DNA from: an uncultured Gemmatimonadales bacterium
Lineage (GTDB): Bacteria; Gemmatimonadota; Gemmatimonadetes; Gemmatimonadales; Gemmatimonadaceae
DNA length: 64,000 nucleotides
Direction of reading: 5' to 3'
Assembly (NCBI GenBank): GCA_963707505.1
Contig: CAVPQB010000006.1
Location: forward strand, 192,001-256,000
Both the position numbers and the translations under genes were made by a program. Below are positions 1 through 64,000 of this stretch, in pieces. The notes under the pieces are model-generated. The model worked only from the letters and a program-made list of their open reading frames with translations, was not told the DNA's origin and searched no databases. How positions within the stretch are numbered: position 1 is the stretch's first letter; each line of letters opens with the position of its first letter.

Positions 1-362
1 TCGCGCTGTGCGCTACACAGGCTGGCTAGGCGCGATGCAGAGCCGTCAAGCGTTTCGGCCTGCGACCGGGAGGCGAAGCTTCGCCGCTGAACGTCATTCG
101 CGCGCGGGCCAGCGAACTGGCCCGATGCAATCGCGCTCACGAGTGGCGCGAAGCGTTTGCCGCATAGTGCCGCGCCGCGTGCAAGTTTGTCGCCACGCGA
201 TGCCATCTCGAAGAGTCCGGCGAAATTGGCGGTGCGTACAAGCACCTGCTGCGTGTCGAGCAACATCTCGTACTGAGATACAAGCGCGTCGAATTCATCG
301 AGCGCCTGAACCGCCTTGGCATATGCAGCGACCGGCACGTCAGCGATGAGTGCTCGCGTCAC
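1..362 (-). CDS. Helical protein downstream of fliD, FliT/FlgN-like chaperone candidate (runs off window edge)
   Basis: GTG at 362 overlaps the fliD TGA (GTGA). Frame stays open to base 1: MTRALIADVPVAAYAKAVQALDEFDALVSQYEMLLDTQQVLVRTANFAGLFEMASRGDKL. Absent from the ORF track because there is no stop in the window. Confidence 0.55.
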   Translation of the reverse strand, partial: MTRALIADVPVAAYAKAVQALDEFDALVSQYEMLLDTQQVLVRTANFAGLFEMASRGDKLARGAALCGKRFAPLVSAIASGQFAGPRANDVQRRSFASRSQAETLDGSASRLASLCSAQR

Positions 363-3300
363 TGGCCGAGCCCGTTCGAGGTGGTTTTATTCGTGCTGCT
401 GTTCGACGGGTTCGAGAACGCCGCGAGGAAGGAGTTGCCCTGAGCCATGATCTGCTGCACGGTGCTGTCCATCGTGGAGTATTCCTTGAGCAGGGCCGCT
501 CGCTGCAGCGCGATTCTCGCATTGAAATCGGTGAGCCGCGACTGTTGCATGCTTATCGTGGTGTTGAGTTGCTGGTTCTGAGCGTCGATCGTTCCGCCGG
601 TCTGTGTCCAGCTCGTGAGAAGCCGGTCGATTACGGAGCTGAATCCCTGCGTGAGCGTAAGACTGCCGATCGCGCCGGGAGTCGTGCCGAGATAGGCCAT
701 GCTCAGTCCATCGACGGGTGTTCCAGACGCGCCGACGAGCTGACGTCCGGATCCGGTAGCAGTGTACCCGCCAATCGTGCCCTGTATATCGGCGCCATAC
801 GCGCTTCCCGAGGCAATTCCCAACTGCGTGGCCGGACTCCCCGTGCCGGAGTAAGCAATCGAGAAGCCTGCCGATGCGCCATATGCGTTATGCTGAATCT
901 GTACCTGGCCGCCCACTGCGGTGGCGGTCATCGAGAGAATACCGTGACCCGTTGCAGTCACGTTCATCGTACCCAGATCGAGCTGTCCGCCACCTTCATT
1001 GTTCGCCGTGAGTGACATCGCAAGCGGTGACGTGCCGCTGTTGGCGGACTTCACCGAGATCTGGCCGTTGACGAACGACACCGTCGCACCCGTGCCAACC
1101 GACGATTGGAGCTGCGTAACGAAATCGGCGACCGTCGATGTCGCAGTCGTAGTGAATGTACCGGTGTAGGCAGAGCCATCGGAACGTGTGCCGCTGTAGC
1201 CGATCGTATCGCCGACGACGACTCCGGCGGACGAGCCATTGGCCAGATGCAGATCGGTCAACAGTGTCGCTGATGTCGCGGCTGCGGTCCCGGTCACATC
1301 GTTCAACGTCACCGATCCCGTCAGGGCCCGATTCTCTGGCGTGCCAAACGATGCGTTCAAGGCCGCCACGATCTGATCGGTGGTCATTCCTCCACTCAGC
1401 TGGATCTGCGCACTGGAGCTCGATGCAAGATCAGTCACAGTCATCGTATCCGGCGCGCCAGGCTGGTTGTACACGCCGCTGAAGCCGGTACCGAGCATCT
1501 GCGCCTGAGCAGCAGCCTGTGTGATGTTGACGGCGTAGCTACCGGGCTGAGTTGCGGTCGTCGAGGCTGTATACACGAGCGACGGGTTGGTCGAGACTCC
1601 TGATTCCTCGAACAGCTTGGTCACGTCCGCATACCGGCTCGTGAAAGCGGTCTGGAATTTCGAGGAGTCGAACGAGAGATGACCGTCCTTCGTGAGCGAT
1701 ATGCCAACGGTGTCCGGTGTCGCCATGTCCGACGCCGCGCCCGCGACTGGCGTGAGCATCGATGTGGAGAGCGCGCTCCGTGCGTTGCGCAGCAGTGGGT
1801 CGTTGTACAGAGTCGGGTTGCTGGTAGGATCAGCTCCCGGCGTCTGCTGCGTCTTGATGAAATCGACGACCGCGTTGTATGCGTTGACGTAGTTCTGAAC
1901 TGCCGATGTCGCTGCGCTACCGCTGAGCGATACGTTCACGTTCGCGATCGTATTGGGATCCGCGGCAGTGAGCGTGAGCGTCGTATTTGCTATTACGTCG
2001 GAAACCGTATTGCTCGAGCGCGTGAAGGCGACGCCATCGACCGAGAACTTTGCGTCTGTCCCGGTCACGAGCTCACGCGAGCGACCCGTGGATGTAGTTG
2101 CAAAGGCACCGAAATCGAGCCGGCCGCCGCCTTGATTGTTGGCCACCATCTGCAGCGAGAGACTGCTCTGACCGGCAGTACCGTCGCTGACGACGATATG
2201 ACCGCTCGCGTCGACGGATGCCGTCGCCGGCCGCGCACCTGCACCGAAGCCGGTAGTCGCGTCGTTGAGGGTATTGAGCAGGTCCTGGACCGTGCTGCCT
2301 GCCGCAACAGTGAACGAGACATTCACCGCCGAGCCGTCGCCGCGTGTTCCGGATATCGTCAGCGTATCGCCGACCTGTGCGCCCGATGCGGAGCCGCCAT
2401 TCCACAGATTGGTTAGCAGCGTCGATGCCGTTGCTGGCGTACTGCCGTTGCCGTCCGTCATCGCGCCACTCTGCAGCTGCTGAGCTACGGACGACCTGCC
2501 GGCTGTGAGAATGCCGAGCTGTTGCAATGTGTTTCCGCCATCGACAAAGCTCGTCGTGTTGCGGACGTCGAGGTAATACTGCGTCGTGCCGTTTGCAGTC
2601 GTGCTCTGAACGGTCGCCTGGATTCCAGGCACAGCCGAGAATTTCGCCGCGAGCGAGGTGAGCGAATCCGTAGCGAGGTCGATCGAGACAGTCTGACCCG
2701 CTATCGTGACCGTCTGCGCGCCTGGCGCGACGGTGAGTCCGAGCTGAGATCCGATGCTTGTCGTAGCGGACGCAAAATTATCGCTCTGGGCTCCTGCGCT
2801 GGTAACGTGCTTGATCGCAGTGGTCGAATCGATCCAGCCCAGCGACTGGGCTATGCCCTGCGAGCCATCGACGAGGTTGATTCCTTTGGAACCGGTCTGC
2901 ACACTCGTGAGGACAAGCCGCTGTGCGTTCGACGAATCGGTAACGATCGCGGCGCTGACACCGCTGGCATTTACGCCAGAATTGACACCGTTGATCTTGT
3001 CGCGAACCGAGACCAGCGTATCGGTAGCAGCGATCGTCACGGTCTTGCCATTGATGACGAAGTCGCCGGCAAGGCCGAGGGCCGCGGTGCTGCTCGCGAA
3101 GGTATTGCCGGAGAGTTTTTCAGCCTGCGCGGTCTGGAGCACCTGGACCGCGTATGATCCCGGTGATGCGCCGCTCAGCGCTGAAGCGGAAAGGATTGTC
3201 TGGCCGTTTGCGGCAGTCGCGTTGGAAACGTTGGCGTTGACGCCCTGAAACGCTGTCCCATTGCGCATGAGGCTGGTGGTCGCCTCGAGATTCGAGAGCA

Positions 3301-3469
3301 GTCCGCTGTAGGTCTGATACGCGCTCTGCTGCGCCTGCGCCGTAGTGATGCGGGTCTGCATCGCTACGCCGGGCTGCGACTGGATCTGGATCAGACTATC
3401 CACCAGCGAGCTGTAGTCGAAGGTGCTGCCGAGACCTGGGAATGATCCTACAGGGGTGCTCATTGTCAT
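359..3469 (-). CDS. fliD: Flagellar filament cap protein FliD, unusually long (1036 aa)
   Basis: FliD N-terminus (GLGSTFDYSSLVDSLIQ), AQAEKL and DAKFSVDGVAFTRSSNTVSDVI motifs, C-terminal LLKEYSTMDSTVQQIMAQ; GGAGG RBS; follows flagellin. Confidence 0.93.
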   Translation of the reverse strand: MTMSTPVGSFPGLGSTFDYSSLVDSLIQIQSQPGVAMQTRITTAQAQQSAYQTYSGLLSNLEATTSLMRNGTAFQGVNANVSNATAANGQTILSASALSGASPGSYAVQVLQTAQAEKLSGNTFASSTAALGLAGDFVINGKTVTIAATDTLVSVRDKINGVNSGVNASGVSAAIVTDSSNAQRLVLTSVQTGSKGINLVDGSQGIAQSLGWIDSTTAIKHVTSAGAQSDNFASATTSIGSQLGLTVAPGAQTVTIAGQTVSIDLATDSLTSLAAKFSAVPGIQATVQSTTANGTTQYYLDVRNTTSFVDGGNTLQQLGILTAGRSSVAQQLQSGAMTDGNGSTPATASTLLTNLWNGGSASGAQVGDTLTISGTRGDGSAVNVSFTVAAGSTVQDLLNTLNDATTGFGAGARPATASVDASGHIVVSDGTAGQSSLSLQMVANNQGGGRLDFGAFATTSTGRSRELVTGTDAKFSVDGVAFTRSSNTVSDVIANTTLTLTAADPNTIANVNVSLSGSAATSAVQNYVNAYNAVVDFIKTQQTPGADPTSNPTLYNDPLLRNARSALSTSMLTPVAGAASDMATPDTVGISLTKDGHLSFDSSKFQTAFTSRYADVTKLFEESGVSTNPSLVYTASTTATQPGSYAVNITQAAAQAQMLGTGFSGVYNQPGAPDTMTVTDLASSSSAQIQLSGGMTTDQIVAALNASFGTPENRALTGSVTLNDVTGTAAATSATLLTDLHLANGSSAGVVVGDTIGYSGTRSDGSAYTGTFTTTATSTVADFVTQLQSSVGTGATVSFVNGQISVKSANSGTSPLAMSLTANNEGGGQLDLGTMNVTATGHGILSMTATAVGGQVQIQHNAYGASAGFSIAYSGTGSPATQLGIASGSAYGADIQGTIGGYTATGSGRQLVGASGTPVDGLSMAYLGTTPGAIGSLTLTQGFSSVIDRLLTSWTQTGGTIDAQNQQLNTTISMQQSRLTDFNARIALQRAALLKEYSTMDSTVQQIMAQGNSFLAAFSNPSNSSTNKTTSNGLGQ

Positions 3470-3483
3470 TTCCTCCGTATGCG

Positions 3484-3523
3484 ACGAGCCCGTAGGAGCC
3501 CATTCGGGCCCCTACGGTCTCGT
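3484..3523 (-). terminator. Stem-loop between fliC and fliD (terminator/attenuator candidate)
   Basis: Imperfect inverted repeat acgagcccgtaggagccc-attc-gggcccctacggtctcgt; no clear U-tract. Confidence 0.4.
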
Positions 3524-3580
3524 AGCCGGGCTTGGGGAGACAGGAGATTCCTCTCCGCTGCCCTCACCCGGTTAGTTCAT

Positions 3581-4703
3581 TTACTGGAAGAGCTTCAGCA
3601 CGCTCTGCTGGCTCGAGTTCGCCTGCGCGAGCATTGCCGTACCGGCCTGCTGGAGGATCGAGAGCTTGCTGTAGTTCGTGTATTCCTGAGCCATGTTCGT
3701 GTCGCGGATGACCGACTCTGCGGCCGACACGTTCTGGTACAGCGAGGCAACGTTCGTGGTCGCGTAGTTGAGGCGGTTCTCAGCCGCACCGAGCGAACCG
3801 ATGACGGTATTGACCGACGATACGGCCGCACGTGATGCTCGCGAGCGCCGTGGTAGCATTGGCCATCGTATCGACCGAGATGCCGGCCAGGTTCAGACCG
3901 GTGGCAGAGCTGGCGCGAAGATCGCCGAGGCTCACGCTCACGAGGTTGTCCGAGTCACTGGTTGCACCACTGCCGACGCGGAACGCTGCGCTGGTGGTGT
4001 TGGCAGTGATGATCGTCTTGGTATCGAGACCCACGTTCCGGCGATTGCCGCGGTCGGATCGCCGTTGAACGTGAACGAGATGCCCATCTTGTCGAAGTTC
4101 AGCGTCTGCGTGCCACTTGCTGCGGTCGTAATGGTCTGGGATGAGGTAGCAGTGCTGAGCTTGAGGTGCGTTGCGTCAACTTTGCGAGATCGTGTATGTC
4201 GCGTTGACGTCTGCACCGGAAACGGAGAGGCCTGAGAACCGACGTTGTTCTTGGCTGTACCGGTGCCGGAGTCGCTGACGCCGAAGCTGCCGTTCAACAG
4301 CTGAGATCCCTGGTACACGGTGCTACCGACGGTGCGGTCGATTTCGGCAGTAGAGCTGCGTGAACTCTGCGTTGATCTTCTGGCGATCGTTGTCGGTCAC
4401 GTTGGCAGATGCGGACTCGGTGGCGAGCTGCTTCATGCGATCGAGAATGGACGAGATCGTCTGAGTCGCGCCGTCGGCGATCTGGAGCAGCGAGCCAGCC
4501 TGCGATGCATTCTGCTGGGCCTGCTGCAAGCCAATACCGTTGTTGCGAAGCGAGTTCGCGATACTCATGCCTGCCGCGTCATCACCTGCACGGTTGAGAC
4601 GGAAACCAGATGACAGCTTCTGGATCGAGCTGGTCAGCTGGGTCTCGTTCGTGTTGAGGTTGTTCAACGCGTTCATCGAGTTGATGTTGTTCTGAATAAA
4701 CAT
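3581..4703 (-). CDS. fliC: Flagellin, split by several single-base frameshifts
   Basis: N-terminal IQKLSSGFRLNRAGDDAAGMSIAN (4323..4703) and C-terminal LGAAENRL...AAESVIRDTNMAQE...ILQQAGTAMLAQAN (3581..3859); intermediate ORF pieces join in order. Confidence 0.95.
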
Positions 4704-4748
4704 TACGGTGTGGCTCCATTAGCGGTTTGTGGTAGAGCTTCCTTGCTC
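4704..4748 (-). promoter_or_regulatory. Two CsrA-binding sites in the fliC leader
   Basis: Hairpin GAGC-AAGGAA-GCTC (4748-4735) with GGA in the loop, plus ATGGAG overlapping the Shine-Dalgarno; csrA and fliW are in the cluster. Confidence 0.75.
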
Positions 4749-4782
4749 CACCCTGTCCGGCCGGTCTGGCCGTATGGTGTAT

Positions 4783-4809
4783 TTATCGGCAGTGCCGAGG
4801 AAAGCTTTA
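4783..4809 (-). promoter_or_regulatory. Sigma28 (FliA) promoter of fliC
   Basis: Exact consensus TAAA-N15-GCCGATAA (TAAA 4809-4806, GCCGATAA 4790-4783). Confidence 0.92.
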
Positions 4810-4812
4810 ACG

Positions 4813-4842
4813 CGAAAGGCGTGGATTAATCCACGCCTTTCG
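4813..4842. terminator. Perfect 30-bp palindrome after fliW, probable terminator
   Basis: cgaaaggcgtggattaatccacgcctttcg is self-complementary; lies between the fliW stop and the fliC -35 box. Confidence 0.6.
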
Positions 4843-4890
4843 GTCTGCCCGATTCCCGATGCAACGGGAACCTGCGGATACATCCGTATC

Positions 4891-5343
4891 CTACAGCCTG
4901 AATGATTCGCGAATGCCGTAACTACTCTCGGCGAGCACCACCTGGCTGCCTTCGCTGAGGCGGGTGTTGATCACGACTGGCCCCTGAAGATTGGCGGTAG
5001 GCAGCTCGCCTGGTGCGGCGGGAAGCGTGACGATTGCGAGGACGTTTACCTCATCGGGCGAGGCTGCGTGCGTTTCTGTCGCATCCAGGTCGAGCGTATA
5101 GCCTTCGAAGAACATGAAGGGGTCGACGAGGAGAAAGGCGAGCGACGAGTAGTCGGCCGACTGCAGCCAGTACACGTGTGGCCGCTCGGACGGAAGGAGC
5201 ACGAACGAGCGACACTCGGGAAAGCCGAGCAATCCCTCCGGAAAGGTGAGCAGGGAACCGGGCTCGACGGTGATCGTGCCTAGTATGTCGGAAGAGATGG
5301 TGACGGTGCTGGGCATCGAGTAAGCCAGGGCGGCGGATGTCAT
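4891..5343 (-). CDS. fliW: Flagellar assembly factor FliW (CsrA antagonist)
   Basis: LTFPEGLLGFP, WLQS, AFLLVDPFMFFEGY and TANLQGPVVIN motifs. Confidence 0.93.
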   Translation of the reverse strand: MTSAALAYSMPSTVTISSDILGTITVEPGSLLTFPEGLLGFPECRSFVLLPSERPHVYWLQSADYSSLAFLLVDPFMFFEGYTLDLDATETHAASPDEVNVLAIVTLPAAPGELPTANLQGPVVINTRLSEGSQVVLAESSYGIRESFRL

Positions 5344-6221
5344 TTCAGATAGTCTGTCAGGGTCATGCCCAGCACGCGCGACGTTGCGAGCATCGCGGAT
5401 TGGTACGCCGTCTGGCGGGTCACGAGATCGGTGATCGCCTGCTCCTGGTCGACGTTCGAGAGATTCGACTTGAAGGTGGTGAGGTTTTGCTGAAGCGCGG
5501 TGATGTTGGAGCTGGTGACCTGAAGCTGGTTCTCGCGCGCGCCGAGATCGCCGACGAGCGACTGAACTCCCTGTTGCGAATTATTGAGGCTCGTGAGGGC
5601 CGCGCCAATCCCGACCTGGTCGTTGTTGCCCAGCGCTGTCGAAAGATCCTTGAGCGACTGAAGCGTGCCCGTGTCGAGCAACAGCTCCTTCGCATTGTGA
5701 TTGGATTTGAACAGCTGGCCCGCACTGATCTCTGTCGTGTGCGTTCCGGATGGTGCGGTTCCAGTATAGAATGGTGGCGTCGTCGTGACCGGGGCAGTTG
5801 TGGTGTTGTCGCCACCGAACAGATACGTGCCCTGATACTGAGTATTGCCGGCAGCCACGGCGGAACTGAGAAGGTTGTCGACTTCCTGTTTCGCAGCCAG
5901 ACGGTCGGACGCGCTCGCCGTTGCGGTGCCCTGTTGCGTTGCGATCGCGGTCGCGCGTGTCACGGTGTCGGTGAGCTGCTGCAGCACCGTGTCTTCCATG
6001 TTAGCGCGGGCCGTCGCGTCGTTGACATTGCGCTGATACTGATTGAGCGCATTGAGTGCAGTGGACGTCTGCATGACCGACGACTGCGCCTGCGGGTCAT
6101 CGGCGAATGAGCTGTACTTGAGACCGGTGCTCACCTGATTCTGAGCCGTGGTCATCGCTTGTAAATTCGACTGTAGCGACAGAGTCGCGTTAGTCTGGAT
6201 CATGCTGTTCGTGATGCGCAT
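5340..6221 (-). CDS. flgL: Flagellar hook-associated protein 3 FlgL
   Basis: MRITNSM start with GAGGAG RBS; QVSTGLK, NTQYQGTYLFGG, C-terminal AYQSAM...TLTDYLK. Confidence 0.93.
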   Translation of the reverse strand: MRITNSMIQTNATLSLQSNLQAMTTAQNQVSTGLKYSSFADDPQAQSSVMQTSTALNALNQYQRNVNDATARANMEDTVLQQLTDTVTRATAIATQQGTATASASDRLAAKQEVDNLLSSAVAAGNTQYQGTYLFGGDNTTTAPVTTTPPFYTGTAPSGTHTTEISAGQLFKSNHNAKELLLDTGTLQSLKDLSTALGNNDQVGIGAALTSLNNSQQGVQSLVGDLGARENQLQVTSSNITALQQNLTTFKSNLSNVDQEQAITDLVTRQTAYQSAMLATSRVLGMTLTDYLK

Positions 6222-6259
6222 CGTATTGCTTTGCTCCTCGCAAAAGCGTATGCTGTGGA

Positions 6260-6287
6260 GTATCGAGCGCATGGCGTCCGCGCTTTA
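6260..6287 (-). promoter_or_regulatory. Putative sigma28 promoter of flgL-fliW
   Basis: TAAAG at 6287 and CTCGATAC at 6267-6260 (16-nt spacer after TAAA). Confidence 0.5.
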
Positions 6288-6310
6288 GGCTCACCACCCG
6301 TATTCAACCA

Positions 6311-7753
6311 ATGGCAACTATTCTATATGTAGATGACGAGCCATCGGTCGGGTTGATACTGGAGGATACACTGCGGCGCGCCGGGCACGACGCTGTCGGC
6401 GCCCGGAACGTTCCGGAGGCTCTTCAGGCACTGGCACGCGGCAACGTGGATCTGATAATCTCGGACTACCGGATGCCGGGATTGACGGGCCTGGAGTTTC
6501 TGTCGCTCATCAGGCGCGAGGGGTACGAGGTGCCTCTGATAATGTTGACCGGCTATGCCAGCATCGAGCATGCGGTGTCGTCGATCAAGGCCGGCGCAGT
6601 GGACTACATCACCAAGCCGGTTCGCCCGCAGCAGCTCGAGCTCGCAGTCGATCAGGCATTGAAGCTGGTTCGCCTCAAGAAGGAGAACGACGCGCTCCGG
6701 CGTGAGGTCATGGAGTTCCGGAACGAGCGCCAGATCGTGGGCGACAGTGTGGCCATTCGCCGGATAATGCAGACGGTCGCGACCGCGGCGCCTACGCGGG
6801 CGACGGTGCTGTTGCAGGGTGAGTCCGGTACTGGAAAGGAGTTATTCGCCCGTTCGGTCCACGATCAAAGCGACCGGCGCGACCGGCCATTCATCCAGCT
6901 CAACTGTGCCGCACTGCCTGAGGGTCTGGTGGAAAGCGCGCTGTTCGGCCATGAGAAGGGCGCGTTCACGGGTGCGATCAAGCGCGTCGAGGGAGCATTC
7001 GAGCGTGCCAACCGGGGCACCCTACTGCTCGACGAAATCTCCGAGATGCGGCTGGACCTTCAGGCGAAACTGCTTCGCGTGCTCCAGGAGCAGGAGTTCG
7101 AGCGGGTTGGCGGCACGTCCACTATCCGGGTGGATGTTCGGATCATCGCCACGACGAACCGGGATCTGGCGGCAGAGGCTGCGCGCGGAGCGTTCCGGCA
7201 GGATCTCTATTATAGGTTGAGCACTATCCCGGTCGCGATACCGCCGCTGCGCGATCGAAAGGATGACATTCCGGCGCTTGCCTACAGGTTCGCGATCCGA
7301 ATCGGCGCCGAGATGGGCAAGGAAGTGCGGGCGATATCTCAGGAAGGGCTCGAGGTATTGCAACGATACGACTGGCCGGGGAATGTCCGGGAACTCCAGC
7401 ACGTGGTGGAGCGGGCGGTGATCCTTTCGTCGGATCCAGTCGTGCCGGCGCATGCGTTCGAGGGGCTCAGATTCGGGCTGGCGAACGTGCTTGCCGGACC
7501 CGTGTCGGCGACCCAACGGGCGCTGATCGCCGCCGGACTGGTGCCCATTCCAGATGACGATCGGGATGACGGCGTACTCGTGCGGCTGACGTCGCTAAAT
7601 GTCGAGGATGCGGAGCGCGCAATGATTCAGAAGGCACTCGAGATGTCCGGAAATAATCGCACGAAGGCGGCGGAGCTGCTGGGGATGAGCGTCCGGACTC
7701 TGAGGAACAAGCTCAATGGGCCGGCGAATGGAGAGGCAAGCTTGACCCTGTAA
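6311..7753 (+). CDS. Sigma54-dependent response regulator (REC-AAA+-HTH; FlrC/FleR/FlbD-like flagellar activator)
   Basis: REC domain (YVDDE, IISDYRMPG), Walker A GESGTGKE, GAFTGA loop, LLLDEISE, FRQDLYYRL, WPGNVREL, Fis-type HTH NRTKAAELLGMSVRTL. Confidence 0.93.
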   Translation: MATILYVDDEPSVGLILEDTLRRAGHDAVGARNVPEALQALARGNVDLIISDYRMPGLTGLEFLSLIRREGYEVPLIMLTGYASIEHAVSSIKAGAVDYITKPVRPQQLELAVDQALKLVRLKKENDALRREVMEFRNERQIVGDSVAIRRIMQTVATAAPTRATVLLQGESGTGKELFARSVHDQSDRRDRPFIQLNCAALPEGLVESALFGHEKGAFTGAIKRVEGAFERANRGTLLLDEISEMRLDLQAKLLRVLQEQEFERVGGTSTIRVDVRIIATTNRDLAAEAARGAFRQDLYYRLSTIPVAIPPLRDRKDDIPALAYRFAIRIGAEMGKEVRAISQEGLEVLQRYDWPGNVRELQHVVERAVILSSDPVVPAHAFEGLRFGLANVLAGPVSATQRALIAAGLVPIPDDDRDDGVLVRLTSLNVEDAERAMIQKALEMSGNNRTKAAELLGMSVRTLRNKLNGPANGEASLTL

Positions 7754-7757
7754 AATC

Positions 7758-7929
7758 CGGCAAGATATGCCGATCCGGCACTTTCTTCCTCTTTTTGCCG
7801 CTAGGAACATATTGCCGCAATAGGACATTTCGATCGGATATCCAAGCGCTAAGTGATTATATGACAATCACTTAGCGCTTTTGTATTTCCGGTGGCCCGA
7901 TGTGCGATCAGTTTGGTCCTCGCGTTGCT
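7758..7929 (+). promoter_or_regulatory. Sigma54 promoter of the flgB operon with enhancer dyads and IHF-like box
   Basis: TGGTCCTCGCGTTGCT (GG 7915-16, GC 7927-28); dyads cggcaagatatgccg 7758-72, cggcactttcttcct 7776-90, aggaacatattgccg 7803-17; CAATCACTTA 7865-74. Confidence 0.78.
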
Positions 7930-7945
7930 TTAGCACGACCACGAG

Positions 7946-8243
7946 ATGATCACAGGATTCATTAGCCGAGTAGTTCCGGCAGGCGAGCTGAAGGACGCTC
8001 TGGACGTTGGGACCCAAAGGGTTCGGGCGATCGCTGATCGTGTGTCCAAGGCGTCGCTCCAGAATCAGGACGGCTTCGCTCTTCCGGGCACGCCTGGAGC
8101 TAACGGGGCTGTTACGACCTCGCTCCGGTGTGGACATAGAGAGTGAGATGATCAGTCTGGCCGACGAGCAGCTGCGCTACGAGGCGACATCGAAACTGTT
8201 GTCGAAGGCCTACGATCAGGTTCGAACCGCCCTCAAACCCTGA
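7946..8243 (+). CDS. flgB: Short divergent FlgB-like rod protein (frameshift near 8125)
   Basis: First gene before flgC; N-terminal LKDALDVGTQRVRAIADRV and C-terminal VDIESEMISLADEQLRYEATSKLL match FlgB termini. Confidence 0.7.
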
Positions 8244-8249
8244 TAATCG

Positions 8250-8846
8250 ATGCCTCGTCCAGTCGGATTACTTCCGTCGCCAGCGGCAAACCAGCCACAG
8301 CCGATGTTCCGGTCTCTCGCGATCTCAGCGAGCGGACTGTCGGCGCAGCGGGTTCGCATGGAGACAATCGCATCGAACATCGCAAATGCGGAAACAACGC
8401 ACGACGTAAACGGGCAACCATACCGACGGCGCGTCGCTGTTCTCTCCGCAGGCGACGGTGGGACAACGAACGGCGATCCAGTTGCGCCGGGACAGCCATC
8501 AGGGACTTCGGGCGTGTTCAACGGCGTCAACGCGTTTCAGGTACCGAGCGGCGATTTCCCGGCCGACGGACCGCGTCGCTTCGAGGTGCCGGTGCTCGAG
8601 ACGAACGGGCCGAGTGGCGGTGGCACCGGTGTGCATGTCGCCGGTATCCAGGAAGACAGGACTGACGGGCAACTGGTCTACGATCCGGGACATCCGGATG
8701 CGGACAAGAACGGATATGTGCATTACCCGAACGTGCGGGTGACGGACGAGATGGTGGACATGATGGATGCGCGCCGAGTGTACGAGGCGAACGCCAGCGT
8801 GTTTCAGACGGCGAAGGGAATGCTGAAGCAAGCTCTGAACATTTAA
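8250..8846 (+). CDS. flgC: Basal-body rod protein FlgC
   Basis: ISASGLSAQRVRMETIASNIANAETT, PYRRR, YDPGHPDADKNGYVHYPNV, ARRVYEAN. Confidence 0.96.
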   Translation: MPRPVGLLPSPAANQPQPMFRSLAISASGLSAQRVRMETIASNIANAETTHDVNGQPYRRRVAVLSAGDGGTTNGDPVAPGQPSGTSGVFNGVNAFQVPSGDFPADGPRRFEVPVLETNGPSGGGTGVHVAGIQEDRTDGQLVYDPGHPDADKNGYVHYPNVRVTDEMVDMMDARRVYEANASVFQTAKGMLKQALNI

Positions 8847-8862
8847 GCCACAAGCGACCAGA

Positions 8863-9222
8863 ATGGCGATCAACGGAATTAGCGGCGGCGGGTTCAATCC
8901 ATATGCAACGGGCGTAACGCGTCCGAGTGCGGGCTTGCCGCGCCAGACGACGCAGACGTCGAGCGATGTCGCGGTGGCCGATCCAAAGGCGCTTGCGAAC
9001 GCGATAAAGAGCGACGCGGCGGCCCGAACGGCACAACTGAACTCGGGAACGGCGCCGACTGGCGTGGATCAGGATCTCTGGAGTGTGTTGAGCAAGGAAG
9101 AGCGCTCGTTCTTCATGAAGGCTGGCACGATGGGGCCGTTGACGTACGGCCGCACGAGCTCGTCGCAGAGTCCGGCACCAGCGCCGATTCTGCGTGGCGG
9201 CCGTCTGGACATCAAGGCCTGA
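8863..9222 (+). CDS. Hypothetical protein inside the flagellar operon (119 aa)
   Basis: Fills the flgC-fliE gap with tight spacing; ends in GGRLDIKA. Confidence 0.7.
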   Translation: MAINGISGGGFNPYATGVTRPSAGLPRQTTQTSSDVAVADPKALANAIKSDAAARTAQLNSGTAPTGVDQDLWSVLSKEERSFFMKAGTMGPLTYGRTSSSQSPAPAPILRGGRLDIKA

Positions 9223-9229
9223 GGATCCA

Positions 9230-9556
9230 ATGTCAAATCCAATTGGTGGAATAAGCAGCGCGATCGCGAGCACTGGACTGGACACCGGGGCGAAACAAAT
9301 ACCCGTGTTGCAGGACCGTGGCGGAAGCGCGAGCGGGACGAGTTTCGGCGACACGCTCAAGGGACTCGTCAACAACGTTTCGGACCAGCAGGATGTAGCC
9401 GCCGACTACGCGCAGCGCTTTGCGCGCGGCGAGCCGGTAGAGCTGCATCAGGTGATGGCTGCTTCCGAGGAAGCGTCGATCTCGCTGGAAATGCTGGTAC
9501 AGGTGCGCAACAAGTTTCAGGATGCGTATCGAACGTTGATCAGTATGCAATCGTGA
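9230..9556 (+). CDS. fliE: Hook-basal body protein FliE
   Basis: SFGDTLKGLV, ELHQVMAASEEASISLEMLVQVRNKFQDAYRTLISMQ; GAGGA RBS. Confidence 0.95.
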   Translation: MSNPIGGISSAIASTGLDTGAKQIPVLQDRGGSASGTSFGDTLKGLVNNVSDQQDVAADYAQRFARGEPVELHQVMAASEEASISLEMLVQVRNKFQDAYRTLISMQS

Positions 9557-9579
9557 TCGAGAACCGGGGATTATAAGCC

Positions 9580-11163
9580 GTGGCTGACGCAATTCAGGAC
9601 ATGCTCGATCGCATCGGCGGTCGTCAACGTGCCATGTTGTTGATGGTGGGCGTTGGGGTGGCAGCGGTGATTTTCGGTGTATCGAAATGGGCTACGGCGC
9701 CGGACTGGGTACCGGCCTTCACCAATCAGCCGATCGAGACGGTCGGCCAGATGACGGACAAGCTTACGGCTGCCGGAATCGGGTTCAAGCTTGATCGTGG
9801 CGGCAGCGACATTCTGGTGAGTGCCAACGACGTTGCACGTGCACGGGTGACGCTGGCTCAGGCGGGACTACCGTCGGCTGGACGTCCCGGCATGGAGCTA
9901 TTCGATCAGCCATCGTGGGGGATGACCGACTTCACGCAGCGAATCAACTACAGGCGCGCACTCGAAGGCGAGTTGGAGCGCACGATCGGCAAGATGACAG
10001 GGGTGCAGTCGGCGCAGGTTCATCTCGCGCTGCACGAGCAGGCGACGTTCCGTTCACAGGACAAGCCGGCGAACGCGTCCGTGGTATTGAAGACCGGTGG
10101 CGCCGCGCCATCACAGGATGTCGTGCAGGGTATCGCGCATCTTGTGGCGAGCAGCGTGGACGGGATATCGGCGGACCATGTGACGGTACTCGACGATGCT
10201 GGGAGAATGTTATCCACTCCGGACGATGGCTCGATGGCTTCGCTGACGAACGCGCAGCTCTCGACCCAGCGCGAGGTCGAGGGATATCTACAAACGAAGG
10301 CGGAAGGCCTGGTCGATGACATCGTCGGCACTGGCAATGCGCGTGTTCGTGTATCCGCTGCGCTCAACTTCGACAAGATCGAACGGTCATCGCAGCTGGT
10401 AGACCCCGACAAGCAGGCCACCAGCACGGAGCAGCGTTACGAGATCACGCCTGGAGCGCAAGGCGGCGCTGCGTCGTCGAACGTCGCGATGAGCTATGAC
10501 AATTCCAAGATCACCGAGAACTTCTCCGGAGCGATCGGTAATATCAAGAGACTGTCGGTTGCCGTTCTGCTGAATGACCGCATGATTCCGCCGCCGGCCA
10601 ATGCAGGCGCAAACGCGAAGCCGACGTATGTTGCGCGCACTCCGGAAGAGATCGCGCGTGTGGAGTCGCTGATCCGGGGTGCCGTGGGAGCTGACAGTAC
10701 GCGCGGCGACGTCGTCACGGTGGTCGCGACTCACTTCGACGCGGCACCGGTTGCGGAGATGGATAAGGCCCCGCCACAGACGATCATCAATACCGTTCAG
10801 CAGTTCCAGAAGCCCGCGATATCCGTGCTGGCCATTCTGGTGCTCTTCATCGTCGCGATGATGCTGATCAAGGCGATCAAGTCTCTACCGGCATCAAACT
10901 CACGATCGGCCTATGCCCCGCTCGCGCTTCCTGCACCTGGCGGGCAACACTCCAACCAGTTCGCCACCGCGGCGCACGACATGGCGAACGCGATCGCCGC
11001 CAACGCGCATCAACAGCACCAGAGCTACGCAGTTCAGCCTCCGCCTCAACCGCTCGCGTTTCCGGAACAGAACCAAACTCGTGGTCGCGTAGCGGCAACG
11101 ATTGCGGCCAAGCCTGAAGTCTCGACGCGCGTCGTACGCGCGTGGCTGAAGGAAGCCGTATAA
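9580..11163 (+). CDS. fliF: MS-ring protein FliF
   Basis: GMELFDQPSWGMTDFTQRINYRRALEGELERTI, HLVASSVDG, IKRLSVAVLL; two TM segments. Confidence 0.96.
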   Translation: MADAIQDMLDRIGGRQRAMLLMVGVGVAAVIFGVSKWATAPDWVPAFTNQPIETVGQMTDKLTAAGIGFKLDRGGSDILVSANDVARARVTLAQAGLPSAGRPGMELFDQPSWGMTDFTQRINYRRALEGELERTIGKMTGVQSAQVHLALHEQATFRSQDKPANASVVLKTGGAAPSQDVVQGIAHLVASSVDGISADHVTVLDDAGRMLSTPDDGSMASLTNAQLSTQREVEGYLQTKAEGLVDDIVGTGNARVRVSAALNFDKIERSSQLVDPDKQATSTEQRYEITPGAQGGAASSNVAMSYDNSKITENFSGAIGNIKRLSVAVLLNDRMIPPPANAGANAKPTYVARTPEEIARVESLIRGAVGADSTRGDVVTVVATHFDAAPVAEMDKAPPQTIINTVQQFQKPAISVLAILVLFIVAMMLIKAIKSLPASNSRSAYAPLALPAPGGQHSNQFATAAHDMANAIAANAHQQHQSYAVQPPPQPLAFPEQNQTRGRVAATIAAKPEVSTRVVRAWLKEAV

Positions 11164-12224
11164 ATGGGAACCGCAGTAGTGCCAGTGGAAGAAAAAAGAG
11201 CGTTGCCAGGCTCACCGCCGCCGATCTGACCGGGCCGCAGAAGGTTGCGGTGCTGTGCATGTCGCTCGGTGCTGACGAAGCGGTGAAGCTGACGCAGTCA
11301 CTCACGCCTGAAGAGGCCGAGGAGATCAGCTTCCATATCGCGCAGATGGAGCAGGTAAGCGCCGGCACCGTCGAAGCCGTGCTGACCGAGTGGATGCAGA
11401 TGGCACTCGCAGTCGATTCGATCGCGCAGGGCGGTATCAGCTATGCCGGTGAGGTTCTGGAGAAGGCGTTCGGAAGTCACAGAGCCAGCGCGACGCTGAC
11501 GCGAATTCAGTCGCAGCTCGCCGATTCCGCGGGATTGCACCGCCTACGCAGTGCCGATCCGCAGCAGCTTGCGACGACGCTGCGCGGCGAGCATCCACAG
11601 ACAATCGCTCTCGTTCTCGCGCACCTGGAGCCGCAGCAGACGGCGACGATACTGCGCGATCTGGACCCATCGCTCGGCGGCGAGGTGATGTATCGCATCG
11701 GCTGCATGGAGAAGGTGGCGCCGGATATGATGTTGCTGGTGGAGAAGGCTCTCAGCAACGAAACCGACCTCAGCTTCACGCGTGGCTTGCGCGCGGCTGG
11801 CGGACCGGACGCGGTTGCGAGCGTACTCAACCATGTCTCCGGCTCGCTGGAGAAAGATTTACTCGATCACATCGGGGAGCGGGACACGCAGCTTTGCGAG
11901 CAGATCAAGAATCTCATGTTCGTCTTCGACGACGTGGGCAAGCTGGACGACCGCTCATTGCAGCGACTGCTCCGCGAGATCGACGCTCGTACTCTTTCAC
12001 TCGCTCTCAAGACTGCGAAGGAAGAAATGCGCGAGCGCATCATGGCCGGCATGTCGGCACGCGCGGTCACGGCACTCAAGGAAGAGATATCGATGCTCGG
12101 CGCCGTCCGTGTCCGCGACGTGGAAGCGGCGCAGGCACAGATCGTCGCGCAGGTTCGGGCGCTCGAAGCGGCCGGAGAAATCACCATTGGTGCCGGAGCT
12201 TCGGAAGATGCGTTCATCGAATAG
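11142..12224 (+). CDS. fliG: Motor switch protein FliG (start uncertain)
   Basis: LTGPQKVAVL, EHPQTIALVLAHL, MFVFDD, MSARA, VRVRDVEAAQ. Confidence 0.95.
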   Translation: MAEGSRINGNRSSASGRKKSVARLTAADLTGPQKVAVLCMSLGADEAVKLTQSLTPEEAEEISFHIAQMEQVSAGTVEAVLTEWMQMALAVDSIAQGGISYAGEVLEKAFGSHRASATLTRIQSQLADSAGLHRLRSADPQQLATTLRGEHPQTIALVLAHLEPQQTATILRDLDPSLGGEVMYRIGCMEKVAPDMMLLVEKALSNETDLSFTRGLRAAGGPDAVASVLNHVSGSLEKDLLDHIGERDTQLCEQIKNLMFVFDDVGKLDDRSLQRLLREIDARTLSLALKTAKEEMRERIMAGMSARAVTALKEEISMLGAVRVRDVEAAQAQIVAQVRALEAAGEITIGAGASEDAFIE

Positions 12225-12880
12225 GCCCGGTGTGCTTGCAGCTGGTGCGCTGCCAGCGAATCCGGCGCGATGGACGCCGGATGACATTGCGACGCTCAAC
12301 TGGACAACAGCCGCCAACACGCAGCCCGAGTCGCAGATCGAGCAGGAAGCGCATGCTCGTATCGAGATTGAGCAGCGCGTAGCAGAGGCGCACTCCGCAG
12401 GATACGACGCCGGAAGGCTCGATGGCGAGTTGGCGGAGGCTACACGCCTGCGCGATGCCGTCGCCGCAACTGAAGCAGGCGCTCGACACGATTCGCGCCA
12501 GCGAATTCAAGTGGCAGGCATGCGTTACCGAAAACATCGCGGCTCTCGCTGTTACTGTCGCGCGTCACATCGTCGGACGTGAACTGCGCACCGACGCTGC
12601 TTCCGTTGCGGATCTGGTCAAGCGCGCGCTGGCGGAATTCCCAATCGATCAGCCGATGCGCGTTCGTGTGAACCCACACGATCTATCACTTCTGTCGCAT
12701 CCTACCCCGACCGGCGGCGAGCCTGTCCCCATCGCGCCGAATCGGGACGTTCGCTGGCTTGCAGATTCGCGCATTCAACCTGGCGGGTGTGTCGTCGAGG
12801 GGCGCGAGCGGATCGTGGACGGGCGCGTCGATACGGCACTTGAACGACTCTATCGAAAGTTGACGGACAATGTTGCTTGA
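12208..12880 (+). CDS. fliH: Export protein FliH (frameshift near 12470)
   Basis: AxxxGxxxG repeat (AHSAGYDAGRLDG) in one frame; VRVNPHDL and IQPGGCVVE in the next; between fliG and fliI. Confidence 0.88.
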
Positions 12881-14204
12881 TACCTTTGCGAGTGTCGTTG
12901 CGGATACGCCGCGATTCGATCGGTATGGCCGCGTCACGCGAGTCGTTGGTCTCGTCATCGAGGCAACGGGCATCGACGTGGGCGTCGGCGAGCTGTGTCG
13001 CGTCACGAGCTTGACGGACGACAGGTCGGTGTTGGCCGAAGTCGTCGGGTTCCACGAAGACAACGTCATCCTGATGCCGCTTGGCGAGCTCGATGGCCTG
13101 CACGCTGGAAGCTTCGTGCAGCCACTCGGTCGCTCCTTCGGTGTCGACGTCGGGCCGTCGCTGCTTGGTCGCGTGCTCAATGGCCTCGGACATCCAATCG
13201 ATGACAAGGGCCCCATCGACTTCACCGACCGCGTTCCGCTTGCGGCCGAGCCTCCCAATCCGCTCGAGCGTCGCATGATCGACGAGCCATTGGAGACGGG
13301 CGTTCGTGCAATCGACGGGATGCTGACGATCGGTCGCGGTCAGCGCGTCGGAATATTCGCCGGATCGGGCGTTGGCAAGAGCACGCTACTCGGCATGATC
13401 GCACGACACGCCAAGGCCGACGTCAACGTAATCGCGCTACTCGGCGAGCGCGGCCGCGAGGTACGTGACTTCATCGAGCACTCGCTTGGCGAGGAAGGAC
13501 TTGCTCGCTCCGTAATAATTGTCGCTACCGGCGACCAGGCAGCGCTGGTTCGTGCTCGCGGCGCGCTCGTGGCGACCGCAATCGCTGAATATTTTCGCGA
13601 TCAGGGCAAGCAGGTGATGCTGATGCTCGATTCAGTTACACGTGTAGCAATGGCGTGGCGCGAGATCGGGCTGGCAACTGGCGAGCCACCGACCACGAAG
13701 GGTTACCCCCCTTCGGTGTTCGCATCACTTCCGCGCCTTCTGGAGCGTGCGGGGAACGCGCGTGTCGGCGGCATCACGGGCATTTACACGGTGCTGGTGG
13801 ATGGCGACGACTTCAACGAACCAGTTGCTGATGCAACGCGCTCCATACTCGACGGTCACATCGTGCTCACTCGCAAGCTGGCATCGGCGGGTCACTTCCC
13901 TTCCATCGACATACTCGAAAGCAAGAGCCGAGTTCGTGATCAGGTAGTGTCATCGGGCCATCGTACGGCCGCGGAAACGATTCTTCGTACCGAGGCAACG
14001 TATCGCGAGAAGGAAGATCTCATCCTCGTGGGCGCGTACCAGAAAGGAACAAGTGCGACGGTGGACTCCGCTGTGGAGCATCGCGACGCGGTGCTGTCCT
14101 TATTGCGGCAGCGTGCGGACGAAACCACGACTATCGGCGAGACCCATGCGACGATGCGCGATCTCGCCGCACGCATCACCGCCTCTAACCGGCAGGCGGC
14201 GTAA
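12870..14204 (+). CDS. fliI: Flagellar export ATPase FliI
   Basis: GIFAGSGVGKSTLLGMIAR, GERGREV, DSVTRVAMA, GEPPTTKGYPPS, RSILDGHIVL. Confidence 0.97.
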   Translation: MLLDTFASVVADTPRFDRYGRVTRVVGLVIEATGIDVGVGELCRVTSLTDDRSVLAEVVGFHEDNVILMPLGELDGLHAGSFVQPLGRSFGVDVGPSLLGRVLNGLGHPIDDKGPIDFTDRVPLAAEPPNPLERRMIDEPLETGVRAIDGMLTIGRGQRVGIFAGSGVGKSTLLGMIARHAKADVNVIALLGERGREVRDFIEHSLGEEGLARSVIIVATGDQAALVRARGALVATAIAEYFRDQGKQVMLMLDSVTRVAMAWREIGLATGEPPTTKGYPPSVFASLPRLLERAGNARVGGITGIYTVLVDGDDFNEPVADATRSILDGHIVLTRKLASAGHFPSIDILESKSRVRDQVVSSGHRTAAETILRTEATYREKEDLILVGAYQKGTSATVDSAVEHRDAVLSLLRQRADETTTIGETHATMRDLAARITASNRQAA

Positions 14205-14206
14205 CG

Positions 14207-14647
14207 ATGTTTCGATTTCGTCTTCAGCAGGTTCTGGATCTCAGAGAGAAGCAGGAGCGTCATCTCGCAACTCAACTCGCCGCCGCTATCGGAGCTGAGC
14301 GCGAGGCGAAAGACGCGCTCAACGGCCTCCGCGCGGAACGGGAAGCTGGCTCCGAGGTCGTGAAGGAAGGTCAGAGCCATTCGGTTGGCGAGCTTGCGAA
14401 TCTCGCATTCATGATGCAGCAGCTCGATGACAGAATCGCCGGAGCGAACGATACAGTCAGCGCTGCGAATAGTAGTGTCTCGCAGGTGCAGGAAGCACTT
14501 ACCGCAGCGTTCAAGGATCGCCGCGTTCTGGATCGTCTTCGTGAGCGGCACGAAGAGACATATCGCGCAACTGCGGAGCAGACAGACCGGAGAGCAATGG
14601 ATGACATCGCGCTCTCGCGCTTCGTGCACAACGACAACGGGCAATGA
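14207..14647 (+). CDS. fliJ: Export protein FliJ
   Basis: MFRFRLQQVLDLRE start, coiled coil, C-terminal MDDIAL; follows fliI. Confidence 0.92.
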   Translation: MFRFRLQQVLDLREKQERHLATQLAAAIGAEREAKDALNGLRAEREAGSEVVKEGQSHSVGELANLAFMMQQLDDRIAGANDTVSAANSSVSQVQEALTAAFKDRRVLDRLRERHEETYRATAEQTDRRAMDDIALSRFVHNDNGQ

Positions 14648-15328
14648 AGAAACTCTTAATTCCATTCATCGCGTCATTCGGCCTGAGCCTCGGTATCGCG
14701 ACCGGCGTAGTGATGGTTCGCGCGCCAAAGCCGGTGGTTTCAGCGACAACCGACAAGGTGGCGGCGGCAAATCAGAAGCCGGATTCCGCCGTAACTGCGA
14801 AGGACAGCGTTACAACGCTGGCGACCGACTCGGCCAACTCCGTCAGCGCGGTGTCAACTGCGCAGACAGCCAGTGCGAATGGCGCGGGCTCTTCTGGCGC
14901 AGGCATTTCGCCTGGAGCAGCAGCCGGCTCCGGTCGCCGCCGCGACGGCGCCAGCCAGTCATGATGTGGCGCCTGGGCCGGATAAGGCGCCCAAATCGGG
15001 GCCGCCAGGTTCTGCGACGCGAGCACCGAGTGTGAAGCTCGCCTCGACTGCCCCGTCCGGCAGCGCTGCACCCAAGCCGGTGATTCCGACTGTGAGGCCA
15101 GCGACGGACTCGCTCATCGGCCGACGCCTCGCGCAGGTATTTGGCGCGATGCAGCCAAAGGATGCCGCGCGTGTCCTCGAGCAGATGGATGACAACGACG
15201 TTCGCGCGATACTGGGCTCGCTATCGAGCAAGCAACAGGCCGCCATCCTTGGATCCTTTCCGACTCAACGAGCCGCACTCATCCTGCAGGCAACGCTGCG
15301 CACGGCATCTAGCGGCGGCACGGAATGA
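14644..15328 (+). CDS. MotE/FlbB(YlxF)-like protein, N-terminal TM plus MgtE-N-like helices (frameshift near 14935)
   Basis: TM N-terminus, low-complexity linker, C-terminal RLAQVFGAMQPKDAARVLEQMDDNDVRAILGSLSSKQQAAIL; typical position after fliJ. Confidence 0.8.
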
Positions 15329-16927
15329 ACATGCTACCGGTCAACTTCGCCTCTGCAGAACCGACATCGGTCGAGCCGGCGTCGTCATCGCGCTCCAAGC
15401 GCGACGCGGAAGGTCCGAGCACGTCGGGTACGAATGCATTCGCCGCCACCCTCGCAACAGCGATGCATGCGCCCGCCGCTCACGCCGCGAAGCTAAAGAA
15501 GGAAGGCGCTGATTCCGAGCTCGACGCGCGTACATCCAGCGCTGCATCCAATGCTGCATCCAGTGCTGCATCCAATGCTGCATCCAATGCTGCATCCAAG
15601 ACCGGCGCGTCTGGCGTCGGCACTGGGGCTCACGCCGGAAAGCCGGCCTTCGCTGCAGCCGCGGAAGCGCGCGCAGCCGCGGCCGCTGCTCCCGTCGACA
15701 GCCCCAACGCCGACGCCGACGCGCTCAATCCGGACTTCCGCACGCGGCTTGCCCGCGTGGTGAGTCGAATGCACGATGAGTTTGGCAAGGACGTCGATCT
15801 CGTTGAAGGATTCAGAACTCAGTCGCGACAGGATCACCTCTACGATCAGGGACGCGTGAGTCCTGGCGAGGTCGTGACCTGGACCAAGGCGAGCAAGCAC
15901 ACGCTCGGGCTCGCGGCAGACGTCACCATCGACGGGGGATACACCGACACCGCGGGTTTCCAGCAGCTGGCGCAGATCGCCGCGCAGGAAGGACTTCGCA
16001 CACTCGGTCCAAAGGATCCGGGTCACATCGAAATGCCGACGCGCGGAGGAGCAGCTGCGTGGGGCGACGCCAATCCCATCGACAGTGTGAACATCGATGA
16101 CAATGTGTCTCGCGCAATCGGTATCGCCATGGATCAGAGCAATGTGACCGGCAATGCGCACGACGACAGCGACAGTCTCAACAACTTCAATGGCCTGCTC
16201 AGCAGAGTTGGCCGCAGTACGTCTACTGGAATGCCGCAGATCCAGATGCCAATGATGTCCGGTAGCGGAATGGCCGGCAACGGAATGACCGGTAACGGTG
16301 GTGGAATGTCCGGCAACATGTCTCAGCGCGATCGTGGAGACAGTCTGAAGGATAGCGCCATATCTGGCGACACGGCGAAAGTCGCCGACGTCGCAAGCGT
16401 TGCATCGGTTGCTCAGGTAGCGCAGGTGGCACACGTCGCTGCGCCGGCGCAACCGATGGTCATCGGGGCGCAGATGCCTCAGACCGTACAGGTAGCCAGC
16501 GGTACGGATGCCGCCGACAAGGTCGGCAAGCTGCTGGATGCGCGCGACGCGGCACCAGCGCAACCGCTCTCGCAGGTGACCCTCAACGTCGACAACGCAG
16601 CCGGCGGTTCTGACAAGATCACGGTTCAGCTGCGTGCCGGCGTCGTGGACACGGCAATATCAGTTGGCAGATCCGAATCGCGCAGACAAGATGTCGTTGC
16701 GTGTCGGAGAATTGCAGCACGCATTGGAGCAGCACGGACTGGATGCAACGGCTATCAACGTCGCATCCACGTCGGCTGGCTCAGGGCCGGGATGGAACCC
16801 GCGCCAAGGCAGCGATCAGAGCGCCCAGAACGGGCGCCCTTCGCTCAATTACCGGGACAACCGACAGGACGCGGATGCGACCCGACAGCGCTCTCGTAGA
16901 GAGCAGCAGGGAGGAAGACAGAAATGA
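15325..16927 (+). CDS. fliK: Hook-length control protein FliK-like with internal M15 peptidoglycan endopeptidase domain (frameshift near 16665)
   Basis: Position just before flgD-flgE; long low-complexity body; C-terminal VTLNVD...KITVQLRAGVVDTAISV|ADPNRADKMSLRVGELQHALEQHGLDATAINV is FliK-like; internal EGFRTQSRQDHLYDQGR, SKHTLGLAAD, DPGHIE is M15-like. Confidence 0.8.
15541..15600 (+). repeat. 12-bp tandem repeat, 5 copies (AASN/AASS)
   Basis: gctgcatccaat gctgcatccagt gctgcatccaat gctgcatccaat gctgcatccaag. Confidence 0.95.
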
Positions 16928-17256
16928 TTACCGCGCCCACTGGCGGCATCGCCCCGATGCGTGACACGAACGCACCGAACTCCTCGTCGGGTTCGGCAAG
17001 CAACGCGATCACCAACGCAGCAGGCGGTGCTATGGGAAAGGACCAGTTCGTCAAGTTGCTCGTGACGGAAATGCAGAACCAGGATCCTATGAATCCGATG
17101 GACGGAAAGGATCTCGCTGCGCAGCTGGCGCAGTTCTCGAGCGTCGAGCAGTTGATGAACATCAACACCAAACTCGACAACTTCGCTACGCTGTTCGCGC
17201 CGGCGACCCCGAATTCGGGCTCAACGGCCTCGAACTCATCGACCGCGGGCGCGTAA
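16924..17256 (+). CDS. flgD: Hook capping protein FlgD, short form
   Basis: MGKDQFVKLLVTEMQNQDPMNPMDGKDLAAQLAQFSSVEQL. Confidence 0.94.
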   Translation: MITAPTGGIAPMRDTNAPNSSSGSASNAITNAAGGAMGKDQFVKLLVTEMQNQDPMNPMDGKDLAAQLAQFSSVEQLMNINTKLDNFATLFAPATPNSGSTASNSSTAGA

Positions 17257-17298
17257 GCGCCTGAATGACCATACACACACTCATAGGACTTTAACGAC

Positions 17299-18639
17299 AT
17301 GGATCGCTCGCTATTCTCCGCCGTATCGGGGCTGCGGAATAATCAGACCCGAATGGACGTCATCGGTAACAACATCGCGAACGTCAACACGACGGCATTC
17401 AAGGCAAGTCGTGCAAACTTCACGGAGAGCTTCTCGCAGGTTCTCTCCGGCGCGACGCGCCCGGGCACCACGACAGGCGGCATCAACTCGATGGCCGTCG
17501 GACTCGGCTCTCAGCTAAGCAGCATCGACACCGTCTTCACGCAGGGAAACCGCGAGACGACCAACGTCCCGACCAACCTCGCGATACAGGGAAATTCATT
17601 CTTCGTCGTCTCGAACGGCGCGCAGAACTCGTTCACGCGCGACGGTAACTTCAAGTGGGATTCCAACGGCACGCTCGTCGCAGGCAATGGCGGAATCGTC
17701 CAGGGCCTGATGGCGAAGAACGGCGTCCTCGGCGGAGGTCTCACCGGCATCTCGGTGCCGATCGGCCAGACCACTCCTGCAGCGGCGACCACCAAGGCGA
17801 CGGTCGCCGGCAACTTCAACTCCGAAGCGCCGACCATCGTCGCGGTCGATCCAAATAATCCGACCGCCGCCGAGCTTGCTGACCCGGTGAACGCGGGCTC
17901 GAAGGTCGAGACCACGCTCGGTGTCTTTGACTCGCTCGGCTCAAAGCACGACCTCACGCTCGTGGCCTGGAAAACCGGCCCGAACACGTGGGAGTGCAAG
18001 ATCGATCCGACCAGCCTGAACTACGACGCGACAAAACCATATACTTTCGGACCGGGCGCCCAGTCGTCGCCGGCAGCCGCCGCGACCCCGTGGCAGTTCA
18101 CGTTCAAGAGCGACGGCACGATCGATTCCGCGAATTCCAATCTGCCGAGTGTGACGTTTACACCGGCCGGCGGCGGCGCCGCCGTTTCACTCAAGCTCGA
18201 TCCCGGCACCGGCTCGACGGGCGTCACGTCGCTTGCCGTCGGAAATTCCGCGGTGCTTCGCGACCAGAACGGCTACGCATCAGGTGTTCTGCAGAACGTA
18301 TCGATCGGTCAGGACGGAGTCGTAACTGGATCCTTCTCGAACGGCACCAACCAGACGCTCGCACAGATCGCACTCGCGGACTTCAACAATCCCGAGGGTC
18401 TGGATCAGGCCGCCGACAGTATGTATACGGTCTCCGCGAACTCGGGAACGCCCCTGATCGGCTACTCGGGAAAGGACACCACCTCGACGATTGCGAGCGG
18501 AGCGCTCGAAATGTCGAACGTCGATCTGGCGCAGGAATTCACCGACATGATCATCACGCAGCGCGGCTTCGAAGCCAATGGCAAGATGATCACTACGAGC
18601 GACCAGATGCTTCAGACTCTGATAAACATGCGTCAGTAG
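17299..18639 (+). CDS. flgE: Flagellar hook protein FlgE
   Basis: SLFSAVSGL...MDVIGNNIANVNT, FTRDGNF, FDSLGSKH, LEMSNVDLAQEFTDMIITQRGFEAN. Confidence 0.96.
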   Translation: MDRSLFSAVSGLRNNQTRMDVIGNNIANVNTTAFKASRANFTESFSQVLSGATRPGTTTGGINSMAVGLGSQLSSIDTVFTQGNRETTNVPTNLAIQGNSFFVVSNGAQNSFTRDGNFKWDSNGTLVAGNGGIVQGLMAKNGVLGGGLTGISVPIGQTTPAAATTKATVAGNFNSEAPTIVAVDPNNPTAAELADPVNAGSKVETTLGVFDSLGSKHDLTLVAWKTGPNTWECKIDPTSLNYDATKPYTFGPGAQSSPAAAATPWQFTFKSDGTIDSANSNLPSVTFTPAGGGAAVSLKLDPGTGSTGVTSLAVGNSAVLRDQNGYASGVLQNVSIGQDGVVTGSFSNGTNQTLAQIALADFNNPEGLDQAADSMYTVSANSGTPLIGYSGKDTTSTIASGALEMSNVDLAQEFTDMIITQRGFEANGKMITTSDQMLQTLINMRQ

Positions 18640-18673
18640 TGATGTAGAACAGTCGCACGAAGATTCACTGCTG

Positions 18674-18847
18674 CGGCAACATTAGCCGAGGGCAGCCCGG
18701 AAGAAATTGCCGGGCTGCCCTTTTTTGTCCATCATGCGCCTCCCGTGCAGGAACCGGTCCCAATGACGCAACTGCTTATAACACAATCACTTAGCGTGTT
18801 GGATAATCCGTGCCAGACCGCCTCTGAAGCGTGGTATGTCGCCTGCT
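18674..18847 (+). promoter_or_regulatory. Sigma54 promoter of the fliL operon with enhancer dyads and IHF-like box
   Basis: TGGTATGTCGCCTGCT (GG 18833-34, GC 18845-46); dyads cggcaacattagccg 18674-88 and cggaagaaattgccg 18698-712; CAATCACTTA 18784-93. Confidence 0.75.
18690..18726 (+). terminator. Rho-independent terminator after flgE
   Basis: gggcagcccgg-aagaaattg-ccgggctgccc followed by tttttt. Confidence 0.85.
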
Positions 18848-18899
18848 TTTACGGGGTCTGCGAAGTCCGCGATAGAACTACTTCCGAAAGGCGACACGC

Positions 18900-19442
18900 A
18901 TGGCAGAAGAGAAACCACCAGAGACTGAACCAGCCGCCCCGCCGGCCGCCAAGGGCGGTATGGCGAGGCTGTTACCGCTGATCGGCGGCATCGTTGGAGG
19001 TCTCGCTCTTGGCGCAGTCCTCGGATTCACGCTGCTCGGTCCCAAACTCTCGCACAAGGCTGTGGCTGCACCGGCTAGCGCGGACAGTGCGGCGGCCGTC
19101 AAGAAGGAAAGCGGGCCAGAGGCCAAGAAGGGCGACGCTCCGCCGCCGATCTATCAGGTGGACAACCTTGTAATGAATCCCGCTGGCTCGGGCGGCTCCC
19201 ACTTCCTGTTGATGTCGGTTGCGTTGCAACTCAAGGACGCCAGCTCGTTGGAGACTATCAAGGGACGTGACGCCGAGCTGCGCGACGCGATCCTCCGGCT
19301 CTTCTCGCGAAAGACCAACGATCAGATATCCGACATTTCAGCCAGGGACCAGTTCGCTGCTGAATTGATGGCCGTGCTGGACAGGATGTTCGGTGCCGGC
19401 ACAGTCGCGAAGATTTACTTCCCTCAGTTCGTAGTTCAGTGA
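18900..19442 (+). CDS. fliL: FliL
   Basis: N-terminal TM, LVMNPAGSGGSHFL, LRDAILRLFS, KIYFPQFVVQ. Confidence 0.92.
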   Translation: MAEEKPPETEPAAPPAAKGGMARLLPLIGGIVGGLALGAVLGFTLLGPKLSHKAVAAPASADSAAAVKKESGPEAKKGDAPPPIYQVDNLVMNPAGSGGSHFLLMSVALQLKDASSLETIKGRDAELRDAILRLFSRKTNDQISDISARDQFAAELMAVLDRMFGAGTVAKIYFPQFVVQ

Positions 19443-20527
19443 GCGCCGACGCACGCCCGATGGCATCGGGCACGCTCTCGCAGAGCGAGATCGACCGCCT
19501 ACTGGGCGGTGCGAGCAACGTTCCGTTCGCCGGCGCGTCGGAAGAATCGCCAGTCCAGATGTACGACTTTCGCCGCCCGCACCGCGTTTCGAAGGAGCGT
19601 CTGCGGACGCTGGAGGCGATTTACGAGCGACTGGTGAAGTCGCTCGAGAGCTGGGTGATTGGTCGCGTACGGGGACAGATCGAGATGCGGCTGCAGGGTG
19701 TCGAGCAGTTCTCGTTCGGCGAGTTCACGCTGTCGCTTCCGACGCCGTGCGCGTCGTTCATCTGCGAGATCAACGACTCCGGTGGACAGCTGGGCGTCGT
19801 CGATATTGGTGAGGAGTTCGCCTTCTATATGGTGGACCGCCTCTTCGGTGGCAGTGGCCAGCAGATGTCGACATCGCGGCCGCTCACGCGTGTGGAGCGC
19901 ATGGCGCTGCGGGGCCTGGTCGACAAGGTCAACTCGCTGCTCGCGGAAGTCTGGTCCGACTACATAACGATGTCGCTGGAGATCAGCTCGTTCGAGTCGT
20001 TCCCGGACATTCTGCTTCAGAGCGCGAACCGTGACGATCCGGTTCTCGTCGCGAACATCGAGGTGACAGCGGGTGACGTCAGCTCGCTGATGCTCGTATG
20101 CCTTCCGTTCGCGGTGCTTGACAAGTTCTTCACCAACACGGCGACACGCAGCTTCGCGAATGCAACTGGCTCCGAGCACGAGCGCGCAGTCAGTCGTGCG
20201 CTCGCTGAACACTCGCTGCGTGCCACGCGCGTCAACGTGTCCGCGCGGCTCCCTGAATTTCGCATGTCGATGCGCGACCTTGCCTCGCTGTCTCAGGGTG
20301 GTGTCATCACGACTGCGTTACCGAGCAACAGTCCCATCCGCGTCATGGTCGGCGACCAGGAGCGTTTCGCCGGAACCGCTGGACGTGTGGGTCACAAGCT
20401 CGCCATTCGTCTCGAGGGCGCCCTCACACAGTCGGGTGAAGTCCGAGGTGCAGCACCAGTTGTCCCACAATTCGATGCTTCGGTGATCGCCGAAGCGCTT
20501 CAAACCCAACCGATCTCCGCCGAGTAA
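19439..20527 (+). CDS. fliM: Motor switch protein FliM
   Basis: LSQSEIDRLL CheY-binding peptide, YDFRRPHRVSKERLRTL, VDRLFGG. Confidence 0.95.
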   Translation: MSADARPMASGTLSQSEIDRLLGGASNVPFAGASEESPVQMYDFRRPHRVSKERLRTLEAIYERLVKSLESWVIGRVRGQIEMRLQGVEQFSFGEFTLSLPTPCASFICEINDSGGQLGVVDIGEEFAFYMVDRLFGGSGQQMSTSRPLTRVERMALRGLVDKVNSLLAEVWSDYITMSLEISSFESFPDILLQSANRDDPVLVANIEVTAGDVSSLMLVCLPFAVLDKFFTNTATRSFANATGSEHERAVSRALAEHSLRATRVNVSARLPEFRMSMRDLASLSQGGVITTALPSNSPIRVMVGDQERFAGTAGRVGHKLAIRLEGALTQSGEVRGAAPVVPQFDASVIAEALQTQPISAE

Positions 20528-20528
20528 C

Positions 20529-20870
20529 ATGGACCAGAATGTGAACGCCGCCGCTGGCGCCGAATCTATCAACGCAGTGGACGCTGGACTTGCCGGCGTC
20601 AACGACGAAGTGCCCATCTCGATGCTGCTCGATCTCACGCTTCCGATATCGATCGAGCTCGGCAGGACGTCGATGACCGTGCAGGACATTCTGCGCCTCG
20701 GGCGCGGTTCCGTGATTCAGCTGGATCGGCTCGCGGGCGAGCCAATCGATGTATTCGTTGGAGATCGTCGATTTGCAGAGGGCGAGGTCGTCCTGTTCGG
20801 TGAGACGTTCGGTGTGCGCATCACACGAATCCTCCCACGCGCCAACGCAGTGGAGGAAATCGCAGCGTGA
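20529..20870 (+). CDS. fliN: Motor switch protein FliN
   Basis: LLDLTLPISIELGRT, GSVIQLDRLAGEP, GEVV...FGVRIT. Confidence 0.95.
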   Translation: MDQNVNAAAGAESINAVDAGLAGVNDEVPISMLLDLTLPISIELGRTSMTVQDILRLGRGSVIQLDRLAGEPIDVFVGDRRFAEGEVVLFGETFGVRITRILPRANAVEEIAA

Positions 20871-21379
20871 GTGCTCCTTCGTTCCTGATGGTCATGGCGA
20901 TGCTAGCCATCGTGCTCGGCGCGATGGGTATTGCAATGCGTGTGCTGCGACGCTACGCAATGACCAACGCATCGAAGAAAGGCAGCGTCAAGATGGAAAT
21001 CGTCCAGCGGCTGTCGCTCGGTCAGCGCCAGGGACTCGCGGTGGTGCGCATCGGTACGCGCCTGCTCGCCGTGTCGATGGGCGAGGGTGGAGTTCACCAG
21101 GTCGCGGAGCTGGGCGAGGCCGATCTCGCATCGACGGCTGATGCAGCAAAGGCAGCGGCAAGCGCGCCGATTCACGCGATCGCAGACGGGATTCGCAAGC
21201 TGGTTCTGATCCGCGGTAACGGCGAAGCCACGCCGAAGTACACATCGGGCGGCAACGTGTTGGATGGGTCCGCAGCAGCTCGTAGCGGCAAGAAGGATGG
21301 CAAGCGCATTTCCTACGTCGCGCCCATGGAAGACTTCCAGGCCGTGCTGAGCATGGCAATGGCGGGCGGTACCAAGTAG
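20867..21379 (+). CDS. fliO: FliO/FliZ export protein
   Basis: N-terminal TM then IVQRLSLGQRQGLAVVRIG; between fliN and fliP. Confidence 0.85.
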   Translation: MSAPSFLMVMAMLAIVLGAMGIAMRVLRRYAMTNASKKGSVKMEIVQRLSLGQRQGLAVVRIGTRLLAVSMGEGGVHQVAELGEADLASTADAAKAAASAPIHAIADGIRKLVLIRGNGEATPKYTSGGNVLDGSAAARSGKKDGKRISYVAPMEDFQAVLSMAMAGGTK

Positions 21380-22458
21380 TGACGACTCGCGGCGTTGTCA
21401 TTGGACTTGCAACTCTGCTGGCGTTCGCGCCGGCGAGCGCGTCGTTGCTCGCGCAGGTGCCGGCACAAACTGCGGCTCAGGGCGCGAATACGGCACCAGC
21501 GGGAGCCAGCGCCGCAAGCGCGCTTCAGTCCATTGCGAACTCGACGAATGTCGCAGCGCCGCAGTCTGCCGTTCAGCAGTCGACCGCACAGCCAAACGCG
21601 ATCCCACAGCCGCCAAGGATCACGGCGCCAGCGACGAACGCGGCAGCCGGAGGCACGGCCGGTACGCGCGCCGCGCGCGCCGCGGCTCAACCGGCTGCAC
21701 CGAAGACCGCCAACACAGCGGCAGCGAATGCGCCGTTGACTCCGTCGCCCAGCGTGGACAACATGGTCTCCAAGTTGACGCCTCAGATGGATCTGCGCGT
21801 CGGCGGCGGCAAGGACGACGGTGGTCTTCGTCTGAGCGGAACGGTCGGCATCGTTGTGATGATGGGACTGCTGACGTTGCTCCCGACGCTCGTGCTCCTG
21901 ATGACGGGCTTCACGCGCATCCTCATCGTACTCAACTTCCTTCGCCAGGCGCTCGGCACGCAGAACGCTCCGCCGGCACAGATGGTCGCCGCGCTGTCGC
22001 TCATCCTCACCGGATTCGTGATGGCACCGACGCTCAACAAGGTGAATGAGACCGCGCTACAGCCGTGGATGAACGGCAAGATCGAGCAGGGTGAGATGAT
22101 GAAGATCGCAGTCGTGCCGTTCCGCGAATTCATGCTCGCGCATACGCGTGATCACGACCTGCAGGTGTTCATCGACATGAGCAGCGGCGTCGCTCCGCAC
22201 AATGAAGACGAGATTCCGCTCGTGACGCTGGTGTCCGCATTCGCGACGAGCGAGCTGCGCACGGCATTCCAGATCGGCTTTGCATTGTTCCTGCCGTTCA
22301 TCATCATCGACATCGTCGTGTCGAGCGTGCTGATGAGCATGGGCATGTTCATGCTTCCGCCGGCGATGATCTCGCTGCCGTTCAAGTTGCTGCTCTTCGT
22401 CCTCGTGGACGGCTGGACACTCGTCGTCCAGTCGCTCGTGACCAGCTTCCGCGTCTAG
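21379..22458 (+). CDS. fliP: Export gate protein FliP with long Ala/Pro-rich N-terminal extension
   Basis: MTGFTRILIVL, ALGTQNAPP, AFATSELRTAFQIGF, MGMFMLPPAMISLPFKLLLFVLVDGW. Confidence 0.96.
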   Translation: MTTRGVVIGLATLLAFAPASASLLAQVPAQTAAQGANTAPAGASAASALQSIANSTNVAAPQSAVQQSTAQPNAIPQPPRITAPATNAAAGGTAGTRAARAAAQPAAPKTANTAAANAPLTPSPSVDNMVSKLTPQMDLRVGGGKDDGGLRLSGTVGIVVMMGLLTLLPTLVLLMTGFTRILIVLNFLRQALGTQNAPPAQMVAALSLILTGFVMAPTLNKVNETALQPWMNGKIEQGEMMKIAVVPFREFMLAHTRDHDLQVFIDMSSGVAPHNEDEIPLVTLVSAFATSELRTAFQIGFALFLPFIIIDIVVSSVLMSMGMFMLPPAMISLPFKLLLFVLVDGWTLVVQSLVTSFRV

Positions 22459-22461
22459 AGC

Positions 22462-22732
22462 ATGTCACACGTCCTCGTCGTCGATCTCGCGCGCAACATG
22501 ATCATGACAGCGCTGCTCGATCGCGTCGCCGATGCTGGTCGTCGCGCTCGCTGTCGGTCTGGTCATATCGATCATCCAGGCGGTGACACAGATCCAGGAG
22601 CAGACGCTCTCGTTCGTTCCCAAGCTCGTCGCTGTCGCGGTTACGTTCATCATCGCGCTGCCGTGGATCATCCAGATCATGGTCAAGTACACGAGCGAGC
22701 TGTTTCGCTCACTGCCGTCCATGATTTCGTGA
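22462..22732 (+). CDS. fliQ: Export gate protein FliQ (frameshift near 22520)
   Basis: VGLVISIIQAVTQIQEQTLSFVPKL. Confidence 0.93.
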
Positions 22733-23528
22733 CCGACGTCCGCCCATTCGATCTGTTCGCGCCCGGTTCCGGGACCGTGGCCGTGCTCGTCGCATTGCGT
22801 CTCACAGGACTCATGCTCATCGCACCGGTATTCTCGGCTGCGACGGTGCCGGTCAAGTGGCGCACTTCGCTTCTGATAGTGCTGACGATCGTGATCCAGC
22901 CCATCGCGTATGCGCAACATGCGCGTGATCCCGCAGATCACGCCGTCATCCGGCGATGGGCGAGCTGCTCGTGGGCTTCGGGATCGGACTCGGCGCTGCG
23001 CTGTTGGTCGGCGCGGCTGAAAGTGCGGGCGACCTGTTGGCAATCCAGATCGGACTGTCGGGCGCGTCACTGCTCGATCCGCTCACCCGGCAGACGTCGC
23101 CCGTGCTGGCGAACTTTCTATCGCTGTTCGCGATAACGATTCTTCTCGCGCTCAACGTGCACCTCGGCATGATCGAGGCGCTCGCTGCAAGCCTCCGCGC
23201 CGTGCCGGTCGGCAGCGCGCTGGACCTTCACGCAGGACTCGCAAATCTTCTCGCACTTGCGAGTACGCTGTTCCTCGCCGGACTCAGATTCGCGGCGCCG
23301 GTCATCGCAACCGTAATGATTGGTAATGCGGCGCTCGCGGTACTCAGTCGCGCGACGCCGCAGCTGAACATTCTTTCCGTTGCCTTCCCGCTTCAGATCG
23401 GACTGGGTCTGTTCGCGCTCGGCATCGCTCTCCCATTCATCGCCAGCACGCTCGGCAACTGGCCGACCGCTTACGATCAGCAGCTCTCATCGTTCTTCAC
23501 GGCGATCGCGCCGGGAGGCATGCACTGA
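22729..23528 (+). CDS. fliR: Export gate protein FliR (frameshift near 22930)
   Basis: RLTGLMLIAPVFS in one frame; GELLVG, AGDLLAIQIGL, RATPQLNILSVAFP in the next. Confidence 0.92.
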
Positions 23529-23530
23529 GC

Positions 23531-24646
23531 ATGGCTGATGACTACGGCGATAAAACAGAAGAAGCGACCCCCAAGAAACGTCAGGAAGCGCAGGAGGAAG
23601 GACGCATTCCGAAGAGCCCCGAGCTTTCGGTCGCCGTCCTGCTGCTCGGCATCGCACTCGTGCTGACCGCGATCGTGCCGCACGTTGCGAGCCGCCTGTT
23701 CGCCATCATGGGCGAGGGTCTCGCTTCAGCCGGTGATACGTCGTTCTCAGCGGAGAGCGCGATCAGGACTCTGCAGGCGCTCGGGTGGCGCACCTTGTCG
23801 GCGATCATGCTCGTCGCATCGGCGATGGCCGGCATGTCGCTCGTAATCAACGCCGTGCAGGCTCGCGGCGTGTTCTCGCTCAAGCCCATCACGCCGCAGT
23901 TCAAGCGCATCAATCCGGCTTCGAACATCAAGCGACTCGTCGGGATGCAGGCGCTCGTCGAGCTTGCGAAATCGCTCTTCAAGCTCATCATCGTCGGCTT
24001 CGCGATACACGCGGCCCTTGGACGCGACGCGATCAATGCAATCGTCGTCACCACTCAGCAGTCGCCGATCGCGCTGCTGCAGGTCGTCACCCACTACTCG
24101 GTCAAGCTCATCATGACCGCGGGACTGGCGTACCTGGCGCTCGCACTGGCCGATTATCTGTGGCAGTACTGGCAGTTTTCGAAGGAAATGCGCATGAGCA
24201 AGGCGGAGATCAAGCAGGAGTTCAAGAACTCCGAAGGTGATCCGCTCCTCAAGCAGCGCATGCGCTCGATCGGCCGCGCGATGGCACGCAAGCAGATGCT
24301 CAGGGATGTACCGAATGCCGATGTCGTGATCGTCAATCCGACTCACCGCGCCATTGCGCTCAAGTACGATCCGTCCAAGGCGCCAGCGCCGATTGTCCTT
24401 GCCATGGGTCAACGCAAGGTTGCGGAGCGCATCAAGAAGCTCGCGCTCGAGAACGGCGTTCCTATCGTCGAGAACCGTCCGCTCGCAATCGCGCTCATCA
24501 AGCATGCTCGCGTGGGAATGGTGATTCCCGTCGAGCTGTATCTCGCGGTCGCTGAAGTCCTCGCATTCGTGATTCGCCAGCGGCATGAGCGCGGCGCACG
24601 CTGGGCATATCGCCCGATCTCGCATCTCGTCGGAGACACGGTCTGA
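23531..24646 (+). CDS. flhB: Export switch protein FlhB
   Basis: [18 protein letters not shown] autocleavage motif, [12 protein letters not shown]. Confidence 0.97.
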
Positions 24647-26743
24647 TGGCGGCAATAGCAGCAAAACCGGTGACCACAACCGCGGCCCCCGGCAAGGGAG
24701 GCGCTGAAGTCGGTCTCGCCGTAGCAGTCGTCCTCGTCATCGGCCTGTTGATCATTCCACTGCCGGGCATAATGCTCGACATGCTGCTCGTGACGAGCAT
24801 CTCGCTCTCACTGGTGGTCCTGCTCTCGGCCCTGTACACGACCAACCCTCTCGAGTTCAGCTCGTTCCCTGGCCTGCTGCTGCTGCTCACTCTGTTCCGG
24901 CTCGCGCTGAACGTCGCGAGTACGCGACTGATCCTGACGCACGGCGAGGCCGGGCACGTCATTCAGGCATTCGGTGAGTTCGTGATTGGCGGCAACTACG
25001 CCGTCGGACTCGTGTTGTTCCTGATTCTCATCGGCATCAACTTCATCGTCATTACAAAGGGTGCCGGACGTGTTGCAGAAGTCGCTGCGCGATTCACACT
25101 CGACGCGATGCCGGGCAAGCAGATGGCGATCGACGCTGATCTGAATGCGGGGCTCATCGACGAGAATGAAGCGCGCCGCCGCCGCGCCGAGATCTCGAGC
25201 CAGGCCGATTTCTACGGCGCGATGGACGGCTCGTCCAAGTTCGTGAAGGGAGACGCGATCGCTGCGTTGATCATCACCTTCATCAACATCATCGGCGGAA
25301 TATTCATCGGTGTCGTGCAGAAGGGTCTTCCGTTCTCGCAGGCCGTAAGCACGTATACCATCCTCACCGTTGGTGAAGGGCTCGTATCGCAGATCCCGTC
25401 GCTGGTCGTTTCGACGGCTGCCGGTATCATGGTCACCCACTCTGCCGGCTCCGACGCAGATGGGAACCGTCGTCGCGTCGCAGATGACCAGGCACCCGCG
25501 CGCCATGTGGATCGCGGCCGGCGTGCTGGCGATGTTCTCCGTGGTTCCGGGCCTTCCCATGCTGCCGTTCCTGTCGCTCGCCTGCATCCTCGGAATGCTT
25601 GCACGCGCGGCGTCAGCGGCAGAAAAGAAGCGCGCGGCGACCGCAGTCTCCGCACTGTCGACACCGCAATCCGAATCGCCAACGTCAACCGATCCGATGA
25701 AGGATCTGCTCCAGATCGATCCGATCGAGCTCGAGGTTGGCTACGCACTCATTCCGCTCGTCGACGAGCGTCAGGGCGGCGATCTGCTCGACCGTATCTC
25801 CATGCTGCGCAAACAGGCGGCAGTCGAGCTCGGAATTCTCATTCCGCCAGTTCGCATCCGCGACGACATCCGACTGCCGTCGAACGAATACGTGATCAAG
25901 CTTCGCGGAAGCGAGATGGCCCGGGGCGAGGTCATGCCACGCTTCCTCATGGCGCTCAACACCGGCGCGGTGATCTCGCCGATCGAAGGAATCGACGCTG
26001 TCGATCCGAGCTTCGGCATGCCGGCACGATGGATCGCAACCAATCGTCGCGCAGATGCGGAAGCCTACGGCTACGTGGTCGTCGAGCCGTCCACCGTCGT
26101 CGCCACACATCTGATGGAAGTCCTGAAAGCGAATGCGGCCGAGCTGCTCGGACGCCAGGACGTTCAGGAGATGGTCGAGACACTCAAGAAGACGCATCCA
26201 GCACTGGTCGACGACATCGTTCCAACCAAGATCTCGCTCGGTACGCTCCACCGCGTGCTCCAGCGTCTTCTCCGCGAGCGTATCCCGATCCGCGATCTCG
26301 TCACGATCCTCGAAGCGCTCGGCGACTCCGCCGACACCACCAAGGATCCGGAAGCGCTCACCGAGCACGTGCGCCGCTCGCTGTCCAACGTCATCGCGCG
26401 GTTGTACGCCGAGCCGGATTCGTCGGTGCGCGGAATCACGATGGGGCCACGTCTCGAGCAGGCGCTTACAGGCCTCTTCTCACCGCGCACAGCGCAGCCT
26501 GGAATATCGATGCTCAATCCGGACGCACTCGCGAGAATGCTCCGGGATCTCAATGACATGTCGCAGGCGTATTCGACTGAAGGACGGCCCATACCACTGG
26601 TTACGCCGCCAAGTCTGCGTGTTGGCGTGCGGCGCCTCATCGAGCCAGTGCTTCCAGCACTGCCGGTCATCTCGCTCGCAGAGCTTCCCACAGCGGTGAA
26701 TCTGCACAGCGTAGGCATGTGGGAGATGGCGAATGCCGCATGA
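24646..26743 (+). CDS. flhA: Export gate protein FlhA (frameshift near 25450)
   Basis: [41 protein letters not shown]; second frame [24 protein letters not shown]. Confidence 0.96.
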
Positions 26744-27287
26744 TCTGAGCGCACCGCGCATCATCGTGGCGTCCGGGATGTCGGGGACCGGTGTGTCGTC
26801 GGTCAGCTCGTGTCTGCAGGATGCTGCACCGGCTTTGAATGTCATCGACGCGGGATCACAATGGACGGATATCACCGAAGCATGCGCGCCAGGATTCACG
26901 CGCATGATCGTCGTGACGACACACGACATCATCGCGATCACGTCGTCGTACGCGTTGATCAAGATGGTCCGAGATCATTTCACGGATGCACCGCTCGAGC
27001 TGCTGGTCAACTCGAGTGAAGAGCGCGACGCGCTCAAGACGTACGAGAGGATACAGGTGGCGTGCAGCCACTTCCTCGGCGAAACAGTCGGCTACGCGGG
27101 TTCCGTACCGACTGACGCTGGTGAGCAAGAACCTGGCGAGAATGACGCAATGAAACCGGCGCGTGCCCCACTCGGCGCAACCGCTACCATGGCGATCCAC
27201 AATCTCGCAACACGATTGGATGAAGAACTTGAAGCGACAGTGCTACGAGGCTCGTGGCGTCACGGTGAGCGAAGAGGAGTGCTATGA
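26733..27287 (+). CDS. Shortened, degenerate FlhG/FleN (MinD-family)-like protein
   Basis: IIVASGMSGTGVSS (degenerate P-loop), VIDAGS, IVVTT...AITSSYALIKMV, LLVN, YAGSVP; position between flhA and fliA. Confidence 0.72.
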   Translation: MPHDLSAPRIIVASGMSGTGVSSVSSCLQDAAPALNVIDAGSQWTDITEACAPGFTRMIVVTTHDIIAITSSYALIKMVRDHFTDAPLELLVNSSEERDALKTYERIQVACSHFLGETVGYAGSVPTDAGEQEPGENDAMKPARAPLGATATMAIHNLATRLDEELEATVLRGSWRHGERRGVL

Positions 27288-28048
27288 CAAAAATGGATAT
27301 GCAGCTTTGGAAGGAATTTGCGCGCGGCAGCCAGGAGGCGCGCGACAGCCTCCTCTCCGAGCATCTCGGTCTGGTCCACCACGTCGCGCGGCAGTTGTCG
27401 CGCACACTGGCGGCCAAAGCCGACGTCGATGAGATGGTGAGCGCCGGTACAATGGGGTTGATGAGCGCACTGTCGGGTTTCGACCCGTCGCGTGGACTCG
27501 CCTTCAGCACGTTCGCCGCTCCACGGATTCGCGGCGCGATTCTGGACGAGCTGCGCAGGCAGGATCACGTCCCACGCTCCGTTCGCCGAAAGGCGCGCGA
27601 GCTCTCCGGCGCTCGTGAAACACTCCAGCGAATCTTTGGGCGTCCGCCCGAACCGCAGGAGATGGCCGAGCACCTGGGCGTCGACGTCGCCACGCTCTGG
27701 CGCTGGGAGGCTGACGTCGAGAATGCCGTGCATCTCTCGATCGATCGTCAGCCGGGCGAGCCCGATTCCGGAATGGCAGCGCCCGCTGAGATGCTCGCCG
27801 ACGAGACGCACGGTGACATAGAGGAAACGCTCAACCATGAACAGGAAGTCTCGCTTCTCCGAGACGCGATCATGGAGCTCAAGGAGCAGGAGCGCGTGGT
27901 ACTGTCGCTTTACTACTTCGAGGAGCTGAAGCTTCACGAAATCGCGTCGGTGCTAAACCTCACGGAGAGCCGCGTAAGCCAGATCCGCTCAAAGGCGCTA
28001 GGAAAATTGCGCACTGAGCTGGGCCCGATTCGTAGCTTCGTCGCCTGA
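27284..28048 (+). CDS. fliA: RNA polymerase sigma28 factor FliA
   Basis: FDPSRGLAFSTFAAPRIRGAILDELR, VPRSVR, LSLYYFEELKLHEIA, TESRVSQI. Confidence 0.96.
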   Translation: MTKMDMQLWKEFARGSQEARDSLLSEHLGLVHHVARQLSRTLAAKADVDEMVSAGTMGLMSALSGFDPSRGLAFSTFAAPRIRGAILDELRRQDHVPRSVRRKARELSGARETLQRIFGRPPEPQEMAEHLGVDVATLWRWEADVENAVHLSIDRQPGEPDSGMAAPAEMLADETHGDIEETLNHEQEVSLLRDAIMELKEQERVVLSLYYFEELKLHEIASVLNLTESRVSQIRSKALGKLRTELGPIRSFVA

Positions 28049-28055
28049 TTTGTAG

Positions 28056-28192
28056 CGGCAATTATTGCCTGTAGGCAGAAATTACCGAGCAGATGCCTCG
28101 TTTCAGGACCGTGTAACGGCAGGTCAAGTCTTTATCTACCAATGACTTACACGGTTTATCAACAGGCTGCTCAGAGTGGTATCCGTGTTGCC
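28056..28192 (+). promoter_or_regulatory. Sigma54 promoter of the flgF operon with enhancer dyads and IHF-like box
   Basis: TGGTATCCGTGTTGCC (GG 28178-79, GC 28190-91); dyads cggcaattattgcct 28056-70 and aggcagaaattaccg 28073-87; CAATGACTTA 28140-49. Confidence 0.78.
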
Positions 28193-28225
28193 AATACGGA
28201 CCATGTCAAACCGGAGATCCGAAAA

Positions 28226-28951
28226 ATGGGTGCAAGTGTCCGACCGAATGGAATGTCCAGCGCCGCCGCCGCGCTCCGCTACTGGGAGCGCAGGCAGGAG
28301 GTCGCGTCGAACAACCTCGCGAACGTCTCGACCGACGGCTTCAAAGGCCAGAAGGTCTTCGCGCGCATGGTCGAAGGTGCACTCCCCGCCGCTGATGCGG
28401 TGACGGATTTCTCGCAGGGAACTCTGCAGAACACCAGCAATCCTCGCGACATAGCGCTGGACGGTCCCGGCTTTTTCGTAGTCAAGACTGCGAACGGCGA
28501 GCGATACAGCCGCGGCGGGTCGGTGCAGGTCAACGAATCCGGAGAGCTTACCGATTCGGCTGGTCACCAGCTGCTCGGCGAAAACGGTCCCATTCGTGTC
28601 GCGGCACGGGGCGACGACCAGATCGGAAACCTCCAGATCGCGAAGGACGGGACGGTATCCGTGGGTAACGCCGAGGTAGGGCGCCTGCGCATCGAGACAA
28701 TCCCGGCAAAAACAACACTTCTGACGGAAGGCAGCGGGCTGTTCATCCCACCCGCCGCACGCACGAAAATAGATCCCGACGCCCGAATTGTCCGACAGGG
28801 CGCTCTCGAACAGAGCAACGTGACGCCGATCAGCGAGATGGTGGACATGATCTCGATTCAGCGCTCGTTCACGGCAGTGCAGCAGGCAGTGACCGCGCTC
28901 GACACGACGCGTCAAATCGCGACAACCGAGCTGGCCCGCCCCGCAAACTAA
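28226..28951 (+). CDS. flgF: Proximal rod protein FlgF
   Basis: QEVASNNLANVSTDGFK, DFSQGTLQNT, YSRGGS, LEQSNV; start moved to ATG 28226 (GGAG RBS, downstream of the promoter). Confidence 0.9.
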   Translation: MGASVRPNGMSSAAAALRYWERRQEVASNNLANVSTDGFKGQKVFARMVEGALPAADAVTDFSQGTLQNTSNPRDIALDGPGFFVVKTANGERYSRGGSVQVNESGELTDSAGHQLLGENGPIRVAARGDDQIGNLQIAKDGTVSVGNAEVGRLRIETIPAKTTLLTEGSGLFIPPAARTKIDPDARIVRQGALEQSNVTPISEMVDMISIQRSFTAVQQAVTALDTTRQIATTELARPAN

Positions 28952-28963
28952 GGAGACTGACAC

Positions 28964-29758
28964 ATGGATCCCGCACTTCGCACAGCAGCAACAGGCATGC
29001 AGGCGCAGCAGACGCGCACCGACGTCATCGCCAACAATCTTGCCAACGTCAACACAACCGGCTTCAAGCGGAGCCGCGCACATTTCGAAGACCTGCTGTA
29101 CCAGACACTCCAGGGACCGGCAACGCTCGGCTCACGTGACACCGAGCAGCTTCCCGCCATCCAGGTTGGACTGGGTACACGCCTCACCGCCGTGCAGCGA
29201 ATCGATTCGCAGGGCTCGCTCGAGCAGACCTCTCGCCCGCTGGATCTCGCGATTCAGGGCGAGGGCTACTTCGAGGTGCAGATGCCGAACGGCAATACAG
29301 CGTACACGCGTGACGGAAGCCTTCAGGTCTCGGATCAGGGCGTGTTGGTGACTGGACAGGGCTATGCGATTCAGCCGCCCATCAGAGTTCCGAAGGAAGC
29401 GACGTCGATCACCATATCCGAGACTGGCGTCGTTACAGCCAACGGATTGACGACAGCTGCGGGCGGCACGCAGGAACTCGGGCGCATAGAGCTGGCGCGC
29501 TTCCCCAACTCATCGGGATTGGAATCGATGGGACAGAATCTCTTTACGGAGACCACGTCATCCGGCGAGCCGATCAGAGGGATGCCGACCGAGAATGGTA
29601 ACGGCAGCATCGCGCAGGGTTACCTCGAGTCCAGCAACGTCGAGATCGTCACCGAGATGGTGGACATGATCACTGCTCAGCGCGCCTACGAGATCAACTC
29701 CAAGGCGATCAAGAACAGCGAAGACATGGCGCAGACCGCTAACTCGTTGATGCGATAA
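28964..29758 (+). CDS. flgG: Distal rod protein FlgG
   Basis: ALRTAATGMQAQQ, ANNLANVNTTGFK, FEDLLYQ, YTRDGS, AQRAYEINSK. Confidence 0.96.
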   Translation: MDPALRTAATGMQAQQTRTDVIANNLANVNTTGFKRSRAHFEDLLYQTLQGPATLGSRDTEQLPAIQVGLGTRLTAVQRIDSQGSLEQTSRPLDLAIQGEGYFEVQMPNGNTAYTRDGSLQVSDQGVLVTGQGYAIQPPIRVPKEATSITISETGVVTANGLTTAAGGTQELGRIELARFPNSSGLESMGQNLFTETTSSGEPIRGMPTENGNGSIAQGYLESSNVEIVTEMVDMITAQRAYEINSKAIKNSEDMAQTANSLMR

Positions 29759-29760
29759 AG

Positions 29761-30216
29761 ATGAAGAGACACAACGCCGCATTTCTGGCCGGACTCATGT
29801 GCTTCGTGCACAGCGCACGCGCGCAATCCGTCGGTCGCGGTACGAACAGGGTCCCAGTCGCCGCGCGCGATCTCATGCGCGGGACGATTCTGTCATCCAC
29901 CGACATCAAGTGGACGGACACGACGTTGACCGATGGAAGCACACCGACCGCGGCGGCGGCCGTCGCGCCCGGATGGGTCGCGCGCCGAGTGATTCGCGCC
30001 GGTGAGATTCTTCAGGAACCTGGCGTCGCCAAGCCTGATCTCGTCAATGCCGGCGATGCGGTCGATGTGATTTACTCGGTACCGGGCGTCGCAATACGAA
30101 TGCATGGAACAGCGGTTGGACGCGGCAGCAAGGGCGACGAAGTGTATGTACGACTCGACAACAGACGGCGCCTGCGCGGCATAATCGCGGGACCGAACAC
30201 CGTGAGGGTGATGTAA
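29761..30216 (+). CDS. flgA: P-ring chaperone FlgA (SAF domain)
   Basis: Signal peptide, VPVAARDLMRG, LVNAGDAV, GSKGDEVYVR; between flgG and flgH. Confidence 0.85.
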   Translation: MKRHNAAFLAGLMCFVHSARAQSVGRGTNRVPVAARDLMRGTILSSTDIKWTDTTLTDGSTPTAAAAVAPGWVARRVIRAGEILQEPGVAKPDLVNAGDAVDVIYSVPGVAIRMHGTAVGRGSKGDEVYVRLDNRRRLRGIIAGPNTVRVM

Positions 30217-30936
30217 TGGGTGATGTAACGAGAAACAGAATCACCCGCGGATTTGCCGCGATCGCATCTGCCGCGATCGCATTTGCCGCGATCGCATCTG
30301 CCGGCAATCGCAGGTGCGTCCGTTGCGGGCGCGCAGGCACCGAGTACCGCCGCGCGAGCTGGAACGCAGGCTGCCGGTGCACAGCGGCGGCGCAATCAGC
30401 GCAGAGTGCCCCTCCGCTCACGTCAACAGCTGTGGCCGGCAGACAGTCGTGGCTCTCGGATCGTAGAGACTACCATCTGGGCGACATCGTGACCGTGCTG
30501 GTGGACGAGTACACGCTCACTTCGCTGGACAAGCAGGTGAATGCGACAGAAAACCGTCAACGTGGCCTTGGATTCGGCATCAACACGCCGTCGAGCAACA
30601 AGACCTACGGCATCAACTCGAACAACAACAACCAATCCCAGAACAGCGGGCTGGATGCAAGAACCAACCGGCTCACCACGGAGATGAGCGCACGCGTGGT
30701 AGCGATCGCTCCCAACGGAGTGATGCAGCTCAAGGGGAACAAGATCATCAAGGTCGAGGATAGCAAGGTCAACCTGATTCTCGTCCGGCTGGGTGCGCGT
30801 ACAGGACGTCGCTCCCGACAACAGCGTTCAATCATTTCGCATGGCTGACGCCGACCTCGATTACCAGGCGGACGGCCCGCTCGGCAAGGCGAAGAGCGGA
30901 ATAATCGGCAGGTTGCTCGGAGCGTTCTGGCCATGA
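30216..30936 (+). CDS. flgH: L-ring protein FlgH (several frameshifts)
   Basis: SDRRDYHLGDIVTVLVDE, SARVVAIAPNGVMQLKGNK, then GWVRVQDV..DNSV.S.RMADA...LGAFWP in shifted frames ending at TGA 30936. Confidence 0.88.
30251..30311 (+). repeat. 15-bp tandem repeat, about 4 copies, in the flgH signal peptide
   Basis: atYtgccgcgatcgc x3 plus a fourth copy atctgccggcaatcgc with one extra base. Confidence 0.9.
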
Positions 30937-32027
30937 GGCGCAAACTCGAAACGATTACCGTTGCACTCGGCTGCTTCGCGCTGCTCGCGTTCCAGGCAGG
31001 CGCACAATCAGCGCGCATTCGCGATATAACGATGGCCGATGGATCGATGCCTGTTCGCCTGCTCGGCTACGGCATCGTAGTGGGCCTGGACGGGACCGGT
31101 GATCGTGGCATCGGCGGACAACAGGGTGGCCAGACTGTTCAGTCAGTCGCGAACCTTCTGCGTCGCTTCGACATCGAGATTCCCGCCGAAGCGCTTCGGA
31201 CACGCAACGCTGCTGCCGTGCTCGTTACGGCCGAAGTGTCGCCGTATCTGAGGGCCGGCGGAAAGTTCGACATCACCATCTCGTCGCTCGGCGATGCTCG
31301 CTCGCTGCGCGGAGGGACGCTGTGGATGACTCCACTGGTGACCGATGCAGGCGCGCAGGCAGTTGGAACTGCGCAGGGCTCGATCGTCATAAGCGACGGC
31401 AACATCAACTCGCGCGACTTCAATACCGTGGAGACATCGGGACGCATCCCGAGCGGTGGCTTGCTCGAAGGGTCGGTGACGACGGCGAGCTTCGCCAATT
31501 CGTCGCGACTTCTATTGAAAGAGCCTGACATTGGAACCGCGACCAAAATCGTCGCGGCGATCAATCAGGCGATCGGCGCGAATACCGCAAAGGTGGAAGA
31601 TCCCGGCTCTGTCGAGCTTACGCTCCCGACAACCGGCGACCGCGCGACCACCATCGTCAAGATTCAGGATCTCAAGGTCACTCCGGACCGATCCAACAAG
31701 CTCGTCATCGATGGACGCGACGGAACCGTGGTGGCGGGTGGCGACATGACAGTAGGTGAAGCGGTGGTGAGCCACGGCGGGGTCACGCTGACGATTGGCG
31801 GCCCTGCCGCAGCGCCGGCTGGTCCATCGGCGGCAGCGGCCGGACCGCCGGGGCCGAATGCGGCGGGCGGTGGTGGAAACCAGGCTGTGCGAGTCGCAAC
31901 GGGCGCGTCGGTTCAGGCCGTAGCGGCGGCATTGCAGGCGGTTCAGACATCGCCATCCGAAATCGCGGCGATCTTCGAAGCCCTGCGCGAAGTGGGAGCG
32001 CTCGCCGCCGAGGTCACTATCAGATGA
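30933..32027 (+). CDS. flgI: P-ring protein FlgI
   Basis: LLGYGIVVGLDGTGD, NAAAVLVTA, SSLGDARSLRGGTL, GTVVAG, VGALAAE. Confidence 0.96.
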   Translation: MRRKLETITVALGCFALLAFQAGAQSARIRDITMADGSMPVRLLGYGIVVGLDGTGDRGIGGQQGGQTVQSVANLLRRFDIEIPAEALRTRNAAAVLVTAEVSPYLRAGGKFDITISSLGDARSLRGGTLWMTPLVTDAGAQAVGTAQGSIVISDGNINSRDFNTVETSGRIPSGGLLEGSVTTASFANSSRLLLKEPDIGTATKIVAAINQAIGANTAKVEDPGSVELTLPTTGDRATTIVKIQDLKVTPDRSNKLVIDGRDGTVVAGGDMTVGEAVVSHGGVTLTIGGPAAAPAGPSAAAAGPPGPNAAGGGGNQAVRVATGASVQAVAAALQAVQTSPSEIAAIFEALREVGALAAEVTIR

Positions 32028-32381
32028 CGCCGATCGGCGGGCCGGCACCAGTCCGTAACAGTACGCCTATGGATCCCGTCGCAGCTGCCCAGGATGCCAA
32101 GCTACACAAGGTATCGAGCCAGCTGGAGGGCGTCTTCGTGCAGGAGATGTACAAGTCGATGCGCGCGACCGTACCAAGCGGACGGACTGTTCGACGGTGG
32201 AACTGGTGAAGAAATGTTTACAGGAATGCTGGACGAACACGTTGCTGCCGATACTCCACAACACTGGAAGCATGGCCTGAGTGAGTCGATATACCGGCAA
32301 CTCCGGGAGAAGATACACGCTCAGAATCCATCGCTTCCACCTGACAGCAGCCTCGTGACGGCGACCAGCGTGGACAAGTGA
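32024..32381 (+). CDS. flgJ: FlgJ, rod-binding domain only (frameshift near 32178)
   Basis: KLHKVSSQLEGVFVQEMYKSMRATVP|DGLFDGGTGEEMFTGMLDE...GLSESIYRQL; about 118 aa, no muramidase domain. Confidence 0.88.
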
Positions 32382-32448
32382 AGCACATCGCAGGGTACAG
32401 CGCAGAGCACATCGTGTTGATCACGCAGTCGATCGAGAGACTATCGTA

Positions 32449-33006
32449 ATGATGCAGACGTATCAGGAACACCCGGTCCAGGAAGGCAACTTCCGGACGA
32501 GCACCGCGCCGGTGTCACCCGCCGCGCTGGACGCGCTGTGCGATGCGCTGCTATCCGAGCACAAGCTCATCGACGATCTCACCGAGGTCGTTCTGCGCCA
32601 GCGCTCCGCTGTTGCCATAGACGACCTGCAGGCGGTCGACGATTCCGTATTCGCCACACACCGTCTCCTTCTCACGCTTGGCGAGGCACGCAAGCGGCGC
32701 CGGTCACTCAACGCGATGGTCGGCTGCAAGGAAGAGACGGGCGTCAAACACCTTGAAGACGCACTGGGCAAGTGGATGACGCCGCGTCTTCGCCACGCTC
32801 GCGAGGAGCTGCAGATCGCCGCATCGCGCCTCTCACGCGAAATAGGCATCAACCGACGCATCCTGCGCGAAGCGATCTCGAATAGCGATTCGTTCGTCAG
32901 AGCTGTCGTCGGCGCACCTACAGACGCAACCCAACAGGGCTACGGCTCGGCAACTCCGTCCGCTTACACGCGCAGCGACGCCATCGCCTTCTCGCGCACC
33001 GCATAG
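32449..33006 (+). CDS. flgN: FlgN-like export chaperone
   Basis: Helical LCDALLSEHKLIDDL...QRSAVAIDDL, INRRILREAI; directly before flgK. Confidence 0.78.
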   Translation: MMQTYQEHPVQEGNFRTSTAPVSPAALDALCDALLSEHKLIDDLTEVVLRQRSAVAIDDLQAVDDSVFATHRLLLTLGEARKRRRSLNAMVGCKEETGVKHLEDALGKWMTPRLRHAREELQIAASRLSREIGINRRILREAISNSDSFVRAVVGAPTDATQQGYGSATPSAYTRSDAIAFSRTA

Positions 33007-33014
33007 GGCCGATC

Positions 33015-34451
33015 ATGTCAATCAATTCCATCTTCAATACGGCAACGCTTGCCATCCAGGCACAGCAAGCAGCCATCGATACGGCGGCGCATAACATCGC
33101 GAACGCAGGTGTCGCGGGCTACAGCCGCCAGGTGGTAAATCTTCAGCCCAATACGCCGCTCTACACACCGACTGGCGCGATCGGCACCGGCGTGGTCGTC
33201 CAGGATATCTCTCGCGTCCGCAATACGATGCTGGACACCAACTACCGCGCTCAGTCCTCGCAGGCGGCAGGTTACTCCACGCGCGGCGACATCCTCACGT
33301 CGATTGGACAGGTCTTCGGCGAGCCTTCCACCACTGGACTGTCCAGCACACTGGATCAGTTCTACGCCTCATGGGGCGATCTGGCCAACAATCCGACCAG
33401 CTCGGCGGCCAAGAGTGTCGTGCAGGAACGCGGCTCGCAGGTCGCGTCGATGCTCAATCAGTTCTCGACGAACCTGGATCAGCTGTCGTCCAACACGATG
33501 ACAGACGCCACGCAGAAAGTAAGCGACATCAACCAGTACACGGCGCAGATCGCGAACATCAACAAGCAGATTGTGGCAGCCGAAGCAGACGGCAAGACAA
33601 CGGCGAACGATCTGCGTGACATGCGTGACAACGCAATCGACGCACTGAGCAAGATCGTGCCGGTACGCGTGATCGATCAGCCGAACGGATCTGACACGGT
33701 TTACGTTGCCGGAGCAACAGTTGTCGATGGCTCCTCCGCTTCGACGTTCAGCCTGCAGCAATCCAGCGGCAAGGTCACGCTTCAGCTCAACGGGCGCGCG
33801 TTCTCCACGCAGTCGCCCGGCGGCGCATTGGGCGCCGATCTCGACGGCCTGAACAGCGATATTCCGAACGCCAAGAGTCAGCTCGATACACTCGCGGCTG
33901 GCATCGTCACGAGTGTGAACACGATTCACACTACAGGATGGACAGCGGCCGGTGATGCCGCGGGCGGCTCCAACTGGAACGCCTCCGCGCCGCCGACTGG
34001 CTCGAACATCAATTTCTTCGATCCCACCAAGACGACCGCTGCAAGCATCAGCCTGTCATCGCAGGTTGCTGCAAATGCGTCGTACATTGCGGCCGGCGAC
34101 ACACAGGGCGCCACTGGCAACAACAATGTCGCGAACGCCATGGCCGCTCTCGGAAGCGCCATGACGACGATGACGAAGTACGGATCGACGACCGAGACCA
34201 CCTCGATCAGCGAGTTCTATCGCGATCTCGTCACGCGCGTTGGAGTCGCGACCAGCGATGCCACATCATCGGCGACGGTGTACCAGACACTCACGCAGCA
34301 GGCTGATACGCAGCGTCAGAGCGTGAGCGGAGTATCCACCGATGAAGAGCTCATCTCGCTGACGAAAAGTCAGCAGGCGTATGCCGCAGCGGCCAAGGTC
34401 ATCACGACCGCGGCCAGCATGTCGCAGACTCTGCTCGACATGATTCGGTAG
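33015..34451 (+). CDS. flgK: Hook-associated protein 1 FlgK
   Basis: AHNIANAGVAGYSRQ, GTGVVVQDISR, NDLRDMRD, SVSGVSTDEE, QQAYAAAAKVI. Confidence 0.96.
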   Translation: MSINSIFNTATLAIQAQQAAIDTAAHNIANAGVAGYSRQVVNLQPNTPLYTPTGAIGTGVVVQDISRVRNTMLDTNYRAQSSQAAGYSTRGDILTSIGQVFGEPSTTGLSSTLDQFYASWGDLANNPTSSAAKSVVQERGSQVASMLNQFSTNLDQLSSNTMTDATQKVSDINQYTAQIANINKQIVAAEADGKTTANDLRDMRDNAIDALSKIVPVRVIDQPNGSDTVYVAGATVVDGSSASTFSLQQSSGKVTLQLNGRAFSTQSPGGALGADLDGLNSDIPNAKSQLDTLAAGIVTSVNTIHTTGWTAAGDAAGGSNWNASAPPTGSNINFFDPTKTTAASISLSSQVAANASYIAAGDTQGATGNNNVANAMAALGSAMTTMTKYGSTTETTSISEFYRDLVTRVGVATSDATSSATVYQTLTQQADTQRQSVSGVSTDEELISLTKSQQAYAAAAKVITTAASMSQTLLDMIR

Positions 34452-34499
34452 CTCTTTCGCTAGCTTAGTCCGGCAACCGGGTTATCTTCCGCGTATCCC

Positions 34500-34742
34500 A
34501 TGCTGATTCTGGGGCGGCGGCCCGGAGACACGCTAATCATCGACGGTGGCATCAAGATCGTCGTGCTCCAATGCGACCGCAGCGGCGTGCGTCTGGGCAT
34601 CGAAGCGCCCAGCGACGTGACGATTCTGCGCGGCGAGATAGTCAACCAGATCGCGGACGAGAACAAGCGCGCCAATGTGGTCTCCGAAGCGAAGGAGTGG
34701 GCCACGACGATTCCGCTCAAAAAGACAGAATCGCCGCGTTAA
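34500..34742 (+). CDS. csrA: Carbon storage regulator CsrA
   Basis: MLILGRRPGDTLII, VRLGIEAPSDVTILRGEI. Confidence 0.95.
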   Translation: MLILGRRPGDTLIIDGGIKIVVLQCDRSGVRLGIEAPSDVTILRGEIVNQIADENKRANVVSEAKEWATTIPLKKTESPR

Positions 34743-34749
34743 TTTCGCT

Positions 34750-35319
34750 TCAACTCCGGCCGGCGCTGAGCAGGCGCGCTCGCACCACCGATGATCCGAC
34801 GCGAATCAGCAGATCATCTACATCGCACGAAAACACGATCGGAATTCGAGCCGATGTGTCCGGCCCACCGGCGCTACCGTCTGGCCCAGCCACCGTCGAC
34901 GCCGCCGACACGAGTGCGGCCACGATTTCATGGGTAAGCGCAGTCGGTCGCGCTATGACCGGCGGCACCTCTCGTCTCCCCTCTACCTCGAAACGAACGT
35001 TCCGGCAGGCCGGATGAAGCCTGGCGAGGGAGATTGCGTCGTCGGTCGCCCGCGTAGCTTCGAGCGCCTCCTCACCCTCGTCGTCCGGCACCGCTAGCAG
35101 TCGCAATAGCCGAATTCCCTCCTCCAGCCTCGGGACTTCGTCGGCCAGGGCACGCAATATCGGCGGAATTGTCGGATCCCCAGACAGAATGTCTGAAACT
35201 CCGGCAAGCGTAGCTACGCGATTGCTGATGTTGTGGGTGACGCCAAGTAGCAATTTGTCGAGCACCGTCGCCCAATCTTCTGGGCGTCCGGCGCGGGTAT
35301 CCATGTCCAGTTTTGCCAT
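34750..35319 (-). CDS. Small histidine-kinase-like protein, H-box present and ATPase domain degenerate
   Basis: LLLGVTHNISNRVATLAG resembles a HisKA H-box; no N-box Asn or G1/G2 glycine motifs are recognisable; no sensor or TM segment. Confidence 0.6.
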   Translation of the reverse strand: MAKLDMDTRAGRPEDWATVLDKLLLGVTHNISNRVATLAGVSDILSGDPTIPPILRALADEVPRLEEGIRLLRLLAVPDDEGEEALEATRATDDAISLARLHPACRNVRFEVEGRREVPPVIARPTALTHEIVAALVSAASTVAGPDGSAGGPDTSARIPIVFSCDVDDLLIRVGSSVVRARLLSAGRS

Positions 35320-35333
35320 CTGTTCGCCGATAC
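35306..35333 (+). promoter_or_regulatory. Putative sigma28 promoter of motAB
   Basis: TCCAGTTT-N12-GCCGATAC, close to TAAAGTTT-N11-GCCGATAA. Confidence 0.6.
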
Positions 35334-35397
35334 TGACACCTATGCGAAGAACTTGGGCCAGTTACACGCTGGCTGACGGAAGTCAGGAAAGATACGC

Positions 35398-36255
35398 GTG
35401 TTCGTAATCATTGGTTTGGTGGTCGTATTCGGCAGCATCCTCGGCGGATTCATAATGGAGCACGGCAAGGTTGCTGCCCTGATCCAGATATCTGAATTCG
35501 TCGTCATTGGAGGCGCCGCATTCGGATCAATGGTCGTCGGCAACCCGCCGGCGCTCATCAAGCGCGTATTCGGGTCGGTGTTCGGGCTGCTCAAGTCGAG
35601 CCCGTACACGGAAAAGGCGTACGGTGAGCTGCTGCAGCTGTTGTACGACGTTTTCCAGAAGGCGCGCAAGGAAGGCCTGATCGGCCTTGAAGCTCATATC
35701 GAAGATCCGGAGAAGTCCGACATCTTCAACAAATATCCGTCGGTTGCGAAGAACCATCATGCAGTCGCGTTCCTCACGGATACGCTCAAGGTGCTTCTCA
35801 CCGGCGCCGTGGAAGACCATCATCTCGCGGAGATCCTGGATCTCGATCTCGAGCGCCAGCATGAAGAAGCGATGCTCGTGCCCGGCGCGTTGAACAGAGT
35901 CGGTGATGCGATGCCTGGTTTCGGAATCGTCGCCGCCGTGCTTGGCGTCGTGATCACGATGGGATCGATCGGCGGCGCAGCGTCGGAGATCGGCGAGAAG
36001 GTCGCCGCGGCACTGGTCGGAACGTTCCTCGGAATCCTGCTCTCGTACGGCGTGGTCGGTCCGATCGCGTCTGCAGTAGAGACGAGGATACGTGCGGAAG
36101 AGGCATACATGATGTCGATCCGCACTGCCCTGCTCGCGTTTGCGCGTGGCGATTCGCCGATGACAGCTGTCGAATTTGCGCGCCGCAACATAGAGCCAGG
36201 CGATCGTCCAAGCTTCTCGGAGCTCGAGAACTTGACTCGCCGTCGCGCTGCCTGA
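35398..36255 (+). CDS. motA: Flagellar stator MotA
   Basis: EFVVIGGAAFG, ARKEGLIGLE, PGFGIVAAVLG, ALVGTFLGILLSYG, VEFARR. Confidence 0.96.
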   Translation: MFVIIGLVVVFGSILGGFIMEHGKVAALIQISEFVVIGGAAFGSMVVGNPPALIKRVFGSVFGLLKSSPYTEKAYGELLQLLYDVFQKARKEGLIGLEAHIEDPEKSDIFNKYPSVAKNHHAVAFLTDTLKVLLTGAVEDHHLAEILDLDLERQHEEAMLVPGALNRVGDAMPGFGIVAAVLGVVITMGSIGGAASEIGEKVAAALVGTFLGILLSYGVVGPIASAVETRIRAEEAYMMSIRTALLAFARGDSPMTAVEFARRNIEPGDRPSFSELENLTRRRAA

Positions 36256-36262
36256 GTAGAAC

Positions 36263-37108
36263 GTGGCAATGCCCGGCAAGGAAAAACAGATCATCCGCAT
36301 CGTCAAGAAAAAGAAAGGACATGTGGCTCATCATGGCGGAAGCTGGAAGGTCGCGTATGCGGACTTCGTAACTGCCATGATGGCGTTCTTCATGGTCATG
36401 TGGCTGTTGAGCATGGACCAGAAGATGAAGGACGCGATCGAAGGCTACTTCTCCAATCCGGTCGGCTTCAAGAAAGGCTTCTCCGCTGGAACGAACATCA
36501 TCTCCAGTGGGAACTCGCCCGCTGGCGAGGTCAAGCCGCCGCTCAGAATTCTGATTCGCACGGCGGAAGAGAAGAAGTTCGGCGATCTGGCCAAGGATCT
36601 TCGCACGAGACTCAACGGCTCGCCCGATCTTCGCGCGCTTGGTGCACACATCGAAGCCGTGCAGACAAAGAGCGGTCTGCGCATCGAGCTGATCGAAAGC
36701 GGCAGCGGCCAGACGTTCTTTCGCAACGGCTCGGCGGAGCCGTTACCGATCACCGTTGCCGCACTGCGTCTGATTGGCGCCGAGCTGAGTCGATTGCAAA
36801 CGCCGATCATCATCGAGGGTCACACCGACTCGCAACAGTTCGGTAGTACGGCGTCCTACACCAACTGGGAGCTGTCTTCCGACCGGGCCAACGCCGCTCG
36901 ACGGCTGGTGGAGGCGGCGGGGGTCGACCCATCACGAATCGTGGAAGTGCGTGGCATGGCTGACAGGGATCTGCGTGTGCCGAGCAATCCCATGGATCCG
37001 GCCAACCGGCGAATATCGATATTGCTTCCATTCACTGTTCTGGCGGGTGATGCAGATCCCGCCGAAGCAGTCTCGGGTGATGCGGAGATCGTGAAGCGGT
37101 CGAGTTAG
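36263..37108 (+). CDS. motB: Flagellar stator MotB
   Basis: WKVAYADFVTAMMAFFMVMWL; OmpA-like IEGHTDS, NWELSSDRA, NRRISI. Confidence 0.96.
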   Translation: MAMPGKEKQIIRIVKKKKGHVAHHGGSWKVAYADFVTAMMAFFMVMWLLSMDQKMKDAIEGYFSNPVGFKKGFSAGTNIISSGNSPAGEVKPPLRILIRTAEEKKFGDLAKDLRTRLNGSPDLRALGAHIEAVQTKSGLRIELIESGSGQTFFRNGSAEPLPITVAALRLIGAELSRLQTPIIIEGHTDSQQFGSTASYTNWELSSDRANAARRLVEAAGVDPSRIVEVRGMADRDLRVPSNPMDPANRRISILLPFTVLAGDADPAEAVSGDAEIVKRSS

Positions 37109-37200
37109 CGCCGAGCGCACCATAACCGCGCAGCAGGTGTCTGATATGCACTGGCCGGGAACATTCGGCGGTGCATATTTCGTATGAGGAGCGAAACCCC

Positions 37201-39189
37201 ATGCCCGATCCAACATACACTCGTGAGCAGGAATTCGAGGATGTCCAGCGAGCGCTAGCCGGACAGTACTCACTTCATCGCGAGCTGGGGCGCGGTGGAA
37301 TGGGGGTGGTGTATCTTGCGCGCGAGGTCGAGCTGGATCGATTCGTCGCGATAAAAGTTCTTCCGGCCGCGCTTGCGCTTCGCGCCGACATGCGCGAGCG
37401 GTTCATGCGTGAGGCACGCGCATCTGCGCGGCTTTCACATCCCAACATCGTGGCGATCTTCCGCGTTGGTGAGCAGAACGGCGTTGCGTTCTTCTCGATG
37501 GCGTATGTCGATGGCGAATCACTCGGCGAGCGACTCCGCTCGCGTGGCGTTCTGCCCGCTCGCGAAGTGACTCGCATTCTCCGTGATGCTTCATGGGCGC
37601 TCGCGTATGCACACGCTCAGGGCGTCGTGCACCGTGACGTCAAGCCCGACAACATTCTGATAGAACGTGACAGTGAGCGAGTGTTCGTCACCGACTTCGG
37701 GATCGCCGCTGTGGAAGATGCAGCGACAGCCATTACGGGAGCGCACGAGATCGTCGGCACCGCGCAGTACATGTCGCCGGAGCAGGCGTCGTCCGGCGCG
37801 ATCGACGGACGCGCGGATCTGTATTCACTCGGTATCATAGGATTTCTCGCCACTACGGGCCGGCTGCCGTTCGATGGCAGGACTGCCGCAGTGGTTATCG
37901 CCAAGCAGGTATCGGAACCCGCACCGTCGATGGCGCGCGAGGCCGGGGTTCCGGCACAGCTTGCCGCAGTGATCGACAGGGTTCTGCGCAAGGATCCCGT
38001 CGAGCGATTCGCTAACGGTGAAGCGATGGCCGAGGCGTTGAGTGAGAGTGCTGTCCCGACCCGACGGCTACCGCCAGCCCTTCGACTCTGGGTGGACAAT
38101 CGCGATCCGATGCGTGTGCCGTACAGTGCGTGGTCGTTCGCATTTGGATTCGGCGCAGTGATGACAATTGTTCGGGGTAACTCCGGCTTGCTTCCGTTGA
38201 TCGGGATGGCTGCATTGCCACTCATTCCGCACCTGATCTTCCGCGCGCGTCAGACGCGACGCGTGTTGAGTGCGGGACATGGCGTGGAAGACATGCAATT
38301 CGCGCTGGCCGAGGTAAACGAGCGACGGCGGGAGGAGATGAGCATCGAGCTGCACGAGGGGCAGACTCCGGCGCTCAAGTTTCTGCGGGCGATCACGACA
38401 GCCGTCGTGGTGGCTGACGTCGGACTCGTCATCGGTGCTCAGAGCGTCTCGAACACGTTCCTGAAGACGTTCTACCAGCATCATACGATCGCGACGCGTG
38501 CGGGTTTCGCGGCAGCCGTTCTGCTCCCGCTCATTCTGATTCCGATGAGCATGGCGCTTGGCGTTCCGTTGCTCGGCCGCCGGTTCAAGAACTTCAATTC
38601 CGGGACATTGCGCGAGCGGTTGTGGAACAGTCGCGTCGGCATTGCGGTCGCCAAGTGGCTCCGCCCGAAGAACACCAAGCCGGCGACCGCGTTCGTGTCG
38701 CAGCCCACCGAAGTCGCGCTCGGCAGCGCCGCGGGCAGCCTCTTTACTGCGTTGCCGCAGACCGTTCGCGATCAGTTTCCGGAATTGCCTGGCGTCGTGA
38801 GCGGGCTCGAAGCGCACGCTGCGAAGTGCAGAGTCAGGATTCAGGAACTGGATCGGTTGTATAACGAGGCGATAAACGATACCGCGATCTCGCGGCTTCG
38901 CGGTGCTGATCCATTGAGTGAGGACACGAGCATATCGGCACAGCGCAAGCAGACCGTGGATGAGCTCGATGCTGCACGCGGAATTGCTCGAGCTGATCTG
39001 GCAAATACGGTGGCCGCACTGGAATCCATACGGCTCGATCTGCTCAAGATGCACGCTGGCGGCGATGCGTCGCGCCAGATCGCTACGTCGATCGAAGCTG
39101 CACGTGAGCTGAAGCATGGTCTCGAGCTCGCGCTCTCGGCGAAGCGTGAAGTGAGCTCGATATTGCGGGCGTCGATGGTGGAGGAGTAA
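37201..39189 (+). CDS. Hanks-type Ser/Thr protein kinase with TM segments and helical C-terminus
   Basis: LGRGGMGVVY, VAIK, HRDVKPDN, DFG, GTAQYMSPEQ; hydrophobic segments after the kinase domain. Confidence 0.93.
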   Translation: MPDPTYTREQEFEDVQRALAGQYSLHRELGRGGMGVVYLAREVELDRFVAIKVLPAALALRADMRERFMREARASARLSHPNIVAIFRVGEQNGVAFFSMAYVDGESLGERLRSRGVLPAREVTRILRDASWALAYAHAQGVVHRDVKPDNILIERDSERVFVTDFGIAAVEDAATAITGAHEIVGTAQYMSPEQASSGAIDGRADLYSLGIIGFLATTGRLPFDGRTAAVVIAKQVSEPAPSMAREAGVPAQLAAVIDRVLRKDPVERFANGEAMAEALSESAVPTRRLPPALRLWVDNRDPMRVPYSAWSFAFGFGAVMTIVRGNSGLLPLIGMAALPLIPHLIFRARQTRRVLSAGHGVEDMQFALAEVNERRREEMSIELHEGQTPALKFLRAITTAVVVADVGLVIGAQSVSNTFLKTFYQHHTIATRAGFAAAVLLPLILIPMSMALGVPLLGRRFKNFNSGTLRERLWNSRVGIAVAKWLRPKNTKPATAFVSQPTEVALGSAAGSLFTALPQTVRDQFPELPGVVSGLEAHAAKCRVRIQELDRLYNEAINDTAISRLRGADPLSEDTSISAQRKQTVDELDAARGIARADLANTVAALESIRLDLLKMHAGGDASRQIATSIEAARELKHGLELALSAKREVSSILRASMVEE

Positions 39190-39216
39190 GGCGCGGGATG
39201 CATCCCGCGCCTTACT
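39185..39216. terminator. Perfect 32-bp palindrome spanning both stop codons of convergent genes
   Basis: agtaaggcgcgggatgcatcccgcgccttact. Confidence 0.7.
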
Positions 39217-39841
39217 TCCCTTGCCTATTCTCCGCGGTCGCGTCCAGGCTACGCCATAAATACCACGATGCAATCGTGCGATGCGGTGCCCATTTCGCGC
39301 CGACCTCGAGCACGCGCTTCGGAGTTGGAAGCTTGCGCATTCGGTAGGCGCGCTGAATTCCCTTCTGGATTCCGAGATCGAGATCCGGGAGCACATCGGG
39401 GCGTCCGAGCCGGAACATGAGGAACATCTGCGCGGTCCACCGCCCTATGCCCTTGATCGACGTGAGAGCCGCGATGATGTCATCATCGGACAGCTCACCC
39501 AGCTTGTCGATCGGTACATCGCCCGTGTGTACACGGGTCGCGAGATCGCGCAGGTAGCCAATCTTCTGGCGTGAGAGACCGACGGCGCGCATCTGGTCAT
39601 CGGACAGATCGATCAACTTGTGAGCGACCGGAGTCTCGTCGTCGAACAATGCGGCGAAACGGCCGTAGATGGTGGAAGCCGCCTTACCCGAGAGCTGCTG
39701 AAAAACGATCGACCGCGTGATGGCCGTGAAGTGCGCCATGTGCTCGGCGGGCGCAAACGTGCAGGGGCCGACCATGTCGATGACGGCAGCGAGCTTGGGA
39801 TCGGCCTTTCGGAGATGCGTGACTGCGCGTTTGTGGGACAT
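39212..39841 (-). CDS. alkA: DNA-3-methyladenine glycosylase II (AlkA/HhH-GPD family)
   Basis: IVFQQLSGKAASTI, HhH IKGIGRWTAQM, RPDVLPDLDLG, WAPHRT. Confidence 0.88.
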   Translation of the reverse strand: MSHKRAVTHLRKADPKLAAVIDMVGPCTFAPAEHMAHFTAITRSIVFQQLSGKAASTIYGRFAALFDDETPVAHKLIDLSDDQMRAVGLSRQKIGYLRDLATRVHTGDVPIDKLGELSDDDIIAALTSIKGIGRWTAQMFLMFRLGRPDVLPDLDLGIQKGIQRAYRMRKLPTPKRVLEVGAKWAPHRTIASWYLWRSLDATAENRQGK

Positions 39842-40050
39842 GTGACGAAGTTATTCGATCCATCATTTGCGAGGAGCCGGGCGTATGCGGAGGGTGAACG
39901 CGGCGCAGATCGTGCTCCCGGACGGGGAGCCGGCTCCGACTGGGCCGGATTTCGTATCAAAATTGTGATTTCCGCGGGCCGAATCAGGTGACTTTTACCG
40001 TATTGGCCCGCTAACTTTCCAGATTCATCCGAAACCAGGAGTAGCAGTAG

Positions 40051-41586
40051 ATGACGATCTCGTTGCGCAGCGCCATTCCGGCGCTTCTGTGCGCGGCCGG
40101 CTATGCCGGCTTGGCCGGCGCCCAGGGAACGCCAGCGGCAACCGCGCCGACCGCGTCGGCATGTGACCCGGGCGCGAGTCAGGCAGTCGCCAAGGCGACC
40201 TTGTTTCTTCAACAGGCTGCCGCGAGCGTCAATGCGAAGCAGGACGCCACCAAGCCTCTCAAGCTCGCGATCACGGCGCTGACGACGCCGACCAAGGACG
40301 CAAAGGACGCCGCCGATTCTGTCGGACGCGCGTACTATCTGGGTCAGGCGTACATCCTCATGTTGCAACAGACGGGGGTGCCGGCGTCCGGACCGCGCTC
40401 GACTTACGGAATAGCGACGCAGCCGACTGCGAACATCGACCTGCTCTCAGCCGCCGATTCCGCTTTCACCACTGTAGAGAAGGCACAGCCCGGCTGCAAG
40501 TCGGAGATCGAGCAGTGGCGCGAACAGAAGCCATGGCTCGAGTCTGTCAACGCCGCGATTGCGGCCGTCAACGCGGAGCACTACGACTCGGCTGAAGTTT
40601 ACGCCAAGCGTGCGCTGACGATCGACCGGAAGGCGCCGTACGCGTACACCGTGCTTGCATCGGTTGCGTCCAACAAGAAGGATTACGCGACTGCGACCGC
40701 AATGATGCGGAAGGCAATCGAAGCGGCCAGCGCAGATACGATCTACAACGACGCGAAGCAGAACGCGATGTATGATCTCGCGAATACGCTGTCCACGCAA
40801 TATGAGGGAGCTACCGGCGCCGACAAGGCAACGATCGGCAAGCAGGCTATCGACGCGTGGGAGGCTTACATTCCCGTCGGCACGATGGACGCACGCGTCG
40901 GGCATGCGCAGGCACTGGCGTCTCAGATTGCGCTCGCGATAAAGGACACGACCGAGTACGCGAAGATCTATGCGCCAGTCGCGGCGAATCCAGCCAGGTT
41001 CGGCGATCAGGCACTGCTCAACGCGGGTGTAATCGCAACGCAGGCCGAAAAGCCGGACGACGCGATCAAGCTGTTCTCCGCTGTGGTCGCGCGCAATCCA
41101 TATCAGCGTGATGCGCTCAAGAATCTCGCGGCGAGCTACGTCGGCGCCAAGCAGCCTGAGAAGGTTGCGCCTGTCGTCGACAAGCTGGTTGCGCTGGATC
41201 CAAACAGTGCGTCGAACTGGTTGCTGTACGCGTACGGCTACTCGGGCATGCTCAAGGAGACAAAGGATCCCAAGCTGACCAAGGCGTACACGGATTCGCT
41301 GGTGAAGTACAACACCAAGTCCGAGAAGATGACGCCGAACGTCGAGATCCAGCAGTTCGCAGTGGACAGCGCCGCGAAGTCGGCGACGTTGAGCGGAACG
41401 ATCGAGAATCGTGGAACGGCTGCCAAGTCGTACACGATGACTGTTGAATTCCTGGACAGGAGCGGCACTGTTGTAGGGACTCAGTCGGTGACTGTTGGTC
41501 CGGTCGCACCGAAGGCTTCGGCGCCGTTCAAGGCCAGTGCACAGGCATCTGGTGTTGCGGGCTACCGGTACAAGCCGATCGTGTAG
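40051..41586 (+). CDS. Secreted TPR-repeat protein with C-terminal beta (FxLYD-like) domain
   Basis: Signal peptide, Ala-rich TPR-like helices (NPYQRDALKNLA, LVALDPNS), C-terminal GTIENRG...VEFLDRSG. Confidence 0.75.
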   Translation: MTISLRSAIPALLCAAGYAGLAGAQGTPAATAPTASACDPGASQAVAKATLFLQQAAASVNAKQDATKPLKLAITALTTPTKDAKDAADSVGRAYYLGQAYILMLQQTGVPASGPRSTYGIATQPTANIDLLSAADSAFTTVEKAQPGCKSEIEQWREQKPWLESVNAAIAAVNAEHYDSAEVYAKRALTIDRKAPYAYTVLASVASNKKDYATATAMMRKAIEAASADTIYNDAKQNAMYDLANTLSTQYEGATGADKATIGKQAIDAWEAYIPVGTMDARVGHAQALASQIALAIKDTTEYAKIYAPVAANPARFGDQALLNAGVIATQAEKPDDAIKLFSAVVARNPYQRDALKNLAASYVGAKQPEKVAPVVDKLVALDPNSASNWLLYAYGYSGMLKETKDPKLTKAYTDSLVKYNTKSEKMTPNVEIQQFAVDSAAKSATLSGTIENRGTAAKSYTMTVEFLDRSGTVVGTQSVTVGPVAPKASAPFKASAQASGVAGYRYKPIV

Positions 41587-41614
41587 TCGGGCGACTGAGG
41601 TACGGTGGTATTAT

Positions 41615-41650
41615 AAAGGGGGCTCACGGAATGTTCGTGGGCCCCTTTTT
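41615..41650 (+). terminator. Rho-independent terminator
   Basis: aaagggggctcacg...cgtgggccccttttt. Confidence 0.8.
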
Positions 41651-41683
41651 CAAATCTCGCGTTTCAAACTCACAGGGGTCGTG

Positions 41684-42085
41684 ATGATGTCGGGATTGTT
41701 CAACAAGATGAACTTGAAAGATCAGACCGAAATCGTCGTCGTGAACGCGCCGGCGTCGTTCGAGCCTGAGCTGGCGAAGCTTGGCTCGGTAAGGGTCGTG
41801 CGCGATCCAGGCACGGTGAAGAAGATTGAATTCGCCATTGCGTTTGCGATTACGCAGGCCGAACTGGATCGCGCATCGAAGGCGTTGAGTGCGAGGGCGG
41901 AAGGCGATGCAATTTTGTGGATTGCATATCCCAAGGGGACGTCGAAGCGGTACAAGTGCGAGTTCAATCGAGATTCCGGGTGGACGGTGCTCAGTGACGC
42001 GGGATTCGAGAGTGTTCGGATGGTTGCGATAGACGAGGACTGGTCGGCGCTGAGATTTCGGAGAGCGGAGTATGTGAAGCGGTGA
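41684..42085 (+). CDS. Conserved hypothetical protein (DUF3052-like)
   Basis: VNAP, WIAYPKGTSK, NRDSGW, VAIDEDWSALRFRR motifs. Confidence 0.75.
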   Translation: MMSGLFNKMNLKDQTEIVVVNAPASFEPELAKLGSVRVVRDPGTVKKIEFAIAFAITQAELDRASKALSARAEGDAILWIAYPKGTSKRYKCEFNRDSGWTVLSDAGFESVRMVAIDEDWSALRFRRAEYVKR

Positions 42086-42180
42086 CGGATTCCGAAAAGG
42101 ATTCGCTCGGTAGCTCGATGATACGAGCGCGGAGTGTTTTCCGAGCAAGTATGTGCAATGACGCGGGAAACGAAGCCTCC

Positions 42181-42261
42181 GAAGTTGCGCGCGTGATTCG
42201 GGCACTCGACGGAGAGGAACATTTAATGGCGCGACTTCTCTACGGCGGCGGACTGCGTCTA
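42181..42261 (+). pseudogene. Fragment of integron-integrase-like tyrosine recombinase (box I)
   Basis: EVARVIRALDGEEHLMARLLYGGGLRL matches IntI-type EVxxLLxxLxG...LMAxLLYGxGLRL; similarity stops abruptly on both sides. Confidence 0.65.
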
Positions 42262-42326
42262 GCCGCTGCGAGATACTCGTCGACAAGCGACAATCCAGCG
42301 GAACGCCCAACTCGGAGTAAACTCAC

Positions 42327-42887
42327 GTGGGACTTCTAACCTTCAGCCTCAACGTCACCCTGGACGGCTGCGTCGATCACCAGGAAGGAATCGCCGACGA
42401 CGAGACACACGCGTTCTTCACCCGCCTCATGGACGAGGGCGGGGCGATGCTTTGGGGCCGCATCACCTACGAGATGATGGAGGGCTACTGGCCGGCGGTC
42501 GCTCGCGGCGATGAGGAGGCGCCGCCGGCGATGCGCGAGTGGGCGGTCAAGCTGGAGGCCAAGCCGAAGTACGTAGTGTCGTCGACGCGAACGGACTTCC
42601 CGTGGACCAACAGCCACCACATCGCCGGCGACTTGCGCACGAGCGTGCAGAAACTCAAGGATGCGACCCCTGCCGGCGTGCTCCTCGGTAGCGGCAAGCT
42701 CGCGACCGAGCTGGACCGGCTGGATCTGATCGACGAGTACAAGTTCCTCGTCCACCCCAGGATCGCCGGTCACGGCCCGACCCTTTACCAGAGCGGGCTA
42801 CCCAGCACGCGACGGCTCGAGCTGGTCTCGTCGGCGCCGCTCCACAACGGCGCAGTCGCTATGCACTACCGGCGCGCGCGGGGCTAA
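42327..42887 (+). CDS. Dihydrofolate reductase/RibD C-terminal family protein
   Basis: NVTLDG, LWGRITYEMM, KYVVSST, GSGKLA, LIDEY. Confidence 0.88.
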   Translation: MGLLTFSLNVTLDGCVDHQEGIADDETHAFFTRLMDEGGAMLWGRITYEMMEGYWPAVARGDEEAPPAMREWAVKLEAKPKYVVSSTRTDFPWTNSHHIAGDLRTSVQKLKDATPAGVLLGSGKLATELDRLDLIDEYKFLVHPRIAGHGPTLYQSGLPSTRRLELVSSAPLHNGAVAMHYRRARG

Positions 42888-43016
42888 CAACGGGTTCGGC
42901 GGATTCTGTGAGCGTATCGGCCGCCCGTGCACCGGCCGCCCTCATGAGTGCCTTCGCGTTCGAGGTCGTAGTACCTTGCGAGATCCTATCGGACATCTAT
43001 GCGGAGGTGTGAGGGC

Positions 43017-43563
43017 ATGGGTAAGCTCGTTTTCGGCATGATGCAGTCCCTCGACGGCTACGTCGATGGCGTCGCGGGCGAGCTGGAATTGCCTCCGCCT
43101 GGCGTTGCGCTTGGCCGTCATTTCACGGATCACGTCCGCGGCCTGGCCGGCTGCCTTGTATGGTCGACGGATATACGAGATCATGCGCTACTGGGACGAG
43201 GATCGACCGGAGTGGGATGCGGGCGACCACGACTTCGCGGCGGCGTGGCGGGCGCAGCCGAAATGGGTCGTCTCACGTACGCTGAAGTCGGTCGGCGCGA
43301 ACGCCACACTCGTCGGGGAGAACGTCGACGCGTTTGTGCGCAGACTGAAGAAGGACGTCGAGGGTGAGATCGACGTCGCGGGGCCCACCCTGGCGGCGAG
43401 CCTCACCGACCTCGGTCTCATCGACGAGTATCGTCTCTACTTCCGCCCCTTCGTGCTTGGCGGCGGCAAGCCGTACTTTGCCGGCGCGCGGCCACCGCTC
43501 CGCATCATTGCCAGCGATCGTGTTGGCGAGGACGCGGTTCGGCTGACGTGTGTCCCAGCCTGA
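43017..43563 (+). CDS. Second DHFR/RibD C-terminal family protein (frameshift near 43155)
   Basis: MGKLVFGMMQSLDGYV then YGRRIYEIMRYW, KWVVSRTL, LIDEYRLY. Confidence 0.85.
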
Positions 43564-43680
43564 GCATGCGATTCCACCCGCCCGGCTTCACTCCGCGCTC
43601 GTAGCAGTCAGCGAGGCTGCGGATCCGTCGTTCGGAAATCACCCGTGCAGTTGAACGTACGAGCAGAAACGGAGCGAGAC

Positions 43681-44110
43681 ATGGACGTGCACACGCAGAT
43701 CAGCGACTACCTGGCCGCTCAACCGGAGCGCAAGCGCGGTGACATGCAAGCGCTGCACAGCATGATGCTGAGGGCGATGCCCGAACACTCGGTTGTGGTT
43801 CCTGGATGGTAAGGACGAGGGTGGTCGAACGGTCTCCAACCCGAGCATCGGCTATGGACTCCTGACCATCGCCTACGCCGATGGGCGAACCAGAGAGTTC
43901 TATCAGATTGGCCTGAGCGCGAACACAGCCGGGATCTCCGTTTACATCATGGGGCTCGATGACAAGACATACCTGGCTCGGACCTATGGCGGGAAACTCG
44001 GCAAGGCGAGTGTGACGGGGTACTGCATCAAGTTCAGCGCACTTCGCAACATCGAGCTCGACGTGCTCGAAGCGGCGATCCGAGACGGAATTGCGCGGAC
44101 CAGCACGTGA
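43681..44110 (+). CDS. DUF1801-like protein (frameshift near 43790)
   Basis: MDVHTQISDYLAAQPERKRGDMQALH then WFLDG...IGYG...ISVYIMG...LGKASVTGYCIKF. Confidence 0.75.
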
Positions 44111-44211
44111 CGACCCGCGTCGTATCTGTTCGCATCTGATCATATCTGATACGTTGCAGATGCCGCGTAAATTGCGCGCGGACGTTCTGGTCAGGAATGA
44201 GAGGAGACGGG

Positions 44212-44664
44212 ATGACTCTTAAGCGGATGGACAACGTCGGCATCGTGGTAGAATCCCTCGATGCCGCCATCTCATTCTTCGCCGAGCTTGGCCTGAGACT
44301 CGAAGGGCGAGCCACGATCGAAGGAGAGTGGGCCGGGCGCGTCACCGGACTGGGGACCCAGCACGTCGAGATCGCCATGCTGGTCACTCCAGACGGCCAC
44401 AGTCGGCTCGAGCTTTCGCGATTCCTCACCCCGCCCGTCGTCGCCGATCACCGGAACGCCCCGGTGAACGCGCTCGGCTACCTGCGCGTCATGTTCACGG
44501 TGGACGACATCGACGAGACGCTCGCCAGGCTCCGCAAGCGAGGCGCGCAGCTCGTCGGCGACGTGGTTCAGTACGAAGACGCGTATCGGCTCTGCTACAT
44601 CCGCGGCCCCGAAGGACTTCTCATCGGGCTCGCCGAGGAGCTCAGGTCCAGCGTCCCCGCATAG
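44212..44664 (+). CDS. VOC/glyoxalase family protein
   Basis: MDNVGIVVESLDAAISFF, LELSRF, FTVDDID, YIRGPEG. Confidence 0.9.
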   Translation: MTLKRMDNVGIVVESLDAAISFFAELGLRLEGRATIEGEWAGRVTGLGTQHVEIAMLVTPDGHSRLELSRFLTPPVVADHRNAPVNALGYLRVMFTVDDIDETLARLRKRGAQLVGDVVQYEDAYRLCYIRGPEGLLIGLAEELRSSVPA

Positions 44665-44741
44665 GCGCCGTTGCCTCGCGGCGCGCGGACGGCGTTCGCA
44701 TCCTTCGTCAATCGGTGAACCATTACTACCCGGAGCGCCCG

Positions 44742-45125
44742 ATGAAACCAAGCCTCATGTTGACCGTCGCGTCACTGCTCACGCTTCTCCTCATCATGTT
44801 TCACCTGACGGACGACGTCCTCCTTCAGGCCGAGGGAGCGGTCAGATACCCCATTCCGGTCCTCATCTTCGTCGTATGGCTGTACGGAACGCTCATGCTA
44901 TCCGATCGGGTGCCGGGGTACATCATCATGCTGCTCGGTGGGTTGGCCGCGGCAGGCATGATCGTCATCCACTCGAAGGGTGGCGTAGTCCACAAGAACG
45001 GCGGCTTCTTTTTCGTGTGGACGATGTTCGCGCTCAGTGCAACGGGTTGGTTCACCGCGATCCTCTCGGCACGCGGATTGTGGCTGACGCTTCGCGCCAG
45101 ACGTTCAAGACTGCCCGCCAGCTGA
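44742..45125 (+). CDS. Small 4-TM membrane protein
   Basis: GGAG RBS, MKPSLMLTVASLL..., four hydrophobic segments. Confidence 0.72.
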   Translation: MKPSLMLTVASLLTLLLIMFHLTDDVLLQAEGAVRYPIPVLIFVVWLYGTLMLSDRVPGYIIMLLGGLAAAGMIVIHSKGGVVHKNGGFFFVWTMFALSATGWFTAILSARGLWLTLRARRSRLPAS

Positions 45126-45257
45126 GCACCGAGGTCGGACCCGAGTGTCCTGAACATCGACGACTCGAGGGCCGTTGCCTTCACGCTCGACGCAAGACCA
45201 CGAAAGACGCTAGGTTGGCGCACACCTCTAGTGCGCTCGCAAACGACGCGAGGTATC

Positions 45258-45566
45258 ATGGAAACGCCCGATGCAATCACTGCCGCAGGTACAGCCAGCC
45301 AGCTTCGCATGTGGCTTGGTGTCACCCTCCTTGGCGTGGGCTTGCTGGCTCATCTGCTCTCAGCGCAGGCGATCGGCGGCCGTTACGTGGCGTACAGGGA
45401 CCACATCTTTGGCTTCGTCCTCCTTACGGTAGTCGCAGGCGTCATCATCGCGGGGCTCGGCTGGCGGTTCTGGCGAGGCCGCCACGACATTACGCTGCTG
45501 GCTCTCGGCCTGGTCCAGGCGATACTGGGCTTTGTGGTCTGGCTGAACAGGTTCAGCATGCACTGA
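45258..45566 (+). CDS. Small 3-TM membrane protein
   Basis: GAGG RBS; three hydrophobic segments. Confidence 0.68.
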   Translation: METPDAITAAGTASQLRMWLGVTLLGVGLLAHLLSAQAIGGRYVAYRDHIFGFVLLTVVAGVIIAGLGWRFWRGRHDITLLALGLVQAILGFVVWLNRFSMH

Positions 45567-45716
45567 TTGGTTCGTCCGCTCCTGCAGGCTCGCGGTATGC
45601 CATGGCTCATTCGTGCCATGCCGGAACGTTCACACTCGCGATCCCCCGGAAACGCACGTAGCTTTCGGGCTGCACCGAACGTTGGGTGACCACCGTAGCA
45701 TACCTGGGAGAATTCT

Positions 45717-46235
45717 ATGCGTACGCTTCACCGGCTCACGTGCACCTGGATCGGTTTAGGAACCGTCGTCTTTGCGGCATGCGCGAAGACGGATCAGAAT
45801 GCGTCGACTGACACCGCTGCCGTGGCGCCGGCAGCCGGGGCGACGACGGCGTCCACACCAGCACCAGCCGCCGCGGCGCCGATCAATCTTGCGGACGTCG
45901 CCGGCAAGTGGAATAGCCGGGCCACGCCGGCCAGTGGTCCTGACACTACACCCACCGTGTCGGTCATGACGGCGACCGGGACGACGTCCGGATGGACGAT
46001 CATGTTCCCTGGGCATGGTGCGCCGATCGCCGAGCGTGTCGCGGTGAGCGGCGACAGTATCATGGTGGACGCGGGGCCGTACCCAAGCGTGCGTCGTAAG
46101 GGGCAGCAGGTCACGACGCACACTGTGTTGCGCATGCAGGACGGGAACCTTGTCGGGGAAACCGTAGCGCACTACGCGGTGAAGACCGCCGACTCGGTGT
46201 TGGTACTGCACACCGTATCGACGCGCGCGAAGTGA
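45717..46235 (+). CDS. Putative lipoprotein
   Basis: Lipobox-like FAAC, Ala/Pro linker, beta-rich domain starting DVAGKW. Confidence 0.75.
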   Translation: MRTLHRLTCTWIGLGTVVFAACAKTDQNASTDTAAVAPAAGATTASTPAPAAAAPINLADVAGKWNSRATPASGPDTTPTVSVMTATGTTSGWTIMFPGHGAPIAERVAVSGDSIMVDAGPYPSVRRKGQQVTTHTVLRMQDGNLVGETVAHYAVKTADSVLVLHTVSTRAK

Positions 46236-46262
46236 CGTAGCGATTGTGTCGGGATGTCGATA

Positions 46263-46305
46263 CGGCAGGGGCGCGGTTTCCGTCGAGGAGGCCGCGCCCC
46301 TGCCG
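46263..46305. terminator. GC-rich hairpin between convergent genes
   Basis: cggcaggggcgcgg...ccgcgcccctgccg. Confidence 0.6.
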
Positions 46306-46372
46306 CGCTTTCAGGAATGAGAATCCTTTTCGCTGTCTTCCGGGGATCCCGTTCGCCGCGAATCGCGAACAA

Positions 46373-46861
46373 CTACTTCATCGCGAGCACGTGCTCCACG
46401 AATTGATCGACAGCGATCTCGGTGCCCTGGTAAAAGCCTGACGCTTTGTTTTTCTCGAGGTCCGCTTCATCCCGGTGCAGCGCCGTAAAGACATAACGAG
46501 TGCCGGTTCCCACTGGTTCCATCGTCATGATGGCGGTGATCGGAATGTCGTCAAAGACAGCCGGACGATAGTCGGGGAACAACATGGAGGTCCAGACAAG
46601 GCGTTCCATCGGAACGACTTCCAGAACACAGCCGACGTTGGGAACCTCCGGACCGTCTGCCACTGCGATGTCGATGCTGATGATGCCACCCGGCCGCAGG
46701 TCCAGTTCGGCACGCGACACGCGCCCCCAGGCCTTGGGCATGTACCACTCCTTGAGATGTTCCGGTTTCGTCAACGCTTCCCAGACTAGCCGAGTGGGTG
46801 CGTCGATGAACCGTTCGATAGCGAAATCGAGTTTCGGATTGACGGTGACTTGCTTGCTCAT
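46373..46861 (-). CDS. SRPBCC/AHSA1-family protein
   Basis: IERFIDAPTRLVWEALTKPEHLKEW, DLRPGG, EVVPMERLVWT; overlaps the ArsR stop. Confidence 0.9.
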   Translation of the reverse strand: MSKQVTVNPKLDFAIERFIDAPTRLVWEALTKPEHLKEWYMPKAWGRVSRAELDLRPGGIISIDIAVADGPEVPNVGCVLEVVPMERLVWTSMLFPDYRPAVFDDIPITAIMTMEPVGTGTRYVFTALHRDEADLEKNKASGFYQGTEIAVDQFVEHVLAMK

Positions 46862-47211
46862 GAGTCTGACTCCTTCTGCTTGAGTTGTTTGACGTATTCG
46901 TCGAAGCGGTCCAGTCGAGCTTCCCACAACTTGCGACGCGCGGTCAGCCAGTCTTCAACGACCTTGAACCGCTCGGGTGCGATCTCATACGTCCGCACTC
47001 GCCCGCGCTTTTTCGACTTCACCAGTCGACTCTGTTCGAGCACCGAGAGGTGCTGCACGAATGACGGGAGTTGCATGTCGAACGGTGCCGCCAGTTCGCT
47101 GACAGTGGCTGGTCCGACAGACAGTCGCTCCAGGACTTTCCGCCGAGTCGGGTTGGACAAGGCGTGAAAAACTTTGTCTGCGGCTGCGAATTGAACCATT
47201 TCCGACACCAT
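46858..47211 (-). CDS. ArsR/SmtB-family transcriptional regulator
   Basis: VFHALSNPTRR, TVSELAAPFDM, QHLSVLE, KRGRVR. Confidence 0.92.
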   Translation of the reverse strand: MVSEMVQFAAADKVFHALSNPTRRKVLERLSVGPATVSELAAPFDMQLPSFVQHLSVLEQSRLVKSKKRGRVRTYEIAPERFKVVEDWLTARRKLWEARLDRFDEYVKQLKQKESDS

Positions 47212-47459
47212 CCAGGGGCTCGGGTTATCCGATCTGACCGACGGGATTATACAACGGTGGAATACTTTTGTAAATACCTAAGTATTTGCCTATCCTGGAA
47301 GCGCCGGCTCTTCACATGGAGACAGGAACTCGGAAGACGGTTTACCTTAGTTTTACGGCTTTTTGAAAGCTCCTGTCGAGTTTGACCGGTCTCGTTCGAC
47401 GTATCGGTAAGGCCGCGAAGGGCGCGGCGCTGGTCCGGAACCGAATTCAGGAGAGAACA

Positions 47460-47861
47460 ATGCGTTTCATGGTCATTGGCAAGGCAACGAAGGAATCCGA
47501 AGCGGGCACCTGCCGACGCCGGAAGCGTTCGACGCGATGGCAAGTACAACGAAGAGCTCGTGAAGGCTGGCATCCTCCTCGCCGCCGAGGGGCTCGCAGC
47601 GACCTCGAAGGGTGCGCGCGTGAAGTTCAGCGGCGACAAGCGCACCGTCATCGATGGTCCGTTCACCGAGACGAAAGAGCTCATTGCGGGCTTCACGATC
47701 ATTCAGGTGAAGTCACTCGAAGAAGCGATCGAGTGGGTGAAGCGCGCTCCGAACATCTTGCGAACGGCGAGATGGAGGTCGAGATCCGCAAGCTGATGGA
47801 CCTCGAGGATTTCGGTGAAGAGTTCACGCCGAACCCCGAAATCGCGAAAGTGAAGTTCTAG
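47460..47861 (+). CDS. YciI/DGPF-family protein (frameshifts)
   Basis: MRFMVIGKATKESEAG; YNEELVKAGILL; DGPFTETKELIAGF; EVEIRKL. Confidence 0.85.
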   Translation: MRFMVIGKATKESEAGTCRRRKRSTRWQVQRRAREGWHPPRRRGARSDLEGCAREVQRRQAHRHRWSVHRDERAHCGLHDHSGEVTRRSDRVGEARSEHLANGEMEVEIRKLMDLEDFGEEFTPNPEIAKVKF

Positions 47862-47877
47862 CAGATGCCGGCCAGAG

Positions 47878-48114
47878 GTGCGTGGCGAGCTCGCTGGCGG
47901 GCCATGGACCGACGGTGTTCGCGGGACTATCGAAGCATGTCGACTTGAAGCTCGTGGACCGGCTGGAATTCGGCTCACGGCGGACGGCGTCGCCGATCTC
48001 CGCCGTGAGCTCGTCGAGCGTTCCGTTCCGAACAAGGAAAGCTGGTGGGGGTACGACGCGCTCCAGGTCGACGATCCCGACGGCAACGAGCTGCTCTTTC
48101 CGCTCCCGGAATAA
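47878..48114 (+). pseudogene. C-terminal fragment of a VOC/glyoxalase-like protein
   Basis: Ends WWGYDALQVDDPDGNELLF; the N-terminal VOC half is missing. Confidence 0.55.
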
Positions 48115-48238
48115 GCAATGGCGGCGCGATAGCCAGATAGTCACGAACAATTTCGTACTGTTGTCGACTTCAAGTGAATCCGTCGTTAGGCCCCAGAACA
48201 CGCACTCTCCCTCACAACCACCCGACCTTGGAGGTTCC

Positions 48239-48625
48239 ATGAAGCGAGTCACTGGCATTGGCGGCGTCTTCTTCAAAGCCAAAGACGCACCGTCACTACA
48301 GGCGTGGTACAAGCAGCACCTCGGAATCGATGTCCAGGAATGGGGTGGCGCGGCTTTCACCTGGGCCGATGGTGAAGGCAAGCCGGTTGCCGGAACAACC
48401 GCGTGGTCCATCAATTCGGAGCACAGCAACCAGTTTGCGCCCAGCACTGCACCTTTCATGATCAATTACCGAGTGGACGACCTCCGCGGTCTGGTCAAGG
48501 CCCTACGCGAAGAAGGCTGCAACGTTCTCGACAAGGTCGACGATTCCGAATACGGCACGTTTGCATGGGTCATCGATCCCGAAGGAAACAAGGTAGAACT
48601 TTGGCAACCGCCTGCCGGCCAATGA
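48239..48625 (+). CDS. VOC/glyoxalase family protein
   Basis: GGAGG RBS; MKRVTGIGGVFFKAKD, MINYRVDDL, DPEGNKVELWQP. Confidence 0.92.
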   Translation: MKRVTGIGGVFFKAKDAPSLQAWYKQHLGIDVQEWGGAAFTWADGEGKPVAGTTAWSINSEHSNQFAPSTAPFMINYRVDDLRGLVKALREEGCNVLDKVDDSEYGTFAWVIDPEGNKVELWQPPAGQ

Positions 48626-48772
48626 TCGTGACAGTCCGCCAGCACGAAGGCGGCACGCCTTGAGCTTTGGGGATTGTTCAGCGTAGCGCGCCAACGGTCG
48701 CAGTCCCCAACGTATGCGGCTATCTTTACCTCGTCTTTCACCCTTCCCTCCCACGGTGGCCGCAGCAGACCT

Positions 48773-49396
48773 GTGAATTTCTCTCGCCTCTCCGCTACCG
48801 CCCTCGTTGCACTTGGGCTGATACTTGCCCGCCCCACGGCCACCGCGCAGGCACAAGGGTCGATGGCCGGCATGAACATGGGCGACCATGGCCACATCAC
48901 GATCCCCAAAGGCGTGCTCTACACGGTGCCTGACGTCGAGTTCATGCAGGGGATGATCGCCCATCACGCGCAGGCGATCTACATGTCGCGGATGGCTGCC
49001 GCGCACCAGGCTGACCCGCGCGCTGCTGAAGCTCGCGAACAAGATCGACCAGTCACAGGTGGCAGAGATCCGGATCATGCAGGAATGGCTCACCCGGAAT
49101 GGACAGGTCGCTCCGGATACGTCCTCGTGGCGCACCGTGACGATGCCGGGGATGCTGACTGACGGCGCAGCTCAAGGAGCTCGACGCCGCGAGCGGCACC
49201 GCATTCGACCGCGCGTACCTCACGCTGATGATCCAGCACCACGAGGGCGCGCTGAAAATGGTCGACGATCTGTTTGCCACGCCGCGGAACGGCGCAGGAC
49301 GTGAACGTGAACGTGTTCGCGAACGATGTCGTCGCGGTTCAGACCGCCGAGATCAACGCGATGCGCCAGATGCTTTCGCAGCTGTCCGAGAACTGA
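48773..49396 (+). CDS. DUF305 (ferritin-like) secreted protein (frameshifts)
   Basis: DVEFMQGMIAHHAQAIYMS; Q.AEIRIMQEWL; MPGML; FDRAYLTLMIQHHEGALKM in a shifted frame. Confidence 0.85.
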
Positions 49397-49428
49397 ACCC
49401 TTAACACATCACCCGGAGTCATTACCTG

Positions 49429-51241
49429 ATGCACATCGCCCGCCGGATGTTCGCGTTAATCGCGCCCCTCATTGTTGTGCCCACGCTCCTGGCCGCACAG
49501 ACGTATCCCAGCACCAAGGATCCTCGCAGCGGACTCAAGCCGGGCCGGTTCGATGCAGGGACGCCGCGCGAGAACATGCGCCTCGTTTCGTTCTCGCCCA
49601 AGCCGGCCGCGTTCGACACGGCACGTGGTCTGACGTTCATCAACTCGGATCTCGCCTTCAGCAACAAGTACGTCTACCAGGGTAACTTTGCCGGGTTCAC
49701 GATCTGGGACGTGAGCGATCCCGTCGCGCCGAAGATCGTCTCGGTGGTGTCGTGCATCACCGTCGCAGGGCTGATCCGTCAGTGTACGGCAACCTGCTCT
49801 TCATCTCTGCAGAAGGTCGGCGGAAATCGCACCGATTGCGCGAAGGGCGGCGTGCAGGATCCGAAGGACCACATGGCTGGCGTCCGCATTTACGACGTAT
49901 CGAATCCAGCCGCGCCACGGCTCGTGAAGAACGTGCAGACATGCAAGGGATCGCACACGCATACGATCGTTCCCGATCCTAAAGACAAGAGCGTCATCTA
50001 CATCTACGTCTCGGGCAACCAGGGCGCGCGACCAGCCACGGAGCTCGCGGGTTGCAAGAACGGAACGGATCCGGCGGACGTCAACGAATTCGCTCTACCG
50101 GCTCGACGTGATCAAGGTGCCGCTCGCGCACCCGGAGCAGTCCGCAGTGGTGACGGGCGCGCGCATCTTCACCGGACTCGATGCCGCACCGCGAGCAGCC
50201 GGCAGGCCCGGCCGCGCCCGTCGCCGCCGGTGCGGACACGACGCTACCGCTCCGCCACCGACCGGTCCGCGCAACTGCCACGACGTCACGGCGTATCCCG
50301 CGATCAATCTCCTTGCCGGCGCGTGCGCGAGCTACGGCCTGCTGGTCGACATCTCGAATCCGCTGAAGCCGGTGCGTCTCGACGCCGTGCTCAGATACGA
50401 ACTTCTCGCTCTGGCACACGGCCGTGTTCAGCAACGACGGCAAGCAAGGTCGTGTTCACGGACGAATGGGGCGGTGGCATCGGGTCCGATGTGCCAGGCC
50501 ACGTCGATGATGGAGATGGGCGGCAACACCATCCTCACGATCGATTCGAAGCGGAAGCTACACGCAGCACGCGTACTTCAAGATCCCGACGGCGCAGACG
50601 GCGCAGGAAAACTGCGTTTCGCACAACGGCGGGCTCATCCCGGTACCTGGCCGCGACATCATGGCGCAGGGCTGGTATCAGGGCGGAGTGAGCGTCATGG
50701 ACTTCACAGATCCCGACCATCCGACGGAGCTCGCGTACTTCGACCGCGGACCGATCGACCCGCCGCGCCCACGGACGCCCGGGGCGATCGTGGAGGAGTC
50801 ACGCGCGGCACGATCGGTGGATCGTGGGGCGCGTACTGGTGGAACGGATTGATCTACTCGTCGGAGCTCGATCGCGGATTCGACATCTCGAGCTGACGCC
50901 AAGCGATCAGCTCTCCGCAGAACGAGATCGCAGCGGCGAAGCTCGTGCACCTGGAGCAGTACAATCCGCAGAGCCAGCCGAAGATCGTGTGGCCGGCGGC
51001 GTTCGTCGTTGTCCGCTCGTATCTCGATCAGCTCGTTCGCGGCAACGGCCTTGCCGCGGAGCGTACGACAGCAATCGCGAACGCGCTCGACGCCGCGGAG
51101 AAGCAGAACGGCTCGCAGCGGCGCGCATCACTTCACACGCTGGCCGCACAGGTCAACAAGGACGTGAATGGCGCGCAGGATCAGGCGCGAGTCAAGTCGA
51201 TGGCGGCAGCGATCACGGCTCTCGCCAAGGCGACCGAGTAG
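49429..51241 (+). CDS. LVIVD-repeat-like secreted beta-propeller protein (multiple frameshifts)
   Basis: NSDLAF, GFTIWDVSDP, GSHTHT, CHDVT, VFTDEWGGG, ENCVSHNG, WYQGG, AYFDRGP across successive frames; follows the DUF305 gene. Confidence 0.8.
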
Positions 51242-51298
51242 GACGTATTGGGGAGATGATGCACGGGTGACCGACTATCGCAACGTCGGGTAGCACAT

Positions 51299-51353
51299 AA
51301 CAAAACCGCGGATCGCAGTGCTGACGTCAGCATAACGATCCGCGGTTTTGTTT
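51299..51353 (+). terminator. Rho-independent terminator
   Basis: aacaaaaccgcggatcg...cgatccgcggttttgttt. Confidence 0.75.
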
Positions 51354-51556
51354 CCTTATATGGACGGTCGAGAATGGCAGGAACCAGACGGCGGCCGCTC
51401 ACACACCTGGCTTCCGGGGGCGACGAACATGTCCATCGTCCTGACCCTGCAACCTACAGGCTCACCGACGCCGATGCACGAGACACAGCGCGACGTGCGT
51501 CAAGCGCCATTCGCTATATATTGGCTTCGCCTGATAACTCTTCACAATCCAGCCTG

Positions 51557-51994
51557 ATGTTGCCTTCGATCACGATTCGATCAGCCGTTTCAACCGATGT
51601 AAGCGCCATTGCCGGGCTTCTGGATCAACTGGGCTACCCGACCACACCACAGGAAGCCGCAACGCAACTAGCGCGCTTACGGGAATTTCCCAATACGACG
51701 GAACTCGTTGCAGAACTCCAGGGGAAAGTCATCGGCCTGGTGACGGGCCACGTATTTCCATCCATTCATGCTCCGTCGCCCGTAGCATGGATTACAACTC
51801 TTGTTATTGATCAGCAACACTTACACAGTGGCGTAGGCAAGCAGCTCTGCACAGTGATTGAGGCGTGGGCTCAGAACCAGGGTGCCAAGCGAGTGTCCGT
51901 TACATCGGGCAAGCATCGAGATGGTGCGCACGCCTTCTACGAAAGAATCGGGTACGAACGGACGGGGCTACGTCTTTCCAAAGCGCTCCTCTAA
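51557..51994 (+). CDS. GNAT-family acetyltransferase
   Basis: IRSA, LLDQLGYP, LVIDQQHLHSGVGKQL, AHAFYERIGY. Confidence 0.88.
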   Translation: MLPSITIRSAVSTDVSAIAGLLDQLGYPTTPQEAATQLARLREFPNTTELVAELQGKVIGLVTGHVFPSIHAPSPVAWITTLVIDQQHLHSGVGKQLCTVIEAWAQNQGAKRVSVTSGKHRDGAHAFYERIGYERTGLRLSKALL

Positions 51995-52151
51995 CGCCGA
52001 GCTCGATATCGTTTGCGAGTCAACTACCTCACCGAGCGTCGCGCACGTGTAACAAAACGATCGGTTTTCGCCAGCCCGATAGCCTGCTACATTCCGGAAG
52101 GAAAGACGTGCAGCACGTCGTACCGAGGCAATACTCAAATCCGAGTAGATA

Positions 52152-52667
52152 ATGGCGAATACAGAGTGGTGGCAGCGTGGTCCCGTCGAGGGCGTCCCTG
52201 CTCTCCTGCAGCCGGTAGCACACATCCTCCTCCAGGTCCGGGAAAGTGTCGGCGAGCTGACCGCGAATCTGACTGAAGCCGAGTGGAACGCGCGGCCGGC
52301 CAACGTTGCATCATCCGCGTTTCACGTGCGCCACATCACCGGTGTCATTGACCGCCTCTTTACCTACGCACGAGGTGGCGGCCTGTCACCGGAACAGTTC
52401 TCGGCGATTCGGTCCGAAGGCGATTATCTGCCTGCCTCCGATGTCGCGGCGGTGCTCGACGCGCTGTCAGCACGTATCGACTCGGCGGTCGCCGAGCTTC
52501 GCGCGATAGATGTCGCGACACTCGGCGACTTTCGCGCAGTCGGACGCGCAAAGCTCCCTTCGACGGTGATCGGGTGCCTTGTGCATGGTGCGGAGCACTC
52601 GATGCGTCATGTCGGTCAGCTATCGGTAACGGCACGTATAGCGCGAGCGACGAATGCCAAGACGTAA
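52152..52667 (+). CDS. DinB-family protein
   Basis: FHVRHITG...DRLFTYARG; VHGAEHSMRHVGQ. Confidence 0.88.
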   Translation: MANTEWWQRGPVEGVPALLQPVAHILLQVRESVGELTANLTEAEWNARPANVASSAFHVRHITGVIDRLFTYARGGGLSPEQFSAIRSEGDYLPASDVAAVLDALSARIDSAVAELRAIDVATLGDFRAVGRAKLPSTVIGCLVHGAEHSMRHVGQLSVTARIARATNAKT

Positions 52668-52700
52668 TACACGCCGGCCGTATCGTACTCGCGAGATGCT

Positions 52701-53468
52701 ATGCCTGAACCTCGTATTCCACACATTTCAACGAACGGCGAAGCACTGCTCACGATCACTGACTCGTACGTCGATCCCGATTTTGCGGCACGATATGCGG
52801 CGGCGGTGGACGAAGCTCCGTACAATGCGTCGTACGAACGGCCTGCCATGCTTGCTCTGCTGCCACCGGTCGCGGACTGTCACATCCTCGACGCTGGCTG
52901 CGGTGGCGGATGGTACGCGGCGCAATTGTTGGAACGTGGCGCGAATGTTACGGCGATCGATGCCAGCGCCACGCTCGTCGAGCACGCCCGTCGTCGTCTC
53001 TCGTCCTTTCTTACCGGTGAGTCGGCACCGCTGCGTGTACGCGTAGCGAATCTCGCCGAACCGCTTGCGTTTCTGGCGGACGCGAGCGTGGACGGTGTAG
53101 TATCACCACTCGTCCTTCATTATCTCGAGGACTGGCGGCCGACGTTGCGAGAGATCCGGCGGATCCTCAAGCCTGGCGGCTGGTTACTGCTGTCCACGCA
53201 CCATCCGGGCGCAGACGCGGCGCGCTTTCCGAGCAGTGCATACTACGAAACTCAACTGGTGGAAGACGACTGGAAGTGGGTCGGCAAGGTAAAGTTCTTT
53301 CGGCGACCGCTTACCGAGATAGCGTCGGCGCTCACCGACGTTGGGTTCGTGATCGAGCGGCTTGTCGAGCCGACACCGACAGAGGCCTTTCGACTCATCG
53401 ATCCAGACGCGTACCGCCGGCTGCTCGAGCAACCCGAGTTTCTGATAGTTCGCGCTCGCGTTTCCTGA
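52701..53468 (+). CDS. Class I SAM-dependent methyltransferase
   Basis: YERPAM, ILDAGCGGG, LVLHYLEDW, RILKPGG. Confidence 0.92.
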   Translation: MPEPRIPHISTNGEALLTITDSYVDPDFAARYAAAVDEAPYNASYERPAMLALLPPVADCHILDAGCGGGWYAAQLLERGANVTAIDASATLVEHARRRLSSFLTGESAPLRVRVANLAEPLAFLADASVDGVVSPLVLHYLEDWRPTLREIRRILKPGGWLLLSTHHPGADAARFPSSAYYETQLVEDDWKWVGKVKFFRRPLTEIASALTDVGFVIERLVEPTPTEAFRLIDPDAYRRLLEQPEFLIVRARVS

Positions 53469-54135
53469 GCTGCCACTGCCAGCCCCGGTATACCACCAAT
53501 GACTTTGTGAGTCCACCAAGTCGCTCACGATACAACGATGCACCGGGAAATAATGATTTCATCTCACTGCTGTTGAGAAGTCGAATCTGCGACACCTCAC
53601 GGAGAGCGTCCAAGTAGTCCGGTTGCCGATGTATCCATCCCAGATCACGTCGGCGCAACAGTTCCACCTGCAGGCGCCGCGGGTAGAACTGAAACAGAGG
53701 TAGGAGGAAGTGCGGCTCCAGTGGGAAGTAGCGGTTGGGCGTCTGAACGAAATATCGTGGGGCCACCCGTTGGACCTCTTCAGCCATCCTCTCCTGATCA
53801 CCGAGTGACCCGACGTGCTCGATGACCGAGTTCGAAAAAACCGCGTCGAATGCATTGTCGGCGAACATGCGCATGTCTCGTGCGTCGCAGGCCAGTTGCT
53901 TGATGGCCGGGTTTGTAGAAACGTAGGACTCCAGGTTGACAATCGTGACGCTAATCGCGCCCGTCGTCACAAGGGTTTCGCCTTCCCAGAATTGTGGAGT
54001 TCCGCCGACGTCGAGCACCGACGATCCTCGGGGGAGTTTCTCTATCAACCCGCGGAACAACGCGAACCTTTTACGGCGCATGCGACTGGCGAGCGACGCA
54101 GGGTCGTTGAAATTCGCCAAACGTTTGAGTCCCAT
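53395..54135 (-). CDS. Class I SAM-dependent methyltransferase
   Basis: VLDVGGT, FDAVFSNSVIEHVG, VQTPNRYFPLEPHF. Confidence 0.88.
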   Translation of the reverse strand: MGLKRLANFNDPASLASRMRRKRFALFRGLIEKLPRGSSVLDVGGTPQFWEGETLVTTGAISVTIVNLESYVSTNPAIKQLACDARDMRMFADNAFDAVFSNSVIEHVGSLGDQERMAEEVQRVAPRYFVQTPNRYFPLEPHFLLPLFQFYPRRLQVELLRRRDLGWIHRQPDYLDALREVSQIRLLNSSEMKSLFPGASLYRERLGGLTKSLVVYRGWQWQLRKRERELSETRVARAAGGTRLDR

Positions 54136-54913
54136 GTTGGATCGGCCTCGTTACTAAACCAGAGATAGACTACTGCATTCCGCAACCCGCACGTGATCGT
54201 TACGCGACAGAGAACGCGGCTCGATGAATAAAGGCGGACAATCAGCCGGCGAGTGCCAGCGACTCGGGAGCAGCATTTTAATGAAGAAGGGCCGGCGAGG
54301 TTACAATGACAGTTGCGCCGACTTCGCCTAACCAGGGTACGCCGGAGGCGCCGCAACTGCATCGGCCTACCTTTAAGATGAGGCGCGTGGTTCTGCAAAG
54401 CCGTACTGCGTATCAGACTGTCGCATTGTCCGGCCGTGGCCAGCCACGCTTCCACTCACCGATCGACTCACCAACACTCAGTGATCTAATTCGTGTCGCT
54501 CACGTCACTGTAAGAATGACCGCAATCCCAATTACCGCATCGCGAATTGCTCTTTTGCGCATACGTGCTCCTTGGTTTGCTTGTGGCTGTCGCAAAAAAC
54601 GACTGCGTGAAATTCTGGTGCCGTGAAATGGCATCACGCGAACTGTGCAAGGCTTGAGTGCAACCAGCTACCATCTCAAGGACCGGCGCTAAACAATGTG
54701 AACTATTCGTTGTCTCGTCAAGACGACGACGAGCAATGCTTCCACGTTTCAAGTCAAGAGTAGAGAGCACGGGCAATGCGTTGCAACTTTGCGGGGCAAC
54801 GCGAGTGGAAGTAGCAAGCGACATTTAGACTCATTCATCGGACCCCTTTGCCGTAAGTGCGACGAGTTCCTCGACAGCCGCATGCGCATTCCGGCCACTT
54901 TACGCGAAATCAA

Positions 54914-54970
54914 GCCAACGGAACCGTAAGTATTGAGCCCGCCGACCAGCCTCATCGGATCCACCTGAGT
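54914..54970 (-). pseudogene. Vestigial RHS core-end segment
   Basis: TQVDPMRLVGGLNTYGSVG compared with TQVDPIGLAGGLNAYGFGG at 56676..56732. Confidence 0.65.
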
Positions 54971-55061
54971 AGACGCGCCTGCCCACGATGTCGGAGCGTT
55001 CGATCCTACTCGGCTTTATCCCGGATACCCGGCCCAGTTACTAACTGTTGCTCAGTAAGCG

Positions 55062-55360
55062 TCAGTGGATTGATGCAATGATCTTTCTCTGCTCACCAAG
55101 CGCTTTTCTTATGGAAGGACGGATCGAGCTGTATGCACGGGTGGCGCGTGATTCGGCTATCTCGAGCTGGCTTATTGCCTTTCGGACAAGATCTACATCC
55201 CAGGTTCCAAATCCTTGGTAACTCTTCGCGGCGGTTACGGCTCCGAGGTGATACCACGCACTCGCGTTCGTGGAATCGGCCGCTGTTGCGAGCGTTAACA
55301 CCTTGAGTGAGCTCTGAAAGAATTCCGCACGAGCAGTTTGCGCGTCCTCGGGATCTTGAA
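55062..55360 (-). pseudogene. Truncated TPR-like ORF
   Basis: AADSTNASAWYHLG TPR-like motif; in-frame stop upstream and no convincing start. Confidence 0.35.
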
Positions 55361-55583
55361 AGAACGGGGCCCGGAAGCAGCTGTATAGGTCTCGGTTTCG
55401 ATCCTATAAAAAGCTCATCCAGATGTCATCCAGCTCCCGAGATGCCGCTGTGCTCGCAGCAATGTTGGTGGCGGTTGTTTTCCTTCAGCCCGCACTTGGA
55501 CCAGACACGCAGTCCGACGCCGCGTTGCATCACCGGCACGCTCGAAATGCAAAGCGAGCTAAGGGCAAACACGATCAGCGGCT

Positions 55584-55622
55584 AAAGAAGAAGCCCGACC
55601 ATATCCTCTTGGTCGGGCTTCT
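55584..55622 (-). terminator. Rho-independent terminator after the RHS immunity gene
   Basis: Minus strand AGAAGCCCGACCA-N8-TGGTCGGGCTTCT-TCTTT. Confidence 0.75.
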
Positions 55623-55680
55623 ACCTGTCAGACTTCACCCATGTAAAGTATACGTCGGGCCCTCAACGCATCTACAGCGT

Positions 55681-56154
55681 TCAAGTATCCATGCTTCGCG
55701 CGCGTGCTCTAACATTTTCATCAAGGCGTTGAAAAACAGCGAAATCTCCTGACATAATATCAGAGGCCTGAGAACTCAGCGCACTCGCGTACTGCGCAAG
55801 CAAGCGAGTCACCGCTTGATCATCACCTCCAGAGAACATCTTGCCCACCGGCGAGTTCTCTACGGGGCGCACTAGCAGCAAGTCATCTACATCGAATGCC
55901 TTGCTGCGATCCGCGCCGGAACTGACGGATGGTACCTCTTGCACAATCGCGCCATTTTCAAGTTCGTAGATCGTCAGAAAAGGACGTAGTTCGGTCCAGT
56001 CCACGGCAACCTTAAGGCCGGTCGTGGCGTTTGCATACAGCACTGCCGCGTAATTGCGTGAGTCGTCTCGCCTCAGCACTCGCAATCCGAACTGGGTCGC
56101 GAGTGGACTCATCGCAGATTCGATAGTAGCCGATAGGAACTGGTTCATGATCAC
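55681..56154 (-). CDS. Putative immunity protein for the RHS C-terminal toxin
   Basis: 157-aa ORF whose start overlaps the RHS stop by 4 nt; visibly lower GC than the flagellar genes. Confidence 0.65.
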   Translation of the reverse strand: MIMNQFLSATIESAMSPLATQFGLRVLRRDDSRNYAAVLYANATTGLKVAVDWTELRPFLTIYELENGAIVQEVPSVSSGADRSKAFDVDDLLLVRPVENSPVGKMFSGGDDQAVTRLLAQYASALSSQASDIMSGDFAVFQRLDENVRARARSMDT

Positions 56155-59100
56155 GGTACCGTTGTGGGATATCTACGGCTCTCTATAAGAGCTTTCTCAG
56201 CTCGATAGAATTGGCTCGGCGAGGGACGAGTCGCGTCCGGGCCTATATCAATAATCTCCTTGCCATCCCGCATCGCGCCACGAAGCCACGTACTATTGGC
56301 TTTCCAAAGTGCTTTCGCACCGCGAGCCCCCGTTTCAAAAGTCTCCGCATCGTGTGTGGCGGCAGCAGCGCGCACACGGGCCATCGTCTCTCCGATCACG
56401 ACCTTTCCAGCGCGGGCCTCGCCCGCGCCAGTAGCGGCGGATCCGACGCCCGCCGTCGCAATGACGGCGCCTACCTGCCCACCGAAATACGCTGCGCCAT
56501 CCTTATCGACTACATCATTGGTGCCCATCTTGTCGCGAACCCAATCGGTAGCGCCGAAGGACACCGCATCGCCGAAACCCGCAGCGAAGCTTGCAACCGC
56601 ATTCAGATTGCAAGGCTTACCATCGACCCACTCTGGACAAAGCCCAAACGGGTCCGAATAATTTACCTGATCCCCGCCACCGAAGCCATAAGCGTTGAGA
56701 CCACCGGCCAGACCGATCGGATCCACCTGCGTGAATCTCCCGCTCGCGGGGTCATAGTACCGGTTCCGCTTGTACTGCATGCCGCTGCCATCGGTCGCTT
56801 CACTCAAGAGCGAGCCCATCCAGTACCCGGACGGAAGCGTCACGTCCAACGGATGCCCTCTCGCCGCTGACATCCCTACCGCAGGCCACGCTATGTAGCT
56901 GCACTTGGGCGCAGAGCCCGTGCACGGATTGGAGCTGCCGTCGTCCCAGGTCCCTAACGCGTACGCCCCTCGCCAATCCACGTGCGGCGTCATCGTCCCC
57001 ACCGTACCCGAGCTCGTGCCACGCCACACTCCTACGGGTGCATCAAGTCCGTCGGCGTTCACATAGCCCACCATGGCCGAGTCACTCTCAAGGCCCGGCA
57101 TCGTGTTCGAGTTGGAGATCGTCTCATACAGGTACTGGTCTCCGTCCCACACCGTGCGCGACACATAGGCTCCGGCCTGGCCGCCCTGCGTGCGTCTCCA
57201 GATGCGGCGGCCCAGCGCGTCGTAGCGGTACTCCTCGTACAGCCAGTTACTACCCGAGACGCTGTTCACGTCTATGCCGTTGTGACGGTTGAAGAGACGT
57301 AGCTTGTTGTCTCCGTCGTAGAAGTGTGCCTCGGCGGTCTGGGAGATCGAATCCGTGAAGAACGAAGCAGCATTCCCGCCACTGAGATCGGACGGACCCA
57401 TCATGTGGCGCATGTTGCCCAGATTGCCATCTAGGTCTCCACCGAATACGAATCGGGAATCATTAAAGAATGATGCGAACGACGGCACACCGTTCGGCAC
57501 GTTCATCGGATAGTTCATCGTGATCTCTCCGCCAGTTCCGAAGGCGTTCTGCTCCTTCGTGAACACTGTCAACAGATTGCCCACCCCGTCGTAGCCCAGC
57601 TCCTTACGGTAGAAGTAGGGATACGTCGCGTACGTGCTGTCGTTCTTGGGCGACGTCACGGTCATGAGTTCCCCGTTGGCGCTCACGTCCATCACGCGTG
57701 CCGTGTTGGGATCGGCGTAGTTGTACGACATCGGCAGACGCCAGCTGTTGAGCCTGTTCCCCAGCGCGTCCACCGTGAAGGCCTCGGTCGCCACGCTACC
57801 GCTCGCGTTGGTCTCCATGCCGATCACCGAGCCCAGGCCGTGATACATCATCGTCACGTCCTCGGTGGGATTGGTCGACACTCCGCTCCCGGAGAAGTGA
57901 CCCGTCCTCACCCGGCCCATGTTGTCGTACGTCATGCTGTCGCTCAACAAACCGATGTTGCTCACCACCACGACGGACGTCACGTTGCCGTCGTCGTCGT
58001 AGTGCTTGGTATCCGTCACCGGACCGGTCACGCTGCCAGGTGAGGTCAGCTTGTACGCCCGACCCGCGTTGTCGTAGTCGATCGTGTAGCTGAGAGGCCA
58101 TGGATGTCGGTGATCCCGGTGAGCTCGCCCGTACTCGTGCTGTACGTATAGGACTCGGTGCAGGGCCCGTGTAGCACAGCGACGGAACGTTGTACCCCGT
58201 CGGATGCAGCAGCGTGCTCCGCTCTCCGTCGTCGTTGTACGTGTAGGTCAGGCCGTAGATGTGCGAGTACTCGCTGTCAGGTGCCATCGAGCTCGCAATA
58301 GCATCGCGCAAGCGATCGCGCGCCGAATAACCTTCCGAGGCGTCGCCTGCCATCACCTGGCGTCTTCATCACCCGCATACGGTCCGTGGATGGACGAGTC
58401 TACGGCGGAGATGTTCGCCGGCAACCACGATGCCCAGTGTCCGTTGTTGTGGCGACTGTCCCCAGCGCCAGCTCATGATCCTTCGGTAGCACATACTTCG
58501 ACATCGTGATGTTGCACGGACGCCAGCCATGCGCCTCGTCACCGCAGATGCCGAGCGAGTCTACCGGCGGTGGCGCCGGCTCCGTGCCACCGCACTCGTC
58601 CGCAGTCCCGCGATAGGTCTGCCTCGTCCTCAAGCGTGTCCCACTGGATCTGGCCGTTGGGATAGTAGCCGCGCCGCACGCGAGCGTCGCCGTTGTCCGC
58701 CTGGACCAGGTTGCCTGCCACGTCATAGCTGTAGGTTGCCGTGTCGCTCGAGAAGCACACCGCCGCACCATAGGCGTTGCCAAGCGTCACCCGATCCGGG
58801 CAGGCTGAAGAAACAGTAACCCGTGAAGTTGGCCGTCATGAGCGGACTCGTCATGCAGCTGGTCGAGCTGTAGGTAACGAGCGGCACGAACTTGTTCACG
58901 ATTCTGTTCAGCGCATCGTACTTCATCGTCACGATGTGCTCGCCATCGTTCTTCGAGATCACGTTACCGGCGGGATCATACGTGTAGTGCGTCGTCTTGA
59001 CCGCCTCGAACGCTATCTTTACCCTGCCGACGGCGTCGTACTGGTAGTACGAATCCGTGTATCCGAGCGACGGGCCACGGGTACGCGTCACGTCTTTGAC

Positions 59101-59180
59101 TCTGCCTTCCGCGTCATACTCGGTGGCTATCCGGACCGTGTCCGCCGGCAGTTCCGTCCCCACTCCGGATATCCAGGTCG
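56151..59180 (-). pseudogene. RHS/YD-repeat polymorphic toxin, 5'-truncated and frameshifted; C-terminal 626-aa frame intact
   Basis: YD repeats (YDAVGR, YTYDPAGN, YDALNR, YSYDVAGN, YRYDALGRR); core end RNRYYDPASGRFTQVDPIGLAGGLNAYGF...NYSDPFGL followed by a C-terminal extension of about 160 aa. Confidence 0.85.
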
Positions 59181-59199
59181 GACGATGTCCGCCGTCACC

Positions 59200-59237
59200 G
59201 GTTGTCGCATTTTGCCGTGCAACAAAATGCGACAACC
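59200..59237. terminator. Inverted repeat after the M16 operon
   Basis: ggttgtcgcattttg-N8-caaaatgcgacaacc. Confidence 0.6.
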
Positions 59238-59255
59238 CGCTCGTTCCCTGCACCC

Positions 59256-60569
59256 CTAGAAACTCTCCAACAACCTCCTGTCCACTTTCGTCGTATCTCC
59301 CAGATACGCCCAGTGAAAATTCTTCATGTACTTCCGCGCCGCTGCCTGCACGGCCTCCGGCGTCACCGACTTGAGGTCCTCCACGAACGACATCGCGCGA
59401 CGATAATCCCCCTGATACAACTGAGACCGAGCCAGAAAGTCCGCCTGCGATGCGTTGGTCTCGTTGTCCAGGAAGTACTGTGTGATGAATTGCAGCTCCA
59501 GTCTTTGCAATCCTTCACTCGTTACGATCTCGTTCTTCAACTGCGTTATGAAGAACTTCATCAGCTTGAGCGTCGTATCAGGTGCCACAGTCGTCACATA
59601 CAGTCCCGACGCACTCGCTGCACGTTCCAGGAACGGCGAGTGCACGTCGTACGTTAGATTCTGCCGCCCGCGAATTTCGGCGAACATCTGACCGGTAAGC
59701 ACGGTTGCGGCAACACGCAGCGCGGTGTAATCAGGCGATGATGCCAGTGGCCCGGCAACGTATCCGAGCAGATAGTTCGTCGGTAGATCCCGTTGCACCA
59801 CTACGGCCGACGATGGCGTGACTGGTACGACTGGTGGCAATGTCCACTTGTACGATCCCGCCGGAAGCCGCCCGAACGTCGAGTGAATCAGTGACTCGAC
59901 GTGAGCACGAGTCACGTCGCCGACGACGACTATCAACATCCGCGATTTCACTATCTGCGACTTTTGATACTGACGTAGATCTGCAGCCGTGATGCCCGCC
60001 AACGACGTGGCATTGCCTGTCTCCGACATCGCGTACGGATGCCCGGCGAACGCGACACTGTCAGCGAGGTCCGAAACGTACGCATCCGGATCATCCCGCT
60101 CCTGCCTTTGTGCACTCAACAGCTGCGACCTCACCAGCTCGACTTCCGCGGGTTGAATGGCTGGATACATCAGGCGATCCGCAAATATCGCCCACGTTGA
60201 ATCCACCGCGGTCGTAATGGTCCGCGCACCGAACATCGTCCAGTCCACACTCGGCGCTATCACGAAGTCGCTTCCCAGCGCCGATGTCTTGCTTCGAAGC
60301 GCAGCCTTGGGGTAGTGCTGTGTGCCGCGCTCGGACACCGCCAGAAGAAATGGCTCGATCCCGCTGGTCGCGCTCGTCACCTGACGCACGCCGCCCAGCA
60401 GATAAACATTGGCGACCACCACGTTGTTCGACGTATTGCGACGCAGGATCACCGGAATACCGTCGACCGAAAAGCTCGATGTGAGGGTGTCTGCCTCCGT
60501 TTGCGCGCCGACGCTTCCAATTCCTGCACACACTGCCACCACAAACAACATGACTCTGCGCAGCATCAC
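59256..60569 (-). CDS. M16B peptidase, non-catalytic subunit
   Basis: Signal peptide; HxxEH absent (SGIEPFLLAVSERGT); FAGHPYA; R-Y pair in EIRGRQNLTY. Confidence 0.85.
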   Translation of the reverse strand: MMLRRVMLFVVAVCAGIGSVGAQTEADTLTSSFSVDGIPVILRRNTSNNVVVANVYLLGGVRQVTSATSGIEPFLLAVSERGTQHYPKAALRSKTSALGSDFVIAPSVDWTMFGARTITTAVDSTWAIFADRLMYPAIQPAEVELVRSQLLSAQRQERDDPDAYVSDLADSVAFAGHPYAMSETGNATSLAGITAADLRQYQKSQIVKSRMLIVVVGDVTRAHVESLIHSTFGRLPAGSYKWTLPPVVPVTPSSAVVVQRDLPTNYLLGYVAGPLASSPDYTALRVAATVLTGQMFAEIRGRQNLTYDVHSPFLERAASASGLYVTTVAPDTTLKLMKFFITQLKNEIVTSEGLQRLELQFITQYFLDNETNASQADFLARSQLYQGDYRRAMSFVEDLKSVTPEAVQAAARKYMKNFHWAYLGDTTKVDRRLLESF

Positions 60570-61978
60570 CTGGTCCCTCCCGCTTTGAGCTCATCAGCGG
60601 TCAGGTGAATCTTCTGCCGCCCTTCGGGTGAGATGAGAACGCCGGTGATGCGCGGCTTTCCGATGATGTACTTGTCTGCATATGCACGCAGATCCGCAGT
60701 CGTCTGATGCGCCATGTTGTCCACGTAGCCCATGTAGTACTCGAGACTCGCGACGCTCCACCAGAATCCAAGCGTGTGCGCGAACGCTGATGCCTGCTCT
60801 CGCCCGAACGCCGATGTTACTGCGCGATGTGCCTGGACGGCTTTCAGTTCGTCGGGATCAAAGTATGTCGGATCATCCAGCTTCTTGATCTCCGAATCCA
60901 GCGCCGCAAGTGCTGGGCGCAATTTCTCCGGCGACGTCTGGCCACTGATGGTGATTGGCCCCGTGTGATTGAGCGTGTAATAGTTGACAGTCACCCCCTG
61001 CCAAAGTCCGCTGTCCACCAGCCGTTGCTGAAAGCGCGACCGCGGATCGTTCAGAAGATCCGAGAATACATCAGCTGCGTACGTCGATTTGGGATCCTTA
61101 CCGACACTCGGTCCCTGCCACTGCAGCAGCACGGTCACGGCGTTGACCTGAGCCTCCGCTACAACTGCATCGCTCGCTGTGAGTGGCGGAATGTCAGGAA
61201 TGGGATCGGCGACGAACGGATCCGGACCGCGTGCCCAGCCGCCGAGTTGGCGCGCTGCTATGGCGAAGATACTGTCCGGCTTCACGTCACCGGCGACTAT
61301 CAGCACGGAGTTGTTCGGGATGTAGTACTTGTGCTGGATGAACCGCATCTTCTCGGGCGTGGTCGTCGCGACAACCTGACGGTCGCCGATCACATTCTTG
61401 CGTGAATAATTGCCCGGATAAAGTTTCATATCCATCTGTCGCTGCAACTGGAAGAATGGACTCGATTCGTTGCGATCGTACTCGCCGATTACAACCTGTC
61501 GCTCAACTGCGAGCTCGCTCTCCAGGAACAACGGCGCGCGCAGTGCCGGTGTGAGCCATTGAATTGCGCCGCGAACCGAATCCGCTGGCACGGTGAGGTA
61601 ATAGCTCACCGTCTCTTCCTGCGTCGTTCCGTTGAAGACGGCGCCAAGTTGTGCCGCGCGATCGAGATACATCTCGCTCTCCGGATACTGCTGGTTCGCC
61701 CGGAAGAACATGTGCTCGTACATGTGCGCCAGGCCGGCGTATTCCGGCGTCTGCGTGAACGAGCCATTCCGCACGTTGACCTCGACGGTAGCGAGCGGAA
61801 CTCCGTGGTTCTCGACTACTATCACCTCGAGGCCGTTCGGTAACACACGTCGCTGAATGATCTTGTCGAGATCGGCGCGCTGCGCATGCAGTACTGCTGG
61901 CAGGACGGTCGGCAGCGTACACGCTCCGGCAACGAGCGCCAGTAACGCCAACGCCCTCTGACGCGATAATACTTTCAT
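60566..61978 (-). CDS. M16B zinc peptidase, catalytic subunit
   Basis: LPNGLEVIV, GLAHMYEHMFF (HxxEH), NGTT, ERQVVIGE, YYIPNNSVLIVAGD. Confidence 0.92.
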   Translation of the reverse strand: MKVLSRQRALALLALVAGACTLPTVLPAVLHAQRADLDKIIQRRVLPNGLEVIVVENHGVPLATVEVNVRNGSFTQTPEYAGLAHMYEHMFFRANQQYPESEMYLDRAAQLGAVFNGTTQEETVSYYLTVPADSVRGAIQWLTPALRAPLFLESELAVERQVVIGEYDRNESSPFFQLQRQMDMKLYPGNYSRKNVIGDRQVVATTTPEKMRFIQHKYYIPNNSVLIVAGDVKPDSIFAIAARQLGGWARGPDPFVADPIPDIPPLTASDAVVAEAQVNAVTVLLQWQGPSVGKDPKSTYAADVFSDLLNDPRSRFQQRLVDSGLWQGVTVNYYTLNHTGPITISGQTSPEKLRPALAALDSEIKKLDDPTYFDPDELKAVQAHRAVTSAFGREQASAFAHTLGFWWSVASLEYYMGYVDNMAHQTTADLRAYADKYIIGKPRITGVLISPEGRQKIHLTADELKAGGTR

Positions 61979-61983
61979 CTTCC

Positions 61984-63528
61984 TCACTTGCGTGGAAACA
62001 TCTCGTCCCTGTTCGCGAGCTCATATGCAGTTGCGGCGACCACCACCGCTGCCTGCTTCAGATCCTCGAGCTCCAGATGGTCATACACGTCATTCGAGCT
62101 ATGGTGCGTCCTCAGTCCATACTCGATCGGATCCTGGATGAAGTTGAACCCCGGAATACCAGCGTCGTCGAACGAAACGTGGTCCGTGCTTCCGGTATTC
62201 CCGTGCCGTACCGCTACCACACCGAGGTCATGAAACGGCCACAGAATCTGCTCGAATATCGGGATCGCCTTCTCGTTACTCTGATCCCACACGCCACGAA
62301 TCTTGCCTGTACCGTTATCCAGATTGAGATACGCTGAGATCTTCGGCGCCAGCTCTGGATGCTTCCTGATCCATCCCCGCGAACCGTAGATCCCTTCTTC
62401 CTCCCCGCTCCACAGAGCGATCCTGATCGTACGCCTGGGATGAAGGTCTAGCGTCTTGAGGATGCGCATCGCTTCCATCATCACGACGCTGCCGGCCGCG
62501 TTGTCAGTCGCGCCATTTCCATAATGCCAGGAATCGAGATGGGCGCCAATCATTACATACTCGTCAGACTTGTCGGTCCCGCGAATATCGCCGAGCGTGT
62601 TGTATGCGTTCAGGTCATCCGTGAGAAATCTGTTCTGTACGTTGAGCTGCACGGAGACAGGCACACCGCTCGTCACGTTGCGGTACATCTCGTTGTATTG
62701 CTCCTGCGGCACTATGACGTTCGGCACAGGAATCGGCATGGCTGGATTGGTCGCGGACCAATCTCCGCCGCCGCGTATCGTTCCGTACGCACTTCCCGAA
62801 CCAGTAATCACACCAGCCACGCCAGCAGCTCGCAGCAGTGAATCTCCGTGAGCCTGCTGTTTCTGAATCTTCACCAGCAGCGTGTCCCATCCAATCGCTG
62901 GGCGGGCGCGCTGATTGACCGGCGCCAGTAGCGAGTCGACCGGCGTACGACGCTCTTCGGCCTCACGAAACTCGGGCGGCAACGGGCGTGGTGGCGCGAG
63001 CAATACGAGTGCGCCGCGGAGCTTGGTGCCGTACCTGCCAATCCCGTCGACTCCGCCCTCGACCACCATCACGGGTGCCGTTATCGTCCCTTTGGTGCTT
63101 CCCGTCCACGCGCTTGCCTGGCCTGACATCGGCTGGCTGTATGGAGTGAGGATGCGGCCCTCGTACGACACGTTTTCCCAACCGCGCCCAAAGCGGCCCC
63201 AGGGCTCGACTTCGACTCCGGTCAGTCCCCACGACTTCAGTGTCGCCGCAGTCCACTCGTTCGCCGCCTTCATTCCCGGCGAACCGGTGAGCCGCGGTCC
63301 TATGACATCCGTTAGATGACGCGCGAGCGCCGGAATCTGGGAGCGCTCGAGTCCCTCCTGCCGGATGCGCGCGACTACACCGAGATCCACCTTCTCCTGC
63401 GCGATCTGTCCGCTCGCCTGACTCACCGGAATGGATAGAACCAAGGTGGCGGCAACCATCGCCACCGCTGGAATCGCGAACAGCGTGCGGGTTCGCAACA
63501 TCACACGAGCTGTAAAATGCCCTGACAT
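61984..63528 (-). CDS. M28 family metallopeptidase (carboxypeptidase Q-like), secreted
   Basis: IGPRLTGSP, GAHLDSW, GATDNAAG, WSGEEEG, NLDNG, STDH, THH. Confidence 0.92.
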   Translation of the reverse strand: MSGHFTARVMLRTRTLFAIPAVAMVAATLVLSIPVSQASGQIAQEKVDLGVVARIRQEGLERSQIPALARHLTDVIGPRLTGSPGMKAANEWTAATLKSWGLTGVEVEPWGRFGRGWENVSYEGRILTPYSQPMSGQASAWTGSTKGTITAPVMVVEGGVDGIGRYGTKLRGALVLLAPPRPLPPEFREAEERRTPVDSLLAPVNQRARPAIGWDTLLVKIQKQQAHGDSLLRAAGVAGVITGSGSAYGTIRGGGDWSATNPAMPIPVPNVIVPQEQYNEMYRNVTSGVPVSVQLNVQNRFLTDDLNAYNTLGDIRGTDKSDEYVMIGAHLDSWHYGNGATDNAAGSVVMMEAMRILKTLDLHPRRTIRIALWSGEEEGIYGSRGWIRKHPELAPKISAYLNLDNGTGKIRGVWDQSNEKAIPIFEQILWPFHDLGVVAVRHGNTGSTDHVSFDDAGIPGFNFIQDPIEYGLRTHHSSNDVYDHLELEDLKQAAVVVAATAYELANRDEMFPRK

Positions 63529-63632
63529 CAATGAATCCCTTTGAATCGAGTGGCAGACTGAGACGTGAACTTCACGCCGTATATTTGATTGGCTATGCGA
63601 TCGCACCATAACTTATGACTCGGCTCGACTAC

Positions 63633-64000
63633 ATGACGAGCGATGGCGGCGCGTCGACGGAAAAGTACGCGTACGAGGATCTGGCGGCTCTGCTCGATCC
63701 GTCGCGGCTCGTTCGCGACGAGCCCATCGCGCCGTACACGACGTTTCGCATCGGTGGACCTGCGGATCTTTTCTATTCCGCTGATTCAGCAGACGATCTG
63801 GCCAACGCAATAACGGCCGCTCGACGCACGGGCGTTGCCTTCTTCGTGCTCGGATTGGGCGCGAACATTCTGGTTGGAGACCGGGGGTTTCGCGGGCTGG
63901 TTATCCGAAACCGCGCCCGCAGCTTCGAGTTTCACGACGACGGACACCTCCACGCGGAAAGTGGCGTCGTCATGGCCGATCTCATTCCGCAAGCAGTCGA
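63633..64000 (+). CDS. murB: UDP-N-acetylmuramate dehydrogenase MurB (5' part)
   Basis: Open frame to window end: DEPIAPYTTFRIGGPADLF...VLGLGANILVGDRGFRGLVI; absent from the ORF track because there is no stop. Confidence 0.92.
   Translation, partial: MTSDGGASTEKYAYEDLAALLDPSRLVRDEPIAPYTTFRIGGPADLFYSADSADDLANAITAARRTGVAFFVLGLGANILVGDRGFRGLVIRNRARSFEFHDDGHLHAESGVVMADLIPQAV

Follow-up and report, generated by a model that had tools for sequence, protein, structure and literature searches.

An M15-type zinc peptidase domain within the flagellar ruler protein FliK of Gemmatimonadota and its predicted role at the cell wall

Introduction

The flagellar hook-length ruler FliK of a clade of Gemmatimonadota holds within its ruler part a zinc peptidase domain of the M15 family, and we propose, with a probability of roughly 55%, that this domain cuts peptidoglycan stems where the rod reaches the wall, taking the place of the hydrolase domain that is missing from FlgJ in these bacteria. 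The fusion was first noticed, by inspection of the letters and open reading frames (ORFs) only, in a stretch of 64,000 nucleotides from an uncultured Gemmatimonadales bacterium (assembly GCA_963707505.1, contig CAVPQB010000006.1), which we refer to as the window and whose first letter is position 1 throughout. Single-domain FlgJ is widespread, and separate hydrolases can serve it elsewhere (PMC6913195, PMC8517470). For many bacteria with a hydrolase-less FlgJ, the passage of the rod through peptidoglycan is unresolved, and the M15-FliK fusion provides a specific, conserved candidate.

A FliK with a hydrolase or any other enzyme domain is undescribed in the full-text literature that we searched, which under-covers subscription journals. 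Both domain families are known, and FlgJ already offers a precedent for a hydrolase fused to a substrate that is exported early; what is new is the carrier, FliK, and the bond cut, which is predicted to be a peptide bond.

Results

The fliK locus

The flagellar genes in this part of the window follow the order fliI, fliJ, an MgtE_N-domain gene, fliK, flgD and flgE (window ORFs, Pfam/NCBIfam), which agrees with the FliK-like gene directly before flgD-flgE described in the sequence-only reading. The features relevant here are:

14207-14647, + strand: fliJ (Pfam FliJ, E 3.3e-14; TIGR02473)
14644-15328, + strand: MgtE_N-domain flagellar gene, with a frameshift at ~14934; overlaps the fliK start
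15325-16927, + strand: fliK with internal M15 peptidase domain; the homologues P0002-P0007 are intact single ORFs
15439-15453, + strand: F39-A-A-T-L, a Phe-x-x-x-hydrophobic motif at the position of the export Phe of early substrates
15637-16044, + strand: M15 (LAS-family) zinc peptidase domain of the Ply500/LysB4 type, N-terminal helix included (core 15706-16038)
15814-15816, + strand: Arg164, invariant, aligned to LysB4/Ply500 as the equivalent of LysB4 Arg50 (oxyanion)
15892-15921, + strand: SxHxxGxAxD, with His192 (15898) and Asp199 (15919) as predicted zinc ligands
16015-16026, + strand: DxxH, with Asp231 as predicted catalytic base and His234 as predicted third zinc ligand
16381-16443, + strand: (Val/Ile-Ala-x)7 tripeptide repeat within the linker, accompanying an intact peptidase
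16501-16771, + strand: T3S4 switch domain at the FliK C-terminus, which the frameshift divides into 16501-16677 in the ORF frame and 16661-16771 in the +1 frame, with the stop at 16927
16666-16668, + strand: one extra base, shifting the frame; absent from 17 of 17 other aligned locus rows (some being the same genome twice)
16924-17256, + strand: flgD, hook cap (Pfam FlgD, E 2.6e-24); overlaps the fliK stop
17299-18639, + strand: flgE, hook protein
32024-32381, + strand: flgJ, rod-binding domain alone, without hydrolase domain; in two frames in the assembly

As deposited, fliK comprises the frames 15325-16899 (+ strand, 524 aa) and 16634-16927; without the one extra base, it has ~533 codons. 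A profile of FliK's C-terminal domain built for this lineage has the fliK locus as its sole match in the genome, divided over two segments, and a Pfam Flg_hook search revealed no credible locus for a second fliK. The expectation that there is no separate fliK elsewhere is thereby upheld for a genome that is 83% complete, a figure that bounds this and the other genome-wide absence given below, that of glucosaminidase. A promoter and terminator scan gave no signal above chance, and, as regards expression, the coverage from one RNA run amounts to just 146 bases at the 3' end.

The peptidase domain resembles Ply500 and LysB4

A single reading frame holds EGFRTQSRQDHLYDQGR (15805-15855), ASKHTLGLAAD (15889-15921) and KDPGHIE (16012-16032). 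The positions named in the initial reading, with the codons of the two His residues starting at 15898 and 16024 and those of the two Asp residues at 15919 and 16015 (Asp231), are exact, and the catalytic Arg is found at 15814, which places Arg164 28 residues ahead of His192, with Ser190 as the motif Ser. The SxHxxGxAxD zinc motif was defined in a study of LysB4, where the corresponding set is Arg50, His80, Asp87, Asp129 and His132, and where the R50Q and D129A substitutions abolish activity (PMC6354061); in ChiX, the D120A variant is inactive (PMC5778951). From spacing and fold, we infer that Asp231 is equivalent to LysB4 Asp129 and ChiX Asp120. Since the same residues recur with the spacing found in LysB4, the domain should work like an L-Ala-D-Glu endopeptidase. 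Assignment as a D,D-peptidase of the VanX/VanY type (M15B/D) was considered and rejected, because the Glu base of those enzymes, Glu181 in VanX at the place of LysB4 Asp129 (PMC6354061), is absent, with Asp231 in its place.

HMMER searches had been proposed along with the initial reading. On the window ORF, a Pfam VanY match is present at 17.4 bits (E 0.004), under the cut-off of 25, other VanY/VanXY profiles of Pfam and NCBIfam match weakly and far under cut-off, and neither Peptidase_M15_4 nor Flg_hook matches; among 82 homologues, Peptidase_M15_4 matches one at E 0.006, under cut-off, and Flg_hook is recovered as described below. Because the window ORF alone yields sub-threshold VanY-type matches and no Flg_hook, intact homologues, profiles and folds were needed to identify the domains.

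In profile comparisons, the window domain matches LysB4 at E 2.5e-12 and Ply500 at E 4.8e-12; a further comparison gives E 1e-11 for this pair versus 0.04 or worse for VanX, VanY and LdcB. The window domain also matches PHROG endolysin families with E values down to 4e-14. Single-chain models were built from 37 and 143 sequences. The model of homologue P0002 contains two confident domains, residues 100-232 and 382-470, the rest of the chain being disordered, and the model of P0055 gives the same two-domain picture. The peptidase fold of P0002 superimposes on Ply500 with Z 12.5 (rmsd 3.7, 123 aligned residues) and on LysB4 with Z 12.0 (rmsd 3.0, 119 aligned), versus Z 9.2 or less for VanX, VanY and LdcB. 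Ply500 and LysB4 are consequently the top matches by both profile and fold, in line with the M15C type named at the outset, an assignment made by likeness. The stand-alone look-alikes of the domain are mostly phage proteins, and we regard a phage origin as a lead rather than a proof.

Switch domain, N-terminus and repeat

In the P0002 model, residues 382-470 have pLDDT values of ~86-94 and match the C-terminal domain of FliK (FliK-C; 2rrl, Foldseek E 5.9e-4) and PscP (5cuk, E 2e-3). The Z score of 7.1 to both structures is middling, yet it is the top value for this region, with an rmsd of 3.6 Å over 72 residues for 2rrl and 2.5 Å over 66 for 5cuk. The T3S4 fold, whose absence from the C-terminus would have spoken against a FliK, is accordingly found in the homologue model. 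Pfam Flg_hook, which misses the frameshifted window ORF, matches 68 of the 82 homologues at E<=0.1, five of them above cut-off.

Both models have a long, disordered, low-complexity N-terminal part. The Phe motif, which starts at F39 in the window FliK, recurs in 130 of the 133 rows that occupy this column of the alignment (143 rows altogether), at a median position of 37. In FlgD and FlgB, the signal for export has been reported to include a Phe at 36-45 (PMC9307174), and by analogy the F39 motif presumably has an export role in the window FliK. No Sec-type hydrophobic leader was detected in the window FliK, whose maximum hydropathy is 0.7 versus 2.59 for FlgI.

Of the 77 loci, 69 have at least five units of the tripeptide repeat in the linker, as do 125 of the 133 representatives. 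The repeat has three units or fewer in the 21 FliKs without an intact M15 domain, including those of two genomes discussed below, G176 (decayed domain) and G011, and four or fewer in shuffled sequences. It is unstructured in both single-chain models (pLDDT ~40-55). Our best guess is that the (Val/Ile-Ala-x)n repeat is a candidate wall-binding or self-restraining segment.

The frameshift in the window

The frameshift that had been suspected near 16665 corresponds to the extra base at 16666-16668, which is missing in related strains. In addition to the aligned locus rows, it is absent from the contigs of all three DNA runs, from related strains, that span the site. Compared with locus L032, which is ~91% identical in DNA, the window differs by nine single-base indels in 20.7 kb, eight of which are insertions, including the one at ~16667. 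The closest proteins, the intact homologues P0002-P0007, show 95-98% identity over the peptidase domain. The break falls inside the FliK C-terminal domain and not between the M15 and FliK parts, and the ORF contains no stop codon between these parts, an arrangement that would have told against the fusion. The extra base is most likely an assembly error.

Conservation of the fusion

Searching with the peptidase part returned 83 proteins, all of which have SxHxxGxAxD and 82 of which have DxxH. Scanning species genomes yielded 164 relatives, and the analysis covered the best 80 of them. In 77 of these 80 loci, both domains occur in one ORF, the other three being two contig ends and one frameshift; flgD lies directly downstream in 75 and fliJ upstream in 72, the misses being mostly contig ends. 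The strict SxHxxGxAxD pattern is present in 79 of the best 80 loci, and the remaining one has the Gly replaced, with His and Asp kept. G007 and G017, two genomes flagged as unpublished, belong to the 24 matched relatives and could turn up again in the set of 80; none of our claims depends on these two by themselves.

By title, the best 80 of the 164 relatives comprise 77 of Gemmatimonadota type, two unnamed bacteria and one Chloroflexales, the last being a 3.5-kb contig (L043) that is probably misbinned. No fusion outside Gemmatimonadota was found among the matches listed (80 of 164; the pattern used is lineage-specific), and the full-length atlas matches are Gemmatimonadota clusters. One locus with the fusion, L109, bears the title Gemmatimonas phototrophica, a cultured organism. 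Database names for such proteins are 'M15 family metallopeptidase', 'CwlK' or 'hypothetical' only; as these names omit FliK, the fliK of this clade has been overlooked.

A profile search of 50%-identity representatives gave 525 matches at E<=1e-30. Among the best 150 of these, 133 were new representatives, and all 133 contain both domains and all catalytic motifs, so that the intact catalytic residues predicted for orthologues recur invariantly in divergent sequences, whose FliK length varies widely around the fixed peptidase domain. This domain is the most conserved part of the protein: the median identity over the 77 loci is 60% for the M15 domain and 38% for the switch domain. Among 14 close loci, dN/dS is 0.05 for M15, 0.08 for the switch domain and 0.21 for the linker, values that are rough since synonymous sites are near saturation. 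Judged from these alignments, the catalytic set is invariant and under strong purifying selection.

Distribution across the phylum and relation to FlgJ

Our sample comprised 221 genomes across the phylum, 56 of them with flgD. A strong peptidase match was found in 22 of the 56, each within 1.6 kb of flgD, and in none of the 165 genomes without flgD. With the window genome excluded, the carriers are distributed by family as 19 of 21 (f1), 1 of 1 (f4), 1 of 1 (f7), 0 of 23 (f2) and 0 of 9 (f10, which belongs to another class). The survey of fliK-position genes called for by the initial reading hence showed that the fusion recurs in relatives, but in only 22 of 56 flagellated genomes, which rules it out as a phylum-wide trait.

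The glucosaminidase family has no match in the window genome (83% complete), and the three SLT genes of this genome all lie on other contigs. Each of the remaining 46 flagellated genomes in the class has a short FlgJ that ends just past the rod-binding domain; 32 of these FlgJs were cut out and read, and 14 are open frames of 168 aa or less. Across 55 genomes, a glucosaminidase family match occurs in one, off the flagellar contig, and SLT genes occur somewhere in all 55. In f10, by contrast with M15-FliK, which has no match there (0 of 9), FlgJ and an SLT domain share one ORF in nine of nine genomes. The anticipated co-occurrence of the fusion with a FlgJ lacking the muramidase domain holds in carriers but not in f2, where FlgJ is equally short and M15-FliK is absent (0 of 23); the rule that a short FlgJ implies M15-FliK is ruled out by this family.

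In f2, none of the 23 flagellated genomes has an M15 match at fliK, and 14 of the FliKs were cut out and checked. No other hydrolase was fused to FliK in the 21 FliKs scanned from M15-less lineages, and no substitute wall hydrolase was seen among 45 of the 58 unassigned ORFs (plus one alternative frame) of six f2 clusters, several of these ORFs having no Pfam match. Two further genomes have kept the flagellar genes examined: G176 carries a decayed M15 domain without zinc ligands, and G011 has no M15 remnant in FliK (probability 0.7%).

Trees of flagellar genes rooted on f10 unite the carriers and these two losses in one clade (support 99-100), sister to f2, which favours one gain after the f2 split. 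The alternative topology that groups f2 with the f1-type clade escapes rejection (p-AU 0.0525), so the domain may instead have been lost in f2. As the genomes are kin, the independent events are few: the complementary pattern of FlgJ-SLT and M15-FliK comes down to roughly one gain plus two or three absences. The phylum lends itself to a comparative test, as it shows three states: FlgJ-SLT, M15-FliK, and lineages in which neither was seen.

Discussion

In the reading that we prefer, FliK would pass through the flagellar type III channel as an unfolded chain led by its N-terminus, beginning when rod assembly starts. With the rod tip in the periplasm, the chain would be released there, and the M15 domain would fold and bind zinc. 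L-Ala-D-Glu bonds, a specificity suggested by the closest solved relatives, would then be cleaved, loosening the cross-links near the tip. After the outer membrane has been crossed, FliK would exit the cell, so that wall cutting would stop by itself, and the C-terminal domain would remain the length switch. The peptidase would in this way reach the periplasm as the rod must cross the wall, in greater amounts if the rod stalls, and be vented outside later. That FliK is exported, is released at the tip of the rod and opens the wall there is plausible on the strength of the FliK-Bla data from Salmonella, in which FliK behaves as an early substrate and arrives in the periplasm chiefly ahead of outer membrane crossing (PMC13344023), together with the complementary FlgJ-SLT in another class. 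ChiX is thought to be folded before export (PMC5778951), and a domain that had already folded and taken up zinc in the cytoplasm might be hard to export, which counts against delivery by FliK. Given that f2 has no M15 domain and that two losses are nested among carriers, the domain is probably not universally required; the peptidase probably eases assembly without being indispensable everywhere.

These absences, in f2, G011 and G176, where the clusters that were read showed no substitute, also suit a rather unlikely alternative, in which an active exported peptidase loosens the wall around the finished basal body, in the service of free rotation, P-ring or stator seating or surface motility, and housekeeping lytic transglycosylases pass the rod. 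The SLT genes in 55 of 55 genomes would supply such enzymes, and B. subtilis CwlQ, a flagellum-exported hydrolase dispensable for assembly (10.1101/2021.01.13.426625), provides a parallel. However, the stay of FliK in the periplasm mainly before outer membrane crossing fits rod growth better than later steps, and the complementary FlgJ-SLT in the other class likewise argues against it. We hold it improbable that there is no net wall cutting and that the domain serves as a peptidoglycan-binding anchor or as a folded pause element tuning FliK export speed and thereby switch timing, for which one may cite the folded FliK-C region proposed to time the switch in Salmonella (PMC13344023) and the widely differing FliK lengths around a fixed domain. 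A purely structural role would tolerate loss of the catalytic Arg and Asp and is disfavoured, since these residues, beyond the zinc ligands, are invariant in 133 of 133 representatives (best 150 of 525).

Another use of the enzyme lies outside the cell. Much FliK exits the cell during hook growth, and as the nearest stand-alone relatives are phage endolysins, it might attack or scavenge the walls of neighbouring bacteria in an endolysin-like manner, an idea to which we likewise give little credence. An artefact, in which an assembly error has merged two separate genes or the fliK of the window strain is a pseudogene, might be suspected from the frameshifted window fliK, and reads of the exact window strain were not found. 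The position of the break within one domain, the intact single ORFs in 77 of 80 loci (best 80 of 164), the nine similar one-base indels across the cluster and the related-strain contigs without the extra base leave this explanation with hardly any weight, and for the family it is already refuted.

Returning to wall opening by FliK, we tentatively advance a fuller version, at a little under even odds. FliK of this clade would be the wall-opening enzyme for the rod, a domesticated phage-lysin-type endopeptidase whose cutting is limited in place and time by export geometry alone, through periplasmic release at the tip of a short or stalled rod and venting to the exterior after the outer membrane has been passed; the (Val-Ala-x)n repeat would be its dedicated partner. 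If true, this would be a route through the wall distinct from both FlgJ fusions and separate transglycosylases, cutting peptide rather than glycan. It would bear on the means by which wall hydrolysis is kept within bounds where no regulator is dedicated to it. The protein is also a natural example of an enzyme carried within a type III ruler, which bears on the tolerance of rulers to folded inserts.

Comparison with known systems

The window FliK shares its T3S4-type C-terminal fold with FliK of Salmonella and E. coli and with PscP/YscP (PF02120; 2rrl, 5cuk), and has in common with these proteins the long low-complexity N-terminus, the place before flgD-flgE and the lack of a Sec leader. It differs from known FliKs in that its ruler part holds a folded enzyme domain of ~135 residues and the (Val-Ala-x)n repeat. 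With the M15C enzymes (Ply500, 2vo9; LysB4, 6akv; ChiX, 5opz; LysECD7, 8q2g; CwlK), the domain shares the Arg/SxHxxGxAxD/DxxH set and the LYxQGRTxPG flap sequence. Unlike those enzymes, the window protein has no cell-wall-binding domain, holin or signal peptide, and the domain sits inside a flagellar export substrate. The nearest functional analogue is ChiX, which opens the wall for secretion but uses a holin.

Stand-alone lytic transglycosylases, namely SltF in Rhodobacter, BB0259 in Borrelia and CwlQ in B. subtilis, are reported to serve flagella with a hydrolase-less FlgJ, BB0259 reportedly interacting with FlgJ and CwlQ being exported by the flagellar system, whereas the window peptidase is fused within FliK. 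Dual-domain FlgJ, a rod cap with a glycan hydrolase as in enteric bacteria, and FlgJ-SLT in f10 likewise join a wall hydrolase to a substrate exported early by the flagellum and in this way have it delivered through the rod, as we propose for M15-FliK. The window system differs from it in having its rod-binding domain in a separate short gene (32024-32381), in using a transient ruler as the carrier rather than a resident cap, and in the predicted cleavage of the peptide stem rather than the glycan.

FliK peptidase and tripeptide repeat

In the FliK of the window, as in most of the relatives' loci L032-L111 and of the divergent representatives P0084-P0216, there is a (Val/Ile-Ala-x)n tripeptide repeat that frequently closes with VAxPG. 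The repeat accompanies the intact peptidase and is absent from FliKs without one, including the FliK that retains a decayed copy.

window 16381-16443: (Val/Ile-Ala-x)n repeat
L132:4833-6551: FliK locus of genome G176, decaying pseudo-peptidase
L112:14420-16354: FliK locus of genome G011, no trace of the peptidase

G176 and G011 represent two separate losses of the FliK peptidase inside the clade, and both genomes have flagellar gene clusters despite the loss. In one further protein (P0071), found on one contig only, the N-terminal half of the peptidase runs on into the C-terminal portion of an FlhA (FHIPEP) sequence; this joint is probably a chimera or a deletion.

Other features of the flagellar cluster

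window 359-3469: unusually long FliD-family gene (~1035 aa), two FliD_C matches
window 8863-9222: small gene between flgC and fliE, no Pfam match
window 16924-17256: flgD, 110 aa, N-terminal domain alone
window 26733-27287: FlhG/MinD-like relic between flhA and fliA, 184 aa, no Pfam match

The small gene keeps the same place in clusters of family f1 and the sister family f2 (L112, L151, L152, L165, and L167). In most relatives FlgD measures ~215-270 aa and includes Ig and Tudor-like domains, which the window's FlgD lacks; the short form is common to its genus (open frames of 113-121 aa). The relic has no FlhF gene ahead of it, in contrast to the sister-family clusters.

Single-base frameshifts are numerous across the cluster (window 8123-25453 and 32024-32381), lying at or near the flgB position, fliG, fliH, the MgtE_N gene, fliK, fliQ, fliR, and flhA; flgJ and flgH appear split too. 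Such abundance is typical of an unpolished assembly.

Comparison with another class of the phylum

Both FliK (~950-1030 aa) and FlgE (~1035 aa) of another class of Gemmatimonadota are far longer than those of the window's class (L125, L126, L127, L128, and L133). In that other class, FlgJ is a fusion of a rod-binding domain and an SLT lytic transglycosylase in 9 of 9 cases (L154:5287-6162, L155:5335-6219, L156:4831-5703, and L179-L184), whereas the enteric FlgJ carries a glucosaminidase instead.
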